This document shows, piece after piece, positions 1 through 32,000 of a stretch of 32,000 nt of DNA (position 1 is the first letter of the stretch; the number at the start of each line of letters is the position of its first letter). Origin of the DNA: Patescibacteria group bacterium (GTDB lineage Bacteria > Patescibacteriota > Patescibacteriia > 2-01-FULL-39-33). Where the stretch lies: positions 90,001-122,000 of the forward strand of contig JBAZRV010000001.1 of the NCBI GenBank assembly GCA_041662745.1. Reading direction: 5' to 3'. The position numbers and the translations under genes are program-made. Under the pieces are notes generated by a model that did not search any database, was not told the DNA's origin, and worked only from the letters and a program-made list of their open reading frames with translations.

Positions 1-362
1 CGAACTTTCACATCCTCGTAACTTTCACCTTCAGGAAAGGGATTTTCGATGCATTCTTCCTCCTGCATCGGTTCGACAATATTCGATGACGCACCGTTCA
101 GCTTGCCGTAATTACATTCGCGAAGTCTCGCATCAGGAATGATTTGATATATACCTTCCCACGCAAGCTTTGCAGAATCATGAGCTCGCTTTAGGTCAGA
201 ACAGAAAACCACATCAAATTTCTGGTCCTTGGTCTGATCTTTGAGCGCAACTGATTGCTGTGCTCCAAGCTCAGAAAGATCAACGTCCTTCCAGCCAGAG
301 GAAATATGCTGTTCGTTGTCAGTTGTGGTTCCGTGTACGAAATAAGTAATTTTGATTGCCAT
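1..362 (-). CDS. histidine phosphatase (phosphoglycerate-mutase-like) superfamily protein; C-terminus lies beyond the window
   Basis: Absent from the ORF track because there is no in-window stop. Hand translation from the ATG (complement of 360-362) gives MAIKITYFVHGTTTDNEQHISSGWKDVDLSELGAQQSVALKDQTKDQKFDVVFCSDLKRAHDSAKLAWEG...ECNYGKLNG. This fits the N-terminal beta-strand plus HG motif, the S-x-L-x-R-A segment and the E-x-x-x-G-x-x-x-G segment of the family. The usual RHG is VHG here, which is a caveat. Confidence 0.45.
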   Translation of the reverse strand, partial: MAIKITYFVHGTTTDNEQHISSGWKDVDLSELGAQQSVALKDQTKDQKFDVVFCSDLKRAHDSAKLAWEGIYQIIPDARLRECNYGKLNGASSNIVEPMQEEECIENPFPEGESYEDVKV

Positions 363-365
363 AAA

Positions 366-689
366 TTATTCAACAGTTAGACGACAGACATTGAATCCAT
401 CTTTGCTTTTACAACCAACCCCACACTCATAGTCACCGCGATCTAAATTAGGATCGCCCTTTGCGGTTGCAGAATCTTCCACCCAATCACGACAAGCCTG
501 AACTGAACCGACATCTATTTCGCTTTCCCATTCGGTGAGATTATTGACGTCAGGATAATAGAAGGCATCCACTTTCTCCCATGGGGCATTACTATCTGCC
601 CAAAAAATACCCGCCAAGAACCCCGGAGCAGCAGAAAGCACCCAAACTACGAGCACTACTCCTAAGATCCATTTAATAGCTGTTTTCAT
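366..689 (-). CDS. hypothetical N-terminally membrane-anchored or secreted small protein (4 Cys)
   Basis: 107-aa ORF with an N-terminal hydrophobic helix (ILGVVLVVWVLSAAPGFLAGIF) followed by an acidic Cys-containing domain. Its stop lies 4 nt from the start of the downstream gene, suggesting an operon. No family recognised. Confidence 0.55.
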   Translation of the reverse strand: MKTAIKWILGVVLVVWVLSAAPGFLAGIFWADSNAPWEKVDAFYYPDVNNLTEWESEIDVGSVQACRDWVEDSATAKGDPNLDRGDYECGVGCKSKDGFNVCRLTVE

Positions 690-731
690 ATGGTTATATG
701 ACTGGCTTTAAAAAGTTCAAAGTTGCCAATC

Positions 732-822
732 TGGCGGAGAGGGGGAGATTCGAACTCCCGAGGGGCTATAAACCCCTGCCGCTTTTCGAGAGCGGTACCT
801 TCAACCACTCAGACACCTCTCC
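732..822 (-). tRNA. tRNA-Ser (anticodon CGA), CCA encoded
   Basis: The reverse complement GGAGAGGTGTCTGAGTGGTTGAAGGTACCGCTCTCGAAAAGCGGCAGGGGTTTATAGCCCCTCGGGAGTTCGAATCTCCCCCTCTCCGCCA folds as a class II tRNA. It has a 7-bp acceptor stem, anticodon loop CTCGAAA, a long variable arm and T-loop GTTCGAATC. Confidence 0.92.
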
Positions 823-830
823 AAAATAAA

Positions 831-2126
831 TCACTTCTTATACCTGATGTTTAAGGTTGATACGGCCAGAAGTATCCAAACCAATAAAGACAAGTCATTC
901 TTAAAATAAGGCACGTCCACCAATCCATGGATCACGATTTCCAAAGCTACGGCCATAAAAACCACGCTGGCAATCTTATCAAACGGCCATTCCTGGCTGT
1001 AGCGCCAAACAATGGAAAAAATATTCTTCAGATTGTCATAAACAAACTTGCCCGCCAGCCACAAAAAAGCGCCGATACCCAAAACTCCGACTTCGCTCCA
1101 AAAATTAAACAGAATATTGTGCGGGTAAGGAAACACCTCAAACCAATGGGTATGATAAGGCAAAATAGAGGCCGGATAGCCGGCCAAACCGCCGCCGAAA
1201 AACCAATGATCCTTAAGCATCTGCCGGGTTTCGCCCCAGATTAACCGGCGGATAAAACCGGAGTAATCCTGCAAGGATACCTTTTGCCAAATCAAATCGC
1301 GCCAACCGCTGTTAAGCAGAACAATTGTAGCGGAAAAGACCAAAAATATCAAGGCATAGCCGCGGGAACGGCGGTTAAACAAAAGCAGTAAGAAACTGAC
1401 TGCTAAAACAGCCAGGATAGCGCCCTCTGATTGCGCCAAGACAATAACGCTGAAGCCGACGATAATAACCAGCCATTTCAGCCACTGTCGCTGGCGGTTG
1501 GACAGATAAAGCAACAGCGAATCTTGGTTGCGATAAAACAAAAAACCGACGAAGGCGATAATAATCGGCCCGAAAAACAAGCCCAGGGCGTTGGGGTAAC
1601 CATAAGTGCCGACCACCCGGTCAACGCTGCCGGTAGCGGTTAAAAACGCTTGGGGCACACCCCAACCGGTGAGTTTTTGCGCGTAACAAATCAGTCCCAT
1701 GTATAACACCGACAAGCCCAAACTCCAAAAAACCCCCTCTATCTGCCGGCGGACATCAACTAATGAAATCAAAATGAAATAAAACATGATCGGCTCCGCA
1801 AAATACGCTTTCCAGGCGCCTAAGGCCTTTAACGGCAGAGGCGAGACAAAAACCGCAATCGTAACAGCAATCAAAACCGCCAAGGCCGGATAAAACAAAG
1901 GATCGGATTTGATGACCGACCAATGGAAGTTCCTTTTCAATAAAACGACAATAAATAAAATCAGCACCATTGCCTCCAGCCAAGTAAAAGGAATGGTAAA
2001 AATCTGAAAACGCACGACATAGGTCGGCAATAAGGCAGTAATCAGGTAAGCGGCCCATAACGGACGAAAATAGGCCAGAAAGAAAAACAGGATAGCGGCC
2101 AAACCGATAAGGAACATTGACGCCAT
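831..2126 (-). CDS. O-antigen ligase/polymerase-like (Wzy_C-type) polytopic membrane protein
   Basis: 431-aa protein with about 10-12 TM helices, an architecture typical of the O-antigen ligase family, and a central loop preceded by SEGAILAVLAVSFLLLLF. It sits next to a Wzx-type flippase. Family call is from composition and architecture only. Confidence 0.6.
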   Translation of the reverse strand: MASMFLIGLAAILFFFLAYFRPLWAAYLITALLPTYVVRFQIFTIPFTWLEAMVLILFIVVLLKRNFHWSVIKSDPLFYPALAVLIAVTIAVFVSPLPLKALGAWKAYFAEPIMFYFILISLVDVRRQIEGVFWSLGLSVLYMGLICYAQKLTGWGVPQAFLTATGSVDRVVGTYGYPNALGLFFGPIIIAFVGFLFYRNQDSLLLYLSNRQRQWLKWLVIIVGFSVIVLAQSEGAILAVLAVSFLLLLFNRRSRGYALIFLVFSATIVLLNSGWRDLIWQKVSLQDYSGFIRRLIWGETRQMLKDHWFFGGGLAGYPASILPYHTHWFEVFPYPHNILFNFWSEVGVLGIGAFLWLAGKFVYDNLKNIFSIVWRYSQEWPFDKIASVVFMAVALEIVIHGLVDVPYFKNDLSLLVWILLAVSTLNIRYKK

Positions 2127-2132
2127 ATGATT

Positions 2133-3554
2133 TTATATTTTTTTTAATTTAATCATGTCCAGCACTTCGCTCTTATTATAACCCCTAAACAAATAGAGGG
2201 CCAAAAAATAAATAATCGCGCCGGCCAGCACTAAAGTCAAAATATTCTGATTCAATAACGGATATAAACATAAACCCATAACCGCCGAAGCCAGGACGGC
2301 TTTCCAAAAAGCCCTTAAACTAATCCTGGTTTTGGTTTCGCGACGCAAAATATAAAAAGCCGATAAAGTGATGATCGCTTCCGTTGCTACGGTCAGGATT
2401 GCCCCAGCCCAATAAGAGAATATGGGAATAAAAATCAAATAAGCGGCCAAAGAGAACACGGCGTCAAAAAGATAAAAGCTGATCATTTTCTTCTGCAGAC
2501 CGCAGGCCACAATGGCATAGCCGGCCAAAGCGCCGAAATAAATCATGGCCGCTCCGACGATCAAAATCCTTAACGGTCCGGCGGCGATAATAAAATCCGC
2601 TCCGGCCACAAACCCCATAATTTTTTCCGCTAACAGCCAAGTGGCTATGACCATGGGTACGGCCAAAATAGCCATAAAATCAAAAGACTTTTGCAGGGTC
2701 TTTTCAAACAGCCCTTTGCTGGTCAAATAAAACTCGGTTAACAGAGGCAAAATCAAACCGAGAAACAAGTAAGGAAACTGAATCAGCGTTTCCAACACCT
2801 TATAGGCCGCGCCATAAATGCCGACATCTTCAGCCGGCCGAACCAAAGATAAAATAATCGTATCGGCGCGAAAATACACCAGGGTCAAAGAAATGGTAAT
2901 GGCTAACGGCCAGGACACTTCCCATATCTGCCGCCAAACTTTAAAATCCGCTTCCAATCTCAAACTCAAATGTTTGCGCGCTTTGATTGCCAAATATAAA
3001 AAGTTCACCAGACTGCCCAAAGACACGGCGGCAATGACAGCCAACAACCCCAAATCGGCGGCAACAGCCAGCCAGACGCCAAGAAGTAAAATAAACCTGC
3101 CCCAAACTTCGGCAATGGCCACTTCCGCCATAGCCATCTGCTTCTGATATAGGCCGATCAAAACCGATTGCAAAGAAATGAAGAAAAAGGAGAGGGAGGC
3201 CACGCCGACACCCAGCTTAACGGCCAACGGATAAGGTAAAAACCAAATCAGGGCCGAGGCCGTACCCAAAAAAACTACGGCGGAAAGCAGGCGGACAGTC
3301 AGGATATTGGCAAAAATCTTATGTTGATTCGCACCGGGACGAGAAAGCATCTGGGCGGTAGTCATCTGCAGGCCGAAATCAATCAAGACGCCAAAAAACT
3401 GCAAAAAAGAAATAACGGTGGTGTAATAACCGAAACCTTCACGCCCCAAATAACGCGTCATCAAAGCGATAGTGACCAAACCCAAAACCGTACCGGCGAT
3501 TTTGCCGCTGATTTGCCAAAAAGTATTCTGCGCGATTTTTGCCGCTAAACCCAT
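2133..3554 (-). CDS. oligosaccharide/polysaccharide flippase (Wzx/MOP superfamily)
   Basis: 473-aa protein with about 12-14 TM helices. The N-terminus KIAQNTFWQISGKIAGTVLGLVTIALMTRYLGREGFGYYTTVISFLQFF is the characteristic start of Polysacc_synt/MOP flippases. Confidence 0.75.
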   Translation of the reverse strand: MGLAAKIAQNTFWQISGKIAGTVLGLVTIALMTRYLGREGFGYYTTVISFLQFFGVLIDFGLQMTTAQMLSRPGANQHKIFANILTVRLLSAVVFLGTASALIWFLPYPLAVKLGVGVASLSFFFISLQSVLIGLYQKQMAMAEVAIAEVWGRFILLLGVWLAVAADLGLLAVIAAVSLGSLVNFLYLAIKARKHLSLRLEADFKVWRQIWEVSWPLAITISLTLVYFRADTIILSLVRPAEDVGIYGAAYKVLETLIQFPYLFLGLILPLLTEFYLTSKGLFEKTLQKSFDFMAILAVPMVIATWLLAEKIMGFVAGADFIIAAGPLRILIVGAAMIYFGALAGYAIVACGLQKKMISFYLFDAVFSLAAYLIFIPIFSYWAGAILTVATEAIITLSAFYILRRETKTRISLRAFWKAVLASAVMGLCLYPLLNQNILTLVLAGAIIYFLALYLFRGYNKSEVLDMIKLKKI

Positions 3555-3563
3555 AAATTAATT

Positions 3564-4583
3564 TTATTGCGCCCAAAGTTTTTTCGTCTCATCCCAATAG
3601 CCGTGATAATCCTTTTCCGTTTTCATGTAATACCACCATTCCGCGCCCCACAAATAAGCCTCATCAAAACCGGCGCGGCGGGTAAAGGAAATGTTTTCTT
3701 TGAGTTGCTGCAAGCTCATGGACAAATTATGGTCGGCCAAGGACATCTGAGCCAAATTGACATTGGGCTTATGCCAGCTTTCCGCTTGCAATTCGGCCAC
3801 AATGACTTTTTGGATCGGCGTAAACCATTTTATCAACTGCACCCGCGCCCAATAAAAGGCCGGGGGCGTAAACCAACGGAAATAGCCGATTTGCGGATTA
3901 TACACCACGCGATACAAAGTTGATCCCAAAACTTCTCCGCCGACATGGGAAATCGGCCACCAAGTGGACAACTCGCCGCTGTCGGTGACTAAAATCGGCT
4001 TAGCTGTCAATTTTTTTACTTGAGCAATCTCCTCTTTTAACAACGGTTTGTTGGGTGGCGGACAGATGCCGAAAGTGGACAGAAACGGTTCATTCTCCAC
4101 TTGGAAATATTTGATCTGCTGGTTATCCTTATATCTGCCGACCACCGCCTGGACGAACTTTAACTGGACTTCTTCGGCGTCAATCGCTTTCAAATCCTTA
4201 AGCCAAATCGGATCGTGGCATTCCGGCCAACGCGGCAAACGGCGCCCGACCGCCAAAACTATTTTTATCTGACGTTTGGACGCCTCGTTAATCTGCCAAT
4301 CCAAATCCTTAAAATCATAACGGCCCCTGACCGTCTCAACCTGATTCCAATAAGCGGACAAGCGAATATTATCAACTTTCAAATCATCTAGAATGGCCAG
4401 ATATGTTTTTTGCCAATCCAATCCTAATTCGGTCTGCGCATAGACCGAAGAAAAAGTTACGCCCCACTCCAGATGCCTCCGAGAAAAATCAAGGGAATAA
4501 CTGGCTATTATCCCGCCGATTAAAGCCAATAAAATTATGCAAACTGTCGCTAAAAACCAATGGCGACGCAAAAAAAATATCAT
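3564..4583 (-). CDS. membrane-anchored glycoside hydrolase, clan GH-A (GH5/GH42-like TIM barrel)
   Basis: 339-aa protein with an N-terminal TM anchor. It carries W-N-Q-V-E-x-x-x-G-x-Y-D-F-x-x-L-D (the GH42/GH5-type beta-strand 2 region) and the acid/base motif QVENEP. The family number cannot be assigned by eye. Confidence 0.55.
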   Translation of the reverse strand: MIFFLRRHWFLATVCIILLALIGGIIASYSLDFSRRHLEWGVTFSSVYAQTELGLDWQKTYLAILDDLKVDNIRLSAYWNQVETVRGRYDFKDLDWQINEASKRQIKIVLAVGRRLPRWPECHDPIWLKDLKAIDAEEVQLKFVQAVVGRYKDNQQIKYFQVENEPFLSTFGICPPPNKPLLKEEIAQVKKLTAKPILVTDSGELSTWWPISHVGGEVLGSTLYRVVYNPQIGYFRWFTPPAFYWARVQLIKWFTPIQKVIVAELQAESWHKPNVNLAQMSLADHNLSMSLQQLKENISFTRRAGFDEAYLWGAEWWYYMKTEKDYHGYWDETKKLWAQ

Positions 4584-4608
4584 AGTATTTAATGGATTAC
4601 TGATTGTT

Positions 4609-5502
4609 TCATAAGGCTAAAATAGCCAGGCCCGCGACAATGAAAGCCGTAGCAATAATTTTCTGCCACAAAATTTTCCTAGTCATTTTTTCTTTCATGG
4701 CGCCGGGTTGGATCCTTTGCACTGCTATGACAATAAGCAATAAAAAGACATACTGCAATCCTTGCAGGGCATTAATGATAGCCGTCGCGCCGACAGAAAT
4801 GGCGATGGCAAAATTAACCAAGATTGACGATAGGGCGCCCGAAGTCTGACCGAAAAGCAAAAGTCCGCTGGTCTGTTTCTGGGGACGGCGCACGACGGCA
4901 AAAAAAGAGCGTCGATGGCGCGGCCAGGCAAACAGGCATAAGGCGAATAATAAGGCGCCGAGACGCGTCATGACAAAGGGCGTGATAAAACTACCTTGAG
5001 AATTGTAAGCGTATTTGGCGATAATCAACGAGACGGCAAACAGTATGGCGGAAAAAATAGCGGCGCCATAAGCGACTTTGTCGGCCTTACCCTTGCCATA
5101 AGAAATCAGCACCGTGCCCATGATGATAACAAAAAAAGCCAACAAAAATTTTTCAGATACGGCCTCACCGACGAACAGCCAAGCCAAAGGCAAAACGATT
5201 AAAGGTTGCAAACCGCCTAAAAAAGGAATGATGCGCGAAGCCTCGCCTCTGTTTAGGGCGACAAACATCAGATAAATTCCGGCGCCGAATAAAAAACCGG
5301 AAATCAACTCCCAAGCCAATTGCGAGCCGGTCGGCTGGGACCAATCAAACGGCAAAAGCACCAGCGCCAGAATTCCCAAAAAAGAAATGATGATGGTATA
5401 AACGGCGGGATTGGGAATTTTTTTATTGAGCAGGAATTTATCAGTCGCCAGAGCGGCGGCGTTTAGGGCGTACGAAATAATAGTAATAGGCAACCAAAAC
5501 AT
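4609..5502 (-). CDS. EamA/DMT-superfamily transporter
   Basis: 297-aa protein with 10 predicted TM helices in two 5-TM halves, a composition typical of EamA domains. Confidence 0.65.
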   Translation of the reverse strand: MFWLPITIISYALNAAALATDKFLLNKKIPNPAVYTIIISFLGILALVLLPFDWSQPTGSQLAWELISGFLFGAGIYLMFVALNRGEASRIIPFLGGLQPLIVLPLAWLFVGEAVSEKFLLAFFVIIMGTVLISYGKGKADKVAYGAAIFSAILFAVSLIIAKYAYNSQGSFITPFVMTRLGALLFALCLFAWPRHRRSFFAVVRRPQKQTSGLLLFGQTSGALSSILVNFAIAISVGATAIINALQGLQYVFLLLIVIAVQRIQPGAMKEKMTRKILWQKIIATAFIVAGLAILAL

Positions 5503-5603
5503 AAATAATTTTTAGGAATTACAAACTTTTTATTTTTTTATAAATAACCTCTAATTTTTCCTTTTAACCTATATATCATACCATAATCCGTCATTTTGCG
5601 CCA

Positions 5604-5643
5604 AACAAAAAACGACTCCCGCCGGCACGACAAATAGCGGGAG
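5604..5643 (-). terminator. rho-independent terminator after the GerMN gene
   Basis: On the minus strand the sequence reads CTCCCGC-(14 nt)-GCGGGAG followed by TCGTTTTTTG. Confidence 0.6.
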
Positions 5644-5660
5644 CCGAAAACAAGTTGCTA

Positions 5661-6710
5661 TTATGGCTGAAGGATCTGATCTTGCTGGCAATTGCCGTCA
5701 ATGCAGATCTTGACTGACTGGACTTGGGCAAATTGCATCAGGGTATTGGTGATTTGCGACCTGATGGCGGTAACGGCGCAAGAACCGGCGGCCTTGTCCA
5801 ATTGGGAATCAAAATTCACTTCCAATGTCCCGTCATCATCAAGCTTAACATATTTTAAGCGGGTTCCCAAGGGAATGGCGGAATAATAGCCGGCGGCTTT
5901 GTCTGCGGAGGACAATGGTTGCAACAAACCGATTACCGTATTAACGATATTGGAATCAAACTTATCATCAATCTCCCTCTCCAAGGGTTCCACTTTGGAG
6001 CAATCGCTGGAATTGGCATTTTTAACCGTATTGCTATAATAAGCGATGACTTTTGTTGTCGGCCAGACCGGCACATCGTCACTGGTTACATTGACTTTTA
6101 TTTCTTCGGGAACTTCTTCAATAATGCTGACTTTGCCATCCTCCAGCGTTGTGGAGACTCTGACCGAACCATCGCCTTCGGCGACCTGGCCTTGGCTCAT
6201 ATTGCTGACAATCAGCCAAATAACCGCAATAACTATAAGCAAAGCAATCACTGCAGCCGCGATAGTCTTTGGCTGCGGCCGATCGGATTTGATAATTCCT
6301 TCTTTTTCAATTCGTTCCGGCTGTTTTTCCATTTCAACCTCCGGCTTCTCCTTGACTTCATCCGGTTCTTTTACCGGTTCGTTACTTTTCGCGACCGGCG
6401 TTGTCTCGGCTTCCGGCTTAATTTCAGCCTTGCTCGTTGACGCCTCATTCTCCATGGCCGACGCTATTTCAGTTGTCACCGCCTCATCTATCGTTTCAAT
6501 CGGTTTGTTTGATTCCTCCGCCACGGATTTTTCCGCAATAGCCCCTCCGGTTTCCTCTGCTTTTATTTCCTCTGTCTCCGCCATGGTTTCTAACGGAGCC
6601 GATTCTGCCACCGAAACAACGGTATCGTCAACCGGCGCAATCGCCTGTTCTTGATTATCCGGTTGGCCGTCAAGAGGCAAGGCGGATTGGGTTTTTTCTT
6701 CTTCAGTCAT
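5661..6710 (-). CDS. GerMN-domain protein with an acidic low-complexity N-terminus and a single TM helix
   Basis: 349-aa protein. Residues ~1-150 are Glu/Thr/Ala-rich and likely disordered, followed by TM helix IAAAVIALLIVIAVIWLIV. The C-terminal ~130 aa (VIAYYSN...CSKVEPLEREI...VIGLLQPLS...GYYSAIPLGTRLKYVKLDDDGTLEVNFDSQL...ITNTLMQF..VQSVKICIDG) match the GerMN (sporulation/germination lipoprotein) pattern. Confidence 0.6.
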   Translation of the reverse strand: MTEEEKTQSALPLDGQPDNQEQAIAPVDDTVVSVAESAPLETMAETEEIKAEETGGAIAEKSVAEESNKPIETIDEAVTTEIASAMENEASTSKAEIKPEAETTPVAKSNEPVKEPDEVKEKPEVEMEKQPERIEKEGIIKSDRPQPKTIAAAVIALLIVIAVIWLIVSNMSQGQVAEGDGSVRVSTTLEDGKVSIIEEVPEEIKVNVTSDDVPVWPTTKVIAYYSNTVKNANSSDCSKVEPLEREIDDKFDSNIVNTVIGLLQPLSSADKAAGYYSAIPLGTRLKYVKLDDDGTLEVNFDSQLDKAAGSCAVTAIRSQITNTLMQFAQVQSVKICIDGNCQQDQILQP

Positions 6711-6722
6711 ATATTTTTATAG

Positions 6723-6986
6723 CTAATTGACTAATAACAGCTTGGCCAAATTATATACCATTACCGCCAAACCCGCAAGAAAAGAAAAAAACATCAATTT
6801 TCTCATATAAACGGCGGGTTCGCCATCTATATTATGGGTTAAATAATAAATCAAGGCGCAAGCGCCGAGAAACAAGACGGAAAACATGACCAGACCGAAC
6901 ACTTTATTGCCCCAAATAAAAATCAAAGCCGCTAAAATCAATAGGGCGTAAAAAACATAAATTGCCGAAGAGATGACTATTTCCAT
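6723..6986 (-). CDS. small 3-TM membrane protein, hypothetical
   Basis: 87-aa ORF, almost entirely hydrophobic helices. No Shine-Dalgarno sequence; a promoter abuts the ATG (see next feature). Confidence 0.5.
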   Translation of the reverse strand: MEIVISSAIYVFYALLILAALIFIWGNKVFGLVMFSVLFLGACALIYYLTHNIDGEPAVYMRKLMFFSFLAGLAVMVYNLAKLLLVN

Positions 6987-6994
6987 ATAATCTT

Positions 6995-7023
6995 AATTTA
7001 GGTTAAAAATACGGATCAGTCAA
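6995..7023 (-). promoter_or_regulatory. sigma70-type promoter giving a leaderless or near-leaderless mRNA
   Basis: The minus strand reads TTGACT-17 nt-TAAATT, with only 8 nt between the -10 hexamer and the ATG at 6986. Confidence 0.45.
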
Positions 7024-7073
7024 GGGTAATAAACAAAAAAATAATAAAAACCGCCATAGAGACAGCTCAGGGA

Positions 7074-7103
7074 CGGTTTTTTAATTAAGCGGGTAAGGAG
7101 AGT
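7074..7103. repeat. 30-bp direct repeat, copy 1 (duplicate of the tRNA-Gly 3' end plus downstream T-tract)
   Basis: CGGTTTTTTAATTAAGCGGGTAAGGAGAGT is identical to 7285-7314. It contains the complement of the last 16 nt of tRNA-Gly plus 14 nt of flank. Confidence 0.9.
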
Positions 7104-7266
7104 TATTCGCTCTCACCAGCCGCCAAAAAGCGGCAGGTTCGTTTGTCCTGGGTAGCCGCCGGACGCTCCCAATGGTCGCGTCTGTCGTCGCTCGATTACT
7201 CGGTTTCGCTTCCGCTGCACCTCACATCTCGCTCGCTACCTAGTTCGACTCTCGCCATCTGTAATT
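7104..7266. other. GC-rich unassigned segment between the direct repeats (possible small RNA or integration remnant)
   Basis: About 160 nt, clearly more GC-rich than the surrounding AT-rich spacers. It contains mutually exclusive hairpins (GCCGCC-AAAAA-GCGGC ... GCCGCC). On the plus strand it ends at the hairpin plus T6 at 7267-7293. No convincing ORF. Confidence 0.3.
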
Positions 7267-7293
7267 AAAAAACCGCCCAATGGGCGGTTTTTT
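7267..7293. terminator. bidirectional rho-independent terminator downstream of tRNA-Gly
   Basis: AAAAAA-CCGCCCA-A-TGGGCGG-TTTTTT: a perfect 7-bp stem flanked by an A6 run and a T6 run. Confidence 0.7.
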
Positions 7294-7314
7294 AATTAAG
7301 CGGGTAAGGAGAGT
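7285..7314. repeat. 30-bp direct repeat, copy 2 (overlaps the authentic tRNA-Gly 3' end)
   Basis: Identical to 7074-7103. Confidence 0.9.
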
Positions 7315-7370
7315 CGAACTCCTGTCACGAGTTTGGAAAACTCGGATAATAACCGTTATATGATACCCGC
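7299..7370 (-). tRNA. tRNA-Gly (anticodon UCC), CCA not encoded
   Basis: The reverse complement GCGGGTATCATATAACGGTTATTATCCGAGTTTTCCAAACTCGTGACAGGAGTTCGACTCTCCTTACCCGCT folds as a tRNA. Acceptor stem GCGGGTA/TACCCGC, anticodon stem CGAGT/ACTCG with loop TTTCCAA, T-arm AGGAG-TTCGACT-CTCCT, discriminator U. Confidence 0.88.
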
Positions 7371-7412
7371 AATCTGGGGTTATATTAACATAAATCATCA
7401 GAATAATCAAGC

Positions 7413-7441
7413 TTGACAAATAATCGGTTTTAATATTAAAT
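7413..7441 (+). promoter_or_regulatory. candidate sigma70 promoter for the small-ORF cluster
   Basis: TTGACA-17 nt-TTAAAT, about 45 nt upstream of the ATG at 7487. Confidence 0.4.
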
Positions 7442-7486
7442 ACAAGAATAAGATGAACTTTGACAAAAATTGAAGGGGGGGTAAAA

Positions 7487-7777
7487 ATGGCTTCAAAGAA
7501 AAAAATTTTAGTTGAATGGCTACGGGAAGAATCTGTCTGTCCTGATGATCGCTCGCCACACTTCGGAAAATTCTGTCTCTGCGCGATATGCCGGCCCGAG
7601 AATTATTGTATCCCGGACGGAGGCGGTTGCGTAGAATGCGACGGACCGGTTACCGAATGTGGCGGACCCACCGCCAAAGAAGAGGAAGAGGAGGAGAAAA
7701 ACAGGTATGCTTACGAAAATCAACAACTAAGACAAGGCGAGGAGACAAACCATGACCACCGTCCTACCCAAAAATAA
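7487..7777 (+). CDS. small Cys-rich protein (96 aa), hypothetical
   Basis: I place the start at the ATG at 7487, preceded by GAAGGGGGGGTAAAA (strong SD), rather than the track's TTG at 7460. There are nine Cys in residues 17-57 (C-x15-C-x-C-x2-C-x6-C-x6-C-x2-C-x6-C), followed by an E-rich tail. Confidence 0.55.
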   Translation: MASKKKILVEWLREESVCPDDRSPHFGKFCLCAICRPENYCIPDGGGCVECDGPVTECGGPTAKEEEEEEKNRYAYENQQLRQGEETNHDHRPTQK

Positions 7778-8165
7778 AAAATCAGCCAAAAATGCAACCG
7801 CGTCTTTCGGTCAGATCTGCGCCATTTGCAAGCATCAAGATCAAGGCGGTCTTCACCCTGATCCTAACGGCAGCATAAGGATAAAAATAAAAAGGGCCGG
7901 CCAAGAATTTCATTTGTGCGAACATTGCGTCCGAGAAACCATCAACGCCGAACGACGACGCATCTATAGGCAAAATCATTGGGCGCTTAACGAGTTGAAA
8001 AGGATAAAAAAACATAAAAATCGTCCAAGTAGCATCAAAATAACAACCCAACAATCAACTCCACGGCAACCCACGGATGATGAACTGATTGACCAAATCA
8101 TGGAACGCAGTCCTCACCGATCGCGGCCCATCCATCCCGGCGCCGAAAGATTCCGACGGGATTAA
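7752..8165 (+). CDS. zinc-ribbon-like basic protein (137 aa), hypothetical
   Basis: SD GAGGAG lies 7 nt upstream of the ATG, and the gene overlaps the upstream one by 26 nt. It has a CAIC...(35 aa)...CEHC pair of CxxC knuckles and a basic C-terminal half. Confidence 0.55.
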   Translation: MTTVLPKNKKSAKNATASFGQICAICKHQDQGGLHPDPNGSIRIKIKRAGQEFHLCEHCVRETINAERRRIYRQNHWALNELKRIKKHKNRPSSIKITTQQSTPRQPTDDELIDQIMERSPHRSRPIHPGAERFRRD

Positions 8166-8190
8166 GCCAAAAAAGAGAGGGGAAACAGCA

Positions 8191-8409
8191 ATGCCAAAAC
8201 TAAACATTACGGCTGAGGTTGTAATTGAATTACAAGATGAAAGTCCAAATAGAAATGCCCGGATAGAAATTAAAACGACTGATACCTTGCTTGGCCTTTA
8301 TGAAGCGGTAACGGTTTCGCAAAAAGACGCTGATGGCAAAACTTATCCGATTATTATCTTTAGGGAAATACCCATCGTAGAAGGATCGCCCTTAGAATCA
8401 ACTTATTAG
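8191..8409 (+). CDS. small hypothetical protein (72 aa)
   Basis: I use the internal ATG at 8191, preceded by AGAGAGGGGAAACAGCA, in preference to the longer track ORF (8089), which would overlap most of the upstream gene's 3' end. No motif recognised. Confidence 0.45.
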   Translation: MPKLNITAEVVIELQDESPNRNARIEIKTTDTLLGLYEAVTVSQKDADGKTYPIIIFREIPIVEGSPLESTY

Positions 8410-8462
8410 TTATAAGTGCTTTATCAATCAATTGATTTAGTGGCCGAAAGGATACTAAAACC

Positions 8463-8684
8463 ATGCAAAAACACCCTGTACAAGAAAATCATCATGAAAA
8501 AGAAGTTTGGGTTAACCAAAATACGGAATCACTTCGACGAGAAGAATGCCTTTGTTTAAATTGTAGCGACCTAAAATCCGAAAAACCTGATGGCTGCCCG
8601 GTAGCTAAAAGATTATATGAGATTTGTCTGGGGGCTAACATTGCCCTAGCGGTAACACGTTGCCCCTATTGGGTTAATAACTGA
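8463..8684 (+). CDS. small Cys-rich protein (73 aa), hypothetical
   Basis: Has C-x-C-x2-C...C...C...C (ECLCLNCSDLKSEKPDGCPVAKRLYEICLG...TRCPYW). It shares the CLC-x2-C signature with the 7487 ORF. Confidence 0.5.
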   Translation: MQKHPVQENHHEKEVWVNQNTESLRREECLCLNCSDLKSEKPDGCPVAKRLYEICLGANIALAVTRCPYWVNN

Positions 8685-8703
8685 AATTAAAAGGTACTTT
8701 ATT

Positions 8704-8729
8704 AGAGCGACTTGTTCGCTCTTTTTTTA
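8704..8729 (+). terminator. rho-independent terminator of the small-ORF cluster
   Basis: AGAGCGA-CTTGT-TCGCTCT followed by T7. Confidence 0.75.
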
Positions 8730-8815
8730 TTAACATAAACGACTACAACTGTCGAAAATTTTCGACAGGAATCAGCTAATTTTTAAAAAACACTGATAAA
8801 TAATCATTTATAAAC

Positions 8816-8841
8816 AAAAAACTGTCGAAAAACTTCGACAG
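8816..8841 (-). terminator. rho-independent terminator of the 23S-5S operon
   Basis: The minus strand reads CTGTCGAAG-TTTTT-CGACAG followed by T6, about 25 nt past the 5S 3' end. A second hairpin with the same arms but no T-tract sits at 8749-8768. Confidence 0.65.
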
Positions 8842-8861
8842 CTTCATTGATTTAGCTACAC

Positions 8862-8970
8862 AATACCCGCGGCTGCCTACTTTCCCCACAAGGAGTATCA
8901 TCGGCGCTGGAGGTCTTAACTGCTGAGTTCGGGATGGGATCAGGTGTATCACCCCCGCTAGAGCCACGGA
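8862..8970 (-). rRNA. rrf: 5S ribosomal RNA (ends +/-5 nt)
   Basis: The reverse complement CCGTGGCTCTAGCGGGGGTGATACACCTGATCCCATCCCGAACTCAGCAGTTAAGACCTCCAGCGCCGATGATACTCC...GTAGGCAGCCGCGG aligns with bacterial 5S. It has the CCCATCCCGAACTCAG and AGCGCCGATG blocks and helix I pairing CCGTGGC/GCCGCGG. Helix IV/V looks about 12 nt shorter than in E. coli. Confidence 0.88.
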
Positions 8971-9376
8971 AATTCTATAGCTAAATCAGTAAAGAAATGT
9001 TATGAGCCGCGGCAATCAAGCCGCAAAACTCATGGGTGTGACAGCGAATTACATATCCCGACAAGCCGGCGAACCGGCAGCGGGGTGTTATCCATTCTTG
9101 CGATTAAACTAAACCATTAGTATCGCTCGGCTGAACGCATTACTGCGCTTACACCTGCGACCTATCAACCTCCTCGTCTCGAAGGGGTTTAATGAAATCT
9201 AATCTTGAAGACAGCTTCACGCTTAGATGCTTTCAGCGTTTATCTTAACCGAACGTAGCTACCCAGCGATGCCCTTGGCAGAACAGCTGGTACACTAGAG
9301 GTTCGTCACTTCCGGTCCTCTCGTACTAGGAAGTGGCCTTCTCAAATTTCTGCGCCCATGGTAGATAGGAGACCGA

Positions 9377-10120
9377 CAAATATGTTACTCTTTCGAAATC
9401 ATTATCGAAAGGCTCCAAATATTTCTATTGGAGTCTGCATATCGCTATGCAGTTCGGACTATATCTTATCGCTTACGGCGATTCTGACGTATAGTCTCTG
9501 AGGATTTCAAATAATCTAATAATTTATCCTGGCTTACCTTGCGGTAAGCGCCTTGCTTATTCATAGAATAAGCCAGTTTAATAATATATTGCGCACCAGT
9601 TTTGGTGCTATGCTTTCCAGTGCTTAACATTTTAACTACCTTCTTAAAGGTTAAAAATGTTTTTTGCTTATTAGAGAGCAAGGGATACTGATCAAAAAAA
9701 GGAATAATCTTGTTTTCCAAATCAAGCCTGTTTCTAACGACAAATACCTGAGTATCATCTTTGGTATTTTGGCGATGGTTACATTTGATATAACCGCAAC
9801 CGAAATACTTTTGGATTTCTTCTAGGGTTTCGTGTCTTAAAAAGCTTTGATTAATGTGGAATTCAGGAATGAATTTCAAATTGCATTTCATTTTATCATC
9901 ACGATAAATGGCAATATGGAATGTCCCCTCTCCTTCAGTAAACCCGGTAATATACCACGGACTTAGATGACTTGATCTTTCCTGCTGATTGTCTGCACTC
10001 AACACATTTTTACTCATAATACATTAATTATATCACGAGTAGTGTGAGATACCCAAGTCCCCCTATAGGGACTTTTCCAGAGTTTCCAGCATTTAGTCAG
10101 ATTTATAGACAGCAAAGTCT
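9377..10120 (-). mobile_element. intervening sequence 1 in 23S domain V (group-I-intron-like, 744 nt) carrying a LAGLIDADG ORF
   Basis: The exons join exactly as GAGACAGT|TCGGTC, the conserved peptidyl-transferase-centre segment. The upstream exon ends in U and the insert ends in G, the group I convention. The ORF is on the same strand as the rRNA. Confidence 0.8.
9466..10017 (-). CDS. LAGLIDADG homing endonuclease (single-motif, I-CreI-like class), intron-encoded
   Basis: 183-aa protein. WYITGFTEGEGTFHIAI is a LAGLIDADG motif, followed by the typical ...F.I.Q......LE.I..YFGCG.I... pattern. Confidence 0.9.
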   Translation of the reverse strand: MSKNVLSADNQQERSSHLSPWYITGFTEGEGTFHIAIYRDDKMKCNLKFIPEFHINQSFLRHETLEEIQKYFGCGYIKCNHRQNTKDDTQVFVVRNRLDLENKIIPFFDQYPLLSNKQKTFLTFKKVVKMLSTGKHSTKTGAQYIIKLAYSMNKQGAYRKVSQDKLLDYLKSSETIRQNRRKR

Positions 10121-10164
<44 letters not shown>

Positions 10165-10198
10165 TGGCGAACAGCCAAACCCTTGGGAGCTTCTCCAC

Positions 10199-10231
<33 letters not shown>

Positions 10232-10770
10232 GAACCTGGTCGTCGATATGGACTCTTGGACCAGACTAGCCTGTTATCCCCGGAGTAGCTTTTATCCGAT
10301 GAGCTTCCACCATCCTACATTGAATGGTCGGATCACTAAATTCTACTTTCGTAACTGCTCGACTTGCAGGTCTCGCAGTAAAGCTGGCTTGTGCTTTTGC
10401 GCTATCACTCCGATTTCCATCCGGAGCTAGCCAACCTTTGTAAACGCCTCCGTTACATTTTGGGAGGCAACCGCCCCAGTTAAACTACCCACCATACACT
10501 GTCCCTCTCCCGGATTACGGGAGGAAGTTAGAATTATAATATAACAAGGGTGGTATTTCACTGGCGCCCGAAGGCTCCCACCTATTCTAAACATATTAGA
10601 TCACAATTCAGTGCAAAGTTGTAGTAAAGCTTCACGGGGTCTTTTCGTCTAACCACGGGTAGGAGGCATCTTCACCTCCCTTGCAATTTCGCTGAGTACT
10701 TCGCTGAGACAGTTGTCAAGTCGTTATGCCATTCGTGCGGGACGGAACTTACCCGTCAAGGAATTTCGCT

Positions 10771-11461
10771 TCAAGTTTCCTTTCTTGGGACTCTATCTTC
10801 ATCCCGATGGGATGCTTAGCGTTTGGTCTCTGAGGATTCTAAAAATCGAGCTGGTAATCGACGGTTCATTTGTTCAATGATCCCGGCGATTTGTATTTTT
10901 CCCTTCTCCTTAAGATGTTTTCCTTGCTTTATCAACTTTATTATCTTGATAAATTTTTTGAAATCATCCGCCTTGGCTGTTTGCAGCCGGCGAGCAGAGA
11001 AAAATGGGATTATGACTTCGGATAAATCACTGATTGATCTTACGCAATACCGATAAAGATTCTCTTGATGGTTATCTTTACGGCGGTTGATATAAATCTT
11101 GCCGCAGCGAAAAAATTTTTGTATTTTTTCTAGTGCTTTAAGACTTTTTTCTCCCTGCGTAATCACAAATTCAGGAAAAATCTGCCAGCCTGATTTGGTA
11201 GTGTGATTTTTGATGATACTGACTGAAAAACAGCCCTCACCATCAGTAAATCCGACTATCCAATGCTCGAATTTCAGCCTTTCCTGCTGATTGATCGACA
11301 TAAATTAAGTTATTTTCTATGGTATAATTTTACCATAGTTTTGTCGATTTTCCCAGCATATGGCTAAGTATTTTGGACCATTCTTATATTGCTATAAGAA
11401 GAGGCAGCGTTAATAGATAACGGTCCCAGTCCTTTTGCATCCGAATTATTTCCGATGCAAA
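10771..11461 (-). mobile_element. intervening sequence 2 in 23S domain IV (691 nt, boundaries +/-2 nt) carrying a LAGLIDADG ORF
   Basis: It interrupts GGTCCTAAGGT|AGCGAAATTCC, just 3' of helix 69. The upstream exon ends in U. With the simplest boundary the insert ends in A rather than G, so the intron class or exact boundary is uncertain. Confidence 0.72.
10816..11301 (-). CDS. LAGLIDADG homing endonuclease (single-motif class), intron-encoded
   Basis: 161-aa protein. WIVGFTDGEGCFSVSI is a LAGLIDADG motif, followed by FPEFVITQGEKSLKALEKIQKFFRCGKIYIN. It is clearly a paralogue of the 9466-10017 protein. Confidence 0.9.
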   Translation of the reverse strand: MSINQQERLKFEHWIVGFTDGEGCFSVSIIKNHTTKSGWQIFPEFVITQGEKSLKALEKIQKFFRCGKIYINRRKDNHQENLYRYCVRSISDLSEVIIPFFSARRLQTAKADDFKKFIKIIKLIKQGKHLKEKGKIQIAGIIEQMNRRLPARFLESSETKR

Positions 11462-12293
11462 ACCTTAGGACCGTTATAGTTACGGCCGGCGTTCATCTGC
11501 GCTTCGATTCAAAGCTGCCCCGGTAAACCGGTTGACCTCTCCTCTTAACGTTCAGACACTGGCCAGGCATCAGCCCCTATACATCAGCTTGCGCTTTAGC
11601 AGGGACCTAAGTTTTTGGTAAACAGTCGCTTGACATCTTTAGCTGCGCCCCAAATAAATTTGGGGAGGCCTTATCCCTAAGTTACGGCCGATTTTTTGCC
11701 GAGTTCCTTAGCGAAGTTTCTCTCATACACCTGAGGCTACTCGCCTCATCCACCTGTGTCGGTTTAAGTACGGTTGCCTTGATCTTAACCCTAGAAGTTT
11801 TTCATGGCACTCGGTTTAATATAATTGAGTCCGCCTTGCGGCTTCCTCTGCTGCCGTATTCGTTGCTTAATGACCGGCGGATTTGCCTGCCGATCACAAC
11901 TACTAACGTCATCGTCATAGCCATAGGACGATATATCTCCCCTGATGCGTCACTCCTTCGGAAAATCAAGCCAGCGCAGGAATATTAACCTGCTCATCCA
12001 TCGGCTACGCCTTTCGGCCTCGTCTTAGGACCGGCTAACCCTGGGTCGATTCTCGTTGCCCAGGAAACCTCGGATTTACGGTGTCTAGAATTTTCATCTA
12101 GATTCTTGCTACTTATGCCAACATTCTTACTTCCTAGCAGTCCACCGCGCCTCACAGCTACGGCTTCGTTCCGCTAAGAACACTCCTCTACCACTCTATA
12201 TAAATATAGAATTCGCAATTTCGGTACTATGTTTAGCCCCGATACATTTTCGGCGCAAGAAAACTTGACCAGTGAGCTATTACGCTATCTTTA

Positions 12294-12324
<31 letters not shown>

Positions 12325-13921
12325 TTGTCGCGGTCTTGATACCACCTTTTACACTTAACATAGATTTAGGGACCTTAATTGGCGATCTGGGCTGTTTCCC
12401 TTTTGACTGATGGACCTTAGCGCCCATAGTCTGACTTCCGAAATAAAGATTACCGGTATTCGGAGTTTGATTGAAGACAGTAACCTTGCGGACCTGTCCT
12501 CATTCAGTGCTCTACCCCCGGGTCTATTTTCGAAGCTAGCCCTGAAGCTATTTCGAGGAGAACCAGCTATCACGAAGTTCGATTGGAATTTCTCCGCTAT
12601 CCACAGCTCATCCCCAAGTGTTGTACAGCTTGTGGGTTCGGGCCTTCCCAGACTGTTACATCTGGTTCACCCTGGCCATGGATAGATCACCTCGTTTCGG
12701 GTCTTATCCGCGCTACAATTGTTCGGACTATTAATCCTCGCTTTCACTGTGCCTTCTCCCCGAAGGGATTAAGCAAGCAACGCAGAATAAACTCGTTGGC
12801 TCATTCTTCAATAGGAACGCCGTCATCCAGAATTCGTATTGCTACGACCTTGGACTCCGACTCGTTTGTAAGCAAATGGTTTCAGATACTATTTCATCGC
12901 CCTAACCGGGCTGCTTTTCACCTTTCCCTCACGGTACTTGTTCGCTATCGATCATCAAAAGTATTTAGCCTTGCCATATAGTCATGGCGGATTCCTACAA
13001 GATTTCACGAGTCCTGTAGTACTTTAGATTATAACGACGGAAGTACGATTCTTTTCGCGTACGGGGCTTTCACCCGCTCTGGCCGGCTGTTCCAAAACCG
13101 TTCCGCTAAAAATTTTATTCCGCTCGGATACAAGTGCAATCCGCTGGTTATAATCATCACCCCAAAGCAGCAACGGGCACTCCTTTATGCCGACGCTACG
13201 CTTTCCCCTTGCGGGAAAAGTTTCACACCGGCAACACTGCTAAGGTTTAGGCTGCTCCGCTTTCGCTCGCCACTACTCGCGGAATGCAATCCATAGATCC
13301 GTGTCCTGCTTACGCAGAAAACGGAACTAAGGATTCAATTTTTTCTTTTCCTCCAGCTACTGAGATGTTTCACTTCGCTGGGTTTGCGTTTGTAACCTAT
13401 GAATTCAGTTACAAATGACGCGGGTTTGCCGCGCCGGGTTTCCCCATTCGGATATCTCCGGATCAAAGGTTGCTTGCCACCTCCCCGAAGCTTTTCGCAG
13501 GCTGCTACGTCCTTCATCGCCTTTTGATGTCTAGGCATCCACCATTCGCCCTTAATGTTTAATCGCAAGAATCTGGATAACTTATAAAAAAGAAAATTGC
13601 CTTATTCTGTCATTCCCGAAAATTTGCAGTGAGTTTTCGACTAATGTCGAAACGAACCAAAATTTATCGGGAATCCAGCATTAAGAATTTCCTCTTGTAA
13701 GAGTTTTTCCTTATTCTGTATTTTATTACTAAAATACTAAAAGTATGTACTCATTAATAATTGCAATTCGCTGCCACGCCCATAAATTTGGCGCGGCATT
13801 AAATTACCCATTTCTTTACTATGCACTATTCAGTTGTCAATGTTCCCAGGTTCAGGATATTTGACATTAACTTCCGCAATTTGAGCGATAAATTTCTTTA
13901 TCAGTCGGATCCGAAAGCTAA

Positions 13922-13948
13922 CAAAAAAACCGCTTTCTCCAAGCGGTT
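13922..13948 (-). terminator. intrinsic-terminator-like hairpin inside the rRNA leader
   Basis: The minus strand reads AACCGCTT-GGAGA-AAGCGGTT followed by T7. It lies about 180-205 nt downstream of the consensus promoter and about 360 nt upstream of the 23S 5' end. Confidence 0.6.
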
Positions 13949-14051
13949 CGGGCGGACACTAAAAAGTTAGTCCGTCAGACTTGGAGAAGAATTATTAGTG
14001 ATGTTTAACCTCATATGGTTGTTCCTTTCCAATATGCCCTCCGGCATTTAT

Positions 14052-14065
14052 GGGTTAAAGAGACA
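14052..14065 (-). promoter_or_regulatory. boxA-like rRNA antitermination element
   Basis: The minus strand reads TGTCTCTTTAACCC, compared with E. coli rrn boxA TGCTCTTTAACAA. The CTCTTTAAC core is identical. It lies about 65 nt downstream of the predicted transcription start. Confidence 0.55.
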
Positions 14066-14135
14066 AACTTAGCTGAATTTTGGCTCTGCAAAGCCAAGCT
14101 TTGATTTATTCAACAGTATTAGTCAGATGTCTACA

Positions 14136-14164
14136 ATTATATGTTATTTTTTATACAATGTCAA
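14136..14164 (-). promoter_or_regulatory. consensus sigma70 promoter of the 23S-5S operon
   Basis: The minus strand reads TTGACA-17 nt-TATAAT, with both hexamers perfect. Confidence 0.7.
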
Positions 14165-14376
14165 GAGATAAATTAAAAAACAAAATAATACAAGAAGGGC
14201 CAACCGCACCGCGGTATAAAATTAACGAAGATTTTATCTAAATTTAAACAAATTTTATCTATTTTTCAACTGTGACCTGGGGAATAATAATCAAAATCAA
14301 CCGCTAACCTCTAAACCCCATTATTTCTCAATTTATTAAATAATTATTGACTTTTCCCCAGCTTCTCCACTAACTA

Positions 14377-14405
14377 TTGACTTTTTATTTAAGAAATGCT
14401 AATAT
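14377..14405 (+). promoter_or_regulatory. candidate promoter for the 14557 membrane protein gene
   Basis: TTGACT-17 nt-TAATAT. The ATTGACTTTT element is duplicated 30 nt upstream (14346-14355). Confidence 0.5.
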
Positions 14406-14556
14406 TATATGATTTAGTACGTTGAAAATTTAAGATTCCATGGAATATGGGCAAGTCAAAACAGCCATAAAAAGGCAAGTCCAAAGGCAAATGTCAAAAA
14501 ATCGCAAATAACGGCAATAAAAACAAAAAAACAACCCCAACAGGAAAGGACGAACA

Positions 14557-15414
14557 ATGAATACTCTGCTCAGCCTTTGTCTCTGGCACTCTTTGTACAT
14601 CGGCATATTGGCCGCCGCACTATCGCTTTTTACTATCTCAATCATTCCGACTATAATCTTGGTCAATGGCATCAAACAACGCCGTAATAGCCGCTACAAT
14701 TTCAAAATTACCTGGTTTCCGCCTCAGTGGTTAATGAGCTGTTTTTATATGTTGGATTATGTGATGGATGTTATCTATCATAAAATCAAAAAACTGCCTG
14801 TACCGCCCTGGCAAGAATACAGGAATTCAAAATATACCATTGACTTTTTTATTGAAAAAACGGTTGGGGAGGATGGGATTATTGGCGGATTGATTTCTAC
14901 ACTTTTCGGCAGTTTAGTGCTTGCAATAATTAATGGCGCGGTTGTCTGCCTGATTTTGGGATTGGCCAGCCTGTTGCTTTTCCTGTGGTGGCTAACATTG
15001 CCGATCATCATTATCTGTCTCGCCTTCCTATTCCTTTATCGCAAGTATCGCGAGTACCAGTCGGCCCTGGAGAGGCAACGGAAAGACAATGGGGATTTGC
15101 GAGCAATCATTGAGGAATTCAGAAAGGGTTATGACGACATAAAAGTGTGGTTGCAACAAAGCAACCCGGCCGATCAAGAAATTCATGAGCAACCTGAGGC
15201 GGTGAAAAGCGACCCGGCTGACCGGACTGCTGCCGGCGCCGAAGATGCTACCGCTCTTGCCGGTGACACCGCGAAACAGCCTGCCACGGAACAGGCCGTT
15301 GACAAATCGGAAAAAAAACCGACGGACGGCCCGAAGACGGACGGTCCGAAGAAGACGCGAAAGCCACGACGGAAAACTTCCCAAAAGCCGGATGACGCCG
15401 GCTCCGATACCTAA
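14557..15414 (+). CDS. membrane protein (about 4 TM) with a disordered basic/acidic C-terminal tail, hypothetical
   Basis: 285-aa protein with SD AGGAAAGGA upstream. TM helices lie at about residues 10-40 and 110-165. The C-terminal 90 aa are rich in P, A, D, K and T (..KKPTDGPKTDGPKKTRKPRRK..). It has its own promoter and terminator. Confidence 0.65.
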   Translation: MNTLLSLCLWHSLYIGILAAALSLFTISIIPTIILVNGIKQRRNSRYNFKITWFPPQWLMSCFYMLDYVMDVIYHKIKKLPVPPWQEYRNSKYTIDFFIEKTVGEDGIIGGLISTLFGSLVLAIINGAVVCLILGLASLLLFLWWLTLPIIIICLAFLFLYRKYREYQSALERQRKDNGDLRAIIEEFRKGYDDIKVWLQQSNPADQEIHEQPEAVKSDPADRTAAGAEDATALAGDTAKQPATEQAVDKSEKKPTDGPKTDGPKKTRKPRRKTSQKPDDAGSDT

Positions 15415-15431
15415 ACAATCAGCACCTTACG

Positions 15432-15457
15432 CCGACCAGCTTGACTGGTCGGTTTTA
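15432..15457 (+). terminator. rho-independent terminator
   Basis: CCGACCAG-CTTGA-CTGGTCGG followed by TTTTATT. Confidence 0.7.
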
Positions 15458-15576
15458 TTATGCCCAAAATCGCTAAAAGGATAGAAAATAATCACAAAAA
15501 TTACCTAAATTTAGATAAAAAATTTATAAATAATTACTTTAATCCGAGGCTACTTCTATTATTTATGACAAATTAG

Positions 15577-15605
15577 TTGACAAATATTATTTTTTTTGCT
15601 AAGAT
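15577..15605 (+). promoter_or_regulatory. promoter of the AAA+ operon
   Basis: TTGACA-17 nt-TAAGAT. It lies inside the 5' extension of the track ORF 15577-17103, which argues that the real start is downstream. It predicts a 5' UTR of about 180 nt. Confidence 0.55.
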
Positions 15606-15792
15606 AAGCAATCGCTTTAGGCCGATAATTCGGCGTAAAGGTGCGGACTTTGACAACTTAATAGCTTTAAAAATAAGGAGGAAAAGTGAATTAGGTAACA
15701 CCAAGATACGCGATGTATTATTGGCGATTAAACCCTTAAAAACATCAAAGTTGCGCCGCTTAGCGGGTCAGCGACAACAAGGAGCTGTGATC

Positions 15793-17103
15793 ATGGCGAC
15801 GGAACAAACGGACAGTGGCAACTTTTTGAACAGCATGTTGCAGAATCTTGATACTGCCAGCCAAAAATTGGAACAAAGACCGGCAGCGACCAATTTGGGC
15901 TTTGACATCAACGCCTTACTTGGCGATATGCGGCAAGGCCTGGAAACAGCCGTCAAAGACAAGAGACCGATTTTCTCCCTGGACATCAAAAGCCGTTTAC
16001 AGACGGCCGACTGGGAGCAAGTCCGTGTCAACTTAGTCAAAGAAAAGATGGATTTGGCCGGCATGATGGCCAATCTCAATATCGTACTGGAAGGGCTGGG
16101 GGCCGAGGTGATTCAACTCAAAGAGATGACACCCAAAGAAAAGGTCTCCCTGGAACAGGCCGGCGAAAGAATCAAAGAAGCCGAGCTTGCTTTGGCCAAG
16201 GCGGAAACAAAACGCTTGTTCCGCAAGAGCGCCACTCTCAAGGCTCAGGCCGGCTTAGCGTCCGCCAAACAACTGGAAGTGGCGACTAAGGAACGCATTA
16301 ACAGAGCGATGCGTGATCGGATTAATAATGCAACGATTGAAGATAGCCTGACAGCCTACAAACTGGCTTGCGACCGGCTCTTAAAAGCCATGCAGGCGCG
16401 CGCTCAATCTCAGAAAAAGCAATTGGAGCAAGACAAGTCGCAGAAACGGCTGGCGTTTGAAACGCACGCGCAAGCGACCGAGGCCTGCGAAAAGATTGAA
16501 CAACAAATCAATGCGCTCAAGGGCGAGTTGGCCGAAGCCGAGCAAACCCTAATAACGATGGACAAGTCCGATAAGGGCTTTGCCAAACAGGACCAAAAAA
16601 CTTCCGATTTGAAACAAACATTGAATGCCTTGCAGGGCAAGTACAACATTTGCATGGCAATCGCTCAGGAAGCGCAGAACTTTGCGCATCAATTGGATCT
16701 TCATGTCCAGACGATTAATGACCTTTTGACCATCAACCTCACCTGGCAAGCCATGATCACTAAGCAGGTGGAATACCGCCAAACAACGGTGCGTTCCTGG
16801 CTGGAAGCCACCAAGTCCCATCAGGATTTGGCGTCGGCCGAAGAATTGAACCGAGCCGGTCGCGGAGTTGATGCCAGGAGCATGGCCAGTATGGCGGAAA
16901 TCAGAGCCGCAGCGCAGAAAGCGCTAGTCAAAGCGCTTCAAGAGATTCCGGAGTGGCTCAGGCTCTACCATGAAATCATGGCGGCTTCCAACCAACAAGA
17001 CCGGCAATTTCGCGGTGACGTAGAGGAGCAAATCAAGCTGTTTCAAAAAAATTACGGTTTTGATCTGAAAAAAGAGTCATTCTTCGGAGATAATGAGAAA
17101 TAA
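15793..17103 (+). CDS. long coiled-coil protein (436 aa), family unknown
   Basis: I place the start at the ATG at 15793, preceded by AAGGAG 8 nt upstream (the track start at 15577 is the TTG of the -35 hexamer). The sequence is dominated by A/Q/K/E/L heptad-like stretches (e.g. KEAELALAKAETKRLFRKSATLKAQAGLASAKQLEVATKERINRAMRDRI; QLEQDKSQKRLAFETHAQATEACEKIEQQINALKGELAEAEQTL). It ends in ...KKESFFGDNEK. No TM segment or enzymatic motif seen. Confidence 0.7.
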   Translation: MATEQTDSGNFLNSMLQNLDTASQKLEQRPAATNLGFDINALLGDMRQGLETAVKDKRPIFSLDIKSRLQTADWEQVRVNLVKEKMDLAGMMANLNIVLEGLGAEVIQLKEMTPKEKVSLEQAGERIKEAELALAKAETKRLFRKSATLKAQAGLASAKQLEVATKERINRAMRDRINNATIEDSLTAYKLACDRLLKAMQARAQSQKKQLEQDKSQKRLAFETHAQATEACEKIEQQINALKGELAEAEQTLITMDKSDKGFAKQDQKTSDLKQTLNALQGKYNICMAIAQEAQNFAHQLDLHVQTINDLLTINLTWQAMITKQVEYRQTTVRSWLEATKSHQDLASAEELNRAGRGVDARSMASMAEIRAAAQKALVKALQEIPEWLRLYHEIMAASNQQDRQFRGDVEEQIKLFQKNYGFDLKKESFFGDNEK

Positions 17104-17117
17104 ATAACACACGCAAC

Positions 17118-17153
17118 GGAGGAGATCCTTAATCTTGGATCTCCTCCTTTTTC
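17118..17153 (+). terminator. strong intra-operon hairpin plus T-tract (attenuator or partial terminator)
   Basis: GGAGGAGATCC-TTAATCTT-GGATCTCCTCC followed by TTTTTCTTT. It sits 15 nt after the coiled-coil gene stop and 36 nt before the next ATG. Confidence 0.65.
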
Positions 17154-17188
17154 TTTCACTACGGCTAATCGCCATGAAAGGAGTTGTT

Positions 17189-18421
17189 ATGGGAGGACTA
17201 TCATTTTTTGGCCAGGGATTAAGCACGGTTGACATTACCCCCTCTGACTTAAGACGATCTGCTGACGAGCTTAACAGATTAGTCGGTGAGGATTTTACCA
17301 ACGGCGGCAGCATGGATTTTGCTTTGCTGGAGGATACCGACGAATACGTCAAATATTTCGCTCAGCAACTCCGGGTAATAAAAATCCTGCTGTCCTGGTG
17401 CCATAAAATCGGCAACGATGCCGGCAACCAAACCGGCATCATTATTGATTTTCTAAAACGTTTTTCTTACACCCTGGAATGCCTGCGGATGAAATACGTC
17501 CACAATAACCAGCATCGCCTGCGGGTGGACTTGACCGAATCCGGCTTCCCCAATTTTATTGAGCCGGATAATTTGAGAATTGATCTTCTGCAACGCGACG
17601 AACGATTGGCCAGTTTGCCCGGATCGGATCGCCTGAAAAAGTCAGCGCTGGAATATATGTTCAGCCATCTGGCCGAAGCCGAGGATATTTTGGCGATTTT
17701 GGGCGAACGATCTTATTTTTCCATGCTGACGGAAGACAAGTTGTTCCTGCCGTTTACGGCCGGAGAACTGGCAATCTTGAAGTCAGACAACCCTAAAGCG
17801 CGTTATTACAGTTTCGCTTGGGCTTGTTTTGACTTTGCCACTAACCGTCCCTATTTATATCTGATGCATTTTGCATACGATAATGATTGCGAACCGCTGG
17901 AAGAACGCGGCCAGAACTGGAAAGAATTCCGGCACATCATCACCAATGTCGGCTCGCGGGCTCCCCAGCTCGGCATCCTGGCTTTGGACATTGATGATCG
18001 CTTGGCTAACGTTCATCCTAAGGCCGTCAGGCGCATCAGTTTGGGCCCGCTATATTCCAAGTTCCTTTGCAATAACCCGTCAGCAACCGCTGACAAGTGG
18101 CAGGAGGCTTGGTGTCGGATTATGACGGAATTCAGTCGGAAGGAAGACGATTTTGTCTTGTTGCTGACCGAAGAAGAAGTCATTTCCGAACGGCAAGAAG
18201 TTTATGGCCGACCCCTGCGTCGCAAAGTCCGGGAGATCTTTAAAATCAATGAACTCTCTATGGAATGTCTGAACCGGCAAGTTTCCGCAGTCAAGCATTA
18301 TTGCGTTTTGCCTCATTGTTTGTTGCAACAGGCCGTCAATGATCCCCAGCTTTGCGAGTTGGGCTTTGCCGGTTTTAAATGCGTAACCTTCAACGGGGAG
18401 GATTCAATTAATGGGAGATAA
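17189..18421 (+). CDS. hypothetical cytoplasmic protein (410 aa) with an N-terminal FFGQGL motif
   Basis: I place the start at the ATG at 17189, preceded by AAAGGAG 5 nt upstream (the track start at 17135 lies inside the terminator hairpin). The N-terminus MGGLSFFGQGLSTVDITPSDLRRSADELNRLVG matches the N-terminus of the 20448 protein. No known domain recognised. Its stop overlaps the AAA+ start by 11 nt. Confidence 0.7.
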   Translation: MGGLSFFGQGLSTVDITPSDLRRSADELNRLVGEDFTNGGSMDFALLEDTDEYVKYFAQQLRVIKILLSWCHKIGNDAGNQTGIIIDFLKRFSYTLECLRMKYVHNNQHRLRVDLTESGFPNFIEPDNLRIDLLQRDERLASLPGSDRLKKSALEYMFSHLAEAEDILAILGERSYFSMLTEDKLFLPFTAGELAILKSDNPKARYYSFAWACFDFATNRPYLYLMHFAYDNDCEPLEERGQNWKEFRHIITNVGSRAPQLGILALDIDDRLANVHPKAVRRISLGPLYSKFLCNNPSATADKWQEAWCRIMTEFSRKEDDFVLLLTEEEVISERQEVYGRPLRRKVREIFKINELSMECLNRQVSAVKHYCVLPHCLLQQAVNDPQLCELGFAGFKCVTFNGEDSINGR

Positions 18422-20363
18422 AAACGGCTCATGCGTGCCGATTACGGCAGAGCAACTCAAGCCTTTTGATGTTTTTGCCGGCAAATTGATACAAAGCGCC
18501 GGTTGGCAACCCAAAAAGCCGCTAACGGCGCCTTCAGCCGACGGCGGATTAAAATTTAGCGAATCAATGCCGATGGAAGAAAGAATCAATTGGCTGGAAC
18601 TCATTAAACAGTACAACCCCAACGGAATCATTAATTCCGCCAACGTCAACCAACTGCTCAATTCCTTGTACACGGGAATCGGCATCGGCTGTTACGTAGT
18701 GGAAATGTATGCTAAAAGTTCGGGATTGGCCAAATTGCTTGATGACAATTCGCGTCAACGGCTGAATGAAGGACAAAAAGCGGAATTTTCCAAAAAGCTG
18801 GCAACGGCTGCGGCCGTCGCCCAGTTCAGCTTCGCTTCCTTCGTCTCTTGGTCATTGTCGCGTTACCAAGGCGAAAAACTTGATTCCCTGTCTATGGATT
18901 TTCCCGGTTATCCGGAAATCTGCTTGACTGACTACTTGCGCGGTTTCAACTGCCTGTTAGTCTACATGGGAAAGTTCGTCAAAGAATCGGGAAAAATCAG
19001 AACTGATCTGGATCTTCTGAAGGCCGTCCAAGTGGCGGCTCAGGGAGCGCTGGACGAAATCAAACTGCGTCGCGACTCGTTGGAATACACCCAATTCTTC
19101 ACCGATGTGGCGTACAAGCTGGAAGGCGAAGATTTTACTATTTCCGGTTTTGAAAACAGATTAAACAACGGCACGATTGGCGTGGAGTTTAAGCGGGTTG
19201 ACATCAAAACCATTGTCGGCAATCGCGATGCCAAGCGTTTTTTCCAACGATTGGCTGTACGCGCGGCTTGCTATAAAGTGGCGGAGAGACGCAACGTCAT
19301 GTACGATTTAGGGGGTATGCCGGCCGCCAGCATCGGCTTTGGCATTCCCGGTACGGGTAAAACCATGATGATTGGCGCTTTTTCCACGATGCTTTACGAT
19401 CTCTGTAAGTGGCTGGAATTGCCCTATGTATTTGATCCTCATCCTCCCAATATCGTTTCTACCTACCAAGGCGGATCCAGAGAACGGGCCGAGGAGTGGT
19501 GGCAACGCATCTTGAATCCCAATAGGATTTCCTTCGGTCCGGCCGATGATGCTGAAGTTAATTATGAAGACAGGACCCGCCCAGGCGTGTCTGCCGGCGT
19601 CCGTGAAGTTATCGGCGCGGCTCTAACCAACCTGGAAGGGGCCTCAGCTATTTGGCGAGGCAACGCCGTAGTATTTTTTCTAACCAATATCCCCGATCAA
19701 CTGGATCCGGCTTTGCTGTCGCGCATTGTAACCCGTTTCAAAATTGATGGGGCTACCACCTGGCAGGATTTCCTGGACCAGGACCACTTATGGTGGAAAC
19801 GCATTGCCGAAATCGATCCTGCTTTCATTGCCATGGCCGATCCTGACGATTACGAATACTTGTTTGCTCAACGCCTGATCGGCAGCATGGCCGAGACTTA
19901 CATAGGCTATCAGCAACCAAGGGAACGGGTCATTCTGGATATTTTCAACCGCGTGAATAAAGAACGCGACATAAAGGAACAAAAGTTTTTTGCTCAACTC
20001 TATCAAGAAATCCAAAAACAATTTCCCAAATTCAGTTCGCGCGATGTCCGTAATATCCAACGGGCCGTTGACGATCGGTTGTTAGACTTTGATTTTCCTG
20101 AGGCCTGGATGTCCGATCCGGAAATATTTTTCCGTCAGCCTTACGACCGGCAAAAAATCATGGTGTTGGAATTAATGCGAGAGAATATGCAAGGAAAATC
20201 GTTCGCGGAAATCAGATTCCAAGAGGCGATGCGCTATCTGGACAATATGGTGGCGATTGTTGACCTGGGCCATCGTCGCGAAGTGGAACGAGCAAGCGAA
20301 CAAATGATGATCCAAGCGGAAGCCAGCCGGGCAATCCAAAGCCGATTGGAACCGCGCAAATAA
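18411..20363 (+). CDS. AAA+ ATPase, classical-AAA-like module with unknown N- and C-terminal domains (650 aa)
   Basis: SD GGGGAGGA upstream. Motifs: N-linker VDIKTIVGNRDAKRFF; Walker A GIPGTGKT (19341-19364); pore-loop-like TYQGGS; sensor-1/SRH FFLTNIPDQLDPALLSRIVTRFKIDG (compare ATNRPDxLDPALLRPGRFD of FtsH/Cdc48/Vps4-type AAA). The Walker B region reads RISFGPADDAEV, which is non-canonical. Confidence 0.85.
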   Translation: MGDKNGSCVPITAEQLKPFDVFAGKLIQSAGWQPKKPLTAPSADGGLKFSESMPMEERINWLELIKQYNPNGIINSANVNQLLNSLYTGIGIGCYVVEMYAKSSGLAKLLDDNSRQRLNEGQKAEFSKKLATAAAVAQFSFASFVSWSLSRYQGEKLDSLSMDFPGYPEICLTDYLRGFNCLLVYMGKFVKESGKIRTDLDLLKAVQVAAQGALDEIKLRRDSLEYTQFFTDVAYKLEGEDFTISGFENRLNNGTIGVEFKRVDIKTIVGNRDAKRFFQRLAVRAACYKVAERRNVMYDLGGMPAASIGFGIPGTGKTMMIGAFSTMLYDLCKWLELPYVFDPHPPNIVSTYQGGSRERAEEWWQRILNPNRISFGPADDAEVNYEDRTRPGVSAGVREVIGAALTNLEGASAIWRGNAVVFFLTNIPDQLDPALLSRIVTRFKIDGATTWQDFLDQDHLWWKRIAEIDPAFIAMADPDDYEYLFAQRLIGSMAETYIGYQQPRERVILDIFNRVNKERDIKEQKFFAQLYQEIQKQFPKFSSRDVRNIQRAVDDRLLDFDFPEAWMSDPEIFFRQPYDRQKIMVLELMRENMQGKSFAEIRFQEAMRYLDNMVAIVDLGHRREVERASEQMMIQAEASRAIQSRLEPRK

Positions 20364-20376
20364 GGCCTCTCCCAAT

Positions 20377-20410
20377 GGAGGGGGTTACGGTAAAAAACCT
20401 AACCCCCTCC
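20377..20410 (+). other. intercistronic 11-bp stem-loop without a T-tract
   Basis: GGAGGGGGTTA-(12 nt)-TAACCCCCTCC starts 14 nt after the AAA+ stop and is followed by AAAATG rather than a U-run. It may be an mRNA stability or processing element. Confidence 0.55.
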
Positions 20411-20447
20411 AAAATGCTGGTGGGGCTAAACTGAGGAAAGGACGAAG

Positions 20448-21752
20448 ATGGATAAACTACTTGCCGATGCCGGATTATTCGGTCAGGGCTTGACCCTGAT
20501 AGATACGCCGCAACTTGTAGAAAGATACAACGATTGCCTTAAACGATTGGGCCTTCCCCCGACTCAACTAACGTCATTTTCCATTGACGGCATCGGTTGG
20601 TCGCCGGAAATAGCCCAGGAAACTGGCAATCCGCTGTATCTGTCGCATGGCGTGGCTAATCAACTGGCGATAATCATTTCGCCCGATCAAGAACATAAGC
20701 CGATTTACTTTCCCTTCAGTTCGTTTGATCGTTCGCTCCTGGCGGAGTTCTTCAAAAAATTCCGTCAAGCTATTACGGATATCACTACGACTTCCGGCAT
20801 AGCCCTGGATATTGATCAAGAACTGACGTCTTATGAAACGATCTTGGATTTGCTCTTAGTGGAGAACATCACGGTTATAAGTTATTGCGATAATTTGATC
20901 CAGGCGGCTCAACGTCAAAGAGAGCTGACGGAAAGATTCCTTGCCCCGGGCGACAACTGGGCCGACAGGGAATTGGCCCGGCAAATTATCGCCAGCGCTC
21001 AACAGTATGGCAATTTGCGGTACCGTACGGTAGAAATACCGGAATGGCGCTACGATAATCTGGGCTGTTTTTATAGCCGGGCGCTGGACGGCGTGTTTAT
21101 ATTCCGCAATCTGCCCGGCGGCGACTTTATGGTCGTTGAGAACGGCAAATTGGCCAGAAAGAACCGAGCGACGCAAATTGACATTTTTCAATTGACTGAC
21201 AAGCGTTTAATAGATCGTTTGGAAGAGGCCGGACTAATCGCTGTTGATCTCTCCTGGTATCGGGATCATCCCGAAATTTTGGAAGAAAAACGCGATTGTC
21301 TGCTGATTGACATTCTTTCTGCCGCTGATCCCGAAATTGATTATCTGCATTTGACTGAACCGCAAAAAAAATCGCGCTTAAGAAATCTCGGTGTCAAGCT
21401 TCCCAAAATTTACAAGGATCTGGAACGGCTGATCAAACGATTGGGGCAGGATGAGGTTGAAAGTTTTAATGAACTATCAGATGAACTTAAACTTTTGCTC
21501 CTGCAACCGCACCCGGATCTGGAAGAAGAAATGTGGGAATTGGTCGGCATGCTGATTGCGCGCTTGCAACCCTGGCGGTTGCTTATCACGTTTATCTGCG
21601 ATAAGAATCTGTTCTATAAACGCTATGATGACTGGCCGAAAGGAAAACGGCTTTGGGCCATCGCTACGTTGAAAGAACATTACCGGCCCAAAATGAATAT
21701 TCTAAGAGAACGAGCCGCTGAAGCAGAATCAACTGAAGACCTGCAAAAATAA
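20448..21752 (+). CDS. hypothetical cytoplasmic protein (434 aa) with an N-terminal LFGQGL motif
   Basis: SD GAGGAAAGGA upstream. The N-terminus MDKLLADAGLFGQGLTLIDTPQLVERYNDCLKRLG matches the 17189 protein. The remainder is helical and acidic, with no recognised domain. Confidence 0.7.
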   Translation: MDKLLADAGLFGQGLTLIDTPQLVERYNDCLKRLGLPPTQLTSFSIDGIGWSPEIAQETGNPLYLSHGVANQLAIIISPDQEHKPIYFPFSSFDRSLLAEFFKKFRQAITDITTTSGIALDIDQELTSYETILDLLLVENITVISYCDNLIQAAQRQRELTERFLAPGDNWADRELARQIIASAQQYGNLRYRTVEIPEWRYDNLGCFYSRALDGVFIFRNLPGGDFMVVENGKLARKNRATQIDIFQLTDKRLIDRLEEAGLIAVDLSWYRDHPEILEEKRDCLLIDILSAADPEIDYLHLTEPQKKSRLRNLGVKLPKIYKDLERLIKRLGQDEVESFNELSDELKLLLLQPHPDLEEEMWELVGMLIARLQPWRLLITFICDKNLFYKRYDDWPKGKRLWAIATLKEHYRPKMNILRERAAEAESTEDLQK

Positions 21753-21798
21753 ATTTTAATCGCTATCACCCTGAAACCGCAAAACAAGGAGGACAATC

Positions 21799-22590
21799 AT
21801 GCTGATTTTCTTATCTTACGCTCTGTTGTTTACCGCTCTCGGAATTTTTTGGTTCGGCATTGACAAATACTTCGGAGTAGTCGTCTTCTCTTTCGTTTAC
21901 AACCTAACCCACAGCAAGCGTTTGCCGGCCGATCGGGTTTCCGGTTTCATCTTGGGCCGCAAAGCGCGAGGACGATTCTACTCGGCTTTGCTTCTGGGTT
22001 TCGTCAATTGGCGGTCATGCCTCTACTTTATGACGCATGGCCCCGTAGTCAACTCTTTCCTCTTGCTACTGGCTGTCGTTTTTACGATGGTCGGCTTCTA
22101 TTGCGGTCCTATGGTCATGCGACTGTTGGGCAGACGCGACCAACTGCTTAAACATCTGGACGTAATTGACCAGATTGAAGCCGGAGAAATCCAAGTCGGC
22201 GATGAAGCCAAAAAGAAGGCCAAAAGCTGGTGGAAAAATTTAAAGGGCGGTTTAGCTGATTGGAAAAGCGCTCTCAGGGATGCGATCAACGCAACCAAAA
22301 ATCCGGAACAAGCCGCGGTTATTGACACGGCTCCCGCGGAAACGGAAGAGATGCCGGCAACGGCAGCGACCGAGCTATCCGCCCTGCAACAAGAACTTGC
22401 CGGTGTACAGGCCAGCATTAATCTTATGGGCGAGCAGGCCAAAACCGCTCCATCAAACAGTAATGGCGATGAGGCGATTCAACCACCAAATGAAAACCAT
22501 TTGAAAAAAGCGAAAGCCTGTCTGGAAAAATTTTCCCGAGGCGAGGATCCCGGCCTGGGGGCGTCCGATTCCGACCTCAAAAATGAATAG
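21799..22590 (+). CDS. membrane protein (about 4 TM) with a charged helical/disordered C-terminal half, hypothetical
   Basis: 263-aa protein with SD AAGGAGG 6 nt upstream. TM helices lie in residues 1-110. The C-terminal 150 aa are K/E/A-rich (..AKKKAKSWWKNLKGGLADWKSALRDAINATK..) with an acidic end. Confidence 0.7.
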   Translation: MLIFLSYALLFTALGIFWFGIDKYFGVVVFSFVYNLTHSKRLPADRVSGFILGRKARGRFYSALLLGFVNWRSCLYFMTHGPVVNSFLLLLAVVFTMVGFYCGPMVMRLLGRRDQLLKHLDVIDQIEAGEIQVGDEAKKKAKSWWKNLKGGLADWKSALRDAINATKNPEQAAVIDTAPAETEEMPATAATELSALQQELAGVQASINLMGEQAKTAPSNSNGDEAIQPPNENHLKKAKACLEKFSRGEDPGLGASDSDLKNE

Positions 22591-22598
22591 GAGAAGGC

Positions 22599-24224
22599 AT
22601 GATGAGTGAAAAACAAGATAAGGGCGGTCGGCTATACTGGCTGTTCAAACACAGCGCCGGCTGGGCGCTGAATTTTGCCAAACGCCACTGGCTGATTTTT
22701 ACCATCCTCCTGTTGGCAACTTGTCTGGAACTGTTTATCGCCCGAGGTTATGTGTACGGGTATATTATCACTGTCAGGAAATTCTTCGGTTCTTTTTTGG
22801 CAATAATTTCAGCCCTAGGCGTTTTCCGTTGGCTATACCGCAAATACCGTTGGCGCGGAAAACTATTGCTGGTAATCTTCTATTTGCTTGTTAGTTATGG
22901 CATTTATGAAGTCGGCAAACCGATTCATCATTACTTTGCGCAGTTTTACTGCTACAAAATAACTGATTTCGTAGAGCTGGATCAATTGCCGGAAACGGCC
23001 CATGAGCGGATCTTGCCGCTCAACTCCGTTTTCTCGCAAGCGCGGGAATTGGTGCAGGACAATGTCCAACCGGCCGAACCCCACTTCGTACGAATTGACG
23101 ACCAATACCGTTTCACTATGGGCATTGAACCCACTCCGCTTCTGCCCCGTATTTTTTCCGGAATCCGTCAAGTTTATAATATTGACGGCGCCTCCCCGTC
23201 GCCTGATTGGGGTTTGCAAAATCTGGTTGATGTCAGATTTGAAACCGGAGAAGGACTTAAGTGGAGCAGGAACACTTACATTGCCACCAGTCGCGCCTTC
23301 GGATTGTGGCGCTATTTCAACTATGAGCCGGACGGCGTTATCTACCTTAAAGACGACTCCGGAAAAATGGTGCAAGCGGTGCCACTGATCCGTTGGAAAG
23401 GGTTATTGTTTCCCCGGCCAACTTTTGGCGGCGTGCAAGTAATTGAACAATCGCCGGACGGCATCTGGCAAAGCCTCAGGCGAGTCCTGTTCGGCTGCGG
23501 TTATTATGTCTCGCCGGCCAAAATGAAAAACTATCCGTTCTTAAACGGACAGAACGTTCTATCTTACAAGGTGTCTCGTTATGTCGCTGAAAGCTTCAAA
23601 TTCCATAAAGGGCTTTCTGCTCCTCTGCCTTGGATCCATCGAGGCGATGTCAGAATCGCCAATATGCCCGAGGATATGAACGACCAACCATTCACTATCT
23701 TTTTCCGTCTGGGACAACTTGGCGGTAAAGATGCTCTTTATCACTACTTCTCACTTCAACCCTACTCGGAAAAATCGCAAGGGTTATCCGTTTCCCTGTT
23801 CGTGCCGGCTGATGGCCTGGGAAAAATATTTATCTTCTCTCATCACCAGAAAGAACCGATGCTGGGAGTGACCGCCGTAACCAATAAAGTCATCGGCGAT
23901 CATAAGTTTTTTGACTGGACAATCAATCGGCCGGTTGAACAACGGCCCTACATCACCAAAGTAAACGGCAAGATCCGCTTTTACTGGCTGACGACCGTCG
24001 TTACCCTGGACAATAAGGACGCCAAACATTATATTGCCGGCAGTCGTCCCGACGTAATCTTGACCGACGCGGCCAATCAATGCGTTTATTGGATGGAGTC
24101 AGCTGACTCCAGTGCTTGGAAAAAGCAACTGGAAGCGAATGTCAGTTTCAAGCCAGTTATGGGAGGACCGCCTCAAGCAGAAAAAGTGGAACCGGCGACG
24201 ATCCAGCCGATTTCCGCAGAATAA
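22599..24224 (+). CDS. membrane-anchored protein (about 3-4 N-terminal TM helices) with a ~420-aa probably extracytoplasmic domain, hypothetical
   Basis: 541-aa protein with SD AGGAGAAGG upstream; the start is ATG 22599 or 22602. TM helices lie in residues ~30-115. The rest is a W/Y/F/P/G-rich sequence that looks beta-rich, with no recognised motif. Confidence 0.7.
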   Translation: MMSEKQDKGGRLYWLFKHSAGWALNFAKRHWLIFTILLLATCLELFIARGYVYGYIITVRKFFGSFLAIISALGVFRWLYRKYRWRGKLLLVIFYLLVSYGIYEVGKPIHHYFAQFYCYKITDFVELDQLPETAHERILPLNSVFSQARELVQDNVQPAEPHFVRIDDQYRFTMGIEPTPLLPRIFSGIRQVYNIDGASPSPDWGLQNLVDVRFETGEGLKWSRNTYIATSRAFGLWRYFNYEPDGVIYLKDDSGKMVQAVPLIRWKGLLFPRPTFGGVQVIEQSPDGIWQSLRRVLFGCGYYVSPAKMKNYPFLNGQNVLSYKVSRYVAESFKFHKGLSAPLPWIHRGDVRIANMPEDMNDQPFTIFFRLGQLGGKDALYHYFSLQPYSEKSQGLSVSLFVPADGLGKIFIFSHHQKEPMLGVTAVTNKVIGDHKFFDWTINRPVEQRPYITKVNGKIRFYWLTTVVTLDNKDAKHYIAGSRPDVILTDAANQCVYWMESADSSAWKKQLEANVSFKPVMGGPPQAEKVEPATIQPISAE

Positions 24225-24300
24225 CAGTTAATCAAAAACATTTTTAACAAAAAAACAGACGAAACCGCCAAGAGCGACTCGTCATCAAAGGAGAACCATC

Positions 24301-24498
24301 ATGTTGGTTGCTGTCACTATTTTGATTATCGGTCTGTTCGTTGGGTACAAATTCAAGGTAGCGGAAAAATATCTGATGCCGTTCTGGCGCAATGTGATCA
24401 AGCCCTTCATTGTAACCAAGGTCAAGCCCTTCATCACGACGAAGGTCCTGCCGGCATTGGCAAGGCTCGTCAATGCCCCCGTGAACCGGCAACAATAA
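24301..24498 (+). CDS. small single-TM basic protein (65 aa) with an internal KPFI(V/T)TKV repeat
   Basis: SD AAAGGAG 7 nt upstream. It has an N-terminal TM helix (LVAVTILIIGLFVGY), then ..VIKPFIVTKVKPFITTKVLPAL... It is the last gene before the operon terminator. Confidence 0.6.
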   Translation: MLVAVTILIIGLFVGYKFKVAEKYLMPFWRNVIKPFIVTKVKPFITTKVLPALARLVNAPVNRQQ

Positions 24499-24514
24499 TA
24501 AGTACTTTCTCATT

Positions 24515-24546
24515 CCGTTCCGACGTTTTCGTCGGAACGGTTTTAT
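24515..24546 (+). terminator. rho-independent terminator of the AAA+ operon
   Basis: CCGTTCCGACG-TTTT-CGTCGGAACGG followed by TTTTAT. Confidence 0.8.
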
Positions 24547-24554
24547 ATTTGATC

Positions 24555-24579
24555 AAAAAATCCCGGCCTTAAACCGAGA
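24555..24579 (-). terminator. candidate terminator of the exonuclease gene
   Basis: The minus strand reads TCTCGG-TTTAAGG-CCGGGA followed by T6 (one G-U pair). Confidence 0.45.
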
Positions 24580-24597
24580 CTGAACCGCAACGCATTA

Positions 24598-25173
24598 TCA
24601 ATCATTAACCTTAAGCATTTGTTCCATTAAATTAATAAATACTTTGGCATTAACTTCCACATCGGGCATGGCGCGATGGGCATTACGATTCTCATGTCCG
24701 AAGTGACGGGCCACGGCTGTCAGATTATACTGCGGCAAAGACAGCAGTTTGCGAGACAATTCCAAAGTGTCAATCATCTTATTCTGCGGCGCGCTTAAAG
24801 CATGGCGCTGGACATGAGATAGGACAAACAGCCAATCAAAGTCTTTAATATTGTGGCCAACCATAATAGAATCACCGGCGAAAGACAAAAATTCAGCCAG
24901 CACCTGGCTGCCGGGACGGCCATTAACCAATAAATATATCTCATTTAGGCCGTTAATTTTCTCCACTTCCGGCGCAATCGGACGCGTGGGGCGGATCAAG
25001 GCCTCAAAACGAGCCAGCTCCTCACCGCCACGCAAACGAATGCCGGCGATTTCCAGAATTTCATCGCGCGCCGGATCCAGGCCGGAAGTTTCCAAATCAA
25101 AAACCGTAAATTCCGTCTTGAGAAAGCTCCGGTATTTCTCTTTCAGTTGTTCCGCTGTCATGTTGTTTGCCAT
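24598..25173 (-). CDS. DnaQ-like 3'-5' exonuclease (DEDDh, DNA polymerase III epsilon/PolC-exonuclease family)
   Basis: 191-aa protein. Exo I is VFDLETSGL, Exo II is VGHNIKDFDWLF, and Exo III is HRAMPDVEVNAKVF (H-x4-D). Confidence 0.85.
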   Translation of the reverse strand: MANNMTAEQLKEKYRSFLKTEFTVFDLETSGLDPARDEILEIAGIRLRGGEELARFEALIRPTRPIAPEVEKINGLNEIYLLVNGRPGSQVLAEFLSFAGDSIMVGHNIKDFDWLFVLSHVQRHALSAPQNKMIDTLELSRKLLSLPQYNLTAVARHFGHENRNAHRAMPDVEVNAKVFINLMEQMLKVND

Positions 25174-25182
25174 AATATGGAT

Positions 25183-25211
25183 ATATTAACTGAATAAAAA
25201 AAATAATTCAA
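25183..25211 (-). promoter_or_regulatory. promoter abutting the exonuclease start codon (leaderless-type arrangement)
   Basis: The minus strand reads TTGAAT-17 nt-TAATAT, with 9 nt between the -10 hexamer and the ATG at 25173. No SD. Confidence 0.5.
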
Positions 25212-25300
25212 CTTAATTGTTCGCCGATTAACAATAAAAAAATAATTTTAAAAAATATTATCGGCAGTTGTGGATAACTATTGTTGTCAGAAAAAAAATA

Positions 25301-25309
25301 TGCTATAAT
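25301..25309 (+). promoter_or_regulatory. extended -10 promoter element (TGcTATAAT)
   Basis: TGCTATAAT lies about 76 nt upstream of the micro-ORF ATG. No good -35, consistent with the extended -10 class. Confidence 0.45.
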
Positions 25310-25384
25310 ATATTCAGTTGAAATAGTTTTTGCAGAGAAAATCGTTTCAGCTTACACTTATAAAAGAAGGGAGGTGAGCTATTT

Positions 25385-25492
25385 ATGGCTAAAAAGAAAA
25401 AAGCAAAGAAGAAGGTCGCGAAAAAGACCGTAAAGAAGGCTGCAAAGAAACCGGCAAAGAAAAAGAAAGCTGCCAAAAGAAAGAAGAAATAA
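25385..25492 (+). CDS. 35-aa Lys/Ala-rich micro-protein (histone-H1-tail-like composition)
   Basis: Not in the track (<60 aa). ATG 25385 is preceded by GGGAGGTGA (SD). Translation: MAKKKKAKKKVAKKTVKKAAKKPAKKKKAAKRKKK*. It is bracketed by a promoter element and a strong terminator. Confidence 0.6.
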   Translation: MAKKKKAKKKVAKKTVKKAAKKPAKKKKAAKRKKK

Positions 25493-25508
25493 AAATTTTC
25501 TCAAGGGA

Positions 25509-25540
25509 AAAATCCCCTCTCTGCAGAAGGGGATTTTTTC
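25509..25540. terminator. bidirectional terminator between the micro-ORF and the convergent PHP-nuclease gene
   Basis: AATCCCCT-(9 nt)-AGGGGATT with a T-run on the plus strand and a complementary A-run (T5 on the minus strand) on the other side. Confidence 0.7.
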
Positions 25541-25564
25541 TTTGGCAAAATTTTATTTTAAATT

Positions 25565-26809
25565 TTAAAATAATTCTTTTTGCTCGGCCGGAGACCGGGT
25601 ATTTTTTATCTTTATCCTGCCGAAGATGCCGTCATAACCGGCGGCGATTTCCACTTGGCCCTGACGCATGGCGATTATGGCCTCGGTGATTTCCGGCAGG
25701 GTGATCTTATTCAATTCTGCCGAAGATGCGTCCAATAATATGGCGAATTCATTGGCATGACTGATCAAATTAAAATATTCTTTCCGGACTTTTTTGGAAT
25801 TTTTCCCCACCCCCGAGACGGCAGCGATTATTTCTTGCAAAGGAACTAAATTTTTGTAAGGGATAAAATCATCGATTGCGATTTCTTGCCGATCGGCCAA
25901 GGAGTTGACCCGATTAAGAACGCCCAGAGTAAGCGGTTTGCCGCACTTCGGGCATCTATTGTCCAGTTGCCGGCTTTTCTCCGGCTCGCAAGAAAAACCG
26001 CACACGGCGTGACCGTCAATATGATACTTTCCTTCCTCGGGAAAAAATTCTACTGTCATTAAAAACCTTTTGCGATCTTTTTCTTTTATTATTCTTCTCA
26101 GCTCCTGATAAGAAAATTTATTTTCACTAAAATCAAAAACATTAGCTTCGCGTCCGAGATTGGCCGGTGAATGCGCGTCGGAATTGGAAAGCAGAGTTAA
26201 CCGATCCAATTTTGACAAACGCCAATTCATCGCCGGATCGGAAGATAGGCCCGTTTCCAACGCAAAAATTTTCGGCGTCAATTCTTCAAAACATTCTTCC
26301 AGCGAATCAAAGCCGGATTTTGATCCGAACACGGCAAACCATGGCGTCCAAATATGCGCGGGAAAGACAATAATATTTTCATCAACCGCAAAAGCCAGGC
26401 GTGCCAATTCTTTGGCTGGTAGGCCGATAATCGGCCGGCCGTCTGATTTTAGGTTGCAACCGCGATTAATTAACTCTTGAATCAGCTTTTCCGCCGCCTC
26501 AATTGACGGCAAAAGCAAGCAGGTATGGATGCGCCGGCATTTTCCGCCTTGAGTATAGATACAGCTGATTTCTCCGCCCAAAACAAACCTAACCGCGGAA
26601 GAACCGTCCTTAAGCTGAAAAAATCCCGGTTCCGCCGAAATCAATTCTTCTTTAATTGATTTAAACCAGGCCGGATGAGTAAAATCACCGGTAGCAACTA
26701 AGTCGATGCCCTTATGCTCGCACCATTTGGCAATATTGGGCAAGGTCAATTCCCGGCTGCAGCCGCGGGAATATTTTGAGTGGATGTGTAAATCAGCAAT
26801 GACTTTCAT
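25565..26809 (-). CDS. PHP-domain nuclease, endonuclease Q (EndoQ)-like
   Basis: 414-aa protein. The N-terminal PHP signature is ADLHIHSKYSRGCS...LVATGDFTHPAWF, with later HIW, SNSDAHS and Y-H-I-D-G-H metal-ligand-like motifs. It has a Cys4 cluster (C-G-F-S-C ... C-P-K-C) followed by LTLGVLNRV. This PHP plus Zn-finger layout is as I remember EndoQ. Confidence 0.55.
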   Translation of the reverse strand: MKVIADLHIHSKYSRGCSRELTLPNIAKWCEHKGIDLVATGDFTHPAWFKSIKEELISAEPGFFQLKDGSSAVRFVLGGEISCIYTQGGKCRRIHTCLLLPSIEAAEKLIQELINRGCNLKSDGRPIIGLPAKELARLAFAVDENIIVFPAHIWTPWFAVFGSKSGFDSLEECFEELTPKIFALETGLSSDPAMNWRLSKLDRLTLLSNSDAHSPANLGREANVFDFSENKFSYQELRRIIKEKDRKRFLMTVEFFPEEGKYHIDGHAVCGFSCEPEKSRQLDNRCPKCGKPLTLGVLNRVNSLADRQEIAIDDFIPYKNLVPLQEIIAAVSGVGKNSKKVRKEYFNLISHANEFAILLDASSAELNKITLPEITEAIIAMRQGQVEIAAGYDGIFGRIKIKNTRSPAEQKELF

Positions 26810-26818
26810 AATATTAAT

Positions 26819-26847
26819 ATACTAACAAGTCGGCGGTTTTAAAGCAA
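26819..26847 (-). promoter_or_regulatory. candidate promoter abutting the EndoQ-like start codon (leaderless-type arrangement)
   Basis: The minus strand reads TTGCTT-17 nt-TAGTAT, with 9 nt between the -10 hexamer and the ATG at 26809. No SD. Confidence 0.4.
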
Positions 26848-26850
26848 TAT

Positions 26851-26876
26851 TAAAACCGGAGAAACAAGCTCTCCGG
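26851..26876 (-). terminator. rho-independent terminator of the lipoprotein operon
   Basis: The minus strand reads CCGGAGAG-CTTGT-TTCTCCGG followed by TTTTAA. Confidence 0.65.
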
Positions 26877-26892
26877 CTAAAAGGTACAGTTT

Positions 26893-27075
26893 CTATGTCA
26901 TAATCACATGCAATGTCAAAGAGGCGAGAAAAAAAGCGGCAGCCAGAGCGATTGTAATGATTAACTTCTTAAAATTTTCTTCTGTCATCTCGTCTGGGTC
27001 AAACTGTCCCGCCGAAAAAAACAAAAATGCAATTCCTACAAAAAACAACAATGTTGTTAAGACGAATATAAGCAT
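26893..27075 (-). CDS. small 2-TM membrane protein (60 aa), hypothetical
   Basis: Strong SD (AAGGAGGAATGAC-ATG). Two hydrophobic helices flank an acidic loop (DPDEMTEENFKK). Confidence 0.6.
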   Translation of the reverse strand: MLIFVLTTLLFFVGIAFLFFSAGQFDPDEMTEENFKKLIITIALAAAFFLASLTLHVIMT

Positions 27076-27086
27076 GTCATTCCTCC

Positions 27087-28076
27087 TTATTGGTTGCGCC
27101 CATTGCTGTGTTTGCCGTTATTCATAGGACGAGCGGGCTTGGATCGATTAACCGACGTACTGCGTTGGGACGACCGGGCGGGTGACACATTGGGCGTCGG
27201 CCGAGACGAACGAGTAGGTACTGCCGCTCTTGCCGGCGCATTGCGTTGCGGCGATCGGATCGGCGACGTACTGCGTGTTGTCGGTCTGGCCGGAGTTACC
27301 GCTCTTGCCGGTGACGACTGCCGCGACGGCGATACGTGAGAGGGTTGCCGCGACGGCGTCTGACGCAAGGAGGGCGAATGGGTGTTGGGATTGCTATATT
27401 GTTGCCTGGGTGTAACCGGTCGGACAGTTTGGGGCGTGCTACGCATTGGCCTGGCCGGAGTTACCGCTCTTGCCGGTGACGATTGCCGGGACGGCGATAC
27501 GTGAGACGGTTGTCGCGACGGCGATACGTGAGACGGTTGTCGCGACGGCGTCACGGAATGATTAATACCGGAACCGCCATGGGGCGTCTGTTGCCGTGGC
27601 GGTTCGCGCCTCGGTGGCGACACATGGAATGGTTGTCCGTGCCGTGGCGGTTCGCGCCTCGGTGGCGAAGAATATGATCTCGGTTGATGATGATTTATCA
27701 AAACACCATGAATGCCGACATTTACATCAACGTGGCCGTAATGATGGCCGGGCGATCGATGGAAGTGGCTGCGGTAATAAGGCGTCGGACGCCAATAATA
27801 ATTCAATACCACATGATCAATCGGCACCGGGCGGACCCATACGGTATCCACGCCAAAATAAACACGGTGCGTAACGCCTCCGGCAACATAATAATAGTGA
27901 TCGGGGTCAGGATAAACCACTTCTTCCGTAACAAACGTTTCCTTGGTAACGGTCGTTACGCCATTTTCCGATGTGGTGGTTATAACCGTTTCCACTCTTC
28001 GGTTGGTGGCGCAACCCAAAGACAGTGTCAAAGCGGATACCAGAATAATACACAAAACTGCGGCTGACTTTTTCAT
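27087..28076 (-). CDS. lipoprotein with a His/Tyr-rich globular N-domain and a long Pro/Arg/Ser/Thr-rich repetitive tail
   Basis: 329-aa protein with SD AAAGGAG 6 nt upstream. The signal peptide ends in a lipobox-like LSLGC. The tail contains SPPRREPPR x2, PSRQPSHVS x3 and SRQSSPARAVTPARP x2, and is extremely basic. Confidence 0.7.
   Translation of the reverse strand: MKKSAAVLCIILVSALTLSLGCATNRRVETVITTTSENGVTTVTKETFVTEEVVYPDPDHYYYVAGGVTHRVYFGVDTVWVRPVPIDHVVLNYYWRPTPYYRSHFHRSPGHHYGHVDVNVGIHGVLINHHQPRSYSSPPRREPPRHGQPFHVSPPRREPPRQQTPHGGSGINHSVTPSRQPSHVSPSRQPSHVSPSRQSSPARAVTPARPMRSTPQTVRPVTPRQQYSNPNTHSPSLRQTPSRQPSHVSPSRQSSPARAVTPARPTTRSTSPIRSPQRNAPARAAVPTRSSRPTPNVSPARSSQRSTSVNRSKPARPMNNGKHSNGRNQ
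27286..27552 (-). repeat. intragenic DNA repeats encoding the PSRQPSHV / SRQSSPARAVTPARP units
   Basis: The ~75-bp block 27286-27360 recurs at 27451-27552 with a few substitutions. The second copy contains a tandem duplication of the 27-bp unit CGCGACGGCGATACGTGAGACGGTTGT (two copies, 27487-27513 and 27514-27540). A further 28-bp repeat GCCGTGGCGGTTCGCGCCTCGGTGGCGA occurs twice at about 27593-27670. Confidence 0.85.
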
Positions 28077-28092
28077 TTGCGGCTCCTTTCGG

Positions 28093-28299
28093 TTAGGCCT
28101 TCACATCAAAAATATTTCTTATCGGCCGAACAACTGCGGGTTGCCCGTCACTTCTCTGCTTCTTTTTCGCAAAAGGGCTTAAGTCATGGTAACAAGCAAA
28201 ACAAGTCTGATTCTTACGATCATAAATCCTGGCTAAACGGCCGCACCGGCCGCATCTTTCCGGCTCAATAAACGGCAATTTATCCATAAGCATCTCCAT
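28093..28299 (-). CDS. zinc-ribbon protein (64-68 aa), hypothetical
   Basis: CGRCG...(16 aa)...CFAC, two CxxC knuckles, with a basic C-terminus. The start is either 28299 or the ATG at 28287 (GGAG 6 nt upstream). Its stop lies within the SD region of the lipoprotein gene. Confidence 0.5.
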   Translation of the reverse strand: MEMLMDKLPFIEPERCGRCGRLARIYDRKNQTCFACYHDLSPFAKKKQRSDGQPAVVRPIRNIFDVKA

Positions 28300-28448
28300 T
28301 GTTAAGGTTCAATTAATACTGAATTGTATCATAACGCTAAAAAATTGTCAACAGTAATTGCCAATAATTAATTTATAGACAATGGGAGCGATTTCCTATT
28401 TGGCAATTTAATTGCTAAAATGCAGTTATTAAATAAATCAAAAAAAAT

Positions 28449-29294
28449 ATGAAAATCCTGATTATTGGCAATGGCTATATTGGCAGCCGCTGCGCCCAAG
28501 AATGGGGGAACGAGGCCATCCTATCGGATAAAATTATTAATTCAACTGAAGACGCTACTGATATTTTAGAAAAGTTTTGCCCGGATGCGGTTTTAAACGC
28601 GGCGGGAATTGTCGGTAAGCCGAATGTTGACTGGTGCGAGGCTAATCAATTGGAAACAATCAAAGGCAATACCCTATTACCTCTTATAATTGCCTCGGCC
28701 TGCGCGCAAAAAAACATTTATTTGCTGCACATTGGCAGTGGCTGTATTTTTTATGGCCAATCTCCCGAACCAAAAGGCTGGAAAGAAACTGATTTCGCTA
28801 ATCCGGAAGTAGTTTATACAAAATCAAAATATGCGGCCGACCTGGCCTTAATGAATCTGTCTAACGTCGGCATTGCTAGAATCAGGATGCCCATCGATAG
28901 CCTGCCTTATCGTGGCAACTTGATTGATAAGTTAGCTGCTTATAAACAAGTCATTGACGTGGAAAACAGCGTAACTGTAATTGAAGACATGATAAAAATT
29001 TTTTATCAATTACTATCAAAAAGGGCTAGGGGCATTTTTCATGTCACTAACCCCGGAAGCATCAAACACAAGGAGATCCTTAATTTATATCGAGAGTTGG
29101 TTGATCCGCAACATGAAAATAGCTGGATTAATGAAGCTGACTTGGTCAACCTGGGACTAGCGGTAAAGAAACGTTCTAGTAATATTCTGCAGTCAAAAAA
29201 CTTGGCTGATTTAGGCATCGCCATGAGGCCAATTAAAGAAGCTTTAAGGCAAACCCTGATTGACTATGCTAAAAACAGGCGCTCGGATTCTTGA
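28449..29294 (+). CDS. NAD(P)-dependent sugar-nucleotide 4-keto-reductase/epimerase of the RmlD / NRS-ER (UDP/dTDP-4-keto-rhamnose 3,5-epimerase-4-reductase) type
   Basis: 281-aa protein. Rossmann start MKILIIGNGYIGS and catalytic YTKSKYAADL (YxxxK). The blocks GKPNVDWCE, IRMPI, ENSVTVIEDM and GIFHVTNPGSIKHKEILNLYRELVDP closely resemble the plant NRS/ER protein as I recall it (GRPNVDWCE, VRMPI, PNSMTVLDEL, GIWNFTNPGVVSHNEILEMYRDYINP). Confidence 0.7.
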   Translation: MKILIIGNGYIGSRCAQEWGNEAILSDKIINSTEDATDILEKFCPDAVLNAAGIVGKPNVDWCEANQLETIKGNTLLPLIIASACAQKNIYLLHIGSGCIFYGQSPEPKGWKETDFANPEVVYTKSKYAADLALMNLSNVGIARIRMPIDSLPYRGNLIDKLAAYKQVIDVENSVTVIEDMIKIFYQLLSKRARGIFHVTNPGSIKHKEILNLYRELVDPQHENSWINEADLVNLGLAVKKRSSNILQSKNLADLGIAMRPIKEALRQTLIDYAKNRRSDS

Positions 29295-29319
29295 CTTTTT
29301 ATTAAAAATTCAGTAAACT
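29291..29319 (+). promoter_or_regulatory. candidate promoter for the tRNA-Pro array transcript
   Basis: TTGACT-17 nt-TAAACT, overlapping the stop codon of the reductase gene. I found no comparable promoter closer to the intact tRNA-Pro. Confidence 0.45.
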
Positions 29320-29340
29320 GCAATAGTAAATTAGGATATT

Positions 29341-29837
29341 AGGTGAGGACGTAGTACCTGCCTACCGGCAGGCAGGCGCGCCCATGGTATCATAGCGGAA
29401 GTAAAATCGGGGTGGAGTATGTCGGTAGTACCTGCCTACCGGCAGGCAGGCGCGCCCATGGGGTGGTTTAAAATCCATCAAAGATTTTAAAAGGTTAGAA
29501 GTGAAATAAGCGCGAGAGCGCGAAATTGAACGATCAAAAATATGCCAGTGACATATTTTTGCTAACCCTGGACGAGCTGAGCGAGAGCGAAACGAGGTTT
29601 AACTAAATACCGAAAACAAAATCGGGGTGGAGTATGTCGGTAGTACCTGCCTACCGGCAGGCAGGCGCGCCCATGGGGTGGTTTAAAATCCATCAAAGAT
29701 TTTAAAAGGTTAGAAGTGAAATAAGCGCGAGAGCGCGAAATTGAACGATCAAAAATATGCCAGTGACATATTTTTGCTAACCCTGGACGAGCTGAGCGAG
29801 AGCGAAGCGAGGTTTAACTAAATACCGAAAACAAAAT
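29341..29837 (+). repeat. tandem array of tRNA-Pro 5'-half pseudo-copies: one truncated unit (29341-29407) plus two 215-bp units (29408-29622, 29623-29837)
   Basis: The two 215-bp units differ at one position (29592 A versus 29807 G). Each starts with CGGGGTGGAGTATGTCGGTAGTA (tRNA-Pro positions 1-23), then a 20-nt near-palindrome CCTGCCTACCGGCAGGCAGG absent from the intact gene. Next comes CGCGCCCATGGGGTGG (anticodon stem-loop), then about 156 nt of unique sequence with several hairpins. The leftmost unit keeps the palindrome and anticodon segment but has an internal deletion. Confidence 0.9.
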
Positions 29838-29908
29838 CGGGGTGGAGTATGTCGGTAGTACGCGCCCATGGGGTGGGTGTAGACGGGGTTCAATTCCCCG
29901 CACCCCGA
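29838..29908 (+). tRNA. tRNA-Pro (anticodon GGG), CCA not encoded
   Basis: CGGGGTG-GA-GTAT-GTCGGTA-GTAC-G-CGCCC-ATGGGGT-GGGTG-TAGA-CGGGG-TTCAATT-CCCCG-CACCCCG-A. All four stems pair (one G-U in the anticodon stem and one in the D stem). The anticodon loop is identical to E. coli proL. Confidence 0.85.
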
Positions 29909-29917
29909 CATTATTAA

Positions 29918-29955
29918 GAATCAAAAAAATCCCTAAACTGGGATTTTTTTGATTC
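29918..29955. terminator. bidirectional terminator between tRNA-Pro and the convergent surface-protein gene
   Basis: GAATCAAAAAAATCCC-TAAACT-GGGATTTTTTTGATTC, a 16-bp stem containing A7/T7 runs. Confidence 0.75.
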
Positions 29956-30013
29956 TAAAACTTTAGTGATACCGATAACCAAAAATATAATAAGTTAAGA
30001 TAAACAGAACAGT

Positions 30014-32000
30014 TTAATCTTTTAAGTTAGGATTGTATCTAAATAAAGCTTCTCGGCCGTCTTTATAACCATCGCCGTCACTGTCGGCATTAGCCGGTTG
30101 AGTATTATAGATGTTAGTCTCATCGCTATCGGCCAGACCATCTTTATCGCTATCAATAAAACCGGCATCGTTCCTGATATAATCATTCTCAAAGCTTGAT
30201 TGGATAATGATTAATCGGTTCTTCCATTTTTCCCCAAAAATATCAGCTGCTTCCTGCTCGCTAATATATTTCAAATTATTATTGCCAAAAACCATGTAAA
30301 CTCTGGGACTATTATCAAAACTAATCAAGTTTGATCCGGGATTAGCCCTAACATGATCCCCTTCGGTTAACGCATCAAAGGTTGCTTGGTTGATTACTTC
30401 TACTTTTTGTTGCGCCCAAGCGCCGGTATGCCAAGTCCAATAAGTCGCCTCGTTAACATATAAATGCCTTTTATTATCGTCAGTCACATGATAAACAGCT
30501 GGATTGTTTGCTACTTTTATCATTCTGCCGGCAGTATAAATTCCCTTCCCAACCGTTGAAGCCGTCGAACTGCTTTCAATAATTGAACTGCCACACGGCT
30601 GGCTCTCGGCCGGCCTCGTGCTGTTTTGTTTACAGCCGTGACTATCGGTGCAGGTTCTAATCTGCGTACCATTAGAACAAGCCATCCAAGCCGTGCAACC
30701 CCACTTAGGCGTACAGGCTGAAGCGCAGGTTTGAGAAAGCGCCGGCCTATTGGCAACCGTACCGCAACTGCTTGAATCGGCGCATGTTCTGGTTTGATTA
30801 TTGCCGGAACAAGCAGACCAAGAGCCACAAGTCCAATTTTCCGTACAATCCGATCCGCTTGAAGCGCAGGTTTGAGAAAGTGCCGGTCTGTTGGCAACCG
30901 TACCGCAACCATTACTGTCAGTGCAGGTCCTGATCTGGCTATTATTAGAACAAGCAGACCAAGAACCACAAGTCCAATTTTCCGTGCAACCGGAAGCTGT
31001 CGTTGGTTTGATTTTAATTGCAATATCCTTTGAGAAACTGGGTATTGATCCGGTTAATACTCCGCCGACGGTCTGAACCTGCCCCTCGCTAATCAAACCG
31101 CCCGTTCCCCAAGTATTATAATATTGTATTTTGTAAGTACCGGCGCTAAGGCCGGGTAAAGTGAAAGTAGTATTGCTTATAACTCCATTGTTTTCTAATC
31201 CATACTGACTCCCGATATCATAAACCCATAAGTAAGCGGAATTATTTCCAACTAAACTGATATTTTGCAAAATATGAGAATTAAAAGCAACTGAAGTGGG
31301 ACAGCTGAAAGAATAATCTTTGATATAAAACCAATCGCGGCCGGTATTTTTAACCTGGATTGTGTGTGTTCCGGCCGGGATAGAAGCCTCCAATTCCAGA
31401 TTTGAGGCTCCGGCGGCCGGCGCCAATGAGGCAGCCACCACCCCATCAACCAAAATCTCCATGCTGCTCGGCAAATAAGCGTAATTGGAAACAGAGGGAA
31501 TAATAAGCTTGATAGTTGCCGGCGCATCAAAATTTGTATGAAAAATTGGATCGGAACGAAGGCTTTCTTGGATTGTTCCATGGAGATTAACGGTCATTTT
31601 TTCAAAATCTTCTATTTGCCCGTACTGATCAACATTAAATATTCGCTGTTGAGGCACATCATAAAAATTAATAAGGCCGGGAAGATTAGAACGAACAACA
31701 GTCTCTCTGGCCATCGTTTGAGTGGTTACCTGCACCTCAGTATTTATAAGGCCCTCATCGCCCCAAGTCTCGCCGTCCATAAAAAGGAATGGCGGTTTGA
31801 AAAGTTGATATAACCTTAAACTGCCACCGACATAAGAGGCGTACCAAATATGGGCTGATGATTTTAAAAACAACGATTCCCATATAATATTATGAAGATG
31901 CAATCCTTCCGCTAATTGCGAACGATACGGTTCGGAGAAGGAAGAATAAGTGAGTTCCGGCGCGTCATCGTCAGCTCCTAAACCAAATTCACCCGTAAAA
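30014..32000 (-). CDS. large secreted/surface protein (N-terminus beyond the window) with three thrombospondin-type-1-like Cys repeats and C-terminal thrombospondin-type-3-like Ca-binding repeats
   Basis: The track starts it at a TTG (31903), but the frame stays open to the window edge (upstream in-frame translation FTGEFGLGADDDAPELTYSSFSEPYRSQLAEG-LHLHNII...). The gene is therefore 5'-partial. It contains 3 x ~41-aa units C(T)ENWTCGSWSACSxxxQxRTCxDSxxCGTVANRPALSQTC and a C-terminal DSDKDGLADSDE...DSDGDGYKDGRE. Confidence 0.75.
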   Translation of the reverse strand, partial: FTGEFGLGADDDAPELTYSSFSEPYRSQLAEGLHLHNIIWESLFLKSSAHIWYASYVGGSLRLYQLFKPPFLFMDGETWGDEGLINTEVQVTTQTMARETVVRSNLPGLINFYDVPQQRIFNVDQYGQIEDFEKMTVNLHGTIQESLRSDPIFHTNFDAPATIKLIIPSVSNYAYLPSSMEILVDGVVAASLAPAAGASNLELEASIPAGTHTIQVKNTGRDWFYIKDYSFSCPTSVAFNSHILQNISLVGNNSAYLWVYDIGSQYGLENNGVISNTTFTLPGLSAGTYKIQYYNTWGTGGLISEGQVQTVGGVLTGSIPSFSKDIAIKIKPTTASGCTENWTCGSWSACSNNSQIRTCTDSNGCGTVANRPALSQTCASSGSDCTENWTCGSWSACSGNNQTRTCADSSSCGTVANRPALSQTCASACTPKWGCTAWMACSNGTQIRTCTDSHGCKQNSTRPAESQPCGSSIIESSSTASTVGKGIYTAGRMIKVANNPAVYHVTDDNKRHLYVNEATYWTWHTGAWAQQKVEVINQATFDALTEGDHVRANPGSNLISFDNSPRVYMVFGNNNLKYISEQEAADIFGEKWKNRLIIIQSSFENDYIRNDAGFIDSDKDGLADSDETNIYNTQPANADSDGDGYKDGREALFRYNPNLKD
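30593..30988 (-). repeat. three tandem ~135-bp coding repeats (TSP1-like modules)
   Basis: Protein residues 306-346, 353-393 and 397-437 (numbered from the TTG). Copies 1 and 2 are near-identical at the protein level (CTENWTCGSWSACS(N/G)N(S/N)Q(I/T)RTC(T/A)DS..CGTVANRPALSQTCAS); copy 3 is diverged. Confidence 0.85.

Follow-up and report, generated by a model that had tools for sequence, protein, structure and literature searches.

Three groups of described systems, and one type of locus, come closest to the operon analysed here, whose conserved genes we call G1-G6. The AAA+ ATPase G3 is most like the classical-clade unfoldases and segregases, namely proteasomal Rpt/PAN, Cdc48/p97/VAT with Ufd1-Npl4, and Pex1/6. 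It passes the Pfam AAA threshold (PF00004, 26.2 bits; cut-off 21.2) and shares with these enzymes a Walker A motif, the sensor-1 TN, arginines resembling those of the second region of homology and a pore-loop aromatic that aligns with that of Rpt4 (K-Y-I-G); as with Cdc48, two dedicated soluble partner proteins flank it. Unlike these enzymes, G3 has a single AAA module, its N- and C-terminal regions match nothing, its pore loop reads [FY]-Q-G with an invariant Gln where the others carry a hydrophobic residue, and its Walker B is D-D-x-E and not D-E. Its partners are unrelated to the known cofactors, and no protease, ubiquitin-like or proteasome gene accompanies the operon.

ESCRT-III/Vps4 (in archaea CdvB/CdvC) and bacterial PspA/Vipp1 follow a similar logic, a helical protein beside a classical-clade AAA+ ATPase that may act as disassemblase at a membrane, and the conserved motif at the extreme C-terminus of the coiled-coil protein G1 recalls the ESCRT-III MIM. 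However, G1 family members are 360-480 aa long, about twice the ~220-260 aa of ESCRT-III or PspA proteins, G1 has no sequence relation to PspA (hhalign probability 0.6%), no MIT domain is detected in G3, and four further conserved genes of the operon have no counterpart. TelA/KlaB loci (KlaABC; XpaC-YaaN) encode a soluble helical protein of ~370-400 aa, close to G1 in overall length and helical character, beside a small membrane protein, but G1 is not homologous to it (at most 1.2% by hhalign when compared with seven aligned TelA-family homologs from plasmids, of which five carry that annotation) and these loci lack an AAA+ ATPase, a DUF6638 protein and a G6-like protein. Type VII (ESX) secretion, with EccA and EccB-type proteins, also joins a TM-less classical-type AAA+ ATPase to membrane proteins with large external domains and to elongated helical proteins, whereas our operon has no FtsK/SpoIIIE ATPase, WXG100 protein, mycosin or EccD-like protein, G1-G6 gave no sequence match to the Ecc/Ess families, and the operon is found in diderm phyla and Patescibacteria, where type VII secretion is not expected. 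An earlier note on this DNA, made from the sequence alone, had held that the locus matches no known system. Indeed, in profile and structure searches no component beyond the AAA module matched a characterised one; the analogies it offered to ESCRT/Vps4, PspA and TelA found no counterpart in the sequence profiles.

Layout and transcription signals of the locus

The window, the 32,000-nt stretch of DNA analysed, contains seven same-strand ORFs (G1-G7) between a promoter-like site and a strong terminator (Table 1), all recovered with the coordinates and sizes first reported. Each ORF is preceded by a GGAG-type Shine-Dalgarno site, and the gaps from G1 to G7 are, in order, 85, -11, 84, 46, 8 and 76 nt, with the stop of G2 overlapping the start of G3 by 11 nt and G5 and G6 separated by 8 nt; ORF coordinates at other loci give similar, near-abutting junctions. 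By hydropathy, hydrophobic segments are present in G0, G5, G6 and G7 and in none of G1-G4.

Table 1. Features of the locus, in window coordinates.
Feature	Position	Strand	Basis
G0, 285-aa upstream membrane protein, separate transcription unit	14557..15414	+	ORF
Promoter-like site TTGACA-17-TAAGAT, extended -10 TG	15577..15605	+	consensus scan, 10/12 matches
G1, 436-aa soluble coiled-coil protein	15793..17103	+	ORF and SD site
Terminator-like hairpin and T-run between G1 and G2	17118..17157 (hairpin 17118-17147)	+	11-bp stem, 7 GC
G2, 410-aa soluble protein, un-annotated family	17189..18421	+	ORF
G3, 650-aa single-module classical-clade AAA+ ATPase	18411..20363	+	PF00004
G4, 434-aa DUF6638 protein	20448..21752	+	PF20343, E 4.4e-40
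G5, 263-aa membrane protein, ~4 TM and long charged tail	21799..22590	+	hydropathy
G6, 541-aa membrane protein, ~3 TM and ~420-aa beta-rich domain	22599..24224	+	AlphaFold model
G7, 65-aa single-TM protein, lineage-specific	24301..24498	+	ORF
Strong intrinsic-terminator-like hairpin and T-run, operon end	24515..24550	+	11-bp stem, 8 GC

The membrane gene G0 has its own terminator at 15431 and forms a separate unit, as the note had described. The 15577 site is a promoter candidate by its match to the consensus. Both outer signals of the proposed promoter-terminator bracket are thus in place, but the single terminator is not, since the G1-G2 gap contains another strong terminator-like hairpin. 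In 25 of 74 loci, among them almost every Patescibacteria locus examined, an equivalent hairpin and T-run stand after G1, compared with 10/84 after G3 and 5/78 after G4, and the strong form recurs independently in Patescibacteria and in one gammaproteobacterial locus. The element at 17118-17157 is likely an attenuator, which suggests that G1 is made in excess over the remaining genes, and its recurrence after G1 would fit such an output.

Conservation and distribution of the gene set

The six-gene operon G1-G6 (15793-24224) is a genuine, conserved and self-contained gene set. The order G1-G2-G3-G4-G5-G6 is kept in ~70 of 84 loci from several phyla, well beyond chance juxtaposition, and is common to Patescibacteria, Bacteroidota, Verrucomicrobiota, Desulfobacterota and Gammaproteobacteria; Deinococcota keep the same order for G1-G4 only. 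Relatives of G3 occur in at least 590 species genomes. Flanking genes vary by phylum with no recurrent partner, which indicates that the module is self-contained. The note had asked whether the gene order is conserved, and many unrelated genomes indeed have these genes side by side; together with the lack of a known-system match, this supports a conserved gene set of its own. What had been read as a seven-gene system adjoined by G0 is a real operon, but its conserved part comprises six genes: a G7 homolog was found only in a Buchananbacteria relative (locus L005, 78% identity) and G0 homologs only in that same locus, as three tandem paralogs, so that both are lineage-specific and outside the set.

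Reduced versions retain G1 and G3 as the invariant pair. In Vibrio and Rhizobiaceae the set is more distant and comprises four genes (for the coiled-coil protein, G2, AAA+ and DUF6638); Trueperaceae, Vibrio and Rhizobium leguminosarum have the four soluble genes with no adjacent membrane gene, and Sinorhizobium and Shinella encode a different membrane protein instead, DUF2333, in whose sequence two TM segments were recognised by eye and which also has a ~330-aa domain. Loci L018 and L019 hold G1-G3-G5-G6 only. Membrane association, as first proposed, is therefore not universal.

The window's G3 is as near to that of Trueperaceae (45% identity) as to those of other Patescibacteria (39-45%), which implies that the system has spread horizontally. 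No mobile-element association was seen, all plasmid matches lying on non-mobilisable megareplicons, and the system was absent from the phage collections searched. Across many Flavobacteriaceae genera the chromosomal context of the cluster is stable and apparently vertical, with a NUDIX hydrolase inserted between G3 and G4 in 26 loci. We found no paper describing this six-gene system.

Properties of the encoded proteins

The nearest solved relatives of G3 are Rpt4, Cdc48 D2, Pex6 and VAT, over the AAA core only (E ~4e-5 to 2e-3 for the first three); the flanking regions (~300 aa N-terminal, ~200 aa C-terminal) are family-specific and without a match. Full-length homologs from many phyla are 38-60% identical and share as invariant features GxPGTGK[ST], DDxE, ST[FY]QGGS, TN and an SR...R motif. 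G3 is thus a divergent classical-clade AAA+ ATPase with intact motifs, in line with the classical-type ATPase and threading-like pore loop noted earlier. The DD(A)E Walker B may confer unusual hydrolysis kinetics, and neither an MIT nor any other adaptor domain was detected in the N-terminal region; we counted both features against a remodelling function.

G1 homologs lie directly upstream in 75/84 loci by BLAST; the L018 homolog is recognised by hhalign only, and those of Vibrio and Sinorhizobium reach hhalign probabilities of 98.8-98.9%. The coiled-coil character proposed for G1 agrees with a heptad pattern in residues 1-63, 71-160 and 183-290 and with PDB profile matches to keratin and designed coiled coils only. 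The C-terminus carries a conserved motif, YG[IF]D. G1 belongs to no Pfam family, and 31 family members searched against Pfam with E up to 0.1 gave no Snf7, PspA_IM30 or TelA match; a few gave weak, below-threshold matches to Bacillus_HBL and T3SSipB (E ~2e-3 to 8e-3), at noise level. Its lack of relation to known AAA-remodelled polymers and membrane-stress coiled coils was likewise counted against its being remodelled by G3.

G2 is conserved in 80/84 loci, with Vibrio and Sinorhizobium homologs at 99.8-99.9% by hhalign, and has no match in Pfam, NCBIfam, PADLOC or PDB. G4 covers the whole DUF6638 profile (PF20343, 138 bits, cut-off 27), a family of 593 clusters at 50% identity, all of ~400-450 aa and with no fusions, that has no described function and no mention in searchable papers. 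The statement that no domain can be recognised outside the AAA module accordingly fails for G4 and holds for G1, G2, G5 and G6, which were assigned to no family. The pairing of G2 and G4 by an FGQGL motif proved a local coincidence: the first ~40 residues of G2, FFGQGL included, are not conserved, the motif being missing from its closest relative and from the family, and GLFGxGL of G4 is conserved only in part. Homology between G2 and G4 was rejected (hhalign probability 0.7%).

AlphaFold models of G4 and G6 were used for structure comparison. G4 (pLDDT 94.2) is alpha/beta in its N-terminal half and helical in its C-terminal half, with no fold match in the PDB (best E 1.9). G6 (pLDDT 90.3) has an N-terminal helical membrane region of three or four helices, with no evident pore, and a ~420-aa beta-rich domain that is probably extracytoplasmic; nothing significant was found in the PDB (best E 1.5e-3, TM 0.14), and there was one BFVD structural match. 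G6 homologs in other phyla are 33-40% identical, and a weakly conserved 175-210-aa equivalent of G5, whose tail would be cytoplasmic by the positive-inside rule, lies immediately 5' of G6 in ~73 loci. The archaeon Halocatena has a distant stand-alone G6 homolog (hhalign 98.5%); such stand-alone homologs were counted against the remodelling of G1 by G3.

Possible modes of action

Our preferred reading, at a probability of roughly 40%, is that G3, with its cofactors G2 and G4, remodels G1 assemblies at a G5/G6 membrane complex. G3 would be a hexamer-type AAA+ that pulls polypeptide via its central pore loop, and G1 its abundant coiled-coil partner, which would build an assembly or scaffold at the cytoplasmic face. 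G2 and G4, family-specific soluble cofactors translationally coupled to G3, would aid it in engaging G1, probably via the conserved aromatic C-terminal motif, and ATP would be spent to remodel or disassemble the G1 assembly. In the six-gene form this would take place at a complex of G5, with four TM segments and a cytoplasmic tail, and G6, with three TM segments and a large domain that faces outward and has a new fold, so that a physiological role may lie in coupling cytoplasmic ATP-driven work to the cell envelope. Since versions without an adjacent membrane gene exist, the membrane link may be secondary. The interpretation in the note is therefore partly supported, a membrane-proximal remodelling or translocation machine being plausible.

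The same components could instead form a protein-export apparatus, in which an AAA+ hexamer on a G5/G6 channel threads the signal-peptide-less G1 or another substrate, with G2 and G4 as chaperones or targeting factors. The threading-type pore loop, the tight coupling of G5 to G6 with its large external domain, the attenuator-like hairpin that sets G1 apart, as is often the case for major secreted or structural subunits, and the elongated helical G1, like many specialised secretion substrates and with its Bacillus_HBL and T3SSipB matches, would all suit export. We nevertheless consider it unlikely, as those matches are at noise level, hydrophobic segments are lacking in G1, none of the proteins looks like a known channel or secretion ATPase, the G6 model shows no pore, and the four-gene versions have no adjacent membrane component. 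A cytoplasmic ATPase with a membrane protein, G6, whose external domain is large and highly conserved would also suit envelope sensing or mechanotransmission. As in FtsEX or MacB, hydrolysis by G3 would change the conformation of that domain, or the cytoplasmic module would respond to envelope stress that G6 detects, and G1 would serve as a scaffold and not a substrate. The replacement by DUF2333, of similar layout, in Rhizobiaceae and the stable Flavobacteriaceae context, as for a housekeeping or envelope function, agree with this, but no classical-clade AAA+ ATPase is known to work in this way, the operon encodes no enzyme partner for the periplasm, the conserved pore loop speaks for threading of a substrate and membrane-less versions exist; such a role is quite unlikely.

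A patchy occurrence across distant phyla, the horizontal transfer implied by the G3 identities, the ATPase-centred, multi-gene make-up with membrane proteins and the NUDIX insertion could also point to defence against phages or another kind of conflict system, such as abortive infection through a membrane effector. No component has a PADLOC match, typical effector domains (nuclease, protease, NADase or other) are absent, and the flanks of 24 diverse loci show no sign of defence islands: a type I methylase was a clear defence-type match, and most other PADLOC matches there (such as DEDDh, DprA and LolE) appear to be housekeeping look-alikes. The vertical Flavobacteriaceae context and the lack of mobile-element or phage association also speak against it, and we regard it as very unlikely; the exclusion of type VII secretion and known defence systems in the note agrees with our tests, which were uniformly negative for these and for phage origin. 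That the operon is a divergent member of a characterised system (ESCRT-III/Vps4 or CdvBC, Psp, TelA/KlaABC or type VII secretion), hidden by sequence divergence, is highly improbable. The parallel of a helical protein adjoining a classical AAA+ ATPase near membrane proteins is superficial, and the NCBIfam match of G3 residues 255-324 to CdvC is weak (E 0.037, cut-off 650 bits); the profile comparisons and length of G1, the G4 and G6 models without PDB neighbours, and the lack of MIT, sigma-54 activator, FtsK/SpoIIIE or WXG100 domains all count against it.

Taken together, a gene set whose ATPase occurs in at least 590 species of many phyla matches no described system and includes at least two protein folds without a solved relative, and DUF6638 now has a place, fourth in the gene order of a conserved AAA+ operon.

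Organisation and conservation of the operon

The seven open reading frames that the earlier note had assigned to one operon, G1 to G7, were all recovered, together with their Shine-Dalgarno sites, the promoter-like site and the final terminator. A GGAG-type Shine-Dalgarno site is found at all eight starts, that of the upstream membrane protein G0 included, and the junctions from G1 through G7 measure 85, −11, 84, 46, 8 and 76 nt. The tight spacing of G2 and of the DUF6638 protein G4 with the AAA+ ATPase G3 is seen in the window and, from ORF coordinates, in other loci; the conserved cluster is 8.4 kb long. Hydrophobic segments are present in G0, G5, G6 and G7, and none was found in G1 to G4. 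The claim that a single terminator brackets the operon did not hold, however, as a second strong terminator-like hairpin had been overlooked between G1 and G2.

Coordinates of the operon, its signals and neighbouring features in the window
Feature	Position	Strand	Description	Basis
tRNA-Ser	732-822
Surface-polysaccharide gene set	831-5502	-
tRNA-Gly	7299-7370
LAGLIDADG ORF	9466-10017	-	183 aa, 23S-5S spacer
23S rRNA gene	10088-13565	-	3478 nt
LAGLIDADG homing endonuclease ORF	10816-11301	-	161 aa, within 23S rRNA gene
G0	14557-15414	+	285 aa, upstream membrane protein	ORF listing
Terminator	15431	+	closes G0	signal scan
Promoter-like site	15577	+	TTGACA-17-TAAGAT with TG	signal scan
G1	15793-17103	+	436 aa, coiled-coil protein	ORF listing
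Terminator-like hairpin, strong	17118-17147, then TTTTTCTTTC; whole element 17118-17157	+	G1-G2 interval	signal scan
G2	17189-18421	+	410 aa	ORF listing
G3	18411-20363	+	650 aa, AAA+ ATPase	ORF listing
D-D-x-E of G3	19545-19556		Walker B position
G4	20448-21752	+	434 aa, DUF6638	ORF listing
G5	21799-22590	+	263 aa, membrane protein	ORF listing
G6	22599-24224	+	541 aa, membrane protein	ORF listing
G7	24301-24498	+	65 aa	ORF listing
Terminator	24515	+	11-bp stem	signal scan
DEDD/RNase T-type exonuclease gene	24598-25173	-	convergent on operon terminator
ORF	25565-26809	-	414 aa, N-terminal HxH-like motif; no Pfam match
tRNA-Pro	29838-29909

Inspection of the surroundings revealed an exonuclease gene of the DEDD/RNase T type downstream; in the Falkowbacteria locus a 191-aa RNase T-type gene is placed and oriented likewise, and the Buchananbacteria locus has an ORF of equal size and orientation there. 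The 23S rRNA gene carries about 550 nt of inserted sequence relative to the 2925-nt model and harbours one LAGLIDADG ORF, with a second in the spacer before the 5S gene, unusually long at 1.1 kb; rRNA introns are typical of Patescibacteria. The polysaccharide gene set comprises a Wzy_C O-antigen ligase-like protein, a Polysacc_synt flippase, a weak GH42-like match and an EamA transporter.

A stable hairpin with a T-run was found directly 3' of G1 in 25 of 74 loci, among them nearly all the Patescibacteria loci examined and one gammaproteobacterial locus, and the stem sequences are unrelated. Such elements follow G3 in 10 of 84 loci and G4 in 5 of 78; after the last gene, G6, their frequency (20 of 73) is comparable to that after G1. 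In the window the hairpin is separated from the start of G2 by 41 nt, and a scan of the window found no promoter-like site in this gap, so that G2 to G7 must be transcribed by readthrough from upstream. Structural or polymer-forming subunits are expected to be produced in excess, and we infer that the hairpin fits with excess production of G1.

Full-length homologs of G3 with 38-60% identity occur across many phyla, and a scan covering a single genome for each species placed the ATPase in at least 590 species. The best 80 loci and four from an exact look-up (n=84) were searched by BLAST with the window proteins, which recovered G1 in 75, G2 in 80, G3 in 84, G4 in 80 and G6 in 73 of them. The gene order in these 84 loci is always G1-G2-G3-G4-(G5)-G6 on a single strand, and the number of species together with this fixed order decisively shows that the operon is no chance juxtaposition. 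In Flavobacteriaceae G5 is beyond the reach of BLAST, and a 175-aa membrane ORF, one family in 50 loci, always lies just before G6. Among Patescibacteria, the carriers are Buchanan-, Falkow-, Morani-, Sungii-, Lloyd- and Saccharibacteria; the others are Trueperaceae, Desulfuromonadales, Desulfobacterales, gammaproteobacterial MAGs, Opitutaceae, Verrucomicrobiales, Chitinophagales, Saprospiraceae and many genera of Flavobacteriaceae. Homologs of G0 and G7 were found only in the closest (Buchananbacteria) relative, and both therefore fall outside the conserved set; G0 belongs to a small lineage-specific family with three tandem paralogs in this relative (L005, 1081-3097).

Several loci depart from this composition. 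Trueperaceae have G1 to G4 only, and a Lloydbacteria MAG and the bin KTt_0975 have G1-G3-G5-G6 only; G2 and G4 were not detectable in these last two loci, and their upstream proteins of 469-480 aa belong to the G1 family (hhalign probability 100%). A distant form, whose ATPase shares 26% identity over 89% of the length, sits on Vibrio megaplasmids and on large replicons of Sinorhizobium, Shinella and Rhizobium (plasmids according to PLSDB) in the order G1'-G2'-AAA-DUF6638, each gene being recognised by hhalign at 98.8-100%. The place of G5/G6 is taken in Sinorhizobium and Shinella by a DUF2333 membrane protein. The variants thus indicate a constant pair, G1 and G3, usually accompanied by G2 and G4, and a membrane partner that is exchangeable. 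The DUF2333 genes (L086, 14058-15281; L095, 10631-11779) follow DUF6638; judged by eye from its sequence, the encoded protein has two N-terminal transmembrane segments, besides a domain of ~330 aa, and its homology to G6 was rejected, none being detectable (probability 1.8%).

A NUDIX hydrolase of ~200 aa (NudK_N and NUDIX) lies between G3 and G4 in 26 Flavobacteriaceae loci (e.g. L001, 11955-12557). A NUDIX gene also adjoins a DUF2333 gene in a Pseudomonas locus from the literature, which may be a coincidence. The context of the cluster is stable in Flavobacteriaceae, where it adjoins an ABC-F gene in 28 loci; across phyla, the flanks of 24 diverse loci held no recurrent Pfam neighbour.

The ATPase and its partner proteins

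Judged by its motifs, G3 is a classical-clade AAA+ ATPase, as it exceeds the PF00004 threshold (26.2 bits, cut-off 21.2, over residues 310-445) and carries Walker A, pore loop 1, sensor-1 and the second region of homology. Its distant homologs score 41.8 bits (Sinorhizobium) and 50.1 bits (Vibrio) with the same profile. Comparison of 19 diverse homologs revealed that Walker A (G311-x-P313-G-T-G-K317-[ST]), sensor-1 (T425-N426) and the pore-loop segment S-T-[FY]-Q-G-G-S are invariant, and the aromatic residue of the latter, [FY]352, aligns with the Tyr of K-Y-I-G in Rpt4; the invariant Gln at the hydrophobic position ([FY]-Q-G) is a variation of pore loop 1. The Walker B position is occupied in these homologs by D379-D380 followed by an invariant E382 (D-D-x-E), the canonical Glu being replaced by Asp with the acidic residues retained. 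The motif LD.A[LV][LI]SR...R, in which S437-R438 does not vary and R442 is kept in at least 90%, aligns with TNRPD.LD.ALLR. The closest proteins by profile search are Rpt4, Cdc48 D2, Pex6 and VAT, over the core only (E about 4e-5 to 2e-3), and the PDB profile matches cover the AAA core alone (residues about 260-450). The N-terminal ~300 aa and C-terminal ~200 aa are strongly conserved and matched nothing in profile searches.

The coiled-coil protein G1 contains four prolines only, and its 3.5-residue hydrophobic periodicity is strong over residues 1-63, 71-160 and 183-290 and absent over 300-436; a conserved motif containing YG[IF]D is found at the C-terminal end. Its only PDB profile matches are keratin, tropomyosin and designed coiled coils. 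Members of the G1 and G2 families, each scanned against Pfam, gave nothing above noise, and G2 had no match in Pfam, NCBIfam, PADLOC, PHROGs or PDB sequence profiles. The earlier note had paired G2 and G4 through a shared FGQGL motif, a pairing that the alignments do not bear out: FFGQGL in G2 belongs to an N-terminal extension of 40 residues that is missing from the rest of its family, the nearest relative included, and an hhalign probability of 0.7% ruled out that G2 and G4 are paralogs.

G4 is matched by DUF6638 (PF20343) with an E-value of 4.4e-40 and 138.3 bits (cut-off 27) over profile positions 5-399 of 439. Its AlphaFold model (pLDDT 94, pTM 0.89) is alpha/beta in the N-terminal half and helical in the C-terminal half, and Foldseek found no neighbour for it in the PDB (best E 1.9). 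An exhaustive HMMER search gave 593 clusters at 50% identity, all of about 400-450 aa, and none of the domain fusions that we sought for functional clues.

G6 is the best-conserved partner, with 33-40% identity to homologs from other phyla. The AlphaFold model (pLDDT 90) begins with four long helices, a beta-rich domain spans residues 124-515, and the best Foldseek match in the PDB was not significant (E 1.5e-3, TM 0.14). From our reading of the charge distribution, the positive-inside rule predicts an N-terminus on the inner side and a large domain on the outer side. Among the libraries searched, BFVD alone, which covers predicted viral structures, gave a strong structural neighbour, the entry A0A6G5YLZ4 (588 aa; E 1.5e-14, TM 0.58, 13% identity). 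A stand-alone archaeal homolog of 537 aa is encoded on a Halocatena marina plasmid (L097, 5335-6948; hhalign 98.5% over 390 columns), and its label, 'ABC transporter permease', is supported by no Pfam domain and is probably a misannotation. These two matches indicate that the G6 family extends beyond the operon.

A proposed remodelling model and its alternatives

We assign a probability above 0.95 to the narrower claim that the genes form a genuine and conserved system, linked in function and not described so far. In the best-supported mechanism, which we propose here, G3, with its pore loop, would act on the abundant coiled-coil protein G1 in an ATP-driven manner, G2 and G4 would serve as its dedicated cofactors, and in most lineages the G3 machine would work at a G5/G6 membrane complex with its large domain exposed outside. 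We advance this remodelling of G1 by G3 tentatively, at somewhat under even odds. A bolder reading, which we consider unlikely, is that of an unrecognised class of AAA+-powered, envelope-coupled machine. Here a dedicated unfoldase would assemble and disassemble a G1 coiled-coil polymer and, with two novel-fold cofactors, would dock on the membrane complex, whose external domain would also be a new fold; the job may be membrane or envelope remodelling, repair, or export. We know of no bacterial system of such composition for these tasks.

At the level of sequence, the analogies suggested in the earlier note, ESCRT-III/Vps4-like and TelA/PspA-like, failed. No Snf7 or PspA_IM30 match was found in 31 G1 family members with Pfam (E up to 0.1), neither Pfam nor NCBIfam matched an MIT domain on G3, and membership in ESCRT-III/Vps4 or CdvB/CdvC was rejected for want of both a superfamily partner and an MIT domain on the ATPase. 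Alignment of G1 with E. coli PspA gave an hhalign probability of 0.6%, G1, G5 and G7 did not match the PspA, PspB or PspC families and G3 matches PF00004, not Sigma54_activat; neither the activator-type AAA+ protein (PspF) nor the PspA, PspB and PspC of a Psp system (PspF-PspABC) was thus recognised in the cluster. A resemblance of G1 to the 'GFFKK' region of TelA prompted a comparison with seven genes of the TelA family from plasmids, of which five carry that annotation; the G1 family gave an hhalign probability of 0.4-1.2% against them and had no Pfam match to TelA/KlaB (PF05816). Type VII secretion (ESX/Ess) was rejected, as neither an FtsK/SpoIIIE-type ATPase (EccC/EssC) nor a WXG100 protein occurs in G0 to G7 or recurs in the regions flanking 24 loci. 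When the eight proteins were scanned with Pfam, NCBIfam, PADLOC and PHROGs, only AAA and DUF6638 were returned, and PDB sequence profile searches with G1, G2, G4 and G6 gave nothing beyond generic coiled coils for G1. That the cluster is a known system in strongly divergent form is, by our estimate, the least probable of the rivals to the remodelling model.

We place a conflict or defence system third among the rivals. No model of PADLOC-DB v2.0.0 (systems up to 2023) matched G1 to G7, and G0 gave a match at noise level (E 0.018). The flanks of the 24 diverse loci (144 proteins) contained a single clear match of defence type, a type I methylase, the remaining PADLOC matches appear to be mostly housekeeping look-alikes, and residence in defence islands was rejected. 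Phage or mobile-element cargo was likewise rejected, as IMG/VR held no relatives of G3, G4 or G6, GenBank phages held none of G3 or G6, and the plasmid matches are confined to megareplicons that are not mobilisable. An envelope-sensing or mechanotransmission module ranks second, and an export apparatus with G1 as its cargo is the most probable of these rivals.

At the system level no known kind is matched, and nothing beyond a generic AAA+ core and one DUF could be recognised. The exclusion of T7SS, Psp/ESCRT, TelA and known phage defence that the earlier note had drawn agrees with the lack of matching components. Its observation is confirmed and has gained considerable weight, and its interpretation is supported in part: the uncharacterised machine stands, whereas the specific analogies that it drew and the FGQGL pairing fall. 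We found no paper mentioning DUF6638 and nothing relevant on DUF2333 or on a Patescibacteria AAA+ system; a Saccharibacteria Tn-seq paper makes no mention of such an ATPase. From gene order we guess that S. meliloti SMc02733 is the AAA gene, and this guess is not used as evidence. A ChvI-binding fragment lies inside SMc02733.

Significance

Patescibacteria genomes are about 1 Mb in size, and several lineages keep the 8.4-kb cluster despite this. The cluster is common to ultra-small Patescibacteria and diderm phyla; it is also kept by marine Flavobacteriaceae, Verrucomicrobiota, Desulfobacterota and Gammaproteobacteria, while Vibrio and Sinorhizobium meliloti, a model symbiont, have a shorter form. 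Its four to five families without known function, at least two of them new folds, make this conserved ATP-driven system an entry point to bacterial 'dark matter'. Genetically tractable hosts, Sinorhizobium, Vibrio, Tenacibaculum and Polaribacter, carry the module, and the question is therefore open to direct testing. If the cluster does encode a coiled-coil polymer with its disassemblase at the membrane, bacteria would have a counterpart of ESCRT-III/Vps4 in logic, not in ancestry, and a role would be assigned to the Pfam family DUF6638.

Follow-up and report, generated by a model that had tools for sequence, protein, structure and literature searches.

A tandem array of palindrome-split tRNA-Pro fragments in a Patescibacteria genome, a possible relic of a tRNA-gene-invading cassette

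Integrase-driven genomic islands enter tRNA genes without loss of gene function and leave behind directly repeated, partial copies of the tRNA; both tandem arrays and decayed, gene-less derivatives of such islands occur. In the REP/BIME elements with their RAYT (TnpA-REP) enzymes, as in the "peel and paste" transposition of IS200/IS605, a small enzyme recognizes hairpins in single-stranded DNA (ssDNA) and no target duplication is produced; RAYT is an HUH/Y1 enzyme, REPs are lineage-specific rather than exact 20-mers shared across phyla, and we know of no link between REP/RAYT and the regeneration of tRNA genes. Endonuclease ORFs of fungal mitochondria bring with them a duplicate gene end, the old end becoming a pseudogene, and yeast mitochondria harbor mobile GC-cluster palindromes; to our knowledge, fungal mitochondria have no fixed pairing of a palindrome with a nuclease. 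Within the tRNA cluster of phage T4 resides SegB, a free-standing GIY-YIG homing endonuclease (PMC2330249), and SegB-induced breaks reportedly promote the inheritance and tandem amplification of the adjoining segment (PMC13096335). The closest described system is Ssn/SRM, with no reported connection to tRNA genes. The Ssn proteins are single-domain GIY-YIG nucleases with cognate 20-50-nt hairpin repeats beside their genes, which bind the hairpin in ssDNA and cut a few nucleotides upstream; SRM, NTS, and dRS3 repeats are also dispersed, dRS3 being a 20-bp palindrome, and an IS-like repeat-gene-repeat layout has been noted (Chenal et al. 2025, PMC11893778).

Here, we analyze a locus of a Patescibacteria group bacterium in which the 5' part of the tRNA-Pro(GGG) gene is repeated in tandem directly upstream of the intact gene (Table 1), within a window of 32 kb, by which we mean the whole stretch of DNA studied. 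On balance, and with modest confidence, we favor the interpretation that this locus is a relic, an ORF-less tandem array of a cassette that invades tRNA genes, and that a mobile palindrome either landed in it later or travelled along with it.

Table 1. Features of the tRNA-Pro array, in window coordinates (PAL, the 20-nt palindrome described in the text)
Feature	Position	Strand	Evidence or remark
Sigma-70-like match TTGACT, 17 nt, TAAACT	29291-29319	+	Weak; ahead of the entire array
Degenerate, internally deleted unit P	29342-29407	+	Repeat families D2-D4
Unit P: decayed acceptor/D-arm remnant	29342-29350	+	
Unit P: 37-nt core, GTAGTA + PAL + CGCGCCCATGG	29351-29387	+	100% identical to full units (family D3)
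PAL copy 1, in unit P	29357-29376	not assigned (palindrome)	
Unit P: 20-nt leftover of spacer 3' end	29388-29407	+	
Pseudo-tRNA-Pro 5' fragment, unit 1	29408-29466	+	tRNA nt 1-23 = 29408-29430
PAL of unit 1	29431-29450		
156-nt spacer, unit 1	29467-29622	+	Three hairpins
Pseudo-tRNA-Pro 5' fragment, unit 2	29623-29681	+	tRNA nt 1-23 = 29623-29645
PAL of unit 2	29646-29665		
156-nt spacer, unit 2	29682-29837	+	One base different from unit 1 (29807 G vs. 29592 A)
tRNA-Pro(GGG), intact, palindrome-free	29838-29909	+	ARAGORN; RF00005, 41.7 bits
A/T-rich hairpin, 20-nt arms (95% complementary), then T run	29914-29959	+	Inverted repeat I3

In each full unit, nt 1-39 of tRNA-Pro are interrupted behind nt 23 by the 20-nt palindrome CCTGCCTACCGGCAGGCAGG (PAL), so that tRNA nt 1-23 are followed by PAL, by tRNA nt 24-39 (CGCGCCCATGGGGTGG), and by a 156-nt spacer that is rich in hairpins and unrelated to the tRNA. 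Tandem Repeats Finder reported a period of 215 with 2.1 copies and 99% matches at 29403-29861, and the two full units (29403-29617 and 29618-29832 in this register) differ at a single position. In unit P, degenerate flanks surround the 37-nt core, and little of the 156-nt spacer survives. The repeat scan and alignment thus confirm what an earlier, sequence-only reading of this DNA had described, namely, two near-identical 215-bp units and a deleted third unit upstream of an intact tRNA-Pro, with the palindrome missing from the intact gene and present in every unit; its proposals that the palindrome is an insertion and that the pseudo-copies are kin to one another, not recent copies of the functional gene, also held. 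The window contains three copies of PAL, all within the array, and no copy arose in 100 shuffles. The intact gene, when scored in isolation, exceeds the RF00005 gathering score of 29, and its minimum-free-energy fold is the cloverleaf, with G8 and G14 replacing the usual U8 and A14; a cmscan of the whole window with the Rfam fast filters did not pick it up.

The hairpin downstream of the gene probably serves as the terminator for this transcription unit; a terminator scan left it unflagged because it contains too few G-C pairs. The sequence-only reading had also seen a good promoter in the sigma-70-like match ahead of the array, a view that lacks statistical support: the region contains one match of this type at 9 of 12 positions, compared with a mean of 3.6 in shuffles of the same region, and the match is therefore not evidence of a promoter. 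The array probably lacks a cellular function and would probably be carried along as a long 5' leader, to be removed from the pre-tRNA.

The locus was found in two further assemblies of the same organism. One of these (L001) has the degenerate unit and one full unit ahead of the tRNA, and in the other (L002), the contig ends within the first palindrome, the PAL at the locus being identical in the three assemblies. Thus, the number of full units is one or two depending on the assembly, reflecting either polymorphism or assembly collapse; unit number is not to be trusted from short-read assembly. In a sister lineage (L179/L180), whose RmlD is 91% identical to that of the window lineage, the pseudo-half and the 156-nt spacer occur at least twice without PAL, the sequence GGTAGTA/CGCGCC (slash, PAL site) being uninterrupted, so that the comparison of relatives called for at the outset yields the same array minus the palindrome. 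The window and L179 differ by exactly 20 bp at this site, with no target duplication, and the PAL-free sister array implies that PAL is a separate, exact 20-bp insertion; the difference could reflect a gain of PAL in the window lineage or, in the sister, its removal through gene conversion. Unit P is absent from L179. The sister array starts, at its left end, with a pseudo-half preceded by unrelated sequence, without a spacer, an arrangement more readily accounted for by insertion into the gene than by the copying of a pre-existing leader. A more distant, 73%-identical RmlD homolog has no adjoining tRNA. The suggestion that the palindrome and the 156-nt unit should be sought elsewhere was borne out for the palindrome, which is widespread, and not for the complete unit, which was found only in the same species and the sister lineage.

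A pattern scan recovered PAL in at least 120 genome stretches from many phyla, cultured isolates included, compared to an estimated chance expectation of about two loci, and viral contigs contribute another 48 stretches with PAL. Among the matches listed, the flanks of PAL are unrelated, and its settings are often hairpin loops or tRNA-gene fragments. Given this distribution across many phyla and phages, and its absence from the sister array, the palindrome is a separate entity rather than an integral part of the tRNA-derived unit, as had been thought initially. Four pairs of filled and empty paralogs in other genomes show an exact 20-bp gain with neither target duplication nor deletion. Across 123 sites, T is rare at position -1 (8/123) and A at position +1 (9/123), with no further target motif and without duplication of the target. 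At 11 of 180 sites (1.0 expected), a perfect hairpin of at least 7 bp has PAL in its loop, an enrichment that is partly confounded because PAL is mostly intergenic and the control positions included coding DNA. Among 192 sites, 12 are located within 100 nt of an intact tRNA (2.0 expected) and 8 within 300 nt of a member of one family of small GIY-YIG nucleases (1.1 expected). Approximately 90% of the PAL copies have no GIY-YIG gene nearby, among the matches listed, and the genes found tightly linked to PAL encode GIY-YIG proteins in every case. When PAL was deleted in silico, ARAGORN called a tRNA across the junction at two sites only: a viral tRNA-Met carrying PAL in the variable loop (L162) and the pseudo-copy of L046, which gave an odd 86-nt call. 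An origin of PAL as a sequencing or adapter artifact was rejected on the basis of the contiguous native flanks and the presence of PAL in cultured isolates, in a complete genome, and, in identical form, in three assemblies of this locus. Our literature search found no published occurrence of the PAL sequence or its core.

The association with GIY-YIG nucleases was also apparent in a sample assembled from homologs of one GIY-YIG protein and their genomic contexts, chosen without reference to PAL. In eight of eight chromosomal cases, a pseudo-5'-tRNA containing PAL (exact or with one mismatch) is followed by an ORF and a regenerated intact tRNA. A search of viral contigs with the nuclease alignment returned four loci, two of which were already known; the layout is present in one of the two new loci, with a diverged palindrome. 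The nuclease genes lie in tRNA genes of Patescibacteria, Bacteroidota, and some phage contigs. The cassette nucleases are single-domain GIY-YIG proteins of 77-94 aa that share only 36-62% pairwise identity, yet PAL shows conservation at 20 of 20 positions. In 10 of 14 cassettes, 16-23 nt separate the end of PAL from the start codon, and the ORF stops 0-7 nt ahead of the tRNA or up to 44 nt within it. The point at which the pseudo-copy stops differs among loci and falls between about nt 28 and nt 55. One complete isolate genome (CP123444.1, L193) has two 301-bp units, each consisting of a pseudo-half, PAL, and the ORF, ahead of tRNA-Arg, and leftovers of earlier units persist at L194 and L095. 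Degraded cassettes were observed as well, one with a pseudo-half lacking the palindrome (L114) and one in which the D-loop site is occupied by another palindrome, 33 nt long, instead of PAL (L056). Pfam assigns the cassette proteins to PF01541 only, NCBIfam gave nothing above the cutoff, and comparison with solved structures produced only weak matches to the UPF0213 proteins 1YWL and 1ZG2. No description of such a cassette was found in the literature on GIY-YIG proteins with tRNA duplications or palindromes. Taken with the sequence conservation, the observed association suggests that PAL is the conserved hairpin partner of the 77-94-aa single-domain GIY-YIG family.

The window resembles these cassettes in most respects. 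Three 5' tRNA fragments lie on the same strand directly upstream of the intact tRNA-Pro(GGG); CCTGCCTRCCGGYAGGCAGG is located inside the pseudo-fragment, 16 nt from its end (5-17 nt in the cassettes); the units form a tandem array, as in L193; and PAL occupies the D-arm site GGTAG(T)A/CGCG, which is common to L128, L125, L124, L191, and L196. What is lacking is the gene: no 77-94-aa GIY-YIG ORF separates the pseudo-fragment from the tRNA, and no GIY-YIG ORF was found in the array or elsewhere in the 32-kb window, whereas at 13 related loci, a single-domain GIY-YIG gene adjoins the hairpin repeat. The spacer has no detectable coding similarity. A GIY-YIG profile built from five cassette proteins and compared with the six frames of 29320-29840, with stops masked, gave nothing significant in any frame, the best match being a 5-residue coincidence, AR.RE; with this match alone, descent of the spacer from a decayed GIY-YIG gene is not demonstrated. 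Derivation of the spacer from a tRNA was rejected too, its sole match, 14 nt antisense to the T arm (GTTCAATTTCGCGC), being marginal and reached by 11-21 of 500 shuffles. In an Rfam search of the array region at E values up to 10, the spacer matched no family, and the noise consisted of RT-8 (E = 0.73) in the units and microRNA-like matches on the terminator hairpin.

Compared with Ssn, the cassette proteins are similarly small (~80-95 aa), consist of a single GIY-YIG domain, and lack a DNA-binding domain, and the cleavage offset of a few nucleotides resembles the 5-17 nt separating PAL from the cassette junction. Unlike the SRMs, PAL lacks the conserved upstream GTC of the published motif HGTCWY...RNCYNB (PMC11893778) and has no conserved oriented flank, and it is identical across phyla, whereas SRMs vary from host to host; furthermore, PMC11893778 contains no mention of tRNA genes, gene regeneration, or filled and empty sites. 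With the integrase-driven islands, the locus and its parallels share the preserved tRNA gene, partial tRNA copies, tandem arrays, and gene-less decay, but they differ in having no integrase, a duplicated 5' part, a variable junction, a size of ~0.2-0.3 kb, and a GIY-YIG enzyme. A dispersed short extragenic palindrome, a small hairpin-associated enzyme, and the lack of target duplication recall REP/RAYT, but the enzyme is GIY-YIG instead of HUH/Y1 and the same 20-mer occurs in many phyla. The absence of target-site duplications, both between the window and L179 and in the four paralog pairs, sets PAL apart from MITEs. SegB offers another GIY-YIG gene among tRNA genes and another case of tandem amplification, but it is larger, includes a DNA-binding part, lies outside the tRNA genes, and is not known to leave pseudo-halves or to have a palindrome partner. 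The fungal mitochondrial ORFs provide a parallel in that they keep the invaded gene working by bringing a replacement part, in genomes where short GC-rich palindromes also spread; the mitochondrial hosts, in contrast, are protein genes in organelles, and it is their 3' end that is replaced.

Another conceivable origin for the array is plain tandem duplication, in which replication slippage or unequal crossing-over would have copied the native leader together with tRNA-Pro nt 1-39 without any mobile cassette. PAL would have entered a pseudo-copy later, without causing harm, and unequal exchange or gene conversion would have carried it through the array. Such a history is compatible with near-identical, head-to-tail units, with a spacer devoid of an ORF or recognizable cargo, with the PAL-free sister array, and with the copy-number difference between assemblies, which is expected from unequal exchange. 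It also predicts a copy of the spacer at the left end of the array, whereas the leftmost element in either lineage is a pseudo-half after unrelated sequence; at L046, likewise, what lies ahead of the pseudo-copy bears no relation to the spacer. Moreover, many unrelated tRNA genes share this layout, a mobile nuclease gene taking the place of the spacer. We therefore regard plain duplication as rather unlikely, and far less can be said for a series of integration and excision scars left by an element with a tyrosine or serine recombinase and an att site in the anticodon arm of tRNA-Pro, the units being attL/attR-like leftovers comparable to the accretion of cis-mobilizable elements. Partial direct-repeat copies beside an intact tRNA are a hallmark of such integration, and tandem accretion is known, but Pfam scans of the window ORFs revealed no recombinase, none was seen in the cassette loci, the 5' part is duplicated here rather than the usual 3' part, the units are just 195-215 bp, and the pseudo-copy ends anywhere between about nt 28 and nt 55 across loci, leaving no fixed crossover; this makes recombinase scars very improbable. 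Hence, the original suggestion of integration scars or of an amplified mini-element with a tRNA-derived end has merit insofar as the layout recurs in many genomes and falls with respect to a fixed site in the anticodon stem.

The array could alternatively be a functional structured leader, its pseudo-halves and spacer hairpins being retained to regulate tRNA-Pro maturation or as tRNA-half-like or decoy RNAs. The spacer does fold better than its shuffles (z = -2.7 for the window array, -5.4 for that of the sister lineage), one hairpin shows a compensatory change between the lineages (outer pair G-C vs. A-T), and the pseudo-half is identical to the gene at 39 of 39 positions in both. However, folding of the reverse strand is just as good (z = -3.2), as expected of DNA palindromes and not of RNA, the covariation is limited to a single pair in a comparison of two lineages, and concerted evolution in a repeat array explains the identity of the pseudo-half. 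With ~9% divergence of the spacer between close relatives, a variable copy number, and no Rfam match, we give a functional leader little credence, and the regulatory or decoy RNAs envisaged in the sequence-only reading gained nothing in support. Least plausible of all is that an assembler made or expanded the array. Contigs do break at the array in L002, L179, and L180, and L001 has one full unit where the window has two, but pseudo-half, palindrome, and spacer recur in three independent assemblies, with a palindrome-free version in the sister lineage, the junction between a spacer end and a PAL-bearing pseudo-half exists only if there are at least two units, and an SNP separates the two units. 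A comparable tandem array in a complete isolate genome further weighs against the assembly artifact that had been raised as an explanation.

Under the favored interpretation as a relic cassette array, the anatomy and its parallels suggest that a 156-nt cargo, together with a copy of tRNA-Pro nt 1-39, would have inserted into tRNA-Pro(GGG), with the incoming 5' part and the resident 3' part rebuilding an intact gene and the resident 5' part left upstream as a pseudo-half. Recombination between direct repeats would then have amplified the unit into (pseudo-half - spacer)n - tRNA, where n differs from one population to the next. PAL is present between nt 23 and 24 in all pseudo-halves here and in none of the sister array, which implies that the junction predates PAL or that PAL was erased by gene conversion; a simple model in which PAL-directed cutting makes the junction between pseudo-half and spacer is at odds with the PAL-free sister array. 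By analogy with Ssn, the nuclease would bind the PAL hairpin in ssDNA and nick a few nucleotides away, and the pseudo-half and the regenerated tRNA could serve as portable homology arms by which the cassette enters that tRNA gene in further genomes. On its own, PAL might be insertable in trans into hairpin-prone DNA and persist only where it is harmless, such as in a pseudo-half; this trans mobilization is an assumption on our part. Hydrolytic GIY-YIG nucleases cannot perform strand transfer on their own, and we know of no insertion chemistry for a 20-bp hairpin.

More tentatively, PAL might be a 20-bp nonautonomous element, possibly the shortest known, that is mobilized in trans by an Ssn-like, single-strand-specific GIY-YIG nuclease, whose gene would itself persist and spread by residing in tRNA genes and rebuilding them, with the pseudo-half and the tRNA as homology arms; the window would then record a jump of PAL into a decayed array. 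A PAL in the pseudo-half could provide the nuclease with a recognition site independent of the target and could mean that recombinational loss of the cassette leaves a dead tRNA behind, in the manner of a "cleave-and-rescue" or addiction system.

If the link between PAL and the nuclease family holds, the filled and empty sites would represent an Ssn-type hairpin moving as an exact 20-bp unit, which is absent from published work, and the nuclease gene would acquire a defined lifestyle, inside tRNA genes that the cassette regenerates. Such a lifestyle would explain the truncated tRNA fragments and the genes annotated as "GIY-YIG nuclease family protein" that abut tRNAs in Patescibacteria, Bacteroidota, and some phages, and it would mark a cause of contig breaks at tRNA loci. 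The nuclease-hairpin pairs would make up a ready set for testing as ssDNA tools. The array in the window would accordingly be debris, not a regulatory device, left by what would be a naturally occurring case of a selfish element sparing its host by rebuilding an essential target.

In the window, an intact tRNA-Pro(GGG) gene is preceded by two full units of 215 bp, each consisting, in order, of tRNA nucleotides 1-23, a 20-nt palindrome (PAL; CCTGCCTACCGGCAGGCAGG), tRNA nucleotides 24-39, and an unrelated spacer of 156 nt, with a single base (A at 29592 versus G at 29807) separating one unit from the other. A third, degenerate unit with decayed flanks and most of its spacer lost lies 5' of both and retains a 37-nt core, GTAGTA followed by PAL and CGCGCCCATGG, identical to that of the full units. 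The array, with its inserted palindrome, had been described accurately in the sequence-only reading. The window contains three copies of PAL; shuffles contained none. A scan of the intact gene by itself gives 41.7 bits with the Rfam tRNA model (gathering score 29). At minimum free energy the gene folds into a cloverleaf, with G8 and G14 in place of the near-universal U8 and A14. It was not reported when the whole window was searched by cmscan with the Rfam fast filters at the gathering threshold; the speed filters seem to fail beside the repeated half-copies. The promoter previously placed upstream of the array carries little weight: one sigma-70-like match is all that the region contains, and its shuffles average 3.6. 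Two shorter tandem repeats in the window, of 27 and 141 bp, lie within ORFs.

For comparison, we used as an anchor the RmlD-like protein encoded upstream of the array, the exact sequence of which is also encoded on two further contigs. In other assemblies of the same organism, the locus is present with the degenerate unit but only one full unit (L001), or the contig terminates within the first PAL (L002). Comparison of the tRNA-Pro locus in related genomes also revealed the same array in a sister lineage (L179, with L180; RmlD 91% identical), where tRNA nucleotides 1-39 and the 156-nt spacer recur at least twice before the contig end. Because these other assemblies and the sister lineage carry the array, the repeat is real and older than the split of the two lineages, whereas the number of units, one full unit in L001 and two in the window, is either unstable or collapsed by assemblers. 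In the alignment with the window, the sister sequence reads GGTAGTA/CGCGCC without interruption and lacks PAL. Hence, PAL is a separate entity, an exact 20-bp difference without target duplication, reflecting either a gain in one lineage or erasure in the other via gene conversion from the intact gene. The spacers of the two lineages differ at about 14 of 156 positions; the 39-nt tRNA parts show no differences, which concerted evolution with the gene would predict.

PAL is widespread. A scan of one genome per species (596 Gb) with the pattern CCTGCCTRCCGGYAGGCAGG yielded at least 120 loci, compared with an estimated chance expectation of ~2, and 48 stretches of viral contigs contain it as well. 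Among the matches listed, the hosts include Bacteroidota (with the cultured Winogradskyella, Olivibacter, and Flagellimonas), Patescibacteria, Omnitrophota, Planctomycetota, Gammaproteobacteria, Nitrospirota, and Chloroflexota, the flanking sequences are mutually unrelated, and the commonest form is the perfect palindrome (79 of 123 copies), the remainder being A/T variants. Among the same matches, the flanks display no motif, save that T is rare at position -1 and A at +1. PAL is an exact 20-bp presence/absence unit: four paralogous repeat pairs, with and without it, differ by precisely these 20 bp, with no target duplication. The sequence was not found in the literature searched.

PAL prefers structured DNA. 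Of 180 sites, 11 have it in the loop of a perfect hairpin no shorter than 7 bp, compared with 1.0 expected from random positions, an enrichment partly confounded by the intergenic location of PAL; in L022, L028, and L061, it is nested at the center of another PAL. An intact tRNA lies within 100 nt at 12 of 192 sites (2.0 expected), and within tRNA-derived DNA PAL is found at loop/stem junctions, most often on the 3' side of the D loop, as in the window, but also at the 5' edge of the anticodon loop in L194 and L195 and at the variable-loop/T-stem junction in L162, L133, and L196. The only otherwise complete tRNA containing PAL is the viral tRNA-Met of L162, with PAL in the variable loop; since in silico deletion of PAL restores a complete tRNA, PAL here forms an artificial long variable arm, which might be tolerated. 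In L196, a 3' pseudo-copy of tRNA-Leu located downstream has three PAL copies in direct tandem at its D-arm site, suggesting repeated insertion at one spot, and a fourth, variant copy at its T arm. D arms of pseudo-tRNAs also harbor other palindromes, including ACCAGAGCAWAGCTCGGTA (two metagenome loci), the 20-nt CCTGACTACCGTCAGGTAGT, and an imperfect one of 36 nt, and PAL may be one among several hairpin families of the same habit.

At PAL sites near tRNAs, one gene order recurs: a 5' tRNA fragment containing PAL (the pseudo-half), an ORF of 77-94 aa with GIY-YIG as the sole Pfam match, and an intact copy of the same tRNA. Because the first of these cassettes had been picked via PAL, a second sample was drawn independently of it, from homologs of one cassette protein in Patescibacteria and Bacteroidota. 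The genomic context of eight such homologs showed the cassette layout in every case, with PAL exact or carrying one mismatch and with tRNA-Asn, tRNA-Arg, tRNA-Leu, and others as the resident tRNAs. PAL is tightly linked to one GIY-YIG family, the genes of which sit in tRNA genes kept intact by a duplicated 5' part. A search of viral contigs with the protein alignment added one cassette with a diverged palindrome and one distant homolog (40% identity) outside the cassette layout. After PAL, the tRNA sequence continues for 5-17 nt, and the start codon follows the end of PAL by 16-23 nt in 10 of 14 cassettes. The stop codon of the ORF either precedes the tRNA by 0-7 nt or lies within it, by up to 44 nt; in the cassettes compared, the ORF has no terminator of its own, so that transcription of the tRNA must run through the cassette. 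The proteins share only 36-62% pairwise identity (median 47%), yet PAL is conserved at 20 of 20 positions, which points to a direct sequence-specific constraint on PAL.

Cassettes also form arrays. The complete genome CP123444.1 contains two 301-bp units of pseudo-half, PAL, and ORF before tRNA-Arg, and L194 and L095 retain remnants of earlier units. Among degraded cassettes, the ORF is truncated in L114, which lacks PAL, and in L056, where a different palindrome, the 33-nt CCCGCCCGTACCGAACGGGTACGTTCGGGCGGG, is present at the same D-loop site; in L046, a pseudo-copy with PAL is followed by a spacer of just 29 nt. Outside tRNA genes, an HsdS-like ORF (type I restriction specificity) in L091 has PAL and a GIY-YIG domain inserted in frame in its central conserved region; 21 nt of target separate the two, there is no duplication, and the long frame remains open across both insertions. 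Several loci depart from the common layout. In L128, L125, L124, and L023, loci from metagenomes and genomes, the 5' pseudo-part of a tRNA gene, with PAL, is separated from the 3' pseudo-part by an inserted segment, bounded in L128 by a 19-bp inverted repeat, that brings with it a complete tRNA gene, whether of the same type or of another; this looks like replacement of the whole gene rather than of its 5' part. In the viral contig L173, a long insert that looks structured, and may be a group I intron, interrupts the tRNA downstream of the cassette after its anticodon stem; ARAGORN does not call this tRNA. The cas1-cas2 genes ~1 kb upstream of a Shapirobacteria tRNA-Asn cassette (L183) are probably coincidental.

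Elsewhere in the window, two LAGLIDADG ORFs associated with the rRNA genes probably represent intron-encoded homing endonucleases, in which case the genome has several kinds of homing nuclease. A run of ORFs that includes an AAA ATPase and a DUF6638 protein may be a defense or mobile module.

Features of the window and of the compared loci
Feature	Sequence	Position	Strand	Remarks
5S rRNA	window	8864-8971	-	
LAGLIDADG endonuclease ORF	window	9466-10017		between 23S and 5S
23S rRNA	window	10088-13565	-	3478 nt versus 2925-position model
LAGLIDADG endonuclease ORF	window	10816-11301		within 23S span
ORF run	window	17135-24224	+	little or no Pfam annotation
AAA ATPase	window	18411-20363	+	Pfam; followed by DUF6638 protein
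DUF6638 protein	window	20448-21752	+	Pfam
27-bp repeat	window	27478-27550		2.7 copies, 93% matches; within ORF 27087-28076
Tandem repeat of tRNA-Pro array	window	29403-29861		period 215 bp, 2.1 copies, 99% matches; Tandem Repeats Finder
tRNA-Pro(GGG), intact	window	29838-29909	+	ARAGORN
629-aa ORF	window	30014-31903	-	bacterial TSP3 repeat
141-bp tandem repeat	window	30719-30989		1.9 copies, 81% matches; within 629-aa ORF
Phage-borne initiator-like tRNA-Met	L162, viral contig	2240-2330		PAL between anticodon and T arms
Phage-borne initiator-like tRNA-Met	L133, viral contig	8570-8660		PAL between anticodon and T arms
Tandem PAL copies, tRNA-Leu pseudo-copy	L196	1590-1720		
PAL and GIY-YIG domain in HsdS-like ORF	L091	3700-4300		
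Interrupted tRNA	L173, viral contig	825-960		
cas1-cas2	L183	1-441		
Other D-arm palindrome	L124	~1000-1080		
Other D-arm palindrome	L125			
Other D-arm palindrome	L056	820-860		
Other D-arm palindrome	L191	~1430-1460		
Other D-arm palindrome	L183	~1390-1430		

The window array shares four features with the cassettes: pseudo-halves precede an intact tRNA gene, PAL occupies the canonical D-arm site GGTAG(T)A/CGCG (common to L128, L125, L124, L191, and L196), the pseudo-half ends 16 nt after PAL, and units are in tandem, as in some cassettes. The array lacks the cassette ORF, and its spacer shows no significant similarity to the nuclease profile or to tRNA and matches no Rfam family. On these grounds, we assign the locus to the cassette class, as a relic without the ORF; this assignment is the main uncertainty of the whole account. 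The spacer consists largely of three hairpins that fold equally well on both strands, which is typical of DNA palindromes, not of an RNA gene. A serious rival is that the array arose through plain tandem duplication and was later hit by PAL. However, at its left end the sister array begins with a pseudo-half, not a spacer, and the sequence before that pseudo-half is unrelated. This is better explained if the spacer and the 5' part were inserted together into the gene than if a leader already in place was duplicated. The mobile element among the explanations first offered for the array is partly borne out by the recurrence of the cassette layout elsewhere, but the palindrome is a separate and far more widespread entity.

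Among described systems, the nearest is the Ssn family. These single-domain GIY-YIG proteins of about 94 aa bind cognate hairpin repeats of 20-50 nt, which lie on either side of their genes and also occur scattered through the genome. Cleavage is restricted to ssDNA and falls a few nucleotides upstream of the repeat; the authors considered the repeat-gene-repeat layout IS-like and suggested domestication (PMC11893778). tRNA genes, central to the PAL cassette, are not mentioned in that paper (PMC11893778). In outline, the PAL system resembles Ssn in placing a small GIY-YIG gene beside a hairpin, but PAL falls outside the published motif of the Ssn repeats because it has no upstream GTC. Integrase-driven islands insert into tRNA genes and rebuild them, with a fixed crossover. 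The cassette would share this "insert and rebuild" logic, but differs from the islands in the enzyme, the duplicated side of the gene, and the fixed crossover. REP/RAYT systems likewise combine a hairpin with a small enzyme, although of another class and with lineage-specific repeats. Like the PAL system, T4 SegB pairs a GIY-YIG nuclease located among tRNA genes with amplification driven by breaks.

We propose that, in single-stranded DNA, the PAL hairpin is recognized by the nuclease, which nicks close by. The resulting breaks would stimulate entry of the cassette into a tRNA gene, with the pseudo-half and the regenerated tRNA acting as homology arms towards the same, highly conserved gene in other genomes, and arrays would arise from repeated breakage and repair between direct repeats. 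PAL might also be inserted in trans into hairpin-prone DNA, surviving only at harmless sites. Within a pseudo-half, it would shorten the unbroken homology with the functional tRNA copy; a crossover to the right of PAL would yield a dead tRNA, which, speculatively, could stabilize the cassette. No description of a PAL-like palindrome paired with a tRNA-resident nuclease gene was found in the literature searched. The window array itself is debris; its value is that it brings to light a palindrome of 20 bp moving as one unit, together with a tiny nuclease the gene of which is housed inside tRNA genes.
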